64,000 nucleotides of DNA from Obrimoposthia wandeli (lineage: Eukaryota): positions 1-64,000 of the forward strand of contig CDROCS010001209.1 in NCBI GenBank assembly GCA_977020255.1, written 5' to 3'. The notes beneath the pieces were generated by a model, which made no database searches, was not told where the DNA came from, and saw only the letters and a program-made list of their open reading frames with translations. A program made the translations under genes and the position numbers. This document shows, piece after piece, positions 1 through 64,000 of the stretch. Within the stretch, counting starts at the first letter, position 1. Every line of letters begins with the position of its first letter.

Positions 1-205
1 CGGCAGGCCTAACACATGCAAGTCGAGCGGTAACAGAAAGAAAGCTTGCTTTCTTTGCTGACGAGCGGCGGACGGGTGAGTAATGCCTGGGAATATGCCT
101 TAGTGTGGGGGATAACTATTGGAAACGATAGCTAATACCGCATAACGTCTTCGGACCAAAGAGGGGGACCTTCGGGCCTCTCGCGCTAAGATTAGCCCAG
201 GTGAT

Positions 206-238
<33 letters not shown>

Positions 239-268
239 GCAACGATCCCCAGCTGGTCTGAGAGGACA

Positions 269-333
<65 letters not shown>

Positions 334-470
334 CACAATGGGGGAAACCCTGATGCAGCCACGTTATGTGTATGAAGAAGGCTCTCGTTGTAAAGTACTT
401 TCAGTCGTGAGGAAGGCTGCGTGTAGTTAATAGCTGCATGCCGGACGTTAGCGACAGAAGAAGCACCTAA

Positions 471-508
<38 letters not shown>

Positions 509-718
509 GAGCGTTAATCGGAATTACTGGGCGTAAAGCGCAGCGCAGGCGGTCTGTTAAGCAAGATGTGCCTGGGGCTCAACCTCGGAACCGCATTTTG
601 AACTGGCAGACTAGAGTCTTGTAGAGGGGGTAGAATTTCAGGTGTAGCGTGAAAATGCGTAGAGATTCATGTACCACTTATGGCGAAGGCGCCTCCCGAC
701 AAAGACTGAGTGCTCAGA

Positions 719-754
<36 letters not shown>

Positions 755-887
755 CGGTAGTCCACGCCGTAAACGATGTCTACTTGAAGGTTGTGGCCTT
801 GAGCCGTGGCTTCGGAGCTAACGCGTCAAGTAGACCGCCTGGGGAGTACGGTCGCAAGATTAAACTCAAATGAATTGACGGGGGCCT

Positions 888-942
<55 letters not shown>

Positions 943-1037
943 CTCTTGACATCCAGAGAATTCGCTAGAGATAGCTTAGTGCCTTTCGGAAATTCTGGAG
1001 ACAGTGCTGCATGGCTGTCGTCAGCTCGTGTTGTGAA

Positions 1038-1070
<33 letters not shown>

Positions 1071-1129
1071 TATCCTTGTTTGCCAGCACGTAATGGTGTA
1101 AACCCAGGGTATTCGTTTATGCGATAAAC

Positions 1130-1167
<38 letters not shown>

Positions 1168-1325
1168 CTTACGAGTAGGGCTACACACGTGCTACAATGG
1201 CGTATACAGAGGGCTGCCAACCAGCGATGGTGAGCGAATCCCACAAAGTACGTCGTAGTCCGGATCGGAGTCTGCAACTCGACTCCGTGAAGTCGGAATC
1301 GCTAGTAATCGTGAATCAGAATGTC

Positions 1326-1379
<54 letters not shown>

Positions 1380-1500
1380 GGCTGCACCAGAAGTAGATAG
1401 CTTAACCTTCGGGAGGGCGTTTACCACGGTGTGGTTCATGACTGGGGTGAAGTCGTAACAAGGTAGCCCTAGGGGAACCTGGGGCTGGATCACCTCCTTA
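1..1500 (+). rRNA. rrs: 16S rRNA (5' end cut by window edge; patchy sequence lesions)
   Basis: Universal motifs ACTCCTACGGGAGGCAGCAG, GTGCCAGCAGCCGCGGTAA, AAGTCGTAACAAGG and anti-SD GGATCACCTCCTTA ending at 1500. Confidence 0.98.
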
Positions 1501-1573
1501 CCTAAAGATTTATTGTTTGATGCAGTGTCCACACAGATTGCTTGGTTAAAATGTCAAAGAACGTGAAAGACTT

Positions 1574-1589
1574 GGGTCTGTAGCTCAGG

Positions 1590-1622
<33 letters not shown>

Positions 1623-1650
1623 GGTGGTTCAAGTCCACTCAGACCCACCA
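1574..1650 (+). tRNA. tRNA-Ile(GAT)
   Basis: 77-nt cloverleaf GGGTCTGTAGCTCAGG...CTGATAA...GTTCAAGTCC...CAGACCCACCA in the 16S-23S spacer. Confidence 0.97.
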
Positions 1651-1695
1651 CTTTCTCCTCCCAGAGAAAAGTGGTTGCAAGTCTTTTGAAACGTT

Positions 1696-1771
1696 GGGGT
1701 TATAGCTCAGCTGGGAGAGCGCCTGCCTTGCACGCAGGAGGTCTGCGGTTCGATCCCGCATAGCTCCACCA
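1696..1771 (+). tRNA. tRNA-Ala(TGC)
   Basis: 76-nt cloverleaf, anticodon loop CTTGCAC, G3:U70 pair, encoded CCA. Confidence 0.97.
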
Positions 1772-1855
1772 CTTTCTAAATGCATTCTGACTCGTTAAGA
1801 GTGGAGTGTGGTTAGAAAGTGGATTATTTGTCTCTACGGAGATAGAAAAAACACA

Positions 1856-1868
1856 TGTTCTTTAACAA
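1856..1868 (+). promoter_or_regulatory. Spacer BoxA antitermination element
   Basis: TGTTCTTTAACAA at the usual position before 23S; matches BoxA TGCTCTTTAACA with one change. Confidence 0.8.
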
Positions 1869-2082
1869 TCTGGAAAGCTGACTAGTAAATTCAATCGAAT
1901 GATTGAATTACAAATGTTTTTATCCCTCTTTATTTTAAGAGCGGTAAAAACGAGTTCTCAAAACAAACACACATTCAAGTGTCTTGTGTAAGAGTCCGGC
2001 GAAAACAAACCTCTCTTGCTCTTGTAAAAGAACAAGCAGAGAAACCTTGGTTGTTGCCATACGAAACCTCTTGGGGTTGTAT

Positions 2083-3058
2083 GGTTAAGTGACTAAGCGT
2101 ACACGGTGGATGCCTTGGCAGTCAGAGGCGATGAAGGACGTATTAACTTGCGATAAGCCTAGTTTAGATAGTAAAAATCACTTGAGACTAGGATTTCCGA
2201 ATGGGGAAACCCAGCTGCATAAGCAGTTATCATTACGTGAATACATAGCGTAATGAGGCGAACCGGGGGAACTGAAACATCTAAGTACCCCGAGGAAGAG
2301 AAATCAATTGAGATTCCGGCAGTAGCGGCGAGCGAACCCGGATTAGCCCTTAAGCGGCATTAGCGTTAGGTGAAGGTACTGGAAAGTACAGCGATACAGG
2401 GTGATAGCCCCGTAACCGACAACGCTTTTACCGTGAAATCGAGTAGGACGGGACACGTGATATCCTGTTTGAACATGGGGGGACCATCCTCCAAGGCTAA
2501 ATACTCCTGACTGACCGATAGTGAACCAGTACCGTGAGGGAAAGGCGAAAAGAACCCCTGTGAGGGGAGTGAAATAGAACCTGAAACCGTGTACGTACAA
2601 GCAGTAGGAGCCTCCGTCTCTTGTAGACAAAGTGGGGTGACTGCGTACCTTTTGTATAATGGGTCAGCGACTTAATTTTAGTAGCAAGGTTAACCGTTTA
2701 GGGGAGCCGTAGGGAAACCGAGTCTTAACTGGGCGTACAGTTGCTAGGATTAGACCCGAAACCAAGTGATCTAGCCATGGGCAGGTTGAAGGTGAGGTAA
2801 CACTTACTGGAGGACCGAACCGACTAATGTTGAAAAATTAGCGGATGACTTGTGGCTAGGGGTGAAAGGCCAATCAAACTTGGAGATAGCTGGTTCTCCC
2901 CGAAAGCTATTTAGTAGCGCCTCGGACGAATACTACTGGGGGGTAGAGCACTGTTAAGGCTAGGGGGGTCATCCCGACTTACCAACCCTTTGCAAACTCC
3001 GAATACCAGTAAGTACTATCCGGGAGACACACGGCTGGTGCTAACGTCCGTCGTGAAA

Positions 3059-3089
<31 letters not shown>

Positions 3090-3993
3090 AAAGTTATAGC
3101 TAAGTGGGAAACGATGTGGAAAGGCTCAGACAGCCAGGATGTTGGCTGGCGGCAGAGAAGCAGCCATCATTTAAAGAAAGCGTAATAGCTCACTGGTCGA
3201 GTCGATCTGCGCGGAAGATTTAACGGGGCTAAGCTATACACCGAAGCTGCGGCAATATATCTTGTTATATTGGGGAGGGGAAACGTTCTGTAAGCCGTTG
3301 AAGAAGTCAATCGTAAGGTTGGCTGGAGGTATCAGAGGGGTAGAATGCTGACATGAGTAACGATAAAGGGAGTGAAAAACTCCCTCGCCGGAAGATCAAG
3401 GGTTCCTGTCCAACGTTAATCAGGGCAGGGTGAGTCGACCCCTAAGGCGAGGCCGAAAGGCGTAGTCGATGGGAAACGGGTCACTATTCCCGTACGGCTT
3501 GTTACCGCGATGGGGGGACGGCGGAGGGTCGGTGGGCTTGGCGCCGGTGGTCGAAGTTCAAGGGTGTAGGCTGGAATCTTAGGCAAATCCGGGATTTCCT
3601 CTTTAAGTCGAGAAGGCTGAGACCCGATGTCGAGTCACTCGATTTACAGTGATGAAGCCATTGATGCCATGCTTCCAGGAAAATCTTCTAAGCTTCAGGT
3701 TAGTAGGAATCGTACCCCAAACCGACACAGGTGGTTGGGTAGAGAATACCAAGGCGCTTGAGAGAACTCGGCTGAAGGAACTAGGCAAAATGGTACCGTA
3801 ACTTCGGGAGAAGGTACGCTCCCGACGGTGATGAGACTTGCTCTCTAAGCTGTTGGGAGTCGCAGATACCAGGTGGCTGCAACTGTTTATCAAAAACACA
3901 GTACTGTGCAAACTCGCAAGAGGAAGTATACGGTATGACGCCTGCCCGGTGCCGGAAGGTTAATTGATTGGGTTATCTTCGGAGAAGCTCATG

Positions 3994-4091
<98 letters not shown>

Positions 4092-4158
4092 GGCCACGCT
4101 GTCTCCAGCCGAGACTCAGTGAAGTTGAAATTGCGGTGAAGATGCCGTATACCCGCGG

Positions 4159-4191
<33 letters not shown>

Positions 4192-4349
4192 GCTTGGCAC
4201 TGAACATTGAACCTACATGTGTAGGATAGGTGGGGAGACTATGAAATACGGGCGCTAGTTCGTATGGAGTCGTCCTGAAATACCACCCTTGTATGCTTGA
4301 TGTTCTAACGTTGGCCCCTTATCGGGGTTGCGGACAGTGCCTGGTGGGT

Positions 4350-4392
<43 letters not shown>

Positions 4393-4513
4393 ACGAAGGT
4401 GGGCTAATCACGGTCGGACATCGTGAGGTTAGTGCAATGGCATAAGCCCGCTTGACTGCGAGAATGACAATTCGAGCAGGTGCGAAAGCAGGTCATAGTG
4501 ATCCGGTGGTTCT

Positions 4514-4569
<56 letters not shown>

Positions 4570-4598
4570 ACCGCCCAAGAGTTCATATCGACGGCGGT

Positions 4599-4641
<43 letters not shown>

Positions 4642-4643
4642 TC

Positions 4644-4676
<33 letters not shown>

Positions 4677-4845
4677 TGGTACGCGAGCTGGGTTTAGAAC
4701 GTCGTGAGACAGTTCGGTCCCTATCTGCCGTGGGCGTTGGATGATTGAAGGGGGCTGCTCCTAGTACGAGAGGACCGGAGTGGACGAACCTCTGGTGTTC
4801 GGGTTGTTACGCCAGTAGCATTGCCCGGTAGCTAAGTTCGGAATC

Positions 4846-4876
<31 letters not shown>

Positions 4877-5012
4877 GAGCCCTGAGATGAGTCATCCCTG
4901 ATACTATAAGTATCCTAAAGGGTTGTTGAAGACTACGACGTTGATAGGCAGGGTGTGTAAGTGCTGCGAGGCATTGAGCTAACCTGTACTAATTGCCCGT
5001 GAGGCTTAACCA
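2083..5012 (+). rRNA. rrl: 23S rRNA (patchy lesions about 2900-3700)
   Basis: Starts GGTTAAGTGACTAAGCG and ends GAGGCTTAACCA; peptidyl-transferase region (GGGATAACAGG, CTCGATGTCGGCTC) and sarcin-ricin loop AGTACGAGAGGACC are intact. Confidence 0.97.
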
Positions 5013-5148
5013 TACAACACCCAAGGGGTTTTTTACGGACTCCACGAACACTTGAATGGTGTTTGAGAACCATTGTTTGTTATCGAAAGATAAACTAGTT
5101 AGATTTTCCAAGATTGCTATTGTTAGCATTGCTGACAATAAAAGAATT

Positions 5149-5263
5149 TGTCTGGCGACCATAGCGCTGTGGCTCCACCTGATCCCATGCCGAACTCAGA
5201 AGTGAAACGCAGTTGCGCCGATGGTAGTGTGGGGTCTCCCCATGTGAGAGTAGGTATGCCAGT
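5149..5263 (+). rRNA. rrf: 5S rRNA copy 1
   Basis: TGTCTGGCGACCATAGC...CCATGCCGAACTCAGAAGTGAAA...GATGGTAGTGTGGGG; the 3' end looks corrupted (TAGGTATGCCAG). Confidence 0.92.
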
Positions 5264-5313
5264 TCCCAATTTTAAGTTTGTGTTGTTAACAACGTGAACT
5301 GTGTAAAAGAATT

Positions 5314-5431
5314 TACTTGGCGACCATAGCACTATAGAACCACCTGATCCCATGCCGAACTCAGAAGTGAAATATAGTTGCGCCGATGGTAGTGTGGGGT
5401 CTCCCCATGTGAGAGTAGGTCATTGCCAAGT
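5314..5431 (+). rRNA. rrf: 5S rRNA copy 2 (divergent sequence class)
   Basis: Complete 5S with helix I ACTTGGC/GCCAAGT and the conserved CCGAAC loop. Confidence 0.95.
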
Positions 5432-5544
5432 TCCCTATTCGTATTCATCTTTTTAACTTTTTATTTAAAGGAAGAGATGAAGACAAAAATAAAACGGTGA
5501 ACCGTTTTATTGTAAGTAATAGCATTATGCTGAATAGACACTGC

Positions 5545-5621
5545 GGAGTGGTAGTTCAGTTGGTTAGAATACCGGCCTGTCACGCCGGGGGTCGCGGGTT
5601 CGAGTCCCGTCCACTCCGCCA
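5545..5621 (+). tRNA. tRNA-Asp(GTC)
   Basis: 77-nt cloverleaf GGAGTGG...CTGTCAC...GTTCGAGTCC...CCACTCCGCCA. Confidence 0.97.
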
Positions 5622-5630
5622 TTATTGAAG

Positions 5631-5660
5631 AAGCCCTAATCGAAAGATTAGGGCTTTTTT
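5631..5660 (+). terminator. Rho-independent terminator of the rRNA operon
   Basis: AAGCCCTAATC-GAAA-GATTAGGGCTT followed by a T run. Confidence 0.85.
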
Positions 5661-5701
5661 ACGTCTATAGAAAATGGAAATTAGCACTGAGTAGACATTG
5701 A

Positions 5702-5809
5702 GAAGTAGTCGTTCAGTTAGTTAGGCTTTTTATTGGAGAGCTTAGCGGCCTGTTACGCCGTGGGTCGCGCTGATTATTAGGTGAATAGAAAGTCCCGTCC
5801 ACTCAGCCA
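5702..5809 (+). pseudogene. Pseudo-tRNA-Asp copy 2 (two insertions, anticodon GTT)
   Basis: Colinear with tRNA-Asp; acceptor stem broken, T-loop replaced, anticodon arm GCGGC-CTGTTAC-GCCGT retained. Confidence 0.8.
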
Positions 5810-5903
5810 TTATTGAAGAAGCCCCCTCTTTAAGGTAAAGCAGGAAAGATTAGGGCTTTTTTACGTCTATAGAAAATGGAAACTAGCACTGAGTAGACAC
5901 TGC

Positions 5904-5971
5904 GGAGTAGTAGTTCAGTTAGTTAGGCTTTTTATTGGAGAGCTTAGCGGCCTGTCACGCCGTGGGTCGCG
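5904..5971 (+). pseudogene. Pseudo-tRNA-Asp copy 3 (3' truncated)
   Basis: GGAGTAGTAGTTCAGTTAGTTAG, same insertion as copy 2, then GCGGCCTGTCACGCCGTGGGTCGCG; T arm and 3' acceptor strand missing. Confidence 0.8.
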
Positions 5972-6060
5972 CTGAGAAGCCCCCTCTTTAAGGTAGAGCA
6001 GGAAAGATTAGGGCTTTTTACGTATGTATAAAATGGGAATTAGCACTGAATAGACACTGC

Positions 6061-6105
6061 GGAGTGGACATTAAGTGGGTTCGACTATTTATTGGAGAGT
6101 CTAGC
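6061..6105 (+). pseudogene. Pseudo-tRNA-Asp remnant copy 4
   Basis: Spacer anchor plus GGAGTGG, a GGGTTCGA T-loop-like remnant and the insertion motif TTTATTGGAGAG. Confidence 0.55.
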
Positions 6106-6277
6106 AACTTTATGCCGTATAACATGAGCTGGTATTAATGAACATTCGCATGACTTACTGCGCTTTCAATGAATTGTTACAACTGACTTGGGGTAGAGCT
6201 CAATAAGCACTTGTCACCAGCTTAATGATTATGAGAGGGTTAGGGCAGTTTCTAAGGTTCAATAAATAGGTACATGT

Positions 6278-6580
6278 ATGAAGTTTTTTTATGAGAGAGC
6301 AGAGAATGAAGACGAAGTTAAAATTGTTCTGAAACCTTATTCTTTTTTCATTATGTTATTGATGATCGCAGTATGGCTAATCAATGATTTAGTGCTGAAA
6401 TCTGCGCCTATAGCACAGTTCATTATGCCGATCTTCATCGCCTTTATGGTTATCCGTTTCTTCTCTATTATACGGGTACAGAAAGAAGTACTGCTGGGAA
6501 TGAAACAGCGTAAAACTGAAACTGCCGGTAGTAAATTTTCAATTAAAAATCCATTGACATATACGATTAAAAAGCACTAA
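6278..6580 (+). CDS. Hypothetical small membrane protein (two predicted TM helices)
   Basis: 100-aa ORF, ATG with weak AGGT RBS, two hydrophobic stretches, followed by a hairpin; family not recognised. Confidence 0.7.
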   Translation: MKFFYERAENEDEVKIVLKPYSFFIMLLMIAVWLINDLVLKSAPIAQFIMPIFIAFMVIRFFSIIRVQKEVLLGMKQRKTETAGSKFSIKNPLTYTIKKH

Positions 6581-6693
6581 TCTTCAAATATGGCATTCAT
6601 TCCTAGTGGGAAATTATGCCTTATTTTTACGCTGCTTATCGTTTTGTTAATAACGTGCATAATGGAGGGTACATCGAATAAAGAAGGAGAAAT

Positions 6694-7890
6694 ATGGAAA
6701 GGTTCAACTGGAAACCTTTATTGCTAGCGTGTTTAATTGTCAGTATTGGACAGTTAAGCTTAGGGTTAGTATTCCCATCCTTACCTTGGATCGCGCAAGA
6801 TCTTAATGTTAGCGCCGATCAAGCCCAATTATTAGTCTCTGTTTATCTTCTAGGTTTTGGTCCTTCTCAATTAGTATATGGCCCACTTTCAGATGTATTT
6901 GGTCGTCGACCTATTTTATTGTCAGGCTTATTAATTGCTCTACTCGGTTTAATTATTGCTGTTACGCATGCAGATTCATTTTCATGGTTATTAGCCGGAC
7001 GCTTTGTTCAAGGTTTAGGGGCGGGTAGTGTTGCTGTATTAGCCAGAGCAACCTTGCGTGATTGCTATCAAAACCAGAATTTTGTGAAAGCGATGACATG
7101 GGTCGCTATTGTCGCAGCTTTTACACCCATCGTTGCACCTGTAATTGGTGGTTTGGTTAACCATTATTGGGGTTGGCTAACGGTCTTTATCATTTTGTTG
7201 GCCTATATAGGGTTGATTTGGCTTGTACTGTTATTAGCCTTTACCGAAACACTTAATCAAACCAATAAACCTGAGTCTGTCGGTAAATTGGTGGTGTCTT
7301 ATTTCTCGTTAATGCGTGAACGCCATTTTCTTAGTTTTGCTGGAATCGGCTGGATCAACTTTTCATTAGTGGTGATTTCAATCTCGTTAATGCCGTTTAT
7401 TATGCAAGTGCAAATCGGTATGAGCTCTGAAAAATATGCATTATGGGCGATGATCCCTGCTTTTGGCATGCTTTCTGGTGGCTTATTATGCCAGCGAATA
7501 CGGCCTATTTTCGGCACGCAAAAAGTGTTGCAGATTGCACCTTTTATTCATTTGATTGCGGGTGTTGTATTGTTCTTTTCTCCAGTGACTCCGCAGTGGA
7601 TCAGTGCTGGTCACTTTTTACTCGCGATGGCAAATGGCATGGCTTTTCCGTGTGCACAATCAATGTTATTGATTCCATATGGCAGCCGAGCAGGGACTGT
7701 TTCCGCCTTATCGGGAGCTTGCCAAATGGTGTTTGCATCATTGATCAGCGGTTTTTTATTACGATTAGGCATGAGTCAACCATGGCATTTAGGGTTGGTA
7801 TTGTTGATTGCAGCAGGCTTAGGGCTGATACTGGTGAGTATTGGTGCAAAAAGTGAAAGTGGTAAACAAGCAGCAGCTGCATTAAATTAA
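6694..7890 (+). CDS. Bcr/CflA-family MFS multidrug efflux transporter
   Basis: AAGGAG RBS; MFS motif A (GPLSDVFGRRPIL); about 12 hydrophobic segments; GxxAGxxSAL motif near the C-terminus. Confidence 0.9.
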   Translation: MERFNWKPLLLACLIVSIGQLSLGLVFPSLPWIAQDLNVSADQAQLLVSVYLLGFGPSQLVYGPLSDVFGRRPILLSGLLIALLGLIIAVTHADSFSWLLAGRFVQGLGAGSVAVLARATLRDCYQNQNFVKAMTWVAIVAAFTPIVAPVIGGLVNHYWGWLTVFIILLAYIGLIWLVLLLAFTETLNQTNKPESVGKLVVSYFSLMRERHFLSFAGIGWINFSLVVISISLMPFIMQVQIGMSSEKYALWAMIPAFGMLSGGLLCQRIRPIFGTQKVLQIAPFIHLIAGVVLFFSPVTPQWISAGHFLLAMANGMAFPCAQSMLLIPYGSRAGTVSALSGACQMVFASLISGFLLRLGMSQPWHLGLVLLIAAGLGLILVSIGAKSESGKQAAAALN

Positions 7891-7977
7891 TCCGACATAG
7901 AGACACTAAACCATACTTTCATAATGATACTATTATTAATAGCAGGTAATGAAACGCTATAGGTTAAGGAAGTAAGT

Positions 7978-8313
7978 ATGGCGAGGTTAATGGTGTTTAC
8001 TGTCCTGATCATCTTGTTTGGTTGTGCTGCTCAGTACGAAGCCGATCTCTCTGAAAATAAAGAGTGGCAGAAACTTGGCGCTTATCATGGTGAGCAAGGT
8101 TACCGTGAATTAAAAGCGAACAAATTGAATGATCTTGGCGCATTAACAGAAACCGAATATGAATCTTACCGAGCGGGTTACTTAAAAGGACGGTTTGATT
8201 ACTGTTCGGGAAGGCAGACCGTGACAACAGTGATTAATCAAGGTTACCCCGATGATTGTGCTACCCCGAAACAAGGGCGCAGTAGCTACAGTGTGATTGA
8301 GCGTGGATATTGA
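7978..8313 (+). CDS. Lipoprotein, DUF2799/YfiL-like
   Basis: Lipobox LFGC; WxxxG...G and YxxGYxxGxxxYC pattern typical of DUF2799. Confidence 0.75.
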   Translation: MARLMVFTVLIILFGCAAQYEADLSENKEWQKLGAYHGEQGYRELKANKLNDLGALTETEYESYRAGYLKGRFDYCSGRQTVTTVINQGYPDDCATPKQGRSSYSVIERGY

Positions 8314-8345
8314 GTTGTGTTCTTGTACCATTCTGGAGCAGACAG

Positions 8346-8370
8346 AAAAGGCTACCGAGGTAGCCTTTTT
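8346..8370. terminator. Bidirectional terminator
   Basis: AAAAGGCTACC-GA-GGTAGCCTTTT between convergent genes. Confidence 0.8.
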
Positions 8371-8412
8371 AATGCGTGATATTTACATGCACGTATCTAC
8401 TAAGCAATTAGC

Positions 8413-9444
8413 TTAGTTGTTGCTGTGAAGCTCACTGTTAAGCTCAACCGCAGACTTATTCGTCAAACATTCAATCTGACCGGTGATTGAGTTACGACGG
8501 AACAGTAAGTCAACTTTACCCGCAAGATCTCGTGCTTTGGCGATTTCAACTTCTTTGCCTTCATTATCAAGCATACGCACCTTAGTACCCGCTGTTACAT
8601 ACAGACCAGATTCAATCGTACAACGATCGCCCATTGGGAAGCCCAAGCCAGCGTTTGCGCCTAATAAGCAGTTTTCACCGATAGAGATAACCATCTTACC
8701 GCCACCAGATAATGTACCCATGATAGAGGCGCCGCCGCCAATATCAGATCCTTCGCCAACCATTACGCCTGCAGAAATACGACCTTCAACCATGCTCACA
8801 CCTGTTGTACCTGCATTGAAGTTGATGAAGCCTTCATGCATTACTGTTGTGCCTTCGCCAACATGTGCGCCTAAACGAACACGAGAAGTATCAGCAATAC
8901 GAACTCCAGCAGGTACGATGTAATCAACCATTTTAGGGAATTTATCAACACAATCGACGATGATAACTTCGCCATTCAAGCGTGCATCCATTTGACGTTC
9001 TGCAAGCTCTGGTAAGTCAATAGGTCCTTTGTTGGTCCATGCGATGTTATGTAACAGGCCGAAGATGCCATCAAGTACTACGCCATGAGGTTTCACTAGA
9101 CGGTGCGAGATAAGTTGAAGCTTTAGGAAGCCTTCAGAAACAGATGTTGGCGCTGCATCTGTCGCCAGAATTACAAGAATCAATGTCTGTGAAGATTGTG
9201 ATGCTTTCGCTGCAAATTGTGCACTTTTTTCATCACCAGCAGCTTGAAATATAACCGTAAGATCAGCGCATTGAGTTGGAGTCACTTCGATAGACTGGTT
9301 GCCTTCTTTATAAGAAACAACGGCAGCGACTGCTTTAACAAGTTCTTCTGAAGGGTTAAGCGTAGGTGTCGGGAAAAATGCTTCGATGATTTTTCCGTCA
9401 CGGTTTTTAGTCGCAGTACCTAAGGCAATTGAAAAGCTAGCCAT
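8413..9444 (-). CDS. dapD: Tetrahydrodipicolinate N-succinyltransferase (long form)
   Basis: VDKFPKMVDY, RVRLGAHVGEGTTVMHEGFINFNAGT, hexapeptide repeats, LFRRNS; GGAG RBS. Confidence 0.93.
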   Translation of the reverse strand: MASFSIALGTATKNRDGKIIEAFFPTPTLNPSEELVKAVAAVVSYKEGNQSIEVTPTQCADLTVIFQAAGDEKSAQFAAKASQSSQTLILVILATDAAPTSVSEGFLKLQLISHRLVKPHGVVLDGIFGLLHNIAWTNKGPIDLPELAERQMDARLNGEVIIVDCVDKFPKMVDYIVPAGVRIADTSRVRLGAHVGEGTTVMHEGFINFNAGTTGVSMVEGRISAGVMVGEGSDIGGGASIMGTLSGGGKMVISIGENCLLGANAGLGFPMGDRCTIESGLYVTAGTKVRMLDNEGKEVEIAKARDLAGKVDLLFRRNSITGQIECLTNKSAVELNSELHSNN

Positions 9445-9747
9445 TATTAATTGTTCTCCATTTCAAATATTTTCAGAGCTGGATCAGTTTGATCATTAAA
9501 AAGCTCGTCGCTGAATTTGTATAAATTGGTATTACATTAAAACCATCATAAAGACAGTTGAAGCGATATAGAAGGGCTGAATAAGCAATCAGTCAAAAAT
9601 GACAGCAATATGACGAGAATAATAGTAAGACAATATTTGAATATGCATAAAAAAACCCCCTAGATAGGAGGTTTATTCATTTAGAGGCAATAAAAAAATG
9701 AAGGATTAAGCTCAGTTATTGTTTACCTCTGAAATCATTATTAATGA

Positions 9748-10050
9748 TTAAGCCGCTTCATCTTGTGATTGTTCTTCAACAATTTTAGCAGATTCAGCTT
9801 TCTTTTTAGGTGCTGGTTTTGCTTTTTTAGCACCTAAAGCGATCAATACTTCTTCACGCTTTTGCGCTAAAAATAATGATAATTCTTCTTGTTTAGCTTC
9901 ATCTTCAAAAAGTTCACTAGCAGCAAGCAAAGTAAACATTTCATCAGCCATATCAAGCATTTTGTCGTATGCGTCAGCTTCGGTCTTAGAGGTGAAAGTC
10001 ATCTTTTCTTCTCCGTTGCGCTCAACTACATATTTGACGATAACAGCCAT
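9748..10050 (-). CDS. yebG: YebG-family DNA-damage-inducible protein
   Basis: MAVIVKYVVERNGEEKMTFTSKTEADAYDKMLD is the YebG signature; start moved to the ATG at 10050 behind GGAGAGG. Confidence 0.88.
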   Translation of the reverse strand: MAVIVKYVVERNGEEKMTFTSKTEADAYDKMLDMADEMFTLLAASELFEDEAKQEELSLFLAQKREEVLIALGAKKAKPAPKKKAESAKIVEEQSQDEAA

Positions 10051-10074
10051 GGTCACCCTCTCCAAAAATTGATT

Positions 10075-10094
10075 TACTGGCTGCTTATACAGTA
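10075..10094. promoter_or_regulatory. LexA (SOS) box
   Basis: Minus strand TACTGTATAAGCAGCCAGTA = CTG-N10-CAG with TA/TA flanks, just upstream of yebG. Confidence 0.88.
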
Positions 10095-10133
10095 GTATGG
10101 CGTCTTCTGTCCAGTAGTAAGCGTGTTAATGTG

Positions 10134-10820
10134 ATGGTGAAAGAAAAGTTTTCTCAAATTTATACTCGAGCGTCTGAAAGAAAAGGCGGGGACTCTGCAC
10201 TGGAAAGTTTGCTGTCAGCGCCCTTAAGTGCTCAGGAAATAAAAAAAATACCGGATGATCGATGGTTAGCTGCTTTTTCACAGAAGGTGTTTCAATGTGG
10301 TATTAGCTGGAAAGTTGTCCGCAGTAAGTGGCCTAATTTCGAAGAGGTTTTTTTTCAGTTTAACATTGAAAAAATGCTGTTGATGCCAGCTGATATGTGG
10401 GAGCGAAAATCGACTGACCCTGCGATTATTCGCCATCTAGCTAAAGTCATGACGATTCCCGCGAATGCGCAAATGATCCATGAGGCTGCACTTGAATATG
10501 ATTCTTTTGCGGCAATGGTCGCTGATTGGCCAGAAAGTGACATCATTGGCTTATGGCGTTATATGAAGAAAAATGGCAAACGTCTGGGTGGTAATACGGG
10601 CCCTTATACTTTACGTGTAATGGGCAAAGATACGTTTTTATTGACTCAAGATGTGGAGTCTTATTTACGTAATACCGGCGTCATTGATGGGGGGCGAGAT
10701 ACTCAAAAGTCTTTATTAGCCACGCAACACGCGTTTAATGATTGGCAGCAAGAAACTGGCCGTCCATTGTCTCAGATCAGCCAGATCATTTCGTTTAGTT
10801 GTGGTGATAATCGGTTTTAA
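10134..10820 (+). CDS. DNA-3-methyladenine glycosylase I (Tag)-family protein
   Basis: DDRWLAAFSQKVFQCGISWKVVRSKWPNFEEVFFQF and IIRHLAKV resemble the Tag family; GKRLGGNTG; an alternative GTG start is at 10131. Confidence 0.75.
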   Translation: MVKEKFSQIYTRASERKGGDSALESLLSAPLSAQEIKKIPDDRWLAAFSQKVFQCGISWKVVRSKWPNFEEVFFQFNIEKMLLMPADMWERKSTDPAIIRHLAKVMTIPANAQMIHEAALEYDSFAAMVADWPESDIIGLWRYMKKNGKRLGGNTGPYTLRVMGKDTFLLTQDVESYLRNTGVIDGGRDTQKSLLATQHAFNDWQQETGRPLSQISQIISFSCGDNRF

Positions 10821-10832
10821 CTTGACCCTAGA

Positions 10833-11723
10833 CTATCGCTGTAAATCCCACTTCTGGCAAAAGTTTAGAAATAGTTTAAGAAGTGGGCTTTGGTATTTTT
10901 CTTTATGAAAAAGTAACCAATATTGGCGACGCATATCTAAGGGTAAGTTAAGAATGACTAACCGATTATCGTTCACGGCATGTTGAATGGCTAACTTTGA
11001 TAAGCAAGTGATACCTAAGTTTGCAGCAACACAATTAATGATAGCTTCGGTTGTATTGAGTTCAAATGCTTGGTGCCATTTTTCTAATCGAGGTGATATG
11101 CGGTTTAAGAAGAATTCACGCGTGCCAGACCCCGGCTCTCTTAACACCCACTCAGAATTTTCTAAATCGACCAAGCGCAGGTTATTAATCAGGGTTAATG
11201 GGTGACTAGGGTGGCAAGCGACAACCATTTCATCATCGAGCCAAGGCTCTGTCACAAGATTATCTTGCTGTACTTTACCTTCTACTAAACCGATATCGAG
11301 TTCAAACTCATTCAATTTGTGACAAATTTGCGCAGTATTAGAAATAAACAGTGATTGATCATAGTGCTGCGAGCTCTCGCGAAAATCTCTTAATAAAAAT
11401 GGGGTAATTTGATTGCCCACCGTATCACTCGAGCCAATTTTCAGGTTACCTGTGACAGGGCCTGCTTGATCAAATAAATTCTCAATGGAATGACTACGCG
11501 ACAGTAATTCATCGGCTAAAGGAAGCAATCGCTTGCCTTGTTCATTAATGATAAGGCGATTATTATTGCGATCAAAAAGCTTATGATCGAGTTGTTTTTC
11601 GAGCTCCGATAACGCCATGCTGACAGCGGGCTTAGATAAAAACAGTTTGTCAGCTGCTGCCGTAATGGTCCGTTCTTGTACGACGGTGACAAAAACTTTT
11701 AATTGCTTCAGCACAATGTTCAT
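10833..11723 (-). CDS. LysR-family regulator, YeiE/CysL-like
   Basis: N-terminal LysR HTH; DIGLVEG, WLDDEMVV and WVLREPGSGTRE motifs match the YeiE/CysL subfamily. Confidence 0.9.
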   Translation of the reverse strand: MNIVLKQLKVFVTVVQERTITAAADKLFLSKPAVSMALSELEKQLDHKLFDRNNNRLIINEQGKRLLPLADELLSRSHSIENLFDQAGPVTGNLKIGSSDTVGNQITPFLLRDFRESSQHYDQSLFISNTAQICHKLNEFELDIGLVEGKVQQDNLVTEPWLDDEMVVACHPSHPLTLINNLRLVDLENSEWVLREPGSGTREFFLNRISPRLEKWHQAFELNTTEAIINCVAANLGITCLSKLAIQHAVNDNRLVILNLPLDMRRQYWLLFHKEKYQSPLLKLFLNFCQKWDLQR

Positions 11724-11906
11724 ACAGCCCCTTTTTAGTGGTTACTATCTTCGTTAAGAAAAATTTAATCTTACGTTCAATATATTCAGTTATTATAAAT
11801 CATTCAAATTATATATAATCATTTCGTGTTCAGAGATTAACGTTTTCAGCCCAAAATGGTTTTAACCATGACACATGAGATTTGGGGTGAAATTAGAGAG
11901 GTTAAA

Positions 11907-12884
11907 ATGATTAAAGCAACTAAAAATAAAGTCGCAGGCGCACCAACCCCTATGGCGGGCTTAGCATTAGGTATCGCAAGCCTCGGCTGGTGCTGGGAAA
12001 ATGCAGCCGATCTTAATGGTGTAGGACAGGTTACAGGCGCTGTGATCGCATCAATATTGTTAGTGATTCTTACTGCAAAATTTCTTTTTCACCCTAAATC
12101 ACTTTGGAACGATCTAACACACCATGTGGTGGGGAGTGTTGTACCGACGTTCGCAATGGCTTTAATGGCAGTTTCGAAAGCCGTGGGTATTTATGCGCCA
12201 TATGCTGCACAGGTACTGTGGTTATTTGCTGTTATATTGCATTTGGTTTTCTTGGCATTGTTTGTTTACCATCGCGTAATTGAGTTTAAATTACATCACA
12301 TGGTACCAAGTTGGTTTGTGCCACCGATTGGTCTTATTGTGGCTGATGTAGCTTTCCCTGGTGGCGCTTTACGTCCGATAGCTGAAGCGTTATTAGTGTT
12401 TGGTATGGGTGTGTATGCAGTCATGTTACCTATCATGATTTATCGTTTGATTTTTAGCCATGAAATTCCAGATGCAGCCAAACCAACAATTGCGATAATG
12501 GCAGCGCCTGCGAGTTTATCGCTAGCAGGTTATTTAACGGTGGTACAAAATCCATCGCCAGTGATTATTGGCTTACTTGCTGGTATTGCAGTATTGATGA
12601 CTTTTGTTATCTATGTGGCTTTCTTCCGCTTGTTACGTCTTGATTTCAGCCCTGGCTATGCTGCATTTACATTCCCAATGGTGATTGGTGCAACTGCTCT
12701 TTATAAAACAGCAGTTTGGATGGCAGCATATGGCTTTGCACCTGAATATGTTCAGCAAGTATTTAGCCTTGCAACTATCGAACTTTATGTATCAACGGCC
12801 GTTGTATCTTATGTTGCGATTCGATACTTAGCGTTCTATCGTCCAATTTCACGATTATTCAATCCTGTTCCACATAATGCTTAA
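11907..12884 (+). CDS. TDT (TehA/SLAC1) family transporter
   Basis: PSWFVPPIG, APASLSLAGY and FSPGYAAFTFP motifs; about 10 TM segments; start placed at the ATG behind GAGAGG. Confidence 0.85.
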   Translation: MIKATKNKVAGAPTPMAGLALGIASLGWCWENAADLNGVGQVTGAVIASILLVILTAKFLFHPKSLWNDLTHHVVGSVVPTFAMALMAVSKAVGIYAPYAAQVLWLFAVILHLVFLALFVYHRVIEFKLHHMVPSWFVPPIGLIVADVAFPGGALRPIAEALLVFGMGVYAVMLPIMIYRLIFSHEIPDAAKPTIAIMAAPASLSLAGYLTVVQNPSPVIIGLLAGIAVLMTFVIYVAFFRLLRLDFSPGYAAFTFPMVIGATALYKTAVWMAAYGFAPEYVQQVFSLATIELYVSTAVVSYVAIRYLAFYRPISRLFNPVPHNA

Positions 12885-12978
12885 TATCACGCTAGGCGCT
12901 ACTCAGTATAATCTCATGTGTACCGTATTGTTTTGAGTGTGCTTTTGGTAAGCGTTATATTCTGATGTTATGTGTTTT

Positions 12979-13001
12979 GCCCGGTTCTGCCGGGCTTTTT
13001 T
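12979..13001 (+). terminator. Rho-independent terminator
   Basis: GCCCGG-TTCTG-CCGGGC followed by T6. Confidence 0.75.
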
Positions 13002-13080
13002 GTATTTGTAATTTAGGTTTGCAGCCAGCAAGTTGATGATAGACAATCAATGTAACTTTCTCTTTTTGTGAGATATCTGC

Positions 13081-16000
13081 GTGTTTACTGTTTATCACTC
13101 CAATCAACTGGATTTATTGAAGTCACTGTTAGTCGAATTGATCCGCCTTAATCCTCTTGATAATCCTTTTGAACCAGAGCAAATCTTGGTACAAAGCCCA
13201 GGGATGTCGCAGTGGTTAAAGATGGAGCTGGCGAAGTCGTTTGGTGTCGCTGCGAATCTTGAATTTCCACTGCCCGCGACTTATATCTGGAAAATGTTCA
13301 CTCAGGTATTAGCAGACGTGCCCGAGCGTAGTGCATTCAATAAAGAGGCGATGACATGGAAGTTGATGGAAGTGTTGCCCAAGCAGTTGGAATTGCCTGA
13401 ATTTGAACCCTTGAAGCGTTATTTAGACAATGATCCCGATAGTCTTAAAATTTATCAATTGGCTGAGAAAATTGCAGATATCTTCGACCAATATTTAGTG
13501 TATCGCCCAGAGTGGATTCAACAATGGGAAGCGGGTGAGGTTGTTACTGAGTTAGGGGATGAACATCCTTGGCAGCCGATTTTATGGCAAGCGTTATATG
13601 ATCAAACATTGGCATTGGGGCAGTCGCCTTATCATCGTGCCAACTTGTACGAGCACTTCATTGATACGTTAGAGAATTATGCCAGTAGTGGTACGCTGCC
13701 AGCCAATTTACCGAAGCGGCTATTTGTATTTGGTATTTCCTCGTTACCGCCTCGTTATCTTGATGCATTAGCAGCATTGGGCGAACATATTCATGTACAT
13801 CTGATGTTTACTAACCCTTGTCGTTACTACTGGGGTGATATTCGCGATCGTAAGCACTTGGCTCGATTAGCTGCCAATCAACGAGTGATTATCAAGCAAC
13901 TGAATGTTTCAAGTGATGGCACGCTACATGGTGATGAAAACGTCAGCAATGAAAATGTCGCGGTGCTGAAAGATACCGATGAAAATCATTATGATGATGA
14001 CATGCATAATGATGTTGTAGGCAACAGCTTATTAGCCTCTATGGGTAAACTGGGGCGTGACAATATGTATTTATTGTCAGAGATGCAGGTTAACGAAGTG
14101 GATGCGGGGTTTGTCGATATTGAACCTGACACACTACTGCACGCGATTCAGGCCGATATTTTAAATCTGGAAGATCGCCAGAATGATCAGATACTGGACT
14201 CTAGTTTCCACAAGTTTCCGATCAGTGATGATGATATGTCATTGTCGATTCATGCTTGCCACAGTCCGATGCGTGAAGTGGAAGTATTGCATGATAATTT
14301 ACTCGCCCTGTTCGAGGCTAAAAAAGAAAAGGGCTTAAAACCCCGTGATGTGATTGTGATGGTGGCAGACATCAATGCGTATAGCGCGGCCATTCAAGCT
14401 GTTTTCGGTAATGCGCCGGGCAATCGTTATATACCCTTCTCTATTTCAGATCGAACGGCCGAGCAAGAAAACCCTATTTTGCTGGCATTCATGCGGTTAC
14501 TGACTTTGCCTGAAAGCCGTTGTAATGCCTCTGAGTTACTGGAATTGTTAGAGGTTCCGGCTGTCATGAACAAGTTTGGCTTTGACAGCAACAGCTTCGA
14601 GAAAATTAAACGTTGGATAGAAGAAGCCGGCGTTCGTTGGGGGCTGGATGAGAAAACCGCTTGCCAATTTGAGCTGCCAGAACAAAATCAAAATACGTGG
14701 CTATTCGGTATTCAGCGAATGTTGCTGGGCTATGCCATGCCTCATGATGCGGGCTTATTTGATGGCATCTCAGCCTATGAGCAAGTTCAAGGTTTAGATG
14801 CTGAGCTAGCAGGGCAACTTGCAGGGTTTATTGATTGCTTGATCTCTTACCGTGAGCTGCTGGCACAGCCTCAATGCGCATCATCTTGGACCGATCTGCT
14901 TAATCAATTGCTAGACGATTTCTTAGCCGTTGAATTAGAAGGTGAGCTGGTACTGAAGTCGATTCGCGATAATCTACATCGCTTACATGAACAGCTTGAA
15001 GATGCGGGTTATCAGTCATTGATCTCACCAGCGGTATTGACACAGTACTTGCAAGATAAGCTATCTGGAGAACGGGTAAGTCAACGCTTCCTAGCGGGAC
15101 AGGTCAACTTCTGTACCTTGATGCCAATGCGTTCAATTCCCTTCAAAGTCGTATGTTTATTGGGGATGAACGATGGGGCTTACCCGCGAAACATTGCACC
15201 AGAAGGCTTTGATTTAATGAATGGGCGCACTAAAGCGGGTGACCGTTCACGCCGTGATGACGACCGTTATCTTTTCCTTGAAGCGATTCAATCGGCACAA
15301 GAAAGCTTGTACATCAGTTATGTAGGGCGATCGATTCAAGATAATGCTGAAAAAGTACCATCGGTATTAGTCAGTGAATTGGTGGAATACTGCCAGCAAG
15401 GTTATTGCATTGAAGGCGATGAAGCATTACCTGTTGATCAGTCTGCAGTACGATTGAAAGAAGAGCTGTTAGTTCATCACCATTCACTGGTGCCTTTTAG
15501 CCCAACCGCCTTTACTGGCGAGCAACCGAGTTTTGCCGCGGAATGGTTACCAGCCGCTGCGCGAAACGGTGAAGCAAACAAAGCGTTTCAGCTTACAGCG
15601 TTAGATGCTGAGCCAATGGGAAGCGATCAGGAGTTAGCCTTAGAATTGGCTGAATTGCAGCGATTTTGGCGTCTACCTGTACGTTACTTCTTCAATCGCC
15701 GTCTAAAGGTTTTCTTTGAACCACCGATGGGTGTGATGGAAGATGATGAACCGTTCATATTGAATGGGTTAGAAAGCTACTTGATGCGTGATGAACTATT
15801 GGCATTGCTGCTTGATGCAAAGGTGAGCAATAAAAATGAAGATGCTGTCTTTAATGCATTTTCTGCTGAACAAAAAGCCGCTGGTGGGTTACCTGTTGCG
15901 GCGTTTGGTGAGCTAGATTTAGCCATGACACGTACTGAAGTTGTGTCGTTGGCCGATAAAATTGTCCCACTTGTTAATCGTCCACTGGATGATCATGAAG

Positions 16001-16560
16001 TCGATCTTCGCTTCCAAATCGACGGTCATGAGGTGAGCCTACAAGGGTGGCTAAAACAGCGTTATCAATCTGGTTTAGTGCGTTACCGTAGTGGTAAAGT
16101 TCGTGCGCAAGACCATTTAACGGCTTGGTTTGACCATTTATGTTTAGCGGCAAGCCATTGTGGGCAACAAACCCACTTAATCGGTACCGATAAACATCTT
16201 GTGTTATCTATTATCGAACCAGATCAAGCCAAGGCTTATCTGCAAGAAGTGATGGCGTTGTATTACCACGGCTTGAATCAGCCGTTGCCTTATTTTCCTA
16301 AAACAGCGCAAGCGGGGATTCAGGCATGCATTGGTCGTGATGGTAATTGGAAAGATGATGAAGACACCCTTGATAAATCGCTGAAAAAAATGGCTGATTG
16401 CTTTAATGATGGGTATTTATTTCCAGGTGAAGGTGCTGATAGTTACATCGCACGAGTATGGCCACAATGGAATGATGAGCTTGCTGTTGAGGCGTCACAA
16501 TTAGCAGGTCGTGTTTTACAGGCTGCGATTGTAAACAGTGATGTTGTAGAAGATGACTGA
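13081..16560 (+). CDS. recC: Exodeoxyribonuclease V gamma subunit
   Basis: MFTVYHSNQLDLL start, ILVQSPGMSQWL, FCTLMPMRSIPFKVVCLLGMNDG, GDRSRRDDDRYLFLEA. Confidence 0.97.
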   Translation: MFTVYHSNQLDLLKSLLVELIRLNPLDNPFEPEQILVQSPGMSQWLKMELAKSFGVAANLEFPLPATYIWKMFTQVLADVPERSAFNKEAMTWKLMEVLPKQLELPEFEPLKRYLDNDPDSLKIYQLAEKIADIFDQYLVYRPEWIQQWEAGEVVTELGDEHPWQPILWQALYDQTLALGQSPYHRANLYEHFIDTLENYASSGTLPANLPKRLFVFGISSLPPRYLDALAALGEHIHVHLMFTNPCRYYWGDIRDRKHLARLAANQRVIIKQLNVSSDGTLHGDENVSNENVAVLKDTDENHYDDDMHNDVVGNSLLASMGKLGRDNMYLLSEMQVNEVDAGFVDIEPDTLLHAIQADILNLEDRQNDQILDSSFHKFPISDDDMSLSIHACHSPMREVEVLHDNLLALFEAKKEKGLKPRDVIVMVADINAYSAAIQAVFGNAPGNRYIPFSISDRTAEQENPILLAFMRLLTLPESRCNASELLELLEVPAVMNKFGFDSNSFEKIKRWIEEAGVRWGLDEKTACQFELPEQNQNTWLFGIQRMLLGYAMPHDAGLFDGISAYEQVQGLDAELAGQLAGFIDCLISYRELLAQPQCASSWTDLLNQLLDDFLAVELEGELVLKSIRDNLHRLHEQLEDAGYQSLISPAVLTQYLQDKLSGERVSQRFLAGQVNFCTLMPMRSIPFKVVCLLGMNDGAYPRNIAPEGFDLMNGRTKAGDRSRRDDDRYLFLEAIQSAQESLYISYVGRSIQDNAEKVPSVLVSELVEYCQQGYCIEGDEALPVDQSAVRLKEELLVHHHSLVPFSPTAFTGEQPSFAAEWLPAAARNGEANKAFQLTALDAEPMGSDQELALELAELQRFWRLPVRYFFNRRLKVFFEPPMGVMEDDEPFILNGLESYLMRDELLALLLDAKVSNKNEDAVFNAFSAEQKAAGGLPVAAFGELDLAMTRTEVVSLADKIVPLVNRPLDDHEVDLRFQIDGHEVSLQGWLKQRYQSGLVRYRSGKVRAQDHLTAWFDHLCLAASHCGQQTHLIGTDKHLVLSIIEPDQAKAYLQEVMALYYHGLNQPLPYFPKTAQAGIQACIGRDGNWKDDEDTLDKSLKKMADCFNDGYLFPGEGADSYIARVWPQWNDELAVEASQLAGRVLQAAIVNSDVVEDD

Positions 16561-16604
16561 GAGTAAGTGACTCGCGGTGAAGTAACAAAGTTGTGAAGTA
16601 AAAA

Positions 16605-16740
16605 GGTGTAGCGTGGTCGTCAGCAAATCATTTTTATTTGTAGGGTGTTTGCTGTACGACCACAGGTCCAGAGGTAGACCACGTTTCTTGCGGGCGATAC
16701 TAGCTAAACCTCTGACGCTAAACCGTGAGTAAGCTCTCAC
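16605..16740. ncRNA. Candidate structured RNA or repeat element in the recC-recB spacer
   Basis: Stems read by eye: GGTGTAGC/GCTAAACC closing GTGGTCGT-CAGCAAA/TTTGCTG-T-ACGACCAC and CAGAGGT/ACCTCTG, then GTGAG/CTCAC. Family not recognised. Confidence 0.4.
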
Positions 16741-16968
16741 ATCATTAAAGCATAATGGTATTTTACAAACCAGAAAGTGTTTATAAGTGATTGATCACAA
16801 TATCAATGCGTTCACTATCACTGATGTTAACAACAAGAGCATTATTCGCCTCGCGCTTTGTTTGAAAATGGCTTGTAAAACACATACTTATATTATGGTT
16901 ATTAGATGGTGAATATCTCGATAGAGATCCTATCTGATATGCCAACAACAAAAGGCTTTGGCAATATC

Positions 16969-19900
16969 ATGCAACCAGATTTGAATGTGCAATCAGACTT
17001 GGATAACCAATCAGACTTGAATCATCAACCAATGGATAGTGCGAATACACCCACTAAATTGCAGCCGATGACTTTCCCACTGCATGGTGCACGTTTAATT
17101 GAAGCGTCTGCTGGCACAGGAAAGACTTTTACCATTGCGAGTTTATATTTACGTTTGCTGTTGGGGCACGGTAATGCTGAAACGCGCCATGCATCAGAGC
17201 TGACTGTTGATCAGATTTTGGTGGTGACGTTTACCGAAGCGGCAACGGCTGAGTTAAGAGATCGTATTCGTGCGCGAATCCATGATGCTCAAATTGCATT
17301 TCGTCGTGGCTTTAGTAACGATCCGGTTATTGAACCGCTATTAACAGCTATTCGCGATCATAAAGCGGCGGCACAAATTCTGTTGAACGCAGAGCGCCAA
17401 ATGGATGAAGCGGCCATTTATACCATTCACGGTTTCTGCCAACGTATGCTTACCCAAAATGCATTTGAATCGGGTAGTCGTTTTAATAATGAATTTGTCA
17501 CCGATGAAAGCCAACTAAAAAGCTTGGTTACTGCTGATTATTGGCGTCGTAATTTCTACCATCTACCGCCTGCGTTAGCCAATGAAGTGCGTAATATTTG
17601 GTCATCTCCGGCGGCATTGCTAAAAGATATTGGAGGCAACCTAACGGGGGCACCAGTGAAACTCTCTGTCGCGGCAATGAGCGATTCGTTGGCTGATTTA
17701 CATCAGCAAAACATGCAGCGTATTGATGCGATTAAAGCACAATGGCGTGAGCATGAAGCAGATTTTGAACCCTTGATTGCTAATTCAGGGGTGAATAAAC
17801 GCAGTTATACAAAAAAAAGCTTACCGACTTGGCTGGCACAGGTGAACCAGTGGGCAGCACAACCGACGGATAACTATGAGTTGCCCGACAAATTGGATCG
17901 CTTTCATCAGCACACATTAATCGAGAAAACGGCGAAGGGTGAAGCCCCTGAACATGCGGTATTTGTCGCCATTGGCGAGTTGCTCGATAATCCAGCTAAC
18001 TTGCATGATCCTTTAATGGCACATGCCATCGAACAGTGCCGCGTTTTATTGGCGCAAGCAAAAGAGCGTAAAGGGTGGTTATCGTTTGATGACTTGTTAA
18101 CCCAGTTATCTGCTGCGATCGATAACGATCAAGATGATCTGCTGGCTGGGCGTATACGTAGTCAGTATCCGGTCGCAATGATTGATGAATTCCAAGATAC
18201 CGATCCACAGCAATACAGTATTTTCAGTAATATTTATCGTGATCAACCCGAATGCGGTTTGTTTATGATCGGCGATCCTAAGCAGGCGATTTATGCCTTC
18301 CGAGGCGCAGATATTTTTACGTACATTCAAGCCCGTCGTCAGGTACACGATCATTACACGCTCGATACTAACTGGCGTTCAACAGCAGATATGATTGCGT
18401 CGGTGAACAGCGTTTTCGCTCGACCTGATAGCCCGTTTATTTTCGATCAAGATATTCAATTTTTATCGGTTAACCATAGCCCTAAAGCCCCAGAACGTAG
18501 CTGGTGGTTAGATAATCAAGCTCAACATGCCTTGACGTTCTGGCATCAAGATAGTTTCGATGGCAAGCCCGTCACGAAAGGCAGTTACCAAGAAACTATG
18601 GCGAATGCGACCGCGGCACAAATTCAGAATGTGCTGACTCAAGCAGAACAAGGCAGTGCTTTTTTCCAAGACAAAGACCACAAAAAAGCGATTCAAGCCA
18701 GTGATGTTGCGGTACTAGTACGTACTGGTAATGAAGGTAAATTAGTGCGGAAGGCATTGTCAGAACAAGGCATTGCCAGTGTGTATCTGTCAAATCGAGA
18801 TAGTGTGTTTTCAACTGCCGAATCGGCAGATATTCAGCGTTTATTACAAGCCGTATTAACCCCTGAAGATGAGCGAGCATTACGGGCAGCGTTAGCCTCG
18901 AGCTTATTTGCATTAACGGCGGTTGAACTTGATGAACTCAATAATGATGAGAATGCATGGGAAGCGGCAATAAATAGCTTCAAAGAGTACCGTAAACAAT
19001 GGCTAACGCGTGGCGTAATGGCAATGATACGTAGCGTGATGGCAAAAGAAAAAATGGCTGAAAATCTATTAGCTGAAGAAGGGGGCGAGCGTCGCTTAAC
19101 TGATTTACTGCATATTGCCGAGTTACTGCAAGAAGCGAGTCAAACCTTAGACAGCGATTATGGCTTATTACGTTGGTTAGCCGAGCATGTAGCAGAGCCG
19201 AACGGCAATGCCGAAGATCAGATTTTACGTTTAGAATCAGAACGTAATTTGGTGCAAATCGTCACTATTCACAAATCGAAAGGGCTAGAGTATGACCTCG
19301 TCTTTATGCCGTTTGTGTGTAGCTATCGTGAAGTTGATAGTAAAGGTGAAGTGAAATACCACGATGAAGCAGAAAATATCACAGTATTGGATATAGCCAA
19401 GCAAGCGGATTCGATTGAAAAGGCCGATAAAGAGCGTCTAGCAGAAGATCTTCGCCTTATTTACGTTGCCTTAACGCGTGCCGTTTATGGTTGTTACGTC
19501 GGTGTGGCACCGATACGCAATGGTCGGAGTACCAAAGAACCTACGGGGTTGCATCACTCCGCAATGGGGCATTTAGTTCAAAACGGCAAAGTAGGCACCA
19601 TTGCTGATTTGGAATTAGCCTTGGCTAAATTAGCAGAAAGCCAACCGGCGATTACCATTGCTGAGCCGCCTGTTTTACCTGACGAAAAATGGCAACCGTT
19701 AGATCAAGACGATGCCAAGTTAATACCGAATCAATTTACCACTTCACTTGAACGTAATTGGTGGATGACCAGTTACTCCAGCTTAGTGAAACAAGGGCAC
19801 CAAGCCTATCATGACAGCAGCTTAGATCTGCCGGGATTTGATATTGAATCGGCGGCTGAAACGACTATTGATGCTGAAGCCAACGTTGATCATGACGGTA

Positions 19901-20652
19901 GCTTGATTGAACTTGAGCCAGAATACTCAATTTATACTTTCCCGCGTGGTGCACGCCCCGGTACATTTTTGCATACCGTGTTTGAAGAAATTGAATTTAC
20001 AGCGCCCGTCGATAGCTCTGAAACCGTGGCAACCTTGACTGATTTATTACAAAAAGAAAATTATGATCTGGTGTGGTTGCCCGTATTACAACAGCTGATT
20101 GAAGATGTGTTGAACTGTTCATTAGACGGACAGGGCATGAAATTAGTCGATAAAAACCCGTCTCAGCGCCTTACTGAAATGGAATTCTTACTGCCTATCA
20201 CCTTATTGTCATCGAGAATGTTGAATAAGGTGATAGCAAAGCATGACACGGTATCAGCCAAAGCGGGTGAACTGGGTTTTGCGACGGTCAGTGGCATGTT
20301 GAAAGGCTTTATCGACTTAGTGTTTGAGCATGATGGCAAATACTATGTACTCGATTGGAAATCGAACCATTTAGGTGACGATCCTAGTGTGTATCGTGGT
20401 GAGCAGCTTGTCGAAGCCATGCGTGATCACCGTTATGACTTGCAGTACCAAATCTATGCTCTTGCATTACAGCGTTTTCTGCGCAGCCGCATGCCGAATT
20501 ATGACTACGAGACCCACTTTGGTGGCGTGTATTACTTGTTTTTGCGTGGCATGGAAGCAGGCAGTGACAGTGGTATTTTCCATGCGCGCCCAAGTGAAGC
20601 TTTACTGCTGGAATTAGAACAATTAATTGATGGAGAGCAGATCGATGCTTAA
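16969..20652 (+). CDS. recB: Exodeoxyribonuclease V beta subunit
   Basis: IEASAGTGKT Walker A, MIDEFQDTD, TIHKSKGLE, nuclease GFIDL...VLDWKSN; start uncertain (16906, 16969 or 17032). Confidence 0.97.
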   Translation: MQPDLNVQSDLDNQSDLNHQPMDSANTPTKLQPMTFPLHGARLIEASAGTGKTFTIASLYLRLLLGHGNAETRHASELTVDQILVVTFTEAATAELRDRIRARIHDAQIAFRRGFSNDPVIEPLLTAIRDHKAAAQILLNAERQMDEAAIYTIHGFCQRMLTQNAFESGSRFNNEFVTDESQLKSLVTADYWRRNFYHLPPALANEVRNIWSSPAALLKDIGGNLTGAPVKLSVAAMSDSLADLHQQNMQRIDAIKAQWREHEADFEPLIANSGVNKRSYTKKSLPTWLAQVNQWAAQPTDNYELPDKLDRFHQHTLIEKTAKGEAPEHAVFVAIGELLDNPANLHDPLMAHAIEQCRVLLAQAKERKGWLSFDDLLTQLSAAIDNDQDDLLAGRIRSQYPVAMIDEFQDTDPQQYSIFSNIYRDQPECGLFMIGDPKQAIYAFRGADIFTYIQARRQVHDHYTLDTNWRSTADMIASVNSVFARPDSPFIFDQDIQFLSVNHSPKAPERSWWLDNQAQHALTFWHQDSFDGKPVTKGSYQETMANATAAQIQNVLTQAEQGSAFFQDKDHKKAIQASDVAVLVRTGNEGKLVRKALSEQGIASVYLSNRDSVFSTAESADIQRLLQAVLTPEDERALRAALASSLFALTAVELDELNNDENAWEAAINSFKEYRKQWLTRGVMAMIRSVMAKEKMAENLLAEEGGERRLTDLLHIAELLQEASQTLDSDYGLLRWLAEHVAEPNGNAEDQILRLESERNLVQIVTIHKSKGLEYDLVFMPFVCSYREVDSKGEVKYHDEAENITVLDIAKQADSIEKADKERLAEDLRLIYVALTRAVYGCYVGVAPIRNGRSTKEPTGLHHSAMGHLVQNGKVGTIADLELALAKLAESQPAITIAEPPVLPDEKWQPLDQDDAKLIPNQFTTSLERNWWMTSYSSLVKQGHQAYHDSSLDLPGFDIESAAETTIDAEANVDHDGSLIELEPEYSIYTFPRGARPGTFLHTVFEEIEFTAPVDSSETVATLTDLLQKENYDLVWLPVLQQLIEDVLNCSLDGQGMKLVDKNPSQRLTEMEFLLPITLLSSRMLNKVIAKHDTVSAKAGELGFATVSGMLKGFIDLVFEHDGKYYVLDWKSNHLGDDPSVYRGEQLVEAMRDHRYDLQYQIYALALQRFLRSRMPNYDYETHFGGVYYLFLRGMEAGSDSGIFHARPSEALLLELEQLIDGEQIDA

Positions 20653-22750
20653 GCGTTTGCAAGAACTCACAAAGCAAGGTGTACTGCGCCAGCTTGATTA
20701 TCAGTTTGCTAAATTTGTTGCGTTGCGTAGCCCTGAATCTCACTCCTCATTAGTGGCTTTGATTACCGCTCTTGTCAGCCATGAGCTCGGCAAAGGGCAC
20801 GTCTGTTTAAGGCTAAAGGATCTGAATACTCAATCATTGTTTGGCTTATCTAGCCGAGTGTCGATCACCTTACTGGATGGCTTGCCAGAGCCTAAAAATT
20901 GGGAAGCTGAGCTCAGTGGTTTATCGGTTATTTCAAATATGGCACAGGGCGAAAAACATGCCACCCCGCTAGTGCTTCAAGACGGTCGTTTATACTTGCA
21001 CCGTTATTGGCATTTTGAGCAGTTGGTGGCAAATAAGCTGCTGCATACTGCTCAATCGATAGCGCCTGCTGCTGTTATGCCATCGGTATTGAATACGCTA
21101 TTTCCTCGTACCTATACCTATTTGTATCAAGCCTTACAGCAGTTGAAAAAAGGACATTCATCAGCGTCACATACGGGTGATAGCGCCGAATGTCGCCAAC
21201 AAGAAGTGTGTGATAAGTTGGACGTGGTTCAAGCTGATGAACTGGATTGGCAAACCATTGATGCAGTATTAACCTCGGTAAATAAAGCGGAAGAATTGTC
21301 GGTATTGGATGATCTGGTACCAGAGTCGGTTTGCCTTAATTGGCAGAAAGTGGCGGCTGCGATGGCGATTACGCGTCAATTTTCGGTTATATCAGGGGGG
21401 CCGGGTACCGGTAAAACAACGACCGTCGCCAAGTTACTTGCTGCGTTAGTGATGCAAGCCGATGATGCTAATAACGGTGAAGGCGTTATTACACCAAATA
21501 TTAAGCTAGTCGCACCGACAGGGAAAGCCGCAGCCCGCTTGACAGAATCGATCGGTTTAGCCGTACAGTCGCTACCCGTTGATCCAGATGTACGTCAGCG
21601 TATTCCTACTCAATCGAGTACTATTCACCGCTTATTAGGCTCAGTACCTAATCAAGTTGATTTTCGTCATCATCGAGATAATCCGTTGCACCTTGATGTG
21701 CTGGTGGTTGATGAAGCGTCGATGGTCGATTTACCAATGATGGCGCGTTTGCTTGATGCATTACCGCCTCATGCCAAATTGATTCTGCTAGGTGACCGTG
21801 ATCAGCTCGCCTCTGTCGAAGCGGGTGCTGTATTGGGTGACATTTGTGCTTTTGCTAGTCAGGGATACAGCCAACAGCAGGGTCAAATACTTAGCCAATT
21901 AACGGGTTTTAATGTCTCTGGCATACGTCTTGGTACGGGTGAAGGTAATGCTGTTAGCCCAATTGCAGACAGCTTATGTATGCTGCAAAAAAGTTACCGT
22001 TTTCACGCAGAATCAGGTATCGGTAAATTGGCAAAAGCGATCAATGATGGGAAACCGTATGATGTTGATAGAATCTGCCAACACGACTTTAAAGACATTA
22101 ATCATTACCCGCTAAGTGCTGAAAACTACCAAAAGATGATCAATCGAACGGTGACCTTCTACCGTGATTATTTAGATGCTATTGAACACAAGCAAGAACC
22201 GGAAGTGGTATTGAAAGCCTTTTCTAGCGTGCGCCTATTATGTGCATTACGGGAAGGTGATTTTGGTGTCGTCGGTTTGAATCAGCGCATAGAGCGTGAG
22301 TTAGTGCGAATTGGAAAAATAAACCAAACAGATGATACCTGGTATGAAGGTCGCCCTGTCATGATAACCCGAAATGATCATGGTTTAGGGCTCTATAATG
22401 GTGACATTGGTATCGCAATGATTGATGAAAAAGTTGATCCCGAGAAGCCACATCTACGCGTCTTTTTTGAAATGCCTGATGGGTCTATTCGCAGCGTATT
22501 GCCAAGCCGATTGCCTGAGCATGAAACCGTGTATGCGATGACTATCCATAAATCGCAAGGTTCTGAATTTACAGACACCCTAATGGTGCTACCTAAAGAC
22601 TTCACGCCTATTTTAACGCGAGAGTTGATTTATACCGGCGTTACACGGGCGAAAGCTCGCTTATACTTGTTTGCTCAACCAGATGTGATATCCCGGGCTG
22701 TAAGATTACGAACGGAAAGAGCAAGTGGATTAGTCTGTTTATTAGGATAG
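20645..22750 (+). CDS. recD: Exodeoxyribonuclease V alpha subunit
   Basis: ISGGPGTGKTT, APTGKAAARL, VVDEASMVD, YAMTIHKSQGSEF; the ATG at 20645 overlaps the recB stop. Confidence 0.97.
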   Translation: MLKRLQELTKQGVLRQLDYQFAKFVALRSPESHSSLVALITALVSHELGKGHVCLRLKDLNTQSLFGLSSRVSITLLDGLPEPKNWEAELSGLSVISNMAQGEKHATPLVLQDGRLYLHRYWHFEQLVANKLLHTAQSIAPAAVMPSVLNTLFPRTYTYLYQALQQLKKGHSSASHTGDSAECRQQEVCDKLDVVQADELDWQTIDAVLTSVNKAEELSVLDDLVPESVCLNWQKVAAAMAITRQFSVISGGPGTGKTTTVAKLLAALVMQADDANNGEGVITPNIKLVAPTGKAAARLTESIGLAVQSLPVDPDVRQRIPTQSSTIHRLLGSVPNQVDFRHHRDNPLHLDVLVVDEASMVDLPMMARLLDALPPHAKLILLGDRDQLASVEAGAVLGDICAFASQGYSQQQGQILSQLTGFNVSGIRLGTGEGNAVSPIADSLCMLQKSYRFHAESGIGKLAKAINDGKPYDVDRICQHDFKDINHYPLSAENYQKMINRTVTFYRDYLDAIEHKQEPEVVLKAFSSVRLLCALREGDFGVVGLNQRIERELVRIGKINQTDDTWYEGRPVMITRNDHGLGLYNGDIGIAMIDEKVDPEKPHLRVFFEMPDGSIRSVLPSRLPEHETVYAMTIHKSQGSEFTDTLMVLPKDFTPILTRELIYTGVTRAKARLYLFAQPDVISRAVRLRTERASGLVCLLG

Positions 22751-22774
22751 GCTTTAAGGGATGTAAATGACAAT

Positions 22775-22803
22775 AAATGCCTGCTATTGCAGGCGTTTGT
22801 CTT
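22775..22803. terminator. Terminator between convergent recD and argA
   Basis: AAATGCCTGC-TATT-GCAGGCGTTT hairpin. Confidence 0.7.
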
Positions 22804-22810
22804 TTATAGG

Positions 22811-24136
22811 CTAGACAGCCAACACTAAAATCTTAGATCGACGTTGGAAGTTATATAATGCTTTTTTAGCCATCGGTAATTGTTCTACATCGGACTCGAT
22901 AAAGCCTTGCTCTAGGAACCAATGTACGCTGCGAGTGGTTAAGACAAAAATGTGTTTTAAGCGCTGTTCTTTAGCTTGCTGTCGCAGGCGATTAAGCAGT
23001 ATGACACCACGATCCCCGTCTCTAAAATCAGGGTGAACAGCAACACATGCCATCTCTGCAATTTTTTCATCAGGAAATGGATACAACGCAGCACACGCAA
23101 TGATCAGCCCATCGCGCTCAATAATGGTGAATTGTTCGATTTCTTGCTCGAGTTGCTCACGAGATCGACGGACTAAAATGCCTTCTTGTTCGAGAGGGTA
23201 GATAAGGTCGAGAATACCACCAATGTCATCAATGCCAGCACCACGCACTTTTTCAGCGCTTGCCATCACGATTTGAGTACCAATACCATCAAGCGAGAAG
23301 AGCTCTTGAATCAATGCACCGTCTTCTTTATAGCTAATCAAGTGGCTACGCGGTACGCCAGCACGACATGCACTTACAGCACCCCGTAAGAAGCGAGCGG
23401 TACCACAATCACCGTCTTGTGCGTCGATTAAATGTTGTAGAGCCGTTTCTGCTTCGTTGGGTAGCATTTCTGATGCAACTTCACCATCAAGATCAATAAC
23501 CCCTTGCTCTGAGCAGAAACCAATTAACTTATCGGCTTTTAGCCTGATGGCAAGCTGAGTCGCGACTTCTTCCGAAGTAAGGTTAAAGCATTCCCCCGTC
23601 ACTGAACTTGCAACCGGCCCGAGTAAAACAATCGAGTTTTGAGTGAGCTGGCGCTGAATGCCATTTATATCAATACGGCGAATACGACCGGTATGGGAAT
23701 AATCGATACCGTCATCGATACCCAGTGGTTGAGCGATGATGAAGTTGCCACTAATGACATTTATCTGCGCCCCAGCCATTGGTGTATTGTTGAGACCCAT
23801 TGAAAATCGAGCCGTAATATCGAGCTGTAATTGCCCCGCAGCTTGTTTTACTAATTCTAGTGCGCGTGCGTCGGTAACCCGGATGCCTTTATGGTAAGGC
23901 GTTGTGTAGCCCTGTGAGGTCAATAGGTTTGATATTTGCGGACGAGCGCCATATACCACAACAATTTGTAAACCTAGGCTGTTTAACAGCGCAATATCGT
24001 TAACAATATTTGCAAAGTTAGGATCAGCAATAGCTTCGCCGCCTAACATAATGACAACCGTTTTACCTGAGTGTGCATTCACGTAGGGGGCTGATTGCCT
24101 AAAGCCTTTTACGAGGGCAGTACTACGAAGTTTCAA
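22811..24136 (-). CDS. argA: Amino-acid N-acetyltransferase (N-acetylglutamate synthase)
   Basis: [16 protein letters not shown], amino-acid-kinase-like domain plus C-terminal GNAT domain ([19 protein letters not shown]); TTG start. Confidence 0.95.
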
Positions 24137-24153
24137 TATGTTACATCCATGTA

Positions 24154-24171
24154 AGGAAATGCTTATTCACT
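24154..24171 (-). promoter_or_regulatory. Possible ARG box (ArgR site)
   Basis: AGTGAATAAGCATTTCCT on the minus strand just upstream of argA; good left half-site, weak right half. Confidence 0.4.
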
Positions 24172-24323
24172 CAAAGTAAATGAATTGGTGGAATTGTACA
24201 GTCAGTATTGTAATATTTTTTTTGATTCAAGATCCCATTCTTCAATAAGCGAAAGGTTTTAGCGCAATATTTCTTTATGAATTAGGTATATTACGTCATG
24301 TATTTCGTTGTGTATGACAGGTA

Positions 24324-24698
24324 ATGAAGAGTACAAATCTTAGAAGATTCCAAAGTACATTTCTTGTTTCAATTATTGTTATTACGCTAATTTCAGCGAT
24401 CATGATGGCAACTGGAATAGTCAAAATTGATTGGTTTGCCCCTAAGCCCCTCACGAATATTTATGGTACTTGGACGGAGCAAGAGGTGGCACATTATGCC
24501 GCTGATAGCTTTGAACTACGTGCATCGGGTGTTTTTGTGAATGGACGACAAATTAGTACTCACTATCAGTGGGATGGTAATACACTCAGTTACCGTCTTG
24601 GCGATGATGTGTATCTGTATCACTATTTATCTAACCGTTTAGTACGCCAACAGCCTGCTCATTATATTTCAATATTTGCCCGCACCCAAAAAGGATAA
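24324..24698 (+). CDS. DUF2850-like membrane-anchored protein
   Basis: N-terminal TM helix; IYGTWTEQEVAHYAADSFEL...GV pattern recalled from Vibrionaceae DUF2850. Confidence 0.65.
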   Translation: MKSTNLRRFQSTFLVSIIVITLISAIMMATGIVKIDWFAPKPLTNIYGTWTEQEVAHYAADSFELRASGVFVNGRQISTHYQWDGNTLSYRLGDDVYLYHYLSNRLVRQQPAHYISIFARTQKG

Positions 24699-24952
24699 TG
24701 CGCCAGCGATATCCTACTTGATTCATTCATCGTTATGTCTTTTTCATTTACCAATCACTTACTAAGTTGCGCATCCATTGGTATTCTCTCGCGTTAAAAA
24801 CAAAACCATGACACATTGAAATGATTTACCGCTAAAATAATTATTCAGCGATATGAAGTAAGCGTTTGCTAATGTTAGTTATATGTCGTGCTGCCGCTGG
24901 CGTGCGGGGTATAATAATCATGCTCATAAATTTATCAATATAGGTCTTTACC

Positions 24953-26056
24953 GTGTTTCGTCAAATAACAATTGCAATGATTATCATTGGTTTAGCTGGG
25001 TGTTCGCAGTTGCCTACAAATCGTGGACAACAATATTTAGATGGTGACTTTGAACAAGTCTTGAATGAAGTACCCACGGTAGAGTCTGAACAACCTCAAG
25101 ATTACAGTACTTTTTCAGAGCAGATGGAAAGGGTTATTGAACGTTCACCGTCAATGGCTAAAAAACATGAATCGCTTTATCGTCAGATTGAAAATTGGGC
25201 TGAACAAAACGGCGACCCTCGCCAGCTTGGAAATTATGGTATCCAAGTGGCTCAAATGGGAGGGGGAGATAGTAAAGGAAATGTCATGTTTACGGGTTAT
25301 TACTCACCCGTGATTGAGCTGCGCCACCAACCTGATGAGACATACCGTTATCCTGTTTATGGCATGCCAACGTGTGAAGAACGTTGCCCTAGCCGTGAAG
25401 AGATTTACCAAGGTGCATTAGATGGCCAAGGATTAGAGCTCGGTTACAGTGCCTCTATGCTTGATGTTTTTATGATGGAAGTGCAAGGCAGCGGTTTTGT
25501 GCATTTCGACGACGATGGTGAATTACAGTACTTTGCATACAAAGGTAAAAATGGTCACCGCTATGTCAGTATTGGGCGTGTATTGATTGAGCGTGGTGAA
25601 GTGCCTCGTGAAAAAATGTCACTGAAAGCGATTGAAGAGTGGGTTAACGCGAATGACGAAGCGACGGTTCGTGAGTTGTTAGAAGAAAACCCATCGTATG
25701 TTTTCTTCCAACCCAAAGAATCTTTAGATGTGATGGGAACGGCGGGTATTCCATTACTGGCGCATGCTTCAGTAGCCGCAGATCGAGAATACTTACCCAT
25801 GGGCAGTGTTATTTTAGCCGAAGTCCCTCAACTAGATGAGGCGGGTAACTGGAACGGTCAGCATGTATTGAAGTTGCTAATGGCGCTTGATACCGGCGGT
25901 GCAGTGAAGAAAAATCATCTGGATTTATATCACGGCATGGGGAAACAGGCAGGAACGGATGCGGGTCACTACAAACATTTTGGTCGGGTGTGGAAGCTTG
26001 GGCTTAAAGGCAGCGCCACTGAAGATCCGTGGTTAATGCCAGCCGCTGAAAAGTAA
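24953..26056 (+). CDS. mltA: Membrane-bound lytic murein transglycosylase A
   Basis: Lipobox LAGC; FTGYYSP, FMMEVQGSG, NPSYVFF, ALDTGGAVK, HLDLYHG. Confidence 0.95.
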   Translation: MFRQITIAMIIIGLAGCSQLPTNRGQQYLDGDFEQVLNEVPTVESEQPQDYSTFSEQMERVIERSPSMAKKHESLYRQIENWAEQNGDPRQLGNYGIQVAQMGGGDSKGNVMFTGYYSPVIELRHQPDETYRYPVYGMPTCEERCPSREEIYQGALDGQGLELGYSASMLDVFMMEVQGSGFVHFDDDGELQYFAYKGKNGHRYVSIGRVLIERGEVPREKMSLKAIEEWVNANDEATVRELLEENPSYVFFQPKESLDVMGTAGIPLLAHASVAADREYLPMGSVILAEVPQLDEAGNWNGQHVLKLLMALDTGGAVKKNHLDLYHGMGKQAGTDAGHYKHFGRVWKLGLKGSATEDPWLMPAAEK

Positions 26057-26182
26057 TCCTAGTGCTTTAAGCGATATCACCTTCCCCTGCTATTTGTGGG
26101 ATACTGGACAATCTCTACCAGAGCGCGTATAAAACGCGCTCATTCTTTATCTGAACGATCCTTAGCTATCAGTGAATAATTT

Positions 26183-26995
26183 ATGCGCGAATTAGAAACC
26201 CCAGCCTCAGAGAATTATAACCAACGTTTTGGTGGCACACGTCGTCTATATGGCAACAGCGAAGTTGAAATATTACGTGCTGCGCATGTGTGTGTGATTG
26301 GCATTGGCGGTGTAGGTTCTTGGGCGGCAGAAGCGCTCACTCGTTCAGGTGTGGGTGAATTAACCTTAATTGATATGGATGATATTTGTGTTACTAATAT
26401 CAACCGTCAGATCCATGCGATGACAGGCACCATTGGTCAGAGCAAGATTGAAGTCATGGCTGAACGCATTAAGTTGATTAACCCTGAGTGTAAGGTCAAT
26501 TTGATCGATGATTTTATTACTCCCGAAAATATCGCCGAGTATATCGATGCGCGTTACGACTACATTCTTGATGCGATTGATAGCATGAAGCCTAAAGCGG
26601 CGCTGCTGGCATATTGTAAGAGCAATAAACTAAAAGTGATCACTACAGGTGGTGCGGGCGGTCAGACCGATCCGACTCAGATTCAAATTACGGATTTAAC
26701 GAAGACAATCCAAGATCCTCTGGCAAAGAAATTGCGTGATACGTTACGTCGCTTTCATAATTTCAGTAAAAATCCTAAGCGTAAATTTGGCATTGATTGT
26801 GTGTTTTCTACCGAGCAATTAAAGTACCCGCAAGCAGATGGTTCGGTATGCAATATGAAAGCATCGGCTGAAGGGCCTAAAAAAATGGATTGTGCGAGTG
26901 GTTTTGGTGCAGCAACAATGGTGACGGCAACATTCGGCTTTGTCGCTGTTTCTCGTATTATTCAGAAAATAGTTGAAAAGCATTTACAGAAATAA
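26183..26995 (+). CDS. tcdA: tRNA threonylcarbamoyladenosine dehydratase
   Basis: RFGGTRRLYG, GIGGVGSW (E1-like fold), QDPLAKKLR, CVFSTEQL. Confidence 0.95.
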   Translation: MRELETPASENYNQRFGGTRRLYGNSEVEILRAAHVCVIGIGGVGSWAAEALTRSGVGELTLIDMDDICVTNINRQIHAMTGTIGQSKIEVMAERIKLINPECKVNLIDDFITPENIAEYIDARYDYILDAIDSMKPKAALLAYCKSNKLKVITTGGAGGQTDPTQIQITDLTKTIQDPLAKKLRDTLRRFHNFSKNPKRKFGIDCVFSTEQLKYPQADGSVCNMKASAEGPKKMDCASGFGAATMVTATFGFVAVSRIIQKIVEKHLQK

Positions 26996-27063
26996 TGTTA
27001 TCTCGGCGAATCAATAGCTGCTGATTTATGTACATTGTTTTTGCGATAAATTGTTTTTGCAAT

Positions 27064-27091
27064 AAAAAAGAGAGCCGAAGCTCTCCTTTTT
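27064..27091. terminator. Bidirectional terminator
   Basis: AAAAAAGAGAGC-CGAA-GCTCTCCTTTTT between tcdA and csdE. Confidence 0.8.
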
Positions 27092-27126
27092 AGTATTCAA
27101 ACAATCGTTTATTCAGAAATCAAGTG

Positions 27127-27561
27127 CTAGTCAGCCAATGTTCTAATCTGTTCCACAATGGCTTTTAAACCATTGCCACGAGATGGGCTAAGGTGGGCAA
27201 TCAAACCCAGTTGCTCAAAATAGGTATCGATATCAAATGCTCGAATTTCTTCCGCATTTTTACCTTCGTAAGCAGCAAGTACTAACGTAATCAGACCGCG
27301 TACAATACGGGCATCTGAATCTGCCATGAAATGAAACTGACCATCTTGCGCTTCATGTGCTAACCACACTTGGCTTTCGCAGCCACTCACTTTTAATGTG
27401 TCGTGCTTAAATGCTTCAGGTAATGCTGGCAGCTTTTTCCCTAATTGAATCACTGTGCGGTATCTATCTTCCCAGCCATTTGCAGCTTGCATCTGCTCAA
27501 CGATATCGTTCGCGGTAATTTCTGTTCCGAATGGATGTTGAGGCAGTGTCGCGTCAGTCAT
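27127..27561 (-). CDS. csdE: Sulfur acceptor protein, SufE family
   Basis: WEDRYRTVIQLGK, GCESQVW, DSDARIVRGL, SPSRGNGL; adjacent to csdA. Confidence 0.93.
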   Translation of the reverse strand: MTDATLPQHPFGTEITANDIVEQMQAANGWEDRYRTVIQLGKKLPALPEAFKHDTLKVSGCESQVWLAHEAQDGQFHFMADSDARIVRGLITLVLAAYEGKNAEEIRAFDIDTYFEQLGLIAHLSPSRGNGLKAIVEQIRTLAD

Positions 27562-27575
27562 TATTTTCTCTCTTT

Positions 27576-28796
27576 TTACAGCAAACTACAGGCTTTATGG
27601 AGCGCTGCAATAAAGCGCTCAATGTCTTGTTCGGTGTTATATAGGGCTAATGATACGCGCAACGTTCCCGTTAATCCTAGTGCATCAAGCATTGGATGAG
27701 CACAATGATGCCCCGCTCGTAACGCGATACCTTGTTGGTCGAGCAGGGTCGCAATATCTTGGTGGTGAACACCATCAACCACAAATGAAAATAAGCTCGC
27801 ATGTTCTTGCAGGCCAACGATACGTAAATCATCAATATCGCTAATACCATCAATGGCTTTTTGACGTAGCTGTGCAATGTGTTGTTCGGCACCGTGACGA
27901 TCTAGGCTTTCTAGCCACTCAATGGCTGTTGCTAATGCTAGGCTACCCGCAACATTGGGGGTGCCAGCTTCAAATTTACCCGGTAGGGCTGAAAATGTAG
28001 TGCCAGAGAATGATACTTTCTCAACCATCTTGCCACCACCGTGCCAAGGCGGCATCGCCTCGAGTAATGCTTTTTTGCCATACAGTACGCCGATACCCGC
28101 AGGTGCATAAAGTTTATGCCCAGAAAAAACATAAAAGTCGGCATCCAGCGTTTGAACATCTACCGCCTCATGAACAATCCCTTGAGCACCATCGACAACC
28201 ACTACCGCATTGTAATGATGAGCAGCAACCGTTATTGCTTCGATAGGGGTACGGGTGCCTGTTACGTTGGTGATATGGGCAATTGCGACAATTTTGGTTT
28301 TATCGGTTAATAGCTGGTGGAAGGCATCCATGTCTAGTGTGCAATCGGGAAGCATGGGTATTTTAACCACGTTCGCACCCGTTTGCTCAGCGACTATTTG
28401 CCAAGGCACAATGTTTGCGTGGTGCTCGAGTTCACTGACAAGAATTTCATCCCCCGGTTGTAACGTTTGGCGAGCATATGTCTGGGCAACAAGATTTAAC
28501 GCTTCTGTTGCGCCACGGGTCCAAATGATCTCGCAACTATGTTGGGCATGAATAAATTGTTGAACGGTTTGGCGAGCTTGTTCAAATTTTGCCGTGGCTG
28601 ATGCTGTTAGGCTATGACTACCACGGTGAACATTAGCATTGTGACCACTATAGTACTGCTGGATCGTTTCAATAACCGCGAATGGTTTTTGTGCCGTTGC
28701 TGCACTATCTAGATAGACAAGCGGCTGGCCATTACAGTTTTGTTGTAAGGCTGGAAACTGTTGATAAACTTGATTGATATCGAATTGAGCAGTCAT
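27576..28796 (-). CDS. csdA: Cysteine desulfurase
   Basis: YLDSAATAQKP, SGHK PLP lysine, FEAGTPN, RAGHHCA; synteny with csdE and tcdA. Confidence 0.93.
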   Translation of the reverse strand: MTAQFDINQVYQQFPALQQNCNGQPLVYLDSAATAQKPFAVIETIQQYYSGHNANVHRGSHSLTASATAKFEQARQTVQQFIHAQHSCEIIWTRGATEALNLVAQTYARQTLQPGDEILVSELEHHANIVPWQIVAEQTGANVVKIPMLPDCTLDMDAFHQLLTDKTKIVAIAHITNVTGTRTPIEAITVAAHHYNAVVVVDGAQGIVHEAVDVQTLDADFYVFSGHKLYAPAGIGVLYGKKALLEAMPPWHGGGKMVEKVSFSGTTFSALPGKFEAGTPNVAGSLALATAIEWLESLDRHGAEQHIAQLRQKAIDGISDIDDLRIVGLQEHASLFSFVVDGVHHQDIATLLDQQGIALRAGHHCAHPMLDALGLTGTLRVSLALYNTEQDIERFIAALHKACSLL

Positions 28797-28947
28797 GGTG
28801 AGTCACATTGCGTAAATTTAAGGGATCGATCATGCTAATTATTTGCGGTAAGGGCAAGTAGATATCCCTATTCCTTAAATAATTTATCTATTCTTTGAGT
28901 AATTATACTTACAGGGCGTGTGTTTTGCCGATTAGAAAGGTACAGAT

Positions 28948-29138
28948 AAAAAAAAAGCACTGCGTTGGGCGCAGTGCTAAGAATAAATTTTTGACAGACA
29001 GGTCAAACAAAAAAGAAGTAAATGGTAGATTCACTACCTGTCCGACACAACTCGGACAATATGCAAACACAACATCACAACATTGACTTAACCGATAATG
29101 CCAGAGGGCAGAATATCAGACGCTTAAGCCTACGTTGT
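28948..29138 (-). ncRNA. gcvB: GcvB small RNA
   Basis: Divergent from gcvA; GU-rich R1 seed TGTTGTGATGTTGTGTTTGCA, CCTGTCTGTC R3 motif, terminator AGCACTGCG-CCCAA-CGCAGTGCT-T run. Confidence 0.93.
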
Positions 29139-29145
29139 GACACGA

Positions 29146-29174
29146 ATCATAGGGTTTATCTAGCACTTGAACAA
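29146..29174 (-). promoter_or_regulatory. Putative gcvB sigma70 promoter
   Basis: TTGTTC-N17-TATGAT, 7 nt upstream of the inferred GcvB start. Confidence 0.55.
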
Positions 29175-29234
29175 TGGACAATTTATAATACTTGTCATTA
29201 AAAAAACTAATGTATCAGCCAGCATCGGAAAACT

Positions 29235-30143
29235 ATGTCTAGACGATTACCACCGCTTAACTCATTGAAGGTTTTTGAAGCCGCCGCGAGGCACCTAAGT
29301 TTTACGCGAGCAGCGGAAGAACTCTTTGTTACACAAGCTGCTGTAAGCCACCAAATTAAAGCACTTGAGGAGTTTCTTGGGCTTAAATTATTTCGTCGCC
29401 GCAACCGTTCATTACTGTTAACGGAAGAGGGACAAAGTTACTTTCTCGATATAAAAGATGTTTTTTCAGCGATATCTGAAGCAACCGATAAAGTGCTAGA
29501 AAGGGGAGCGAAAGGTGCATTAACCATTAGTTTACCTCCTAGTTTTGCTATCCAATGGTTGGTGCCTCGTTTAGCTGATTTTAATGAGCAACATCCTGAG
29601 ATTGATGTGCGAATTAAGGCGGTTGATTTAGATGAGGGATCGTTAACGGATGATGTCGATGTCGCGATTTATTATGGTCGTGGTAATTGGGCAGGGTTAC
29701 GTGCTGACAAGTTGTATCAAGAGTACCTTCTACCGGTTTGCTCACCGATGTTACTCGCAGGCATTAAACCGTTACGCACCTTAAGTGATTTAAAACTACA
29801 TACTTTATTGCACGATACGTCGCGAAAAGAATGGAAAAACTATGTTCGTCATTATGAGTTGAGTGACGTCAATGTAAATCAAGGTCCGATTTTTAGCCAT
29901 TCCACCATGGTATTACAGGCAGCTGTGCATGGGCAGGGAATTGCATTAGGCAATAACGTGCTTGCTCAGCCTGAATTGGATGCTGGTCGCTTAGTGTGTC
30001 CGTTTGATGAAATATTAATGAGTAAAAATGCTTTTTATTTGGTTTGTCAGGAACGACAAGCTGAAACGGGGCGTATTCAAGCCTTCCGTGGTTGGGTGCT
30101 GGCAAAAGCAGCAAGAGAGCAGGAAGATATTACGGATGCCTAA
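29235..30143 (+). CDS. gcvA: Glycine cleavage system transcriptional activator
   Basis: MSRRLPPLNSLKVFEAAARHLSFTRAAEELFVTQAAVSHQIK; LLHDTSR, GPIFSHSTMVLQAA. Confidence 0.96.
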   Translation: MSRRLPPLNSLKVFEAAARHLSFTRAAEELFVTQAAVSHQIKALEEFLGLKLFRRRNRSLLLTEEGQSYFLDIKDVFSAISEATDKVLERGAKGALTISLPPSFAIQWLVPRLADFNEQHPEIDVRIKAVDLDEGSLTDDVDVAIYYGRGNWAGLRADKLYQEYLLPVCSPMLLAGIKPLRTLSDLKLHTLLHDTSRKEWKNYVRHYELSDVNVNQGPIFSHSTMVLQAAVHGQGIALGNNVLAQPELDAGRLVCPFDEILMSKNAFYLVCQERQAETGRIQAFRGWVLAKAAREQEDITDA

Positions 30144-30846
30144 TTCTGACGTAGAAGCTAACGAGAAGCCTGTATTGCCGACCTACCTTGTAGATGGTCC
30201 GAAATATGATGAAGAGGCAATAGCGACGTTTCTGTTTGCTCATGGTGCTGGTGCAGGTATGGATCATGAGTTTATGACGGCAATTGCTCAAGGTATTGCC
30301 GTACATAGCATTCGGGTAATTCGCTTTAACTTTCCTTACATGGTTAAACGTCAGGAAGATGGCAAAAAACGCCCACCTGATCGTCAACCTAAGCTGTTAC
30401 TCGATCTTCAGCACCATATTGATCAATTCGCTGATGGAAAATTAGTGATTGGCGGTAAATCGATGGGTGGACGAATGGCGAGCTTGATTGTGAGTGATGT
30501 TGCTAATGAGTCGCCAGATGTCGAAAACTGTACTGCGAAAGTGCAGGGTGTTGCGTGTTTAGGTTTTCCTTTTCACCCGCCGGGAAAGCCAGAAAACTTT
30601 CGAGGTGAGCATTTAAAGGTCGCCACCTTACCGACATTAATTCTGCAAGGTGAGCGTGATACGTTTGGTACGCGCCCAGAAGTAGAAGGATGGCAGTATG
30701 CTGATTCGGTTTCTGTGAAATTTTTACCTGATGGTGATCATAGTTTAAAACCGAGAAAAAAATCAGGTTATACCGAGCAGGAAAACCGTAAAAGCACGGT
30801 GAAATACTTGGTTGAGTTTATAACGGAGAGTGTGAGTGCATCCTAG
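30136..30846 (+). CDS. Alpha/beta hydrolase
   Basis: FAHGAGAG, GGKSMGGR nucleophile elbow, GERDTFG, DGDHS triad; the ATG overlaps the gcvA end. Confidence 0.85.
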   Translation: MPNSDVEANEKPVLPTYLVDGPKYDEEAIATFLFAHGAGAGMDHEFMTAIAQGIAVHSIRVIRFNFPYMVKRQEDGKKRPPDRQPKLLLDLQHHIDQFADGKLVIGGKSMGGRMASLIVSDVANESPDVENCTAKVQGVACLGFPFHPPGKPENFRGEHLKVATLPTLILQGERDTFGTRPEVEGWQYADSVSVKFLPDGDHSLKPRKKSGYTEQENRKSTVKYLVEFITESVSAS

Positions 30847-31210
30847 AAATATCTTATTTTTCGCAGCCTTAAGTGGTGTGGTGATGGTGGCTCTTGGGGC
30901 ATTTGCCGCGCACGGATTGAAATCGCAATTGCCGCCATATTTACTCGATGTATTTAATACTGGCGTACAATATCAAGCTTGGCATACGCTTGCCTTGCTC
31001 GGATGTGGGTTATGGGCACGCATTATGCCGTCAAAAGCGGTATTATACGCAGCCCTGTTTTTTGCAGCAGGAATTTTACTCTTTAGTGGCAGCTTATATG
31101 CGCTGGCATTAACAGGGATAAAATGGTTTGGCCCCATCACTCCGCTGGGGGGCATTTGTTTTATTATTGGTTGGGCAGCGCTTGCAATGGCTGCCTGGCG
31201 CTCAGCTTGA
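30836..31210 (+). CDS. ygdD: DUF423 membrane protein
   Basis: LGAFAAHGL, TGVQYQAWH, LFSGSLY, GPITPLGG. Confidence 0.9.
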   Translation: MHPRNILFFAALSGVVMVALGAFAAHGLKSQLPPYLLDVFNTGVQYQAWHTLALLGCGLWARIMPSKAVLYAALFFAAGILLFSGSLYALALTGIKWFGPITPLGGICFIIGWAALAMAAWRSA

Positions 31211-31219
31211 GGATTCAAA

Positions 31220-32302
31220 GTGAATCACGTTATATTGTATTGTCGTCCAGGCTTTGAAAAAGAATGTGCCGGTGAAGTTCAAGACAAAGCGAACAAACTG
31301 GAGTTATTTGGTTTTCCTCGGACGAAAAACAATACCGGTTATGTGGTATTTGAATTTCATCAGCAGGGTGATGCCGATAAATTCATTAAATTACAGCCTT
31401 TTTCTTCATTAATTTTTGCTCGTCAAATGTTCGCAGCAACGAAACTGCTAACAGACTTACCGCAAGAAGATCGTATTTCACCGATCCTTGAAGCTGTAAA
31501 AGGTTTCCCACGTTGTGGTGAGCTGCGTATTGAAACACCTGACACAAATGAAGCGAAAGAGTTATTAAAATTCTGCCGTAAGTTTACCGTGCCTCTTCGC
31601 CAAGCAATGCGTAAGAAAGATATGTTGTACGCACAAGATAGTACGTGGAAGCCAGTGCTTCACGTTTGCTTTATCGCACCGGGTTGTTGTTTTGTGGGTT
31701 ATTCTTATACAAATAATAATTCTCAGTTTTTCATGGGTATTCCTCGTTTGAAATTCCCATCTGATGCGCCAAGCCGTTCAACCCTAAAACTGGAAGAAGC
31801 TTTCCATGTATTTATTCCTCGTGATGAGTGGGATGTACGCTTAGCACCGGGTATGTGGGGCGTTGATCTGGGTGCTTGCCCAGGTGGTTGGACGTATCAG
31901 CTAGTTAAACGTTCTATGTTCGTGCACGCGATTGATAATGGCCAAATGGCGCAAAGCTTGATGGATACGGGTCAAGTTAAATACCATGCTGTAGATGGTT
32001 TTAAGTTTGAACCTGCGCGTAAAAACGTAACATGGATCGTATGTGACATGATCGAAAAGCCTGCACGTGTTGCTCACCTAATGGGTGAATGGCTGGTTAA
32101 AGCATGGGCAAAAGAAGCTATCTTCAATCTTAAACTACCAATGAAAGGTCGTTATGATGAAGTGCTTCAAGATATTGAAAATCTAAAGAAATACTTCATT
32201 AAAAATGGAATGAAGTTCGAGCTACAGGCGAAACATCTTTATCATGATCGTGAAGAAATTACGGTACATGTACGCTGCCTAGATAATCGTTCTCCGCACT
32301 AG
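31220..32302 (+). CDS. rlmM: 23S rRNA C2498 2'-O-methyltransferase
   Basis: [41 protein letters not shown]. Confidence 0.96.
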
Positions 32303-32354
32303 TCACAGGGCGTTATCCTCGATAATGCGTCGTGGAATGTAGCCGTAAACACAT

Positions 32355-32386
32355 AAAAAACGCCATCGTATTGATGGCGTTTTTTT
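32355..32386. terminator. Bidirectional terminator
   Basis: AAAAAACGCCATC-GTATT-GATGGCGTTTTTTT. Confidence 0.85.
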
Positions 32387-32417
32387 GTATGTAAAGAACA
32401 CGAATGAATGTCTTATT

Positions 32418-32438
32418 GCTAGGTGCTAGGTGCTAGGT
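32418..32438. repeat. Heptamer microsatellite (GCTAGGT)x3 across the xni stop codon
   Basis: GCTAGGTGCTAGGTGCTAGGT read directly. Confidence 0.85.
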
Positions 32439-33195
32439 AGCGAATATCTTGTAAGTTAAAGCCGAGCGTTAGGTCGGTTTTTAATGACGCGACTTTTTTA
32501 CTCGCTTCTGCCGTTCCTCGGTGTTCGATTATTTTCTTTTGCCATTTAGTGGGTAAATCTTCAGCCTGCAAAATAGTATCAAGATCTGGATATAACGATA
32601 AAAGTTCCAGCGCAGCTTTAGGCCCAATGCCCGGTATGCCCGGTATTTTACTCGAACTAATTCCTGCTAAGCCCCAGTAATCTGGCAATTGTTCAGGTTT
32701 CACTCCGTATTCTTTTTCAACGAAGGGGCTGTCTAACCAACGCTGCTGGAAATAATCACGCACTCTTAGGGTTGGGCTAAGTAGCTGACAATACCCTTTG
32801 TCGGTTGAGATAATAGTGACCTGTTGATGACGAGAGGCAACTTTAAGCGCCAGCGTTGCGACTAAATCGTCGGCTTCATCACCATCAGATAATAAAGAGT
32901 CGATGCCGAGATCCATAAAGGCATCTTGAATTATTTCCATGCCAGCCTGAAGTTCTGGCGGCATCGGTTTACGGCCTTCTTTATAGTGAGGCAGTAACTC
33001 TGCTCGCCACCCTCGATCATCGCCATGATGATCAAAAACAGCCACAATATGTGACGGTTCGCTGAACTTAATGATCTTACTTAATGCCTGACAACAAACA
33101 CGTGCGGTATTTTTTACGTCTGGTTCACCAGGCTGAGCAGCATGAACACGACGAATAAGATTTAAGGCATCAATAACAACAAGATGGATAGTCAT
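32419..33195 (-). CDS. xni: Flap endonuclease Xni (ExoIX)
   Basis: HLVVIDALNLIRR, YKEGRKPMP, EADDLVATLA, STDKGYCQL, GIPGIGPK H3TH motif. Confidence 0.93.
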   Translation of the reverse strand: MTIHLVVIDALNLIRRVHAAQPGEPDVKNTARVCCQALSKIIKFSEPSHIVAVFDHHGDDRGWRAELLPHYKEGRKPMPPELQAGMEIIQDAFMDLGIDSLLSDGDEADDLVATLALKVASRHQQVTIISTDKGYCQLLSPTLRVRDYFQQRWLDSPFVEKEYGVKPEQLPDYWGLAGISSSKIPGIPGIGPKAALELLSLYPDLDTILQAEDLPTKWQKKIIEHRGTAEASKKVASLKTDLTLGFNLQDIRYLAPST

Positions 33196-33279
33196 AGCAA
33201 CAGTTCTATTGGAGTGAAAAAAGGGCCGTTCAGCCCTTATTGTACGCATAGCTATGTGAGAGTGTCACCCTTACTGTGA

Positions 33280-34653
33280 TTATTTGACGTTTTCTTGTGC
33301 CGTCATGATTTCATAGCAGGGCTCATATTGAGTGCCTGGCAATTTCATACGCTGTTGTTCGACGAAATTTTTCAGGAGTTTATCCATACGTTTCATCAAC
33401 GCTAGATCGCCATTTATTTTAAAACGACCGTTGCGTTCTATTTCCTGTATGCCCTCTTCTTTTACGTTACCCGCGACAATGCCAGAGAATGCTCGGCGCA
33501 AGTTAGCAGCAAGGTTTTCTGGGCGTTGATCTAGGTGTAAATCTAAGCTGGCCATTGATTCATGCGTAGGTTCGAAAGGAAGTTGAAACTCTGGTGGGAT
33601 CTTCAACGACCAATTAAAGCTGTATGAATCACCGGTGGCTAACCGATGCTCTTTAATTAAAGGCATTGCTGACTTCATTACTTGAGCGACTTTTTTGGGG
33701 TCATCAATGATAATTTGATAGTACTGAGTCGCTGGTTCGCCAAGGGTATCTTTTATAAAGGAATCAAGCGTACGGAAGTACGCTTCACTTTCTTTAGGCC
33801 CCGTTAAGACTAACGGCAAAGGCTGTGCCGCATTATCTGGGTGCATCAAAATACCTAAAATGTACAGCAACTCTTCAGCGGTACCCGCTCCACCTGGGAA
33901 AATAATAATACCGTGACCTACGCGAATAAACCCTTCTAGGCGCTTTTCAATATCAGGGAAAATAACCAATTCATTTACAATAGGGTTAGGTGGCTCAGCA
34001 GCAATAATAGATGGTTCGGTGAGACCAAGGAAACGACTTTGATTGTAACGCTGCTTTGCATGACCGATAGCTGCGCCTTTCATTGGCCCTTCCATGGCAC
34101 CCGGGCCGCACCCTGTACAAATATTCAACTCTCGTAAACCCAACTCATGACCCACTTCGCGCGTATATTGATACTCGACTGGGTTAATTGAGTGTCCTCC
34201 CCAACATACAACAATGTTTGGGTCTTCACCTGAGCGGAGTGTTTGGGCATTACGCAGAATACTGAAGATAAAGTTAGTAATATGGGTAGCGCTGGTTAAG
34301 TTAAGGTCGTTACGTTGCTGTACATGCATGCTCACGTACACAATGTCACGCAGTACTGAAAACATATGCTCTTGAATACCACGGATGATCCGACCATCAA
34401 CAAAGGCATGCTCTGGTGGGTTGATCAGTTCTAATTTTATGCCTCGTTCACGGCGCATTACGTGTACATCGAAGCTTTTGTTTTTTTCTAATAATTCTTT
34501 GGAGTTATCCGTGTGACTACCTGAATTTAAAACCGCTAAAGAACAGTTTCGATATAAACGGTATAAGTCGCTTGATGCGGTCGCTTTAAGGCGATCAACT
34601 TCCAATTGTGAAAGTAGCTCCATAGAACCGACTGGACTGATATGTGTAATCAT
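33280..34653 (-). CDS. ppnN: Nucleotide 5'-monophosphate nucleosidase
   Basis: [45 protein letters not shown] (YgdH/LOG family). Confidence 0.95.
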
Positions 34654-34955
34654 AGTGACCTCCCTGGTTACGATGAAACGGTATAGTTCGCAAGCATTGT
34701 GGTATTTATTGATTGTATCCAAGCATAAATACGTTGGCGGACATATCCGTAATTGAAAAACTTGAGGAGTTATTCGTATTGGTATGGATTAGATTAATTA
34801 TTTATCCGTACATTTAACAGTAGCAGACTCTTTAAAATCAGCTTGTTATTTCACCATACACAGTGAAATATCGTTTGACCAGATATGAATAAGGAAGTTG
34901 AGGCTGCCGTCGATAATGAATTGATAGCAATAATGATAGAGAAAGCTGAAGAGTA

Positions 34956-36515
34956 TTAATAAATCCAGATAAAACGGTTACGGCCACTATTCTTGGCATT
35001 ATCGAGAGCTTTACTGGTGCGTTCGGTAATATCGGCTGGGGTATCGTTACCTTCGAATAATGTGGCGCCAATAGAAATCGTTATACTGACATTTTGTTCT
35101 TTAAATCTAAACGGTAATTGCGCGACGGTTTCTCGGATTTTATTTAAGCTTTTAGTGCGATTCTCTTCATTAATATCAGGCATGATAATCATGAATTCAT
35201 CACTTTTAAAGCGGGCAATAAAATCGGTTTCTTCAAGGCATTGGTGAATGGTTCTGGCAATGATTTTTAATGCCTTATCACCAGCAACATGACCATAGCT
35301 ATCATTAATTTCTTTAAAATTATCGATATCAATTAATGCGACACACAGTGGGTGTTGATAACGCAACCAGCGTCGATATTCATGTTCAAGGCGATCATTC
35401 AATGCTGCACAGTTATACACCTTCGTTAAATGATCGAGGAACATCTTACGTTCTTTATCATTTAAGCGCTGACGGTAGTCTTGAGTTTGTTCAAAGAGTG
35501 TCGTGATTTTATTTTCGTTGTAACTTAGTTGCTCAATAAGGTTTTTTTCGCGTTTTTCGAGAGCGTAATTACGATCTGCTAGAACCTGCAGTTCTTTCGT
35601 TAACTCAGTGATTTTTGGACGCCATGTTTCGAGGTTTTTATGCTCGCTTAACCCTTGCTTGACCGTAGTAATAATGGTCGATAATTCATTATTTAGTCCA
35701 CTACGGTGTTCATATAGTGCCGATGATTGGCCTACATACTGATTCGTTGTTTTTTGTAGTGTAGCTAAATCGCCATTGACCCCATCAAGGAAGTTTTGGG
35801 AAGAACGACGTTCTTGATGCGTAGAATCTAACACTAAACGAATCACTTCGAGTGCCAATTCCAGTAAAGCTTTCGGAGGAACGCCAATTAAAAGACGGTT
35901 ACGTATTGTCAGGAGCTTATCGCCTGATTCACCATCAAAATCGAGTTCAGAGATAAGGTGTTGCAGTTCATTGGTCAATTGATGCTGTATGTCATGATCT
36001 AGCATATCTTTAAGCACCACATTTTCAGTGGATACTGAAAGCAACTTTAGCGATCTCTCATAGAGTTCAACTAACGCAATAATACGTTGATGGCTGTGGG
36101 TGAGTGATGTCGATGTATTATTCAGTAAATTACGCAGGTCACGTTTAAGCTGTGCAGGTAAACCACGAACACGTTTGAGTGTTTCGCCGCTTTGATGTAT
36201 TTGATTTTCTATTCGTAGGTTTTCTTTTTCGGTAATGCCTGCTTGTCGAGTTACCAGTCTTTCTATGATCGCGAGGCGGGGAATAAGCTTGCTGATATCT
36301 TTGGGTTGCTCAAGCTCATAGCGTAGCTCTGTAAGTTTATTATCTAGCTCTTCATCTAATCCTCTGCATGCGACTGATAGGCGAGTAATTAGACGTTTTA
36401 ATATTACAATCTCTCGCCGAGACTTCAGTGAAGCATCGCGGTAAGAGAGTTGAGCATGATCTAAACGTTGTTTCAATTTACTCACTTCAGAAACAACAGC
36501 GCTAATATCACTCAC
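34956..36515 (-). CDS. Coiled-coil plus GGDEF-domain protein with a degenerate motif (CdgG-like by synteny)
   Basis: DHLTKVYN, DIDNFKEINDSYGHVAGD, then RFKSDEF in place of RxGGDEF. Confidence 0.88.
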   Translation of the reverse strand: MSDISAVVSEVSKLKQRLDHAQLSYRDASLKSRREIVILKRLITRLSVACRGLDEELDNKLTELRYELEQPKDISKLIPRLAIIERLVTRQAGITEKENLRIENQIHQSGETLKRVRGLPAQLKRDLRNLLNNTSTSLTHSHQRIIALVELYERSLKLLSVSTENVVLKDMLDHDIQHQLTNELQHLISELDFDGESGDKLLTIRNRLLIGVPPKALLELALEVIRLVLDSTHQERRSSQNFLDGVNGDLATLQKTTNQYVGQSSALYEHRSGLNNELSTIITTVKQGLSEHKNLETWRPKITELTKELQVLADRNYALEKREKNLIEQLSYNENKITTLFEQTQDYRQRLNDKERKMFLDHLTKVYNCAALNDRLEHEYRRWLRYQHPLCVALIDIDNFKEINDSYGHVAGDKALKIIARTIHQCLEETDFIARFKSDEFMIIMPDINEENRTKSLNKIRETVAQLPFRFKEQNVSITISIGATLFEGNDTPADITERTSKALDNAKNSGRNRFIWIY

Positions 36516-36653
36516 GCTGTATATTGCTTACCTAAGCTCATATGATTAACCTTTTTCTTATCATAGGGTTACTAAAAATACATTTTTGCCATACTAGCAA
36601 AAAAAATCTATTCATTTAAGAATATCGGCACATAAGTTGATAACTGATATCGA

Positions 36654-38933
36654 TTAAATGATATTTTTATCAAAATCGTGATCAGGATTCCAGTTGAATT
36701 CAATTGATGAAGAGCTTTGTACTTTCACTAAACCGTTATCAATACCCTGTATACAGGCTTTTCGAATATTATCGCATGCGAAACTGGCAGCTGGAGCAGC
36801 ATCAATAGCGCTTAAGTGTACCCATTGGCTACCTGGTTCTTTTTTGTTATTTAGGCGAGCAGCATTGGTCGCCATAAGTAGAATATCAATCAGTTCTTGG
36901 TCGTTAATGGCTGTGTATGCACGTGGTAGGAAGGGGTACTCCGCCATGCCAATACATACAGTGGCATCTAATTGGTGCTCTTTTAGGAAACTACTCACTA
37001 ATTGTTGAATCGAGTCAGCCAGTTGTTTCGGTTCGCCGTTAAGGCGAGAGTTAGGCTCAATGTATAAAAACATCGCATCGGAAAAATGATAAAGCCGAGC
37101 GGGTTTACAGACTTGTTCTTTTAAGTATACACCGAATTGACGCTCAATTTCTAAGCCTTGCTGATAACCTTGCTGTAAATAAATATGTTTGAGAAAAGTC
37201 GCTTCAAACAAACCAAAGCGTAGTCGATCACTTAATGGTTCATTGATAATTTCACCTAAATGCCATTGCTCGAAGTTGGCACTACTTTGTTGTAAAGAAT
37301 TGGATAGGCGAGCATTCAGCATGCGTAAGTTACGTAAACCGCTACGTGGGTGGGTGTAGGATTCGGTACGTAAGCGAGAAAGACGACTTTGCAGTTGTTT
37401 TGCAACACTATGGCGACGCACTAAAAATATGATGAGAAGAACAATAACACTGATTAGAAACAGACTGACTTTTTTCTGTTTATAGATTGATTTTTCATTT
37501 TCAAATTGTTGGCGTTCCATTTCTTCTAAGCGAAGGGATCGTTCAAGCATACGTTGCTGTTGTTTAAATACCTCAACATTACTTTTTCTTTGTTTTTCTT
37601 GCTGGCTCGCAAAGAGTTGTTCGTAGCGACGTTGACTTAAAAGGGCATTGTAGTAATCATTTTGCTTTTCAAATGCTTCAGACAAAATGGCTTCACCCAT
37701 TAACTGCAGTTTTATTTGTCCGGTACGGCTTGATGCGATCAACCCCGCTTGCAGCGTCGTAATCGACTTTTCTATATGCCCCTCGGCTAATTCAAGTTTG
37801 CCTTCTAATATCTGTGTTTCAGCAGAAATTACATCATTACCTGTTTGCTGTGCAAGAAGGCGTGCTTGTTGTAAATACTGCTCAACCTTTGGGTAGTTGT
37901 AAAGGTGTAAGTAGACTCTCGCAATATTAAGGCGGAGCTGAGCTGATCGTGCATCGTGCTTTAATTCACTTTCTTGGTCGAGCGCATTAAAGTAATGCAC
38001 TAGCGCCAAGTTATAGCGATTTTGCTGTTCATAAATAGAGGCAATTAGTGTCAATGTTTTCGCTAAGGGCTGGCTACGTTGATAGCGTTCGTAAAATTCA
38101 CCCGCTTGAGTGGCATACTCGAGTGCTTTATCAAACACTTTTCGTTGTTCAAATAAATTAGCGAGCATGTAATTTGCCGACGCGATTTGGGCGTTGTCTT
38201 CATTTTCAACGGCTAGCCAGTAACCACTTAAAAGACGATCTAAGGCTAAATCATAATGACTATGGCGCAGGTAGTGCCGCCCTAAAGTGAGTTGATATGT
38301 GATTTGTTCTGATGGTACATCAATACTGATAAGTAATTGTTTGGCTTTTATAAACAGTTTTTCTGCTTGAATATCATTGTTCAATTTTGACTCAATGACA
38401 GCTCGCTGCATCAATGACCAATATTGTAAAAACTTAACTTGTTTAGTGAGCTTGAGTGATTGTGTCTGTTCAATTTCGACATCAATGTTGTCTAACATTT
38501 TTAATGCAGTTGCACTGTTTTTTAGGTTTTCCCAATAAAATTTAGCCCGTAAAAGACGCGTTTCAAAAATGGTATAAGTGAGCCCATTTTCAACGGCCAG
38601 TTTTTCCGCTAATTTTATCGTGCTTAATGCTTGTTCAGAGTCATTTAATAGTGAATACGCTTGTGCTTTTATTTGTAGGGCATTAATTGTATTTAATGGA
38701 GTACGAACGGTGTGATCGGTTTCGTCGTTAGAATGAACACGAGAGACGTCTTTGTTTTCAGTGAGGCGGCGTTGTTTAATGTAACGATCAGAAATTTCTA
38801 ATGATTTTTCTGGGCTAGTTTGTAATAGCTTGTTTGCATCATCCAAGATAGGGGTAGTATAGATTTTTGCATTTGCGCCAAAGGAAGCAATCAGGATAAC
38901 TATTACACTTATCAACCAGCGACGAAAACTCAT
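36654..38933 (-). CDS. Membrane TPR-repeat protein with a degenerate GGDEF-like cytoplasmic domain
   Basis: Signal/TM at the N-terminus, TPR-like helices (YNLALVHYFNAL), a TM (VSLFLISVIVLLIIFLV), then THPRSGLRN in place of DxLTGLxN. Confidence 0.8.
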   Translation of the reverse strand: MSFRRWLISVIVILIASFGANAKIYTTPILDDANKLLQTSPEKSLEISDRYIKQRRLTENKDVSRVHSNDETDHTVRTPLNTINALQIKAQAYSLLNDSEQALSTIKLAEKLAVENGLTYTIFETRLLRAKFYWENLKNSATALKMLDNIDVEIEQTQSLKLTKQVKFLQYWSLMQRAVIESKLNNDIQAEKLFIKAKQLLISIDVPSEQITYQLTLGRHYLRHSHYDLALDRLLSGYWLAVENEDNAQIASANYMLANLFEQRKVFDKALEYATQAGEFYERYQRSQPLAKTLTLIASIYEQQNRYNLALVHYFNALDQESELKHDARSAQLRLNIARVYLHLYNYPKVEQYLQQARLLAQQTGNDVISAETQILEGKLELAEGHIEKSITTLQAGLIASSRTGQIKLQLMGEAILSEAFEKQNDYYNALLSQRRYEQLFASQQEKQRKSNVEVFKQQQRMLERSLRLEEMERQQFENEKSIYKQKKVSLFLISVIVLLIIFLVRRHSVAKQLQSRLSRLRTESYTHPRSGLRNLRMLNARLSNSLQQSSANFEQWHLGEIINEPLSDRLRFGLFEATFLKHIYLQQGYQQGLEIERQFGVYLKEQVCKPARLYHFSDAMFLYIEPNSRLNGEPKQLADSIQQLVSSFLKEHQLDATVCIGMAEYPFLPRAYTAINDQELIDILLMATNAARLNNKKEPGSQWVHLSAIDAAPAASFACDNIRKACIQGIDNGLVKVQSSSSIEFNWNPDHDFDKNII

Positions 38934-39051
38934 ATCATTTCTTACAACCACAATAAACACAGTGGTCTAATATTACTGGCTTGGTGAATCAAGTCCAGCA
39001 AAGTAAACCTTTTTGCTGGACTTATTATTCAATATGTTGGAATTGTTAAGA

Positions 39052-39897
39052 TTACTGACGCGCTAAGCGGAAGTTATCACTCGGTGTTTTGCCTTGATTC
39101 GTACGATATGGGTTAATATCTAACCCGCCACGACGTGTATAGCGTGCATAAACCGTTAATAATTCTGGTTGGCAGAACTTCATGATATCAGTAAAGATAC
39201 GTTCTACGCATTGTTCATGGAATTCATTGTGGTTACGGAAAGACACTAAGTAACGTAGTAATTTCTCGCGGTTGATCTGCTTACCTTTGTAAGAAATTTT
39301 CACGCTGCCCCAATCTGGCTGATTGGTGATTAAACAGTTAGATTTCAGCAAATGGCTGTGAAGGTCTTCCGTCACAATCTCACCTTCTGCAGCATCTTTA
39401 AGGTATTGTGCATCAAACTCGTAATTGTTGATTTCAATATCTTGATCATCAATACAATGGCCAGCAAAGTTGATCACCGCTTGGTCAGTGAAATCTTCTA
39501 ATGGCTGAATCGTGACATCCACTTCTTGTCCCGCACAAGCTGTCAGGTCTTTCTGTAATGTATCGGCAATTTGCTGCCAGCTATCAAAACGCGTTTGGTT
39601 AAAGCTGTTGAGGTACAACTTAAACGATTTTGACTCAATTAGGTTAGGGCTAGAAGCGGGTAAACGGACTTCACCAATTGCAACCTGAGGTAACCCTTTA
39701 CTGTTTAGCCATGATAGCTCATAGAGTGTCCAGATATCATAGCCAGTAAATGGTAAGCTTTCGCCAAGGTTTAAGTCACTGCGGTTTAGACTTCGAGGTA
39801 CTGGCTGCAGTAAAGAGGCATCGTACTGATCGATATAATCGTTTTTTTGCCCCAGAGTTAAACCCGCTAATTCTTTAGCATCTTTATATTTGCTCAT
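39052..39897 (-). CDS. queF: NADPH-dependent 7-cyano-7-deazaguanine reductase
   Basis: [64 protein letters not shown]. Confidence 0.97.
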
Positions 39898-40054
39898 ACT
39901 GTATTTGACACTCTTGGATTAGAATATGTGTGCGATTCTGCTTATGACCGCATAACGTTGTATTAACGTTAAGGCGAGGATAAGTTGAAGCGTCACTGAT
40001 TTTTTTTAAAAATACTATAGTGCAAAGTTTACTTAATCTTTAATGAGGTTGCGA

Positions 40055-40609
40055 ATGAATCATCCTGTTGCTGTCGCTTTATCTGACTTTTCTTCTCTTT
40101 TTTTACAAGCTTGGCGTGATGCAGGTCACGGTTTTCCACGTAGCGAAGATTTAGTTGGGCTTGAGTCACCATGTGTTGAACATGATTCTGGTGATGAAGT
40201 GACATGGAAGCCTATTACTCGTCAACCACAGGGGGATTTAGCTGGGGTTGAAAAGGGCATTGAAATTGATCTACATACAGATATTGTCGATTTTTATAGC
40301 ATCCAATTTAGTGGTGATATGTCAGCAAAATTTGGTGACCTTGAGTTAGACTTATTACAAGTGTTCAGCGAGCAAGATGGCATACGTTTACAAGAAAATA
40401 TTCTTGGACACCTTGTGACGCAACGTCGTTTGAAATTAAAGCCAACGGTTTTTATCGGTGTTATTGATAGTGCTGATAAAGTGATCGCAATATGTAATCT
40501 AACCGGTGAGGTCATACTTGAAACCTTGGGTAAAAATGAACGTGATGTGTTAGCAAAAAATGTGGCAAGTTTTTTACAGCAGTTAGTACCCGTAGTGCGT
40601 GAGGTTTAA
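40055..40609 (+). CDS. syd: SecY-interacting protein Syd
   Basis: SPCVE, WKP, LQENILGHLVTQRRLKLKPTVFIG; divergent from queF as in enterics. Confidence 0.93.
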   Translation: MNHPVAVALSDFSSLFLQAWRDAGHGFPRSEDLVGLESPCVEHDSGDEVTWKPITRQPQGDLAGVEKGIEIDLHTDIVDFYSIQFSGDMSAKFGDLELDLLQVFSEQDGIRLQENILGHLVTQRRLKLKPTVFIGVIDSADKVIAICNLTGEVILETLGKNERDVLAKNVASFLQQLVPVVREV

Positions 40610-40611
40610 AG

Positions 40612-41385
40612 ATGTACGTTGTAGAGCTGCAATTTGAGTGTTTTGATAACACCACAATATCCGCTGTCGATGCCGCAATCAATGGCTTGATGGATGCATT
40701 ACGTTATAACGGTCAGGTACTTGGTCGAGAGTTCCCGATCGTTATGGATGATGGTATTTTTCGTGTAAGAGCAGTATGCCCAGAGCAAGAGAGTTTGCAC
40801 TCGCAATTTAACAGTGAAAATGTCAATGCGCATATCAAACGATTGAATAATGCCTGTTTATTAGCACCTAAAATTAAACTGCTTGGACGCGATATTAACT
40901 CAGAAGCTGCTGCTGAAGATTTAGCACCGTCTTGGCAGGTTATTTACACCACCTTTGTTCACACATGCTCGCCTTTACGCTGTGGCGAAACGTTAATGCC
41001 TATTCCCCTTTATCGTATCGGTCCTACCTCTAATGGCGATCATAAAGCGATTTTGAAATGGCAAACAGAATGGCAAGCTTGCGATGAAATTCAAATGGCG
41101 GGTGGGTGTAAAGCTGAACATGCGACGTTGCATGAGATTCGCGATGTTGATAGCGACCTATTTCGTCGCGGGTGGGATCTACGTGGGCGTATTGAATTTA
41201 TAACGAAGATACCTACCTATTATTATCAATATCGTGTTGGTGGTGACAGTTTAGCGGCAGAGCTTGAACGCAAGTGCCCTAAATGTAATGGTGATTGGCG
41301 TCTGGATGAACCATTGCATAATTTGTTTCACTACAAGTGCGATGAATGTCGGATCGTTTCGAACTTATCTTACGACTTTCAGTAA
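40612..41385 (+). CDS. Zn-ribbon-containing protein (DUF2310-like)
   Basis: RYNGQVLGRE, WQTEWQACD, IPTYYYQYR, C-terminal CPKC...CDEC. Confidence 0.8.
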   Translation: MYVVELQFECFDNTTISAVDAAINGLMDALRYNGQVLGREFPIVMDDGIFRVRAVCPEQESLHSQFNSENVNAHIKRLNNACLLAPKIKLLGRDINSEAAAEDLAPSWQVIYTTFVHTCSPLRCGETLMPIPLYRIGPTSNGDHKAILKWQTEWQACDEIQMAGGCKAEHATLHEIRDVDSDLFRRGWDLRGRIEFITKIPTYYYQYRVGGDSLAAELERKCPKCNGDWRLDEPLHNLFHYKCDECRIVSNLSYDFQ

Positions 41386-41431
41386 CTTGCTTTATGGGTG
41401 GGTTTTTCTAACTGTATAATATTCTATTGAT

Positions 41432-41454
41432 AAAGGGCACCGTATGGTGCCTTT
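41432..41454. terminator. Bidirectional terminator
   Basis: AAAGGGCACC-GTAT-GGTGCCTTT between convergent genes. Confidence 0.7.
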
Positions 41455-41476
41455 GAACTATCAGCATTATCTCGCG

Positions 41477-41752
41477 CTAATGATTTACATTTTCTAATTG
41501 GGTAAGACGAGCCGTTAGATCCGCAACTTGTTGTTCAAGTTGTTTTATACGTTCTTCATTGGAGAGGCTAGGTTCTGCTCTCTCAATTTTTGGTACTTTT
41601 GCATTTTTCTTCCACGCTTGTAGTGCCTTTATAATAAGGGGCATTGGTAGCGGCTCAGTTAATCGCGCTTTAATTAATGCAACGGAAGGTTCTTTGCCTT
41701 CAGCAATAAGAGAGGTAATCGCCTGTTCTAGCGCGAAGGTAATCGTCGACAT
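41477..41752 (-). CDS. Small hypothetical protein, possible KfrA-N-like DNA-binding domain plus coiled coil
   Basis: 91 aa; GKEPSVALIKARL followed by the heptad tail EERIKQLEQQVADLTARLTQLE. Confidence 0.7.
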   Translation of the reverse strand: MSTITFALEQAITSLIAEGKEPSVALIKARLTEPLPMPLIIKALQAWKKNAKVPKIERAEPSLSNEERIKQLEQQVADLTARLTQLENVNH

Positions 41753-41797
41753 AGTACTTTATACTTCCTGAAATCGTGTTTGATATGAAGATACACG

Positions 41798-42028
41798 CTA
41801 TTTTCGTAGCAAAGTATCTAATTGATCAATGACTTCACTCCAATCGGCATCCTGTTCTTGGGATTCTTTTAAAAATCGTTTCTGAGCGGGCTGCCAGAAA
41901 CTGGCTTCGGTTAACGTCTCATTTTGTTCAAGATGATGCTCACAAAGGAATGATTCAATGAATGATTGAGAATTGTTTAGCCCTAATTGGCTGAAAAGGT
42001 TTGATAAATTATGATTGAATGTTTCCAT
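41798..42028 (-). CDS. DUF2789-family protein
   Basis: LFSQLGL, FWQPAQKRFLKE, DADWSEVIDQLD. Confidence 0.8.
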   Translation of the reverse strand: METFNHNLSNLFSQLGLNNSQSFIESFLCEHHLEQNETLTEASFWQPAQKRFLKESQEQDADWSEVIDQLDTLLRK

Positions 42029-42185
42029 ATCTATATTCCTTTGAAGTCGGTTTTTATTGTAAATGAAACTCGCATACCTGTTATGAATGTAGGATAAATT
42101 TGGCTATTAACACCAATTTTTGATGGTGATTTGCGTTAAGTCGATAAAAAATGGTGAGAGTTTAAAGACATATATCTACTTGGCT

Positions 42186-42203
42186 TGTAAGAGATCTCTT
42201 ACA
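42186..42203. promoter_or_regulatory. UvrY/VarA (GacA) binding box for csrB copy 1
   Basis: TGTAAG-AGATCT-CTTACA, inside a perfect 24-bp palindrome (42183-42206). Confidence 0.9.
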
Positions 42204-42372
42204 AGCATGTGCGCCTTTTAAGTTAATGCTGCCAGAGTTAAGCTGACTGAGTTATTTAAGTTGTTGTTTTTAATGCAATTCTGTTTTAGTGATGAATGTT
42301 GTTATGAGAAGTGTGATTGAAGTCCGCTTTGCCTCCCTTGTTCTAAAATTCTAAAAGCGTAATCTTATTGGT

Positions 42373-42807
42373 GTCGGAAGGAACTGACGGAACGGAACAG
42401 GAAAAAGCCAAGGATTTGGTAGTCTCAGGATGAGACCGGTATATCAGGATGATATATCGAACATGGATAGTGAAAGGACCACCGAAGGATTCGGTAACAG
42501 TAAGCAGGATATTTACTGGTCAGGATGACAAAAGGACCACTTCAGGACGAAGTTAGGGACACCTCTAGGATAGAGGCATAAAGGAACACTTCAGGATTGA
42601 AGTAAAGGACACCTCCAGGAAGGAGATGAGAGTTGATATAGGATGTATCGACGGGTTAAGGATAGCCAAAGGATCTCTTCAGGACGAAGATAAAAGGACA
42701 ATGCTGACGGATTACAGCAGTCAATGGAATGATGCAGGGAGCACCATAGTAGCCGGATTGCTGCAAGTAAGACCTAAGGGCGCGACGCAAGTCGCGCCCG
42801 CTCTTTT
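42373..42807 (+). ncRNA. csrB: CsrB-family sRNA copy 1
   Basis: About 31 GGA motifs by hand count, many in CAGGA(T/C)G hairpin loops; TAATCT -10; terminator GGGCGCGAC-GCAA-GTCGCGCCC; located at the syd-yqcC locus. Confidence 0.93.
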
Positions 42808-42980
42808 ATGTCTGCTATAAAATTATTCTTATCCAGAATGGTATTGTTTCATTTCTCCTCTTTTTATCTTTAACTCAATGTATTTAAAGCGTATTTATTG
42901 AATAATATGTTGAGTTATTGTTATTGTTCCTGCCTATTTATCCCAAATGAAATCGATTACTAGATATTGTTTATTTCAGG

Positions 42981-42998
42981 CGTGAGAGATCTCTTACA
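42981..42998. promoter_or_regulatory. UvrY/VarA binding box for csrB copy 2
   Basis: CGTGAG-AGATCT-CTTACA. Confidence 0.85.
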
Positions 42999-43167
42999 AG
43001 TTCGTGGGAAAACTGTATTTTAGTTTGCGACTATTACGCAGTGTATGAAATTAAATTGTTTTAATTCAATCGATTAACATTTTGTTGTGAAGTTGTTATA
43101 TTTTTTATTTACATCATATTATTTCTTGTCCATGTCTAACGTATGCATATCGGGTAATATCTCTCTT

Positions 43168-43693
43168 GTCGGAAGGAACTGACGGAACGGAACAGGAAAA
43201 AGCCAAGGATTTGGTTATCTCAGGAAGAGAGCGGTGTATCAGGATGATATATCGAACATGGATAGTGAAAGGACAATTAAAGGATTTAGCAACAGTAAGC
43301 AGGATGTTTACTGTTCAGGATGACGAAGGACCACTTCAGGATGAAGTTAGGGACACCTCTAGGATAGAGGCTCAAAGGATTTACTTCAGGATGAAGTTAA
43401 GGACACCTCTAGGATAGAGGTTCAAAGGATTTACTTCAGGATGAAGTTAGGGACACCTCTAGGATAGAGGCTCAAGGATTTGCTTCAGGATGAAGTCAGG
43501 GACACCTTCAGGATAGAAGAGAGAGTTGAAGCAGGATTATTCAACGGGTCAGGGAATACCGTAGGACACTCTAGGATAGAGTGGGGAATTATGCTTTAGG
43601 AAGAAGCACATCATGGAATGATGCAGGGAGCATAGGCGTAGCGGGATTGCTGCAAGTGAGATCTAAAGGCGTGACGAAAGTCACGCCTTTTCT
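43168..43693 (+). ncRNA. csrB: CsrB-family sRNA copy 2 (expanded)
   Basis: Same 5' motif GTCGGAAGGAACTGAC; about 38 GGA motifs; TAATAT -10; terminator AAAGGCGTGAC-GAAA-GTCACGCCTTTT. Confidence 0.93.
43333..43516 (+). repeat. 50-nt internal tandem repeat (about 3.5 copies) inside csrB copy 2
   Basis: ACTTCAGGATGAAGTTAGGGACACCTCTAGGATAGAGGCTCAAAGGATTT at 43333, 43383 and 43433, with a partial fourth copy. Confidence 0.9.
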
Positions 43694-43755
43694 CGTTTCT
43701 GCCATTTTCGAATTGTTCGTGTTGTTGATGGCTAATCTACTATGTCTTTCTACTT

Positions 43756-43773
43756 TGTGCGAGATCTCTTACA
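43756..43773. promoter_or_regulatory. UvrY/VarA binding box for csrB copy 3
   Basis: TGTGCG-AGATCT-CTTACA. Confidence 0.85.
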
Positions 43774-43942
43774 AAATTGTGGGAAATCATGTGATTTCAG
43801 GTCAGCTTTAAATATGACATTATTGTTAAGTATTTGTTTTGTATGTCTTTTTGTTTATTTCTGATTCGTGGTGTTTATTTTGTCATACGGTATTTTTGGC
43901 AGGGTGGTTCTTTTTTTTAGGATTCGGCGTAATCTTATTGGT

Positions 43943-44358
43943 GTCGGAAGGAACTGACGGAACGGAACAGGAAAAAGCCAAGGATTTGGTAGTCTCAGGA
44001 TGATGTATCGAACATGGATAGTAAAAGGATCACCGAAGGATTCGGTAACAGTAAGCAGGATGTTTACTGGTCAGGATGACAAAAGGACCACTTCAGGACG
44101 AAGTTAGGGACACCTCTAGGATAGAGGCATAAAGGAACACTTCAGGATTGAAGTAAAGGACACCTCCAGGAAGGAGATGAGAGTTGATATAGGATGTATC
44201 GACGGGTTAAGGAAAGCCAAAGGATCTCTTCAGGACGAAGATAAAAGGACAATGCTGACGGATTACAGCAGTCAATGGAATGATGCAGGGAGCACCATAG
44301 TAGCCGGATTGCTGCAAGTAAGACCTAAGGGCGCGACGCAAGTCGCGCCCGCTCTTTT
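43943..44358 (+). ncRNA. csrB: CsrB-family sRNA copy 3
   Basis: Near-identical to copy 1 apart from a 19-nt deletion and about 5 substitutions; same terminator; about 30 GGA motifs. Confidence 0.93.
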
Positions 44359-44432
44359 ATGTCTGATATCTAACATTCAATGTTTGCTATTGCGCTTTAT
44401 CCTACCGTTAACGAGCATCTGCTTCAGTATCA

Positions 44433-44747
44433 TTAATCAATTTCAACATCTGGAATATGATGAGCAGGCACATAGAACGTCATGGGTCTAAACCTTTTCA
44501 TTTCGACAACCCCTTCATAATAGTCATGACCATTGGCAGAGAATTCAAACAAGTACACCGTTCGCCATCCCCAATTACCTTTATTATCTTTTAGTTTATG
44601 GGAACCTCTTGCTGTGCTGAGTAATTGCAAGCCAAGATTTTTACAACGTTGTTTAATGAACTTTTCGGCGAGTTCAGTTTGGCGTCGTTGTTGCCAAAAT
44701 AAATATGCGCCGAATGCGACCAGCAAGATTGCGATTAAGTTATCCAT
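44433..44747 (-). CDS. DUF3301-family protein
   Basis: N-terminal TM, FWQQRRQTELA, CKNLGLQLL, YLFEFSANG. Confidence 0.8.
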   Translation of the reverse strand: MDNLIAILLVAFGAYLFWQQRRQTELAEKFIKQRCKNLGLQLLSTARGSHKLKDNKGNWGWRTVYLFEFSANGHDYYEGVVEMKRFRPMTFYVPAHHIPDVEID

Positions 44748-44808
44748 AACAAATAAAACTATCCTTAATAAAAATCAACAGATCTTAATATCTTTTAAAT
44801 AGCACAGG

Positions 44809-45855
44809 CTATTTACTACGAGCATGTTGTTGAAGTTGGGTTATCGCTTCAATTAGTGCAGGGTTTGCTTGGCTATGAAGAACTTGAAGCATGATTCCAC
44901 GAAGTAAAGGTAACATGACAAGATCAGTAAATAGCTGATTAAACAGTGTTTGATCTTTTGTTTCAGCAAGACGTAATAAGAATAAACTGGCGGTGTCTGT
45001 GTTTGTTAAACCATACCAACAGCGGCCAGCTATCGCGACCAAGACTTCAGGATGACAAAGCTCTGCGTGTTGTAACAAGGCATTAAGCTGCTCTGTAAGC
45101 GTAACAGCGTTGCTACCTGCAAGTGAACGTATCAGAGCGGCCAGTAAGAAGAGATCTGGCTCTGAAGAGGCCATTTCTGTGTGTAATCTTTCTTTTAAAC
45201 GCTTGCTCAGTGTATCTGGAATATCACAATGCTCTAAACAACCCAGTAATGCATAAAGAGGGGTCATTGGCAGGTTTTGCACTGCTTTTCTTAGTAACGT
45301 ACTGTTATTCTCTTGCTTTATTCTTGCACATATATCAGCTAAACCTTGTAGACCGACACCTTGCCATTGATCCCAGCCTAGATCACCACTTAAAAATAGC
45401 TGAGCATGCTCATAATACTGACTGGTCGATAATGAGAGAACGTGACGTAATTGGGCATGAAAAATCGCCATTTTGTCGTCATTAGGCTTAAATGTGTATG
45501 GATTAGCGGCTAATTTCTCTTGTTCCTCTTCTGTCGGCTCAGCATTGAGTGTTGCGCCCATGGCTTCGATAACATACTTAATAAAATCGCCCACAGCGGC
45601 TTGCTTTAATAACCCTCGCTCATCGAGTGGTAAACGTAAGAACCAAACCCAAGGTGCATTATTGTTTTGCCAAAAAGAGATAGAAAGGTGCGCATGCTGC
45701 TGCAATGGCCATGGATAAGGCTGACGATTTTCTTCTACAGCTTTGAATTGCTCGATATCAATTTCGCAAACACGGCGACCAAGATCGAAAATCTTGTACT
45801 GACAACCTGCATTATCAAGTAATTGGGTAAGGGTGTGAAATTTATCCATGGACAT
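44809..45855 (-). CDS. DUF3549-family protein
   Basis: TLTQLL...YKIFDLGRRV, PYPWPLQQHA, WFLRLPLDERGLL, NPYTFKP; AGGAG RBS. Confidence 0.8.
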   Translation of the reverse strand: MSMDKFHTLTQLLDNAGCQYKIFDLGRRVCEIDIEQFKAVEENRQPYPWPLQQHAHLSISFWQNNNAPWVWFLRLPLDERGLLKQAAVGDFIKYVIEAMGATLNAEPTEEEQEKLAANPYTFKPNDDKMAIFHAQLRHVLSLSTSQYYEHAQLFLSGDLGWDQWQGVGLQGLADICARIKQENNSTLLRKAVQNLPMTPLYALLGCLEHCDIPDTLSKRLKERLHTEMASSEPDLFLLAALIRSLAGSNAVTLTEQLNALLQHAELCHPEVLVAIAGRCWYGLTNTDTASLFLLRLAETKDQTLFNQLFTDLVMLPLLRGIMLQVLHSQANPALIEAITQLQQHARSK

Positions 45856-46031
45856 CGTTATTACTCCTAAATCTGACTCGTGAGTATATCAAAGACAGTA
45901 ATTAACTGACTATTCAATTGCGTAAATCATGTCATTAAGCACTTGAATATTTATCGCAAGGTGCATCTCGTTGTTGGGTGTCTGCAAGTGAAATGGTATC
46001 CTTGCGCGCCAATTTCATGAGGATCTGTTGC

Positions 46032-46352
46032 ATGGATAAATATCGTCATAGCATGTTGTTACTAGAAAAACTTGAGGCAGTCTTACACAATGCTGACCTG
46101 TGGGAAAGTGTACCACCAAGCAACGCAGCGCTTGCGAGTGCAGAACCTTTTGCTGTGGATACGCTATCTTGTAGTCAATGGTTGCAATGGATTTTTATTC
46201 CAAAAATGACACAGATTATCGTGCTGAAGCAGCCGTTACCTCAGCATTTTGAGCTTACCTCTTATGTTGAAGAAGCGATGAAAAATGACAGTGGGGTGAA
46301 TATTATTCTTGGCGTAACACGTGAATTAGATAACCTATTTAAGGCTCAATAA
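46032..46352 (+). CDS. yqcC: YqcC-family protein
   Basis: LW...P...ALASAEPFAVDTLSCSQWLQWIFIPKM; directly upstream of truC. Confidence 0.9.
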   Translation: MDKYRHSMLLLEKLEAVLHNADLWESVPPSNAALASAEPFAVDTLSCSQWLQWIFIPKMTQIIVLKQPLPQHFELTSYVEEAMKNDSGVNIILGVTRELDNLFKAQ

Positions 46353-46354
46353 TT

Positions 46355-47092
46355 GTGGAATTAGACATTCTTTTTCAAGATGAATACTTAGTTGCGGTAA
46401 ATAAACCATCAGGCATGTTGGTTCACCGCTCTTGGCTTGATCGCCATGAAACGGTATTCGTGATGCAAACACTGCGAGACCAAATCGGTCAACATGTATT
46501 TCCGCTTCATCGGTTAGATCGCCCTACATCTGGGGTGTTATTATTTGGCTTATCGAGTGACATTGCGTCGAAAATGATGCCGGTATTTTCAGGGCGAGAT
46601 ATTCATAAAACGTATCATGCTGTTGTTCGTGGTTGGATCAAAGAAGCTGCAGTACTTGATTACCCGTTGAAAAAAGAACTTGATAAAATTGCTGATAAAA
46701 ACGCGGCAGAAACTCAAGAAGCTCAAGAAGCAGTAACAGCCTATAGCCCACTTGCCACCATAGAAACCAATATTCCAGTAGGTCGCTATGCAACTAGCCG
46801 TTATTGCTTAGTTGAAATGAAACCTGAAACGGGCCGTAAACACCAGCTGCGTCGCCATATGCATCATTTAAACCATCACATTATTGGTGACGTAAATCAT
46901 GGTGATGGTCGCCACAATCGTATGTTCCGTGAAAATTATGATTGCCACCGTTTGATGCTACATGCATCTCGTCTGCAATTTGTTCATCCAGTCACAGAGC
47001 AAGCGCTGGATATTCGTGCATCCATTGATGAAACATGGTTACGGGTGATGTCTGAATTTAATTGGTCTACTGAACTGTTAAACTCAAAATAG
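46355..47092 (+). CDS. truC: tRNA pseudouridine(65) synthase
   Basis: AVNKPSGMLVHRSWLDRHE, HRLDRPTSG, TGRKHQLRRH. Confidence 0.96.
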   Translation: MELDILFQDEYLVAVNKPSGMLVHRSWLDRHETVFVMQTLRDQIGQHVFPLHRLDRPTSGVLLFGLSSDIASKMMPVFSGRDIHKTYHAVVRGWIKEAAVLDYPLKKELDKIADKNAAETQEAQEAVTAYSPLATIETNIPVGRYATSRYCLVEMKPETGRKHQLRRHMHHLNHHIIGDVNHGDGRHNRMFRENYDCHRLMLHASRLQFVHPVTEQALDIRASIDETWLRVMSEFNWSTELLNSK

Positions 47093-47240
47093 TCACTAGG
47101 GCTGTTTATTTCTAGTGGCTAAATCATTACGGCACTTTTTTAATGAGGTAGCTCTCGTTGTTGAGTTATCTTATTTGCATATTTGGATATAAAAAGCCAA
47201 ATTTATTTTTGGAATCTCTGAAAATGAAGGCTAGGAAGCT

Positions 47241-47696
47241 ATGGCTAAAATTGGTGTGTTTGTTGGTTCTGTATTTGGCGGCGCTGAAGATGTTGCCCAA
47301 GATATAATTACCCAGTTAAGCAGTAATGGGCATACCGCTCAGCTGTATTTAGATCCTCAACTTGATGATTTATTAGCATATAAAAATGACACCATTGTTG
47401 TTATTACGTCGACAACGGGGCAGGGTGAAGTGCCAGATAACCTTCTACCTCTGTATGTTGCACTCAATGATCAATTTCCATTGATGCCTCAGCTAAGTTA
47501 TGGCGTGATTTCAATGGGGGATTCAAGTTATGGCGAAGATCGTTATTGCGGTGCGGGCCGTCAGTTTGATGAAATGCTGCAACAACTGCAGGCTAAACCC
47601 ATCGAAGAGCGATTAGATATTGATGCATGTGTTAATTTCGATGCATTAGACGTGGCATTACCTTGGTTAAATCGTTTTTTGAAGCAAATAGCCTAA
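47241..47696 (+). CDS. Flavodoxin (YqcA/MioC-like)
   Basis: GSVFGGAEDVA, TSTTGQGEVPDN, MGDSSY, FCGA-like YCGAG. Confidence 0.88.
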   Translation: MAKIGVFVGSVFGGAEDVAQDIITQLSSNGHTAQLYLDPQLDDLLAYKNDTIVVITSTTGQGEVPDNLLPLYVALNDQFPLMPQLSYGVISMGDSSYGEDRYCGAGRQFDEMLQQLQAKPIEERLDIDACVNFDALDVALPWLNRFLKQIA

Positions 47697-47700
47697 ATGA

Positions 47701-47734
47701 TGATTTCTGCTCTGAGAGAAGAGAGCAGAAATCA
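47701..47734. terminator. Hairpin/terminator between convergent genes
   Basis: TGATTTCTGCTCT-N8-AGAGCAGAAATCA, a perfect 13-bp stem. Confidence 0.7.
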
Positions 47735-47741
47735 ATGATGT

Positions 47742-48122
47742 TTATTTTAACTTTTCTAAATCTGTTTCAATTTCTGATATTTTTTGGCTTACAACACGCT
47801 CTAAATGACGTAAATCACCTAAAATTTTCTTCTTAATATCCACTTCAGTATGTTTTCTTTTTGTGATGATATCGAGCTCATCAATAATATGAGTCAGTGT
47901 ACGATTTATTTCAGTGATTTCTTTGTATTCACGGCTACCGCTATTCACCAAGACGGACTTACGCTGACGAGGAAATTTAAATTTCACACTCTTAGCGAAC
48001 AGCTCACCTTTATTCTTTGAAAAATAGACTTTAAGAATGTCATTAGCGGCTTCTTGACGCAGGCTGTAACGTTCAATTGTTTCTGGATGTTCAATACCAA
48101 TACTGGTGAGGTGTGGATACAT
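47742..48122 (-). CDS. yaeH: DUF3461/YaeH-family protein
   Basis: [10 protein letters not shown]...[19 protein letters not shown]...[21 protein letters not shown]. Confidence 0.88.
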
Positions 48123-48295
48123 AAGGGCCTCTGTTTAATGTTATTATATTTTATGAGCAATAAAATAACTGTAGCAAGAACCGTTCATAACATCCTGATA
48201 GTCGATCCAGAGTGTGGTGAAGATCGCGCATCCTTTAAGTAAAAAATATTTAGCATTAAAGAATGCGAGTTAATTTAGGTGGCCATACTCAATGC

Positions 48296-50920
48296 TTAAT
48301 TTTGGGACGTCAGTTTGGTGATTAACGCCTCTTTTAATGCTTGCTGATGCTCTTCCGTTAACGGACTACCGTGCTCATTAACCAAAATAAAGAAATCTTC
48401 TGCACGCTCACCAATGGTGGTGATTTTAGCGGCTTGTAGGCTGACTTTTTGTTTAGCAAACACGGCCCCAATTCGAGCAAGTAAACCAGGCATATCTAAC
48501 GCAATGAGTTCCATTGTCGTTTTTTTGCCGGTTTTGGTTGGCAAAAAGTCCACTTGGGTTTTAACGTTAAAATGCATTAATTTACGTGGGGCGCGTTTAT
48601 TTTTACGCTCTGATTTCATTTTTGTCAGTGCGTTGACGAGTGCGCGTCGAATCGTATTGTGGCGATTTTCTGGTATGGCTTTTCCGCTCGGATCTAGCAC
48701 CATAAATGTATCAAGCGTGTAACCGTCTTTACTGTTCATGATTTGGGCATCGTGAACACTGAGATTTTTCTTATCCAATTCTGATACGACAATTGCAAAT
48801 AACTTGGCTTTGTCTTTGTTATAAACAAAAACCTCCGTCCCCCCTCTTGTCGCTTTTTTACTCAGTAGTATGAGTGGTTTGTCATGATCATGCGTGAGTA
48901 GCGCTTCGGCATGCCAAGCTAATTGCTTGTGGGTATGACGCAAGAAATAATCCGCTTTAAAACGTTGCCACAGCACTTCTATTTCACGAGGTGCGAAGCC
49001 TTTTCCGCGCAAAATGGCAGAAGATAGCTGTTGGTTGTGGCGGATACGGTCGCGTACATCAGGGGTATTTTCTAATCCACGGCGTAATGCTTTTTGTGTC
49101 GAGTAATAGAGCTCTGCGAGCAGAGTGCGTTTCCAGCTGTTCCATAACTCTTGGTTTGTCGCGCAAATATCAGCCACGGTTAGGCAAATCAAATAATCGA
49201 GGCGTTCTTCATCACGCACTTCTTTGGCAAATTCCGCGACAACCTCTGGATCATAGATGTCTCGGCGCTGAGCGGTAACGGACATCAGCAGGTGCTTTTG
49301 AACCAACCAAGCGATGAGGTTAGCTTCTGGGCGTGATAAACCGTGCTGAATACAGAACTTATGCGCTTCGATTGCGCCAAGCTCTGAGTGATCCCCACCA
49401 CGGCCTTTGGCTATATCATGGAAAATACCCGCTATGGTGAGTAATTCTTTTTTGATGATCCTTGGGTAGACTTCACAGCAAATAGGGTGGCGTTCGCGAT
49501 TTTCGGGGTCATTAAATTTATAGAGATTCTTGATGAGGCGAACGCTGTGTTCATCGACCGTGTATACATGGAATAAATCAAATTGCATCTGACCTACAAT
49601 ATGACTCCATTGAGGTAAATATGCAGATAAGACACCATGACGGTGCATTAAGCGAAATGCTTTTTGTAGGGTATTTGGCTGACGAACCAATTCCATGAAT
49701 TTTTCACGGGCTTCTGGAATATCAACTAAAAACACGTTTAAGCGTCGTCGAGCCGTACGCAGTTGACGAAGCGTTGGAGCCGCTATACCTTCGATATCAC
49801 CGTTTTGTGCGATGTGCAAAAACATATCAAGAATCGTTTCAGGGCGCGCTTGGAATAATACTGGTTTTGTTGCTTCAATTAAATGACCGCGGATTTGAAA
49901 ATCATCACTAAGTTTTACCGCTTCAACTGTTTTGCCATTGTCGAGAATAGCTTGATCAAATAATTGAAGTAGCATTTTATTGAGTTCAAGTACGCGACGT
50001 AAGGTGCGATAAAACTCTTTCATCATCATTTCGACACCGCGATTCCCCTCCCCGGTGTAGCCTAAGTTTTCAGCGACAGATGATTGGTGTGAAAAGGTTA
50101 GGCGGTTATCGTAACGGCGTAGCTCAATGTGCAGGGCAAAACGAATGCGCCATAGTGAATTTTGGCATTCAACTAATTCACGGTATTCCGCATCGGTTAA
50201 AAAACCAAATCGACTCATTTCCAATAAACTGGTTGCTCCGAAATGACGGCGTGCAACCCAGCTTAAAGTATGAATGTCTCGTAATCCGCCAGGGCTTGAT
50301 TTGATATCAGGCTCTAAATTATAAGTGGTATCGTGATAACGGGCATGGCGTGTTTTTTGTTCTTTTAATTTAGCCCGATAAAAGTTTTCACTCGGCCAGA
50401 AATCACCCGCACTGATGCGCTCTTGTAGGCGCTGAAATACATCGTCATTTCCGCAGAGTATGCGTGCTTCGGTTAGATTTGTCGCAACCGTTAAATCATC
50501 GCTGCCAATTTCAATACAATCATCGATAGTACGTACACTATGACCGACCTCTAAACGCAGATCCCACAAAAAGGTTAAAAACTCACTGACGACTTTTCCT
50601 GCCTCATCACTCAGAGGTTGAGCGCTTAGGATTAAAATATCGACATCTGATAATGGATGTAACTCACCCCGACCATACCCACCTACAGCGACTAATGCGA
50701 TATCAGGATATTGATTTACCCCATAATGTTCCCACAGACGAATTAATAATTTATCAATGAAAGTCGAGCGAGACAGTACTAAATCGGTTACTGGACGATG
50801 CTGGATAAATTGTTGTTTTTGCTGTTCAGCAAATTGCTCAAGCGTGTTACGCAAATTTTCTTGGGTAATCGCTTCAACGGGAAGTGTTTGAGGGTTAGTT
50901 ATCGTAGAGGTGTCAATCAT
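48296..50920 (-). CDS. glnD: PII uridylyltransferase/uridylyl-removing enzyme
   Basis: AVGGYGRGELHPLSDVD, LEPDIKSSPGGLRD, HVYTVDEH, HD domain (FHDIAKGRGGDHS), ACT domains. Confidence 0.97.
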   Translation of the reverse strand: MIDTSTITNPQTLPVEAITQENLRNTLEQFAEQQKQQFIQHRPVTDLVLSRSTFIDKLLIRLWEHYGVNQYPDIALVAVGGYGRGELHPLSDVDILILSAQPLSDEAGKVVSEFLTFLWDLRLEVGHSVRTIDDCIEIGSDDLTVATNLTEARILCGNDDVFQRLQERISAGDFWPSENFYRAKLKEQKTRHARYHDTTYNLEPDIKSSPGGLRDIHTLSWVARRHFGATSLLEMSRFGFLTDAEYRELVECQNSLWRIRFALHIELRRYDNRLTFSHQSSVAENLGYTGEGNRGVEMMMKEFYRTLRRVLELNKMLLQLFDQAILDNGKTVEAVKLSDDFQIRGHLIEATKPVLFQARPETILDMFLHIAQNGDIEGIAAPTLRQLRTARRRLNVFLVDIPEAREKFMELVRQPNTLQKAFRLMHRHGVLSAYLPQWSHIVGQMQFDLFHVYTVDEHSVRLIKNLYKFNDPENRERHPICCEVYPRIIKKELLTIAGIFHDIAKGRGGDHSELGAIEAHKFCIQHGLSRPEANLIAWLVQKHLLMSVTAQRRDIYDPEVVAEFAKEVRDEERLDYLICLTVADICATNQELWNSWKRTLLAELYYSTQKALRRGLENTPDVRDRIRHNQQLSSAILRGKGFAPREIEVLWQRFKADYFLRHTHKQLAWHAEALLTHDHDKPLILLSKKATRGGTEVFVYNKDKAKLFAIVVSELDKKNLSVHDAQIMNSKDGYTLDTFMVLDPSGKAIPENRHNTIRRALVNALTKMKSERKNKRAPRKLMHFNVKTQVDFLPTKTGKKTTMELIALDMPGLLARIGAVFAKQKVSLQAAKITTIGERAEDFFILVNEHGSPLTEEHQQALKEALITKLTSQN

Positions 50921-51063
50921 CGCGGTCCATGCCCTGTGATGTAGTGCTTAGTCTTACTATAACTGGATCGTAATAAATGGGTAGTAGTTATCGAGAGATT
51001 GTTCATTGATGGAGGGCAGGGGAAAAGCGAAGGAAAAGCCGGCACATGGCCGACTTTTTACTA

Positions 51064-51891
51064 CTATGCTTTAATGATACGAGGAAGCGTTTCATCTTTT
51101 CGTAAGGTGAGCACTTCACACCCTGTTTCAGTTACAAGTAGTGTATGTTCCCACTGTGCTGATTTTTTACCATCAACGGTGTATACCGTCCAGCCATCAT
51201 TATCGTCAGATACGCAGCCAAATTTACCTGCGTTGATCATTGGTTCGATAGTGAAACACATGCCCGCTTTTAATATTGTGCGGTCGTTGTTCTTGTAATG
51301 AACAACCTGAGGATCTTCATGAAACTCGTTACCGATACCGTGTCCACAGTAATCTTTAACAATAGAGAAGCGACTGTTACCTGTTTTGATGAATTTCTGA
51401 ATCGCAGTACCAATTTCACCTAGCTTAGTGCCAGGTTTTACCTTTTTGATAGCAAGGTAAAGGCTTTCTTGTGCAACACGGCATAGACGCTTGTCTTCCG
51501 GTGATACGTCACCGATCTCAAACATCTTAGAGGTGTCACCGTGGTAACCATCTTTAATCACCGTGATGTCGATATTAAGGATGTCGCCATCTTTTAGTAC
51601 TGCTGGTTTGTTGTAAGAGCCATTAACGTCTTCATCTTTTTCAGCTGGAATGCCGTGGCAAACAACGTGATTGATAGATGTACAAACCGATTTAGGGAAA
51701 CCGTGATAGTTGAGCGGCGCAGGAATTGCGTTCTGCTCTTTTGTGATGAACTCGTGACAGATTCGATCGATCTCTTCTGTCGTTACACCTGCCTTTACAT
51801 GGGGTTCAATCATCTCTAGCACATCAGCAGCCAAACGGCCGGCCACGCGCATTTTTTCTATTTCATCAGCCGTTTTGATCTTAATGCTCAT
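51064..51891 (-). CDS. map: Methionine aminopeptidase type I
   Basis: SINHVVCHGIP, GDILNIDIT, GYHGDTS, YCGHGIG, FTIEPMIN, SAQWEHT. Confidence 0.97.
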   Translation of the reverse strand: MSIKIKTADEIEKMRVAGRLAADVLEMIEPHVKAGVTTEEIDRICHEFITKEQNAIPAPLNYHGFPKSVCTSINHVVCHGIPAEKDEDVNGSYNKPAVLKDGDILNIDITVIKDGYHGDTSKMFEIGDVSPEDKRLCRVAQESLYLAIKKVKPGTKLGEIGTAIQKFIKTGNSRFSIVKDYCGHGIGNEFHEDPQVVHYKNNDRTILKAGMCFTIEPMINAGKFGCVSDDNDGWTVYTVDGKKSAQWEHTLLVTETGCEVLTLRKDETLPRIIKA

Positions 51892-52010
51892 ACAATATTC
51901 TCTATATTTTACTGTTTGCTATTAATCATATGTTAACAGTGAGGAGGTACGATGGAAACTAAGTTTAGACACATCAACTAAACTTAGTCTGGATTATTGC
52001 TATGAAAATA

Positions 52011-52026
52011 TGGTATAAAGCGCGCC
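52011..52026 (+). promoter_or_regulatory. rpsB extended -10 promoter with GC-rich discriminator
   Basis: TGGTATAAAGCGCGCC matches the conserved gammaproteobacterial rpsB promoter. Confidence 0.8.
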
Positions 52027-52087
52027 GTAATTAGCTAATTTTAGTTTCGACTCTAGTTAGTTAAATTACACATACTTTTATTAATCA

Positions 52088-52203
52088 CTCACACATATCG
52101 ACACATGCTCCGGGGTGCCCACCATTTTTAACAAGGCCATTATGGACTTAGGTAAAATGGGTAGAGGGTCGGTAGGATGGGATATGTGGACGCCTAACCC
52201 CAT
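52088..52203 (+). ncRNA. rpsB (S2) autoregulatory leader (t44-type)
   Basis: CACACATATCG...CCGGGGTGCCC...GGGTCGGT...GGGATATGTGG...TAACCCC. Confidence 0.8.
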
Positions 52204-52217
52204 AGAGGAATTATTCA

Positions 52218-52946
52218 ATGGCAACTGTATCAATGCGCGACATGCTTAAGGCTGGTGTACACTTTGGTCACCAAACTCGTTACTGGAACCCAAAAATGAA
52301 GCCATTCATTTTCGGTGCTCGTAACAAGGTACACATCATCAACCTTGAGAAAACTGTACCAATGTTCAACGACGCACTAGCTGAAATCAACAAGATTGCA
52401 GCTCGTAAAGGTAAAGTGCTTTTCGTTGGTACTAAGCGTGCAGCCAGCGAATCTATCAAAGAATCAGCAATCAACTGTGATCAGTACTACGTAAACAACC
52501 GTTGGTTGGGTGGTATGCTGACTAACTGGAAAACTGTTCGTCAGTCAATCAAACGTCTGAAAGAGCTAGAAGTTCAGTCTGCTGACGGTACGTTCGAAAA
52601 GCTAACAAAGAAAGAAGCGCTAATGCGTACTCGTGAAATGGATAAACTTGAAAAGTCTCTAGGCGGCATCAAGAACATGGGCGGTCTTCCTGACGCAATG
52701 TTCGTAATCGATGCTGATCACGAACACATCGCTATTAAAGAAGCTAACAACCTGGGTATCCCAGTATTCTCTGTTGTAGATACTAACTCAAACCCAGACG
52801 GTGTTGATTTCGTTATCCCTGGTAACGATGATGCAATCCGTTCAATTCAGCTTTACACTGGTGCTGTAGCACAAACTGTAACTGAAGCTCGTAACCAAGA
52901 CATCGTTGTTCTAGCTGAACAAGATGGTTTCGTAGCAGAAGCTTAA
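52218..52946 (+). CDS. rpsB: 30S ribosomal protein S2
   Basis: [27 protein letters not shown]. Confidence 0.99.
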
Positions 52947-53057
52947 TAGCCGCTCTTTTGAGTTTCTTAGGTTACCTAGTGTAAACTAAGAATGGTTAAC
53001 AGGGGCCTATTTCGGCCCCTGATTTTTATATCAAGAATTCAAACCGAGGATATGACA

Positions 53058-53903
53058 ATGGCAACAGTTACAGCTGCCCTAGTTAAAGAACTGCGTGAGC
53101 GTACAGCTGCAGGCATGATGGATTGTAAAAAAGCGCTTGTTGAAGCAGATGGCGACATCGAGCTAGCAATTGATAATATGCGTAAGAGCGGTGCTGCTAA
53201 GGCTGCTAAAAAATCGGGCAATATCGCAGCTGAAGGCACAATTATCATCAAAGAAGTTGATGGCGTTGCTGCAATTTTAGAAGTTAACTGTCAAACAGAT
53301 TTCGTTGCTAAAGATGCTAGCTTCCTTGCGTTTGCTAATGAAGTAGCTGATGCAGCTCTTGCAGGTCGTGTTGAAGTTGCTGAACTTCAAGCTGCTTTCG
53401 AAGAGAAGCGTATTGCTCTAGTAACTAAAATCGGTGAAAACATCAGCATTCGTCGTGTTGAGTTCATCGAAGGCGCACAAATTGGTTCTTACCGTCACGG
53501 CGACCGTATTGGTGTTGTTGTTGCATCTGATGCAGACCAAGAAACAATTAAGCAAGTAGCTATGCACGTTGCAGCATCTAAGCCTGAGTTCGTAACTCCT
53601 GAAGATGTACCTGCAGAAGTTGTTGCTAAAGAAAAGCAAATCCAGATCGATATCGCTATCCAATCTGGTAAGCCAGCTGAAATCGCAGAGAAAATGGTTG
53701 TTGGCCGCATGAAGAAATTCACCGGCGAAGTTTCTCTAACTGGTCAAGCATTCATCATGGACCCAGCACAAACTGTTGGTCAAATGTTGAAAGCTAAAGG
53801 TGCTACAGTAACAAACTTCATCCGTTTTGAAGTTGGTGAAGGCATCGAGAAAGCGCAAGAAATGAGCTTCGCAGAAGAAGTTGCAGCTGTTCAGAAGGCT
53901 TAA
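53058..53903 (+). CDS. tsf: Elongation factor Ts
   Basis: [29 protein letters not shown]; start set at the ATG 7 nt after GAGGA. Confidence 0.98.
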
Positions 53904-53926
53904 TCCTTCACAGTAAAAAGAACTCT

Positions 53927-53956
53927 AAAGACCGTAGCCAAGGCTGCGGTCTTTTT
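53927..53956 (+). terminator. Terminator after tsf
   Basis: AAAGACCGTAGC-CAAG-GCTGCGGTCTTTTT. Confidence 0.85.
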
Positions 53957-54002
53957 ACAACTCCATATCTCTTTAGTTTAGTTAGCCTGGAAGGTAATAC
54001 TT

Positions 54003-54725
54003 ATGACCACAAACCCTAAACCAATTTATCAACGAATTTTACTTAAACTGAGTGGTGAAGCACTACAGGGATCAGAAGGTTTCGGTATTGATGCAAAAGT
54101 TCTTGACCGTATGGCACAAGAAGTTAAAGAACTCGTTGAACTGGGTGTACAGGTTGGCCTTGTTATCGGTGGCGGTAATTTGTTCCGTGGCGCAGGTTTG
54201 GCTGAAGCGGGTATGAACCGAGTTGTGGGCGACCACATGGGTATGCTAGCAACTGTGATGAATGGTCTGGCGATGCGAGATTCCTTACACCGTGCCTATG
54301 TGAACGCTCGAGTGATGTCTGCAATTCCACTAAATGGTGTGTGTGACAGCTACAACTGGGCTGAAGCTATTAGCCAACTTCGTCAAGGTCGTGTAGTGAT
54401 CTTCGCAGCAGGTACTGGTAATCCGTTCTTTACTACTGATTCAGCGGCATGCCTTCGTGGTATCGAGATTGAAGCCGACATAGTACTGAAAGCAACGAAA
54501 GTTGACGGAGTTTACACTGATGATCCAGTTAAAAACCCAGATGCAATTCTTTGTGATAAACTTGGTTACCAAGACGTTCTTGAAAAAGAGCTAAAAGTGA
54601 TGGACTTAGCTGCATTTACACTTGCTCGTGACCATAAAATGCCGATTCGTGTTTTTAACATGACTAAACCAGGCTCTCTTCGTCGCGTAGTAATGGGTGA
54701 GCAAGAAGGCACTTTGATCTCTTAA
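54003..54725 (+). CDS. pyrH: UMP kinase
   Basis: [32 protein letters not shown]. Confidence 0.98.
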
Positions 54726-54864
54726 TTGTTAATGTGAAAATATGAATCTTCACGTTGGTGAAGTTTTAAATGTGTTAGCTATTAACGACTAATTCAGGAT
54801 GGAGGCTTTTGGGCCTCCGCCGTGACTAAATAACCTGACCATTACTAAGCAGGGATACTAAATC

Positions 54865-55422
54865 GTGATTAATGAAATTCAAAACGATGCGCAAGAGCGT
54901 ATGGGAAAAAGCGTTGACGCGCTTAAAAGCCAACTTGTTAAGATTCGTACTGGTCGTGCGCATCCAAGTCTACTTGATACCATTTACGTCGAATACTACG
55001 GTGCAAATACACCACTAAAGCAGCTTGCAAATGTTGTTGCTGAAGATTCACGTACGTTGGCAATTACTGTTTTTGACCGTGAGTTAACGCCAAAAATCGA
55101 AAAAGCGATCATGATGTCAGATTTGGGCCTAAACCCAATGTCTGCAGGTACAGTAATTCGTGTACCATTGCCTCCGTTAACGGAAGAGCGCCGTCGTGAC
55201 TTAGTTAAAATTGTACGTAAAGAAGCAGAACAAGGGCGTGTTGCTATTCGTAACATCCGTCGTGATGCGAATGCTGACTTAAAAGCTTTGCTAAAAGATA
55301 AAGACATTTCTGAAGATGATGATCGTCGTGCACAAGATGAAATTCAGAAATTGACTGATGTAGCAGTTAAGAATATTGATACTGTTCTTGAAGTTAAAGA
55401 AAAAGAGTTAATGGAAGTTTAA
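54865..55422 (+). CDS. frr: Ribosome recycling factor
   Basis: [35 protein letters not shown]. Confidence 0.98.
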
Positions 55423-55463
55423 GACATTTGTCTTTCCAATAATAATTAGCTTTATGATATTTG

Positions 55464-55497
55464 AAGCGCTGTGCGTACAGCACAGCGCTTTTTTTTT
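55464..55497 (+). terminator. Terminator after frr
   Basis: AAGCGCTGTGC-GTACA-GCACAGCGCTT followed by a T run. Confidence 0.85.
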
Positions 55498-55508
55498 GAG
55501 GGAGAAAC

Positions 55509-56273
55509 ATGGCAGTGCGTACCATCGAAACTGAACTTTCTGCTGAATGTTTACCGAAGCATGTTGCCATTATTATGGATGGGAATGGTCGGTGGGCAAA
55601 GGCAAAAGGAAAGGCTCGAGTGTTTGGCCATAAGGCTGGCGTTGAAGCCGTGCGTAAAAGTGTCTCGACAGCTAACCGTCTAGGCATTAAGGTTTTGACA
55701 TTATTTGCTTTTAGTAGCGAAAATTGGCGTCGCCCTGAAGATGAGGTTTCAGTACTAATGGAACTGTTCATGACAGTACTGAGTCTTGAAGTAAAACGTC
55801 TTCATAAAAATAATATTCAGTTACGTATTATTGGTGACAAAAGTGGCTTTAGTGATCGACTTCAACGAAAAATTGCAACCGCAGAAGCATTAACAGTTAA
55901 CAATACAGGCTTAGTCTTGAACGTTGCAGCTAATTACGGTGGACAATGGGATATCTTGCAAGCAACGAAAAAATTGGCCGTTCAAATTGCTGAACAGGGC
56001 TTAACTGCTGAAGATATTACTGAAAACATGTTATCCGCTGGCATGTCGACGGCTGATTTGCCTGATGTGGATTTAATGATCCGCACAAGTGGTGAATGTC
56101 GTATTAGTAATTTTATGCTGTGGCAGGCAGCTTATGCAGAATTGTACTTCACAAAACAACACTGGCCTGATTTTGATGAAGATAGTTTTGCTAACGCTAT
56201 AGCATGGTATATTAACCGCGAACGCCGTTTTGGTTGTACGGGTGAACAGATTCAAACTTTAAAACAAGAATAA
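55509..56273 (+). CDS. uppS: Undecaprenyl diphosphate synthase
   Basis: [40 protein letters not shown]. Confidence 0.97.
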
Positions 56274-56385
56274 AGATTATTCAAATGATGCGTTTTTAAT
56301 GAAACGCATTGATTCATATTGAAAAAAATGAATCGTGATGATTTATCTGAATAATGAAAATACATAACAAACGAGAGGACGCCGC

Positions 56386-57234
56386 TTGTTAAAGCAACGA
56401 ATTATTACCGCACTAATCCTCGCGCCTTTAGTGATTGCTGGGATATTTTTACTACCATTTTCTTTTTTCGTTATTGCCCTTGCAGCGATTACGTTGATTG
56501 GTTTTTGGGAATGGACACAGTTTGTTGATACTAAATCGCGCCTAGTTGCGATGGTCATACCTGCGATGACCTTAGGTTTAAGTTTAGTCATCATCCCTTC
56601 CGATGTAACTGCATTGTCAACACTGACCGATTCACACCATGGCATATTGTTTGTCGGGGGGATTTGGTGGTTAATCGCATCTACCTTAGCAATAACGTAC
56701 CCATCTAGCGCAAAATTTTGGTCTGCATCTCCTTTGCTAAAATACTTCTTTGGGTTACTTACACTCATCCCATTCTTTTGGAGTATCTTGATGCTCCGTG
56801 CTGTCAACTATATTGAAAACCCATACCACGGTGCAAAACTTGTGTTATTGGTTTGTTTTCTTGTGTGGGCGGCAGACACTGGCGCGTACTTCTCAGGGAA
56901 ACGTTTTGGTAAAACTAAAATGGCCCCAGCAGTTAGTCCAAATAAAACCATCGAAGGTTTGGTAGGGGGGGCATTGTTGGCAATCCTTATTACATGGGGT
57001 GGTGCGACATTGATGGATATTCCATTTACTAGCTTAAGTAATCTTTTTATCATTGCTATTATTACAGTGATTGCATCTGTTTTAGGTGACTTGGTTGAAA
57101 GTATGTTCAAGCGTGTTTCTGGCATCAAAGATAGTGGTAATATTTTACCTGGTCACGGTGGCATCCTTGATCGTATTGACAGTTTAACGGCTGCCCTTCC
57201 TGTTTTTGCTTTATTGTATCTTTGGGTACTATAA
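56386..57234 (+). CDS. cdsA: Phosphatidate cytidylyltransferase
   Basis: WAADTGAYF, SPNKTIEG, GDLVESMFKR, KDSGNILPGHGGILDRIDS; TTG start. Confidence 0.96.
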   Translation: MLKQRIITALILAPLVIAGIFLLPFSFFVIALAAITLIGFWEWTQFVDTKSRLVAMVIPAMTLGLSLVIIPSDVTALSTLTDSHHGILFVGGIWWLIASTLAITYPSSAKFWSASPLLKYFFGLLTLIPFFWSILMLRAVNYIENPYHGAKLVLLVCFLVWAADTGAYFSGKRFGKTKMAPAVSPNKTIEGLVGGALLAILITWGGATLMDIPFTSLSNLFIIAIITVIASVLGDLVESMFKRVSGIKDSGNILPGHGGILDRIDSLTAALPVFALLYLWVL

Positions 57235-57296
57235 GCAACATCATATAGCGGGCAGCGATTCTTAAGCTGCCCTTCATAGCTGAATTAAGTGATTTT

Positions 57297-58490
57297 ATGC
57301 GTAAGTTAACGATTCTTGGTGCTACTGGCTCTATTGGAAGTAGTACATTGGCTGTTGCAGCACAGAACCCGCAATTGTTTGAGGTTGTTGCTTTAGCTGC
57401 CGGTACAAATAGTCAGAAAATGCTCGAGTTATGCCGTGTCTGGAAACCAAAGTACGCGGCCATGGCATCTTTACAGGCAGCGAAGGAATTGTCAGCATTA
57501 CTGAAAAAGCATGAAATTAATACCCAAGTTCTAGCGGGTGATGCTGGGCTCTGCCAAGTTGCTTCTCTTGATGAAATTGACACCGTCATGGCTGCAATAG
57601 TAGGGGCTGCCGGTTTATTACCGACAATGGCTGGTGTGAAAGCGGGGAAACGCATTTTATTAGCGAACAAAGAAGCATTGGTAATGTCTGGTCAGATGTT
57701 TATTGATGCGTGTGAGCAATACGGTGCAGAGCTATTACCTGTTGATAGTGAACATAATGCCATCTTCCAATGCCTACCTGCTGATATTCAACGTGCAATG
57801 GGGCGTTGTGATCTAGAAGAGTATGGCATTAGTAAAATTTTGCTAACGGGCTCTGGTGGACCATTTAGGTATACTGATATATCTGAATTGGCATCGGTTA
57901 CGCCGAAGATGGCAATAGCACACCCTAATTGGTCTATGGGGCCTAAAATTTCTGTCGACTCCGCAACCATGATGAACAAAGGGCTTGAATACATAGAGGC
58001 TCGCTGGTTATTTAATGCGTCTAAAGAGCAGCTACAAGTGATTATTCACCCACAGTCTGTTATTCACTCTATGGTGCAATATAAAGACGGCTCAGTATTA
58101 GCACAGATGGGATTACCCGATATGCAGACGCCAATTGCGTGTGCAATGTCCTACCCTAATCGAGTAGATGCGGGTGTTGCGCCATTAGACTTCAGTAATA
58201 TTGGCGAATTTACGTTCTTGCAACCAGACTATTCACGCTACCCTTGTCTGAAACTCGCCATTGATGCGTGTTATGACGGTCAGGCGGCTACAACGGCATT
58301 GAATGCAGCAAATGAAATAGCCGTTGCTGCGTTTTTAAATAATGACATTGGTTTTACCGATATTGCGGTAATAAATGAACAGATACTTAACTCTGCCAAT
58401 ATGACAACACCAATAGACTTAGAAAGTGTGATTGAGTTAGATATGCAGGCGCGTGTTTTGGCGAACAATATAATTCGTAAGGTAGCATGA
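57297..58490 (+). CDS. dxr: 1-deoxy-D-xylulose-5-phosphate reductoisomerase
   Basis: [45 protein letters not shown]. Confidence 0.97.
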
Positions 58491-59848
58491 ATATGATAGA
58501 TATTTTGTGGAACTTAGGATCATTTTTACTGGCTTTAGGCATTCTAATTGCGGCGCATGAGTTTGGTCATTTTTGGGTAGCTCGACGTTGTGGTGTCTAT
58601 GTTGAACGTTTTTCCATCGGTTTTGGTAAATCGTTATGGCGTAAAGTGGGTAAAGATGGCACAGAATATACACTGGCTATGATTCCACTGGGTGGTTACG
58701 TTAAAATGCTCGACGAGCGTGTTGATGATGTACCTGCTGATAAAAAACATATGGCTTTCAATAATAAACCACTATGGCAACGTAGTGCGATTGTTGCAGC
58801 CGGACCGATGGCTAACTTTCTTTTTGCCATCTTTGCCTATTGGGTGGTTTATCTGATTGGTATTCCTGCCGTTCGACCTATTATTGGTGACGTCGCCCCG
58901 CAATCTATAGCAGCGGAAGCAGGAATTAGCTCTGGAATGGAACTTAAATCTATTTCAGGAATCAAAACCGCTGATTGGGAATCCGCTAATATGGCGATGA
59001 TTTCTCATATTGGTGATCAAGAAATGGTTATTACCGTCACTGAACCTAATAATGATTATGAGGTTCAGCGTACGTTAAACCTAAGTACTTGGTCATTTGA
59101 TCCTGAAAGCGAGCGTGTTTTAACATCACTAGGTATTGCACCCTATTCACCTGAAATAACCCTTTCCATCTCACAACTTGTTGAAGATGGGGCAGCAATT
59201 GATGCAGGATTCAGGTTAAATGATAAAATTGTTGCGATCGATAATACGCCGATCACGCAATGGCAAGAGGTTGTCGATGCTGTTCGCTCACACCCTGAAC
59301 AAGCACTGTTGTTTGATTTAGAGCGTGAAGGGCAACGTGTTTCGGTGACATTGACACCAAAATCGAAAAAATTGGCGAATGATGAGTTAATTGGATATGC
59401 GGGTTTTGCACCAGAAGTGGAAGCGTGGCCTGAGTCATACCGTATTAATCTTCAGTTTGGTCCTATCGAAGCTGTAGGTAAAGCAACAGAAAAAACCTGG
59501 CAGTTGGTGACGTTAACTTTTGACATGGTTACGAAGTTGGTGACTGGTGATGTGGCGCTTAAAAATCTAAGTGGTCCAATATCCATTGCGAAAGGAGCTG
59601 GAATGACCGCCGATTATGGTTTGGTCTATTTCTTAGGATTTTTAGCTCTGATTAGTGTGAACTTAGGGATCGTTAACTTGTTGCCACTTCCGGTACTTGA
59701 TGGTGGACATTTAATGTTTTTTGCCGTTGAAGCTGTAACTCGTCGTCCTGTTCCTGAGCGTATTCAGGATTTTGGCTATAGAGTGGGATCTGCCATTTTG
59801 GTTGCATTAATGGCCGTAGCGCTATTCAATGATTTTACCCGCCTTTAA
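58487..59848 (+). CDS. rseP: Sigma-E regulator intramembrane metalloprotease
   Basis: HEFGH zinc motif, two PDZ domains, [12 protein letters not shown]. Confidence 0.97.
58939..58966 (+). promoter_or_regulatory. Sigma-E promoter internal to rseP (probably driving bamA-skp-lpxD)
   Basis: GGAACTT-N16-TCAAA, an exact match to the RpoE consensus. Confidence 0.7.
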
Positions 59849-59885
59849 TAAATGCGTTTTTTAGCAAGGAATAATTAGAACAGTA

Positions 59886-62306
59886 ATGGCGATAAAAAAA
59901 CTGTTGATCGCATCACTCTTACTCGGTAGCAGTGTTGCGCAGAGCGCGGAACAATTTGTAGTTGATGATATTCGTTTTGAAGGGCTTCAACGTGTCACTA
60001 TGGGGGCTGCATTGTTAAAAATGCCAGTACGTGTAGGTGATAATGTTGATGATCGTGATGTGGCGGAAATTATCCAGGCTCTTTTTGCTTCCGGTAACTT
60101 CGAAGATATTAAAGTATTTCGTGATGGTGAAGCACTGGTTGTTAAAGTGCTTGAGCGTCCGACAATTGCCAATATAACATTTTCGGGAAACAAGGCGATC
60201 AAGGACGAACAACTGACTGATAATCTGGATTCATCGAATCTGCGTATTGGTGAAGCTCTTGATCGTACAACACTCAGCAAAATAGAAAAAGGGTTAGAAG
60301 ACTTTTACTATAGTGTGGGTAAGTACAATGCCAGCGTGAAAGCGGTTGTTACTCCACTGCCACGAAATCGTTCCGATCTCAAGTTTGTCTTCACTGAAGG
60401 TGTATCTGCAAAAATTCAGCAGATCAACTTCATTGGTAATGACATATATACAGATGCAGAACTGAGCAGTAAATTTAACCTGAAGGCTGATATTCCATGG
60501 TGGAATTTCCTTGCTGATGAAAAATATCAAAAGCAAGTGTTGGCTGGTGATTTAGAAGTTTTACGATCGCAATACTTGAATAATGGTTACTTGAAATACA
60601 AATTAGACGCCACTCAAGTGTCAATATCTCCTGATAAAAAGGGTGTGTATATCACGCTTAAAATCAGTGAGGGCGAACAATATAAAGTGAAAGATGTGAC
60701 ATTCCGTGGTGACTTATCGAAAGATAATAAAGACCTAAACGAGCTTGTTACATTCAACGCTGGCGATACCTATAACGGTGCGCAGGTAACGGCACTTGAA
60801 GAAGCGGTTAAGCGAACATTAGGTGAATCTGGTTATGCGTATCCTCAGGTAACGACCATTCCTGATTTTGATGACGATAATAATGAAGTATCACTGCTTG
60901 TAAACGTTGAATCTGGAAAGCGTATTTATGTACGTAATATCCAGTTCTCTGGTAACACATCAACAAAAGATGAAGTGTTACGTCGAGAGATGCGTCAAAT
61001 GGAAGGCAGTTGGCTGAATTCTAAATCTATTGAAAGCGGTAAGAGTCGTTTGAATCGAACGGGCTTTTTTGAAACTGTCGATGTACAAACCGTTCGTGTT
61101 CCGGGTTCTGATGATGAAGTCGATATCAAATATGTTGTGAAAGAGGCTAATGCCGGTAGCATTAACTTCGGTGTTGGTTATGGTACTGAATCAGGTATCA
61201 GCTTCCAAGCAGGTATTCAGCAAGATAACTTCTTAGGTACCGGTAACCGTTTTGGCATCAATGCGATGATGAACGATTATCAAAAAAATGTCAGCTTAGA
61301 ATACCGTGACCCTTACTTCACGATCGATGGTATCAGCTTAGGTGGTAAAATTTACTACAATGAGTTTGAAGCATCGGATGCAAACATTTCAGACTATACC
61401 AACCAAAGTTATGGTACCAGTTTGACATGGGGTTTCCCGTTTGATGAATTAAACTTCTTCGAATTTGGGCTTGGTTACGATCATAACAAGATCTCGAATA
61501 CCCAAGAATATTACCAGATTGAAAAGTTCAAAAAGATCCATGGCTTCGATCGAGGTCAAAATGTGATCGAATTGGATGACTTTGATTGGTCTGTTTCATG
61601 GACACGTAACAACTTGAACCGTGGCTATTTCCCGACGGCGGGTAATCATCAACGTGCATCATTCCGAATGACAATTCCGGGCTCTGATGCTCAGTATTTT
61701 AAAACGCAGTACGATGTTCGCCAATATTTCCCATTAAACGATGGGCATGATTTTAGCTTATTACTTCGTGGTCGTTTAGGTTACGGTAATGGTTATGGCA
61801 CAACAGACAATGGTAGTGATCAATTACTGCCATTCTATGAAAACTTCTACGCGGGTGGTTTCACTACGCTACGTGGTTTCCGTTCTAACACTGTTGGTCC
61901 TAAAGCTGTTTATGTCGGTGGTTGTAGTTCGGGTAGCTCAATTGGTGGTAACAACAATTGTGCAACGGGTACTGATGATGCAGCAGGTGGTAACGCCGTT
62001 GCATTAGCAAGCGTAGAGCTTATAGTTCCGACTCCGTTTGCATCCGATGAAATTCGTAACCAGATCCGTACTAGTCTATTTATTGATGCTGGTACAGTGT
62101 GGGATACGGAATATGATTTGAAAGATACTGACGGTAAATATCTTGAAGATTATTCCGACATGGGATTAATTCGTGCGTCATATGGTGCTGCTTTACAGTG
62201 GATGTCACCTATGGGCCCATTGGTATTCTCGATTGCTCGTCCGATCAAGAAATACGACGGTGATGATGAAGAATTCTTCACATTCACCATTGGAAAAACA
62301 TTCTAA
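59886..62306 (+). CDS. bamA: Outer membrane protein assembly factor BamA
   Basis: Signal peptide, POTRA domains, LRGFRSN loop 6 motif, C-terminal FTFTIGKTF. Confidence 0.98.
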   Translation: MAIKKLLIASLLLGSSVAQSAEQFVVDDIRFEGLQRVTMGAALLKMPVRVGDNVDDRDVAEIIQALFASGNFEDIKVFRDGEALVVKVLERPTIANITFSGNKAIKDEQLTDNLDSSNLRIGEALDRTTLSKIEKGLEDFYYSVGKYNASVKAVVTPLPRNRSDLKFVFTEGVSAKIQQINFIGNDIYTDAELSSKFNLKADIPWWNFLADEKYQKQVLAGDLEVLRSQYLNNGYLKYKLDATQVSISPDKKGVYITLKISEGEQYKVKDVTFRGDLSKDNKDLNELVTFNAGDTYNGAQVTALEEAVKRTLGESGYAYPQVTTIPDFDDDNNEVSLLVNVESGKRIYVRNIQFSGNTSTKDEVLRREMRQMEGSWLNSKSIESGKSRLNRTGFFETVDVQTVRVPGSDDEVDIKYVVKEANAGSINFGVGYGTESGISFQAGIQQDNFLGTGNRFGINAMMNDYQKNVSLEYRDPYFTIDGISLGGKIYYNEFEASDANISDYTNQSYGTSLTWGFPFDELNFFEFGLGYDHNKISNTQEYYQIEKFKKIHGFDRGQNVIELDDFDWSVSWTRNNLNRGYFPTAGNHQRASFRMTIPGSDAQYFKTQYDVRQYFPLNDGHDFSLLLRGRLGYGNGYGTTDNGSDQLLPFYENFYAGGFTTLRGFRSNTVGPKAVYVGGCSSGSSIGGNNNCATGTDDAAGGNAVALASVELIVPTPFASDEIRNQIRTSLFIDAGTVWDTEYDLKDTDGKYLEDYSDMGLIRASYGAALQWMSPMGPLVFSIARPIKKYDGDDEEFFTFTIGKTF

Positions 62307-62325
62307 TTTTTTGAGGAAAAGTCTT

Positions 62326-62835
62326 TTGAAACAGTGGATTAAAGCAGCAAGTTTAAGTTTGGTTATTTTATCATCTTCAATGTATGCGCAAGCAGCTGAA
62401 GCGGCACAAAAAGTGGGCTATGTTGCAACGGGTCAAGCAATGGCTCAGTTAGCTAAGCGTTACAATGTGTCTGAAAAGCTACGTAAAGAGTTCAAAGATC
62501 GCATTGATGAGCTTCGTGGTATAGAAAACCGAATGAAAACGAAAGTCGAGAAAATGAAGCGTGATGGTGAGTTAATGAGCTCAACTGATCGTACTAAGAT
62601 TCAGCGTGAATTAGCATCTCTTGATTCAACTTACAAGCTAAAGGCTAAAGCACTTCAAGAAGACCAGCGTCGTCGTGGTCAAGAAGAAGAGCAGAAGTTA
62701 GTGATGAAAATTCGTACCGCAATCCAAACTGTAGCGAAGAAAGAAGGCTACGATATCGTGGTTGATGCACAAGCTGTATTGTTTGCAGATCCTAAAGATG
62801 ACTTATCTAATAAAGTTATCACTGCTGTAAAATAA
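62326..62835 (+). CDS. skp: Periplasmic chaperone Skp/OmpH
   Basis: TTG start behind GAGGA; signal peptide; KEFKDRIDEL; AKKEGYDIVVD; between bamA and lpxD. Confidence 0.92.
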   Translation: MKQWIKAASLSLVILSSSMYAQAAEAAQKVGYVATGQAMAQLAKRYNVSEKLRKEFKDRIDELRGIENRMKTKVEKMKRDGELMSSTDRTKIQRELASLDSTYKLKAKALQEDQRRRGQEEEQKLVMKIRTAIQTVAKKEGYDIVVDAQAVLFADPKDDLSNKVITAVK

Positions 62836-62915
62836 AGTGATTATTCTCTTAACGCTATTTTGCCTAACAGCAAGATAGCGTTGAGCTGAGCAGTTATAAA
62901 AGAATAAGGTTAACA

Positions 62916-63941
62916 ATGGCACGTATTACTCTTGCTGAAATAGCAGATAAATTGGGTGCAGAACTTCGTGGAGATGGTTCTGTAGAAATTCAATCAATTG
63001 CTGGCATGGAAAAAGCGACTGAAGGGCAAATTACCTTCTTATCTGCAAGTAAGTACCGTAAACATTTAGCAGAATGTCAGGCGTCAGCAGTCATGCTGAA
63101 AGACACTGATTTACCGTTTTTTGATGGTAATGCACTGGTACTGAAAGACCCATATTTAGGGTATGCACTTCTTGCTCAATTATTGGATACAACACCTAAA
63201 TCTGCTTCAAATATTGCGCCATCTGCATATATTGCTGATGATGCCATTATCGGTGAAGGTGCTGCTATTGGCCATAATGCAGTTATTGAATCAGGCGCAC
63301 AAATTGGTGCTAACGTACAGATAGGTGCAGGCTGTTTTATTGGGCAGAATGCAATTATTGGTGCAGGCAGTAAAATTTGGGCGAATGTCTCTATTTACCA
63401 CTGTGTGACATTAGGAACAGATTGCTTAATACAATCAGGTGCTGTAATCGGTTCTGATGGTTTTGGTTATGCTAATGATCGTGGTAAGTGGGTCAAAATC
63501 CCACAATTAGGTTCTGTACATGTTGGTAACAATGTAGAAATTGGTGCATGTACTACCATTGACCGCGGTGCGCTCGATGATACCGTCATTGCTGATGGCG
63601 TTATTATTGATAATCATTGTCAAATTGCCCATAACGTCTCTATCGGTGAAAACACGGCGATTGCTGGTGCAGCAACGATGGCCGGTAGCTTAAAGATTGG
63701 TAAGCATTGCTTTATTGGTGGCGCCGCTGTGATTAATGGTCATATAGAAATTACTGATGGTGTTACGATTACTGGTATGGGGATGGTAATGCGCCCTATC
63801 AGTGAACCTGGTGTATACTCATCAGGAATACCGTTGCAGGCTAATCGCGAATGGCGTAAAACAGCGGCTCGAGTGATGAAGATTGAAGAGATGAATAAAC
63901 GCCTCAAATCGGTTGAAAAAAAGCTGAATGAGAGCGACTAA
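62916..63941 (+). CDS. lpxD: UDP-3-O-acyl-glucosamine N-acyltransferase
   Basis: Hexapeptide repeats, [25 protein letters not shown]. Confidence 0.97.
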
Positions 63942-64000
63942 TTAGTCTTCAATAGAGTTCGTTGAACTGGCCTGCGCATGCGTAGGCCGTTTTGCGTTTA

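What the first reader, a model, noticed from the sequence alone, without database searches (positions are those of the whole stretch)
42186..44358. Tandem array of three complete CsrB sRNA genes (about 99 GGA motifs in 2 kb)
Three independent units, each with UvrY/VarA box, -10, GGA-rich body and terminator, are repeated head-to-tail with periods of 795 and 775 bp at the ancestral csrB position between syd and yqcC. Multiple Csr sRNAs are known in Vibrionaceae (V. cholerae CsrB/C/D, V. fischeri CsrB1/B2), but those I know are dispersed. A local triplication with about 31+38+30 GGA motifs would be an unusually high-capacity CsrA sponge locus. The ORF track here shows only spurious ORFs, so annotation would likely miss or miscall it.
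Basis: partly seen in the sequence, partly recalled or inferred. Interest (0 to 1): 0.8.

Follow-up and report, generated by a model that had tools for sequence, protein, structure and literature searches.

The report
Three tandem CsrB decoy-RNA genes
A Photobacterium carries three head-to-tail csrB genes, each with its own promoter and terminator, encoding decoy RNAs that soak up the regulator CsrA; the array is real, but it was predicted in P. profundum in 2006 and occurs across the genus, so it is ordinary for this group.

Summary
There are three full-length Rfam CsrB matches on the + strand (130-141 bits against a cut-off of 71). The predicted RNAs carry 31, 38 and 30 GGA motifs. Each unit has an 18-bp UvrY/VarA-type palindrome, a -10 element and an intrinsic terminator. 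The unit periods are 795 and 775 bp.

Contigs from two public DNA runs bridge the inter-unit junctions, and the same layout occurs in independently assembled relatives, so it is not an assembly artefact. Marine metatranscriptome contigs cover only the three RNA bodies and never the spacers.

The novelty claim fails. The organism is a Photobacterium of the profundum clade. Kulkarni et al. 2006 already listed csrB1, csrB2 and csrB3 in one P. profundum SS9 intergenic region (PBPRA2976/PBPRA2977). An RNA-seq study from 2012 annotated CsrB transcripts there. Synteny (t44, CsrB, GcvB) shows it is the same locus.

Of 37 Photobacterium loci I scanned, 20 have three copies here, 6 have two, and 10 are cut off by contig ends.

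Modest additions from this work:
- The RNA bodies appear to evolve in concert while their promoters diverge.
- The palindrome sits at a fixed distance of 178.5 bp in all three units.
- The middle copy varies in its number of 50-nt modules.

Another note of this scan on this same stretch had already recorded the fixed spacing (s1-204667).

The parts
42186..42203 (.). UvrY/VarA (GacA-type) box of unit 1, TGTAAGAGATCTCTTACA, a perfect 18-bp palindrome
   Evidence: It is centred 178.5 bp upstream of the conserved 5' motif. The E. coli csrB inverted repeat TGTGAGAGATCTCTTACA is centred at -183/-182 (PMC4682653).
42360..42365 (+). Predicted -10 element (TAATCT) of unit 1
   Evidence: Read from the sequence. 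It is conserved in unit 3. The transcription start is inferred at about 42372 and was not measured.
42372..42810 (+). csrB copy U1, predicted RNA of about 437 nt with 31 GGA; terminator stem 42778-42799
   Evidence: Rfam 140.6 bits over 42498-42811. GGA count. Terminator. In the minimum-free-energy fold, 16 GGA lie in hairpin loops. Metatranscriptome contigs cover only this body.
42981..42998 (.). UvrY/VarA box of unit 2, CGTGAGAGATCTCTTACA (17 of 18 identical to the E. coli csrB box)
   Evidence: PMC4682653.
43155..43160 (+). Predicted -10 element (TAATAT) of unit 2
   Evidence: Read from the sequence; inferred.
43167..43702 (+). csrB copy U2, predicted RNA of about 534 nt with 38 GGA; 78-79% identical to U1 and U3; terminator stem 43665-43690
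   Evidence: Rfam 130.5 bits. Alignment. Terminator. U2-specific RNA contigs in run X15 lie at 43184-43247 and 43443-43656.
43326..43528 (+). Four tandem copies of a 50-nt two-hairpin module inside U2 (one copy in U1 and U3)
   Evidence: Repeat family D3 with spacings of 50, 50 and 49 nt. Orthologous middle copies measure 433, 533 and 583 nt in P. profundum, P. indicum and P. frigidiphilum.
43756..43773 (.). UvrY/VarA box of unit 3, TGTGCGAGATCTCTTACA
43930..43935 (+). Predicted -10 element (TAATCT) of unit 3
   Evidence: Read from the sequence; inferred.
43942..44361 (+). csrB copy U3, predicted RNA of about 418 nt with 30 GGA; 98.8% identical to U1 apart from a 19-nt deletion; terminator stem 44329-44350
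   Evidence: Rfam 140.2 bits. Alignment. Terminator.
41798..42028 (-). Left neighbour, DUF2789 gene (inferred counterpart of one of PBPRA2976/PBPRA2977; which tag is which was not checked)
   Evidence: Pfam PF10982, E 9.8e-30.
44433..44747 (-). Right neighbour, DUF3301 gene, followed by a DUF3549 gene at 44809-45855 (-)
   Evidence: Pfam PF11743 and PF12069. The DUF3549 protein served as the anchor to fetch 42 related loci.

Best explanation
The region holds three paralogous csrB genes of a Photobacterium in the profundum / indicum / frigidiphilum clade. Each is a separate transcription unit. A UvrY/VarA-type response regulator would bind the 18-bp palindrome about 180 bp upstream and activate a sigma-70 promoter, as shown for E. 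coli csrB. Transcription ends at a strong intrinsic terminator. Each RNA of about 420-535 nt displays 30-38 GGA motifs, about half in loops of short hairpins and most of the rest unpaired. These motifs would sequester CsrA dimers and so relieve CsrA control of its mRNA targets. Shown here: family membership by covariance model, the anatomy of each unit, the integrity of the array in independent data, conservation across the genus, and RNA-level coverage limited to the three bodies. Inferred: the transcription start sites, VarA dependence, CsrA binding and its stoichiometry. This locus is the orthologue of the already predicted csrB1-csrB3 cluster of P. profundum SS9.
For: There are three full-length RF00018 matches at 130-141 bits against a cut-off of 71.

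Each unit has an inverted repeat, a -10 element and a terminator. The inverted repeat is centred exactly 178.5 bp from the conserved 5' motif in all three units. The E. coli csrB inverted repeat has nearly the same sequence and is centred at -183/-182 (PMC4682653). In six other species the box core lies 179-183 nt (187 nt in one copy) upstream of the nhmmer-defined 5' end in 17 of 18 copies; in the eighteenth no box core was found in the 200 nt searched.

GGA nucleotides have a mean unpaired probability of 0.77-0.82 against 0.41-0.44 overall, and 14-16 GGA per RNA lie in hairpin loops.

Contigs from public DNA runs bridge the junctions. Run X1 covers 41800-42386, 42785-43196, 43446-43956 and 44336-44800. 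The body shared by U1 and U3 sits at about 27-28x against about 15x in the flanks. Run X2 has a contig at 42692-43169.

Metatranscriptome runs X15 and X17 show word depths of hundreds to thousands over the three bodies, zero in the bins wholly inside the spacers (42810-43112 and 43719-43819) with 0-14 in the two bins that adjoin the next RNA's start, and 2-60 over the flanking genes.

The same triplet occurs in P. profundum, P. frigidiphilum, P. indicum and P. phosphoreum, and a pair occurs in P. lipolyticum. Sixty of 61 genus genomes have CsrB matches, many as clusters on one contig and strand.

A single csrA gene is present in each of three close relatives, and one assembly csrA match has the same score and open-frame length.

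Literature: PMC1488887 and PMC3505737 supplement. The t44-CsrB-GcvB order and distances agree between the window and SS9.
Against: No transcription start, VarA dependence or CsrA binding was measured for this strain. The RNA evidence comes from contigs of environmental relatives (95-99% alike). Contigs cannot give strand, ends or level, and they cannot separate U1 from U3. No exact IHF consensus site was found in the spacers, so the E. coli looping model is only an analogy.
Confidence: 0.93

Rival explanations
1. Only one or two copies are functional, and the rest are decaying tandem duplicates.
For: U2 is diverged (78-79% identical to U1 and U3). It evolves faster between species (93-96% against 98-100% for the outer copies). 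It has lower RNA contig depth (46-127 against 1000-2900 in run X15). U3 has a strain-specific 19-nt deletion.
Against: All three keep the palindrome at the same distance, a -10 element, a strong terminator and full-length Rfam scores well above the cut-off. All three positions are conserved across four species whose orthologous spacers have diverged by 15-21%. U2-specific RNA contigs exist. U2 has the most GGA motifs (38).
Confidence: 0.04
2. The array is an assembly artefact: a mis-expansion or mis-join of a single csrB gene or of copies from different strains.
For: The window comes from a 1.35-Gb mixed assembly holding several bacteria. U1 and U3 are nearly identical. Many short-read Photobacterium assemblies break at this locus.
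Against: Unique spacer-containing contigs in run X1 bridge every junction, and run X2 bridges U1-U2. The shared body sits at about twice the flank depth in X1. The same three-unit layout, with orthologous spacers 79-85% identical position by position, is present in independently assembled P. profundum, P. indicum and P. frigidiphilum genomes.
Confidence: 0.01
3. The three units are made as one long precursor from the first promoter and then processed, rather than as three independent transcripts.
For: All units lie on the same strand with short spacers (about 240-360 bp).
Against: Each unit ends in a strong GC-rich terminator with 9-11 base pairs. Each has its own activator box at a fixed distance and its own -10 element. 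RNA contigs give zero depth in the bins wholly inside both spacers.
Confidence: 0.02

Closest known systems
P. profundum SS9 csrB1, csrB2 and csrB3 (intergenic region PBPRA2976/PBPRA2977; Kulkarni et al. 2006, PMC1488887; annotated as PBPRA2976a-d in Campanaro et al. 2012, PMC3505737)
   Same: This is the orthologous locus. The flanks match, the t44-CsrB-GcvB synteny matches, and there are three units on the strand opposite both neighbours. The outer copies are 98.4-98.8% identical to the window's and the middle copy 94.5%.
   Different: The SS9 middle copy is 433 nt against 536 nt here, so it has fewer 50-nt modules. Both SS9 outer copies are 438 nt, whereas the window's U3 carries a 19-nt deletion.
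E. coli CsrB (Rfam RF00018), activated by BarA-UvrY
   Same: It belongs to the same covariance-model family and uses GGA hairpin repeats. Its 18-bp inverted repeat is nearly identical and also lies about 180 bp upstream. It sits in the same syd/yqcC neighbourhood.
   Different: E. coli has a single csrB gene at the locus. The Photobacterium RNAs carry a 5' extension of about 90-220 nt beyond the Rfam match with extra GGA sites. Five extra ORFs separate the array from syd and yqcC.
Adjacent csrB duplicates elsewhere: Aliivibrio salmonicida csrB3 next to csrB2 (Nguyen et al. 2018, PMC6262261) and Colwellia psychrerythraea csrB1 and csrB2 in one intergenic region (PMC1488887)
   Same: These are local duplications that give sibling CsrB sRNAs side by side.
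   Different: They are pairs, not triplets. They lie at other loci or in other lineages.
V. cholerae CsrB, CsrC and CsrD, and V. tasmaniensis CsrB1-4
   Same: They are redundant VarS/VarA-dependent CsrA sponges, and the copies are differentially regulated (PMC6262261).
   Different: The copies lie in separate synteny groups rather than in one head-to-tail array.

Membership tests
CsrB/RsmB sRNA family (Rfam RF00018) | Covariance-model score at or above the curated gathering score over the full model | tested here: met
   140.6, 130.5 and 140.2 bits against 71, model positions 1-356.
CsrB/RsmB sRNA family (Rfam RF00018) | Many GGA motifs exposed in hairpin loops or single-stranded linkers | tested here: met
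   31, 38 and 30 GGA. 14-16 per RNA lie in hairpin loops, and 24-31 have at least 2 of 3 nucleotides unpaired in the minimum-free-energy fold. Mean unpaired probability is 0.77-0.82 against 0.41-0.44 overall. These are predicted structures only.
CsrB/RsmB sRNA family (Rfam RF00018) | Non-coding, ending in a Rho-independent terminator | tested here: met
   Terminator hairpins of 9-11 pairs followed by a T-rich tail at each 3' end. Overlapping ORFs have no Pfam match.
CsrB/RsmB sRNA family (Rfam RF00018) | Transcription driven by a GacA/UvrY/VarA-type regulator through an upstream palindrome (TGTAAG-N6-CTTACA type) | tested here: inconclusive
   The box is present in all three units at a constant distance and nearly identical to the footprinted E. 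coli site. Dependence on VarA was not tested.
CsrB/RsmB sRNA family (Rfam RF00018) | Binds and sequesters CsrA | not testable with these tools
   A single csrA gene is present in each of three close relatives, and a match with the same score and frame length exists in the assembly.
CsrB/RsmB sRNA family (Rfam RF00018) | The RNA is expressed | tested here: inconclusive
   Contigs from two marine-sediment metatranscriptomes cover only the three bodies at high depth. P. profundum RNA-seq reported CsrB transcripts at the orthologous locus. Neither data set is from this strain, and U1 and U3 cannot be told apart.
Photobacterium csrB1-3 tandem cluster (Kulkarni 2006) | Three csrB genes in one intergenic region at the orthologous chromosome-1 locus | tested here: met
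   P. profundum locus L013 has three units downstream of the same DUF3549 gene. Synteny with t44 and GcvB matches the published SS9 coordinates.

The most novel reading that the evidence does not exclude
The array is kept as a concerted-evolution unit. Gene conversion confined to the transcribed bodies would keep two of the three sponge RNAs almost identical while their promoters diverge freely, apart from the activator box and its fixed distance. The cell would then make the same decoy RNA from differently wired promoters. The third copy would tune its capacity by gaining and losing 50-nt two-hairpin modules. In several species, paralogue pairs within one genome cluster together with strong support (ganghwense, MCCC 1A19761, obscurum, carnosum, aquimaris, sanctipauli, malacitanum). 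Where I measured the spacers (ganghwense, obscurum, aquimaris and the window), the paralogous ones are only about 51-57% identical.
Probability: 0.5. Interest if true: 0.35.

Novelty: already known. Interest (0 to 1): 0.2.

Why it matters
The finding adds little on its own. It is the orthologue of a csrB triplet predicted in P. profundum twenty years ago, and the Csr/Rsm sponge mechanism is textbook.

It still has practical value in three ways:
- It documents that a two- or three-copy csrB array at this locus is a trait of the whole genus Photobacterium.
- The array breaks many short-read assemblies, so csrB copy number is under-counted in draft genomes.
- The locus is a clean natural case for studying sibling-sRNA evolution: near-identical RNA bodies, unrelated promoters, a strictly fixed activator-site distance, and variable module number.

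Tried and rejected
- Assembly artefact: rejected, because junction-bridging contigs exist in runs X1 and X2 and three related genomes share the layout.
- Protein-coding reading of the four overlapping ORFs (64-104 aa): no Pfam match.
- IHF consensus (WATCAANNNNTTR, and a relaxed form) in the three spacers: no hit. An E. coli-like IHF bend is therefore not supported by sequence, although the spacers are 64-72% A+T.
- The same array next to the DUF3549 homologue in Vibrio: five Vibrio loci had no CsrB within 6 kb.
- Orthology against gene conversion inside the profundum clade: undecidable. The outer copies are 98-100% identical both within and between species. The conversion signal comes from other clades.
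- Supplementary tables of Kulkarni 2006 are not held as text, so the SS9 coordinates came from Campanaro 2012.
- I could not build my own covariance model of the full unit (length limit), so I used nhmmer and cross-checked it with Rfam.
- Read laying gave contigs only, so there is no information on transcript ends, strand or level.

Full report
**Observation.** A cmscan of the region and of the whole window gives three full-length matches to Rfam RF00018 (CsrB/RsmB) on the + strand. They lie at 42498-42811 (140.6 bits), 43387-43700 (130.5 bits) and 44033-44362 (140.2 bits), against a gathering score of 71.

Each match is the 3' two-thirds or more of a longer unit. A 29-nt motif conserved in all three units starts at 42373, 43168 and 43943. 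Each is preceded by a -10-like hexamer (TAATCT, TAATAT, TAATCT). Each unit ends in a GC-rich terminator hairpin, at 42778-42799, 43665-43690 and 44329-44350.

Taking the units as 42372-42810, 43167-43702 and 43942-44361, the GGA counts are 31, 38 and 30. The repeat periods of 795 and 775 bp are confirmed. The four ORFs that overlap the array have no Pfam match.

**Anatomy.** Each unit carries an 18-bp palindrome at 42186, 42981 and 43756. The sequences are TGTAAGAGATCTCTTACA, CGTGAGAGATCTCTTACA and TGTGCGAGATCTCTTACA. Each is centred exactly 178.5 bp upstream of the conserved 5' motif. The spacers between box and promoter are only 43-57% identical to one another.

In E. coli, UvrY footprints on TGTGAGAGATCTCTTACA, centred at -183/-182 of csrB (PMC4682653). 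So both the sequence and the position of the box match the experimentally defined activator site. In six other Photobacterium species the box core lies 179-183 nt upstream of the unit's 5' end in 16 of 18 copies and 187 nt upstream in one. In the eighteenth no box core was found in the 200 nt searched.

Predicted folds place 14-16 GGA per RNA in hairpin loops and most of the rest in unpaired linkers. The unpaired probability of GGA nucleotides is 0.77-0.82, against 0.41-0.44 overall.

U1 and U3 are 98.8% identical apart from a 19-nt deletion in U3. U2 is 78-79% identical to either. U2 also contains four tandem copies of a 50-nt two-hairpin module that occurs once in U1 and U3.

**Is the array real?** Logan contigs of run X1 hold 90% of the region's sampled words; X1 may be the source sample. 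They cover flank to U1 (41800-42386), U1 to U2 (42785-43196), U2 to U3 (43446-43956) and U3 to flank (44336-44800). The body shared by U1 and U3 sits at about 27-28x against about 15x in unique sequence. An invertebrate-gut metagenome (X2) also bridges U1 to U2. Three relatives assembled independently have the same three-unit layout. An assembly artefact is therefore very unlikely.

**Expression.** Two marine-sediment metatranscriptomes (X15, X17) give contigs over the three bodies only, with word depths in the hundreds to thousands. Depth is zero in the bins wholly inside the spacers (42810-43112 and 43719-43819) and 0-14 in the two bins that adjoin the next RNA's start (43113-43213 and 43820-43920). 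It is 2-60 over the neighbouring protein genes. U2-specific contigs are present at 43184-43247 and 43443-43656.

These are contigs of near relatives, so they show neither strand nor transcript ends, and they cannot separate U1 from U3. They do fit three separate, highly expressed transcripts.

**Organism and neighbours.** The flanking DUF3549 protein is 96-97% identical to those of P. frigidiphilum, P. indicum and P. profundum. The gene order is:
- syd (40043-40609)
- DUF2310 gene
- a 91-aa ORF with no Pfam match
- DUF2789 gene (41798-42028, -)
- the csrB array
- DUF3301 gene (44433-44747, -)
- DUF3549 gene (44809-45855, -)
- yqcC-like DUF446 gene (45978-46352)
- a pseudouridine synthase gene

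The E. coli csrB neighbourhood, yqcC/syd (PMC1488887), is therefore kept only at a distance.

The window belongs to a 1.35-Gb assembly that holds several bacteria. A fourth csrB lies on another contig, C2105 at 391285. It carries the same type of box and scores like the second-chromosome copy of P. profundum.

**Comparison with what is known.** Kulkarni et al. 2006 list csrB1, csrB2 and csrB3 of P. profundum all between PBPRA2976 and PBPRA2977, in orientation '-> <- ->'. They list csrB4 on chromosome 2 and a csrC, and they call this 'a striking example' of multiple copies.

Campanaro et al. 2012 annotate PBPRA2976a-d (3410279-3412056) as putative CsrB. They note that the RNA-seq transcripts are longer than the Rfam prediction. 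In their table t44 lies 7.9 kb on one side of the CsrB features and GcvB 14.9 kb on the other. In the window the distances are 7.7 and 13.2 kb, so it is the same locus.

Rfam scans of P. profundum, P. frigidiphilum, P. indicum and P. phosphoreum each find three clustered copies, and P. lipolyticum has two. Sixty of 61 genomes of the genus have CsrB matches, many as clusters on one contig and strand.

An nhmmer scan of 37 Photobacterium loci anchored on the DUF3549 gene gave these counts (cross-checked by Rfam):
- 20 loci with three units
- 6 loci with two units
- 1 locus with one unit
- 10 loci cut off by a contig end at or inside the array

Five Vibrio loci with a DUF3549 homologue have no CsrB nearby. 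Adjacent csrB duplicates are also reported in Aliivibrio salmonicida (PMC6262261) and predicted in Colwellia psychrerythraea.

**What this work adds.**
- Orthologous promoter spacers of the four profundum-clade genomes are 79-85% identical position by position. Paralogous spacers are 48-57% identical, which is about noise level. The triplet therefore predates these species.
- The outer RNA bodies are nevertheless 98-100% identical within and between these genomes. The middle copy is 93-96% identical between species.
- In a maximum-likelihood tree of 77 units, paralogue pairs from one genome cluster together with strong support. Examples are ganghwense p1+p3 and MCCC 1A19761 p1+p3 (both 100/100), obscurum p1+p3, carnosum p2+p3, aquimaris p2+p3, sanctipauli p2+p3 and malacitanum p2+p3. 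In P. indicum, p1 and p3 are identical.
- The spacers of the three such pairs I measured (ganghwense, obscurum, aquimaris) are only about 51-54% identical. This pattern points to gene conversion limited to the transcribed bodies. That reading is an inference. Strong purifying selection combined with independent duplications is not formally excluded.
- The middle copy's length varies between 433 and 583 nt among close species through changes in module number.

**Mechanism.** A phosphorylated VarA/UvrY-type regulator most likely binds each palindrome and activates each promoter from about -180. The three RNAs accumulate and titrate CsrA through roughly 99 GGA sites. The divergent promoters would allow different inputs to near-identical sponges, as shown for Vibrio tasmaniensis paralogues (PMC6262261). 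Family membership, anatomy, conservation and RNA presence are shown here. VarA dependence, transcription start sites and CsrA binding are inferred.

**Verdict.** It is a new instance of a described, genus-wide cluster. It is also not an extreme sponge locus: a single Moritella csrB gene elsewhere in the same assembly has about 70 GGA by my count (scan note s1-224198). I score interest as low.

Noticed in passing
G000:C506, about 2694615-2695650 (L007:1450-2485, +): This looks like a single csrB-like gene of about 1 kb. It has 16.8 tandem copies of a 50-nt two-hairpin module (94% matches), about 70 GGA and only one terminator, and Rfam CsrB matches it three times at 77-86 bits. It belongs to a different organism from the window. 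Scan note s1-224198 already reports it as a giant Moritella CsrB.
   Followed up: partly
G000:C506:2170146-2170456 and 2171723-2172037 (L005, L006): Two co-directional CsrB genes (98 and 95 bits) lie about 1.58 kb apart with no GGA-rich middle copy. Other notes of this scan say a qnr gene lies between them. I did not check that.
   Followed up: no
L018, L019, L024, L027, L028, L030, L032, L036, L040, L042: In ten Photobacterium draft assemblies the contig ends at or inside the csrB array. The near-identical copies break short-read assemblies, so csrB copy number is under-counted in drafts.
   Followed up: partly
window 43995 region (U3) against 42425-42443 (U1): U3 lacks 19 nt that are present in U1. 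The deletion fuses two 5' hairpins into one. Both outer copies are 438 nt in P. profundum, P. indicum and P. frigidiphilum, so the deletion is specific to this genome.
   Followed up: partly
L041 (P. damselae) 7045-11330: The csrB array starts about 4.3 kb after the DUF3549 gene, instead of about 0.4 kb as in other species. This suggests an insertion between the DUF3549 gene and the array.
   Followed up: no
window 1-5618: An rRNA operon sits at the contig start: a 5'-truncated 16S, two tRNAs, a 23S, two tandem 5S genes (5151-5264 and 5316-5431) and a further tRNA at 5545-5618.
   Followed up: no
window 28949-29138 (-) and 52070-52198 (+): A GcvB sRNA (81 bits) and a t44 RNA (66.7 bits) were detected. 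I used them only as synteny markers against P. profundum SS9.
   Followed up: partly
window 41477-41752 (-): A 91-aa ORF lies between the DUF2310 and DUF2789 genes and has no Pfam match.
   Followed up: no
G000 as a whole: The assembly is 1.35 Gb in 6912 contigs. It has six csrA loci on six different contigs and CsrB genes of at least two bacterial genera. It looks like a host-sized assembly carrying several bacterial genomes.
   Followed up: no
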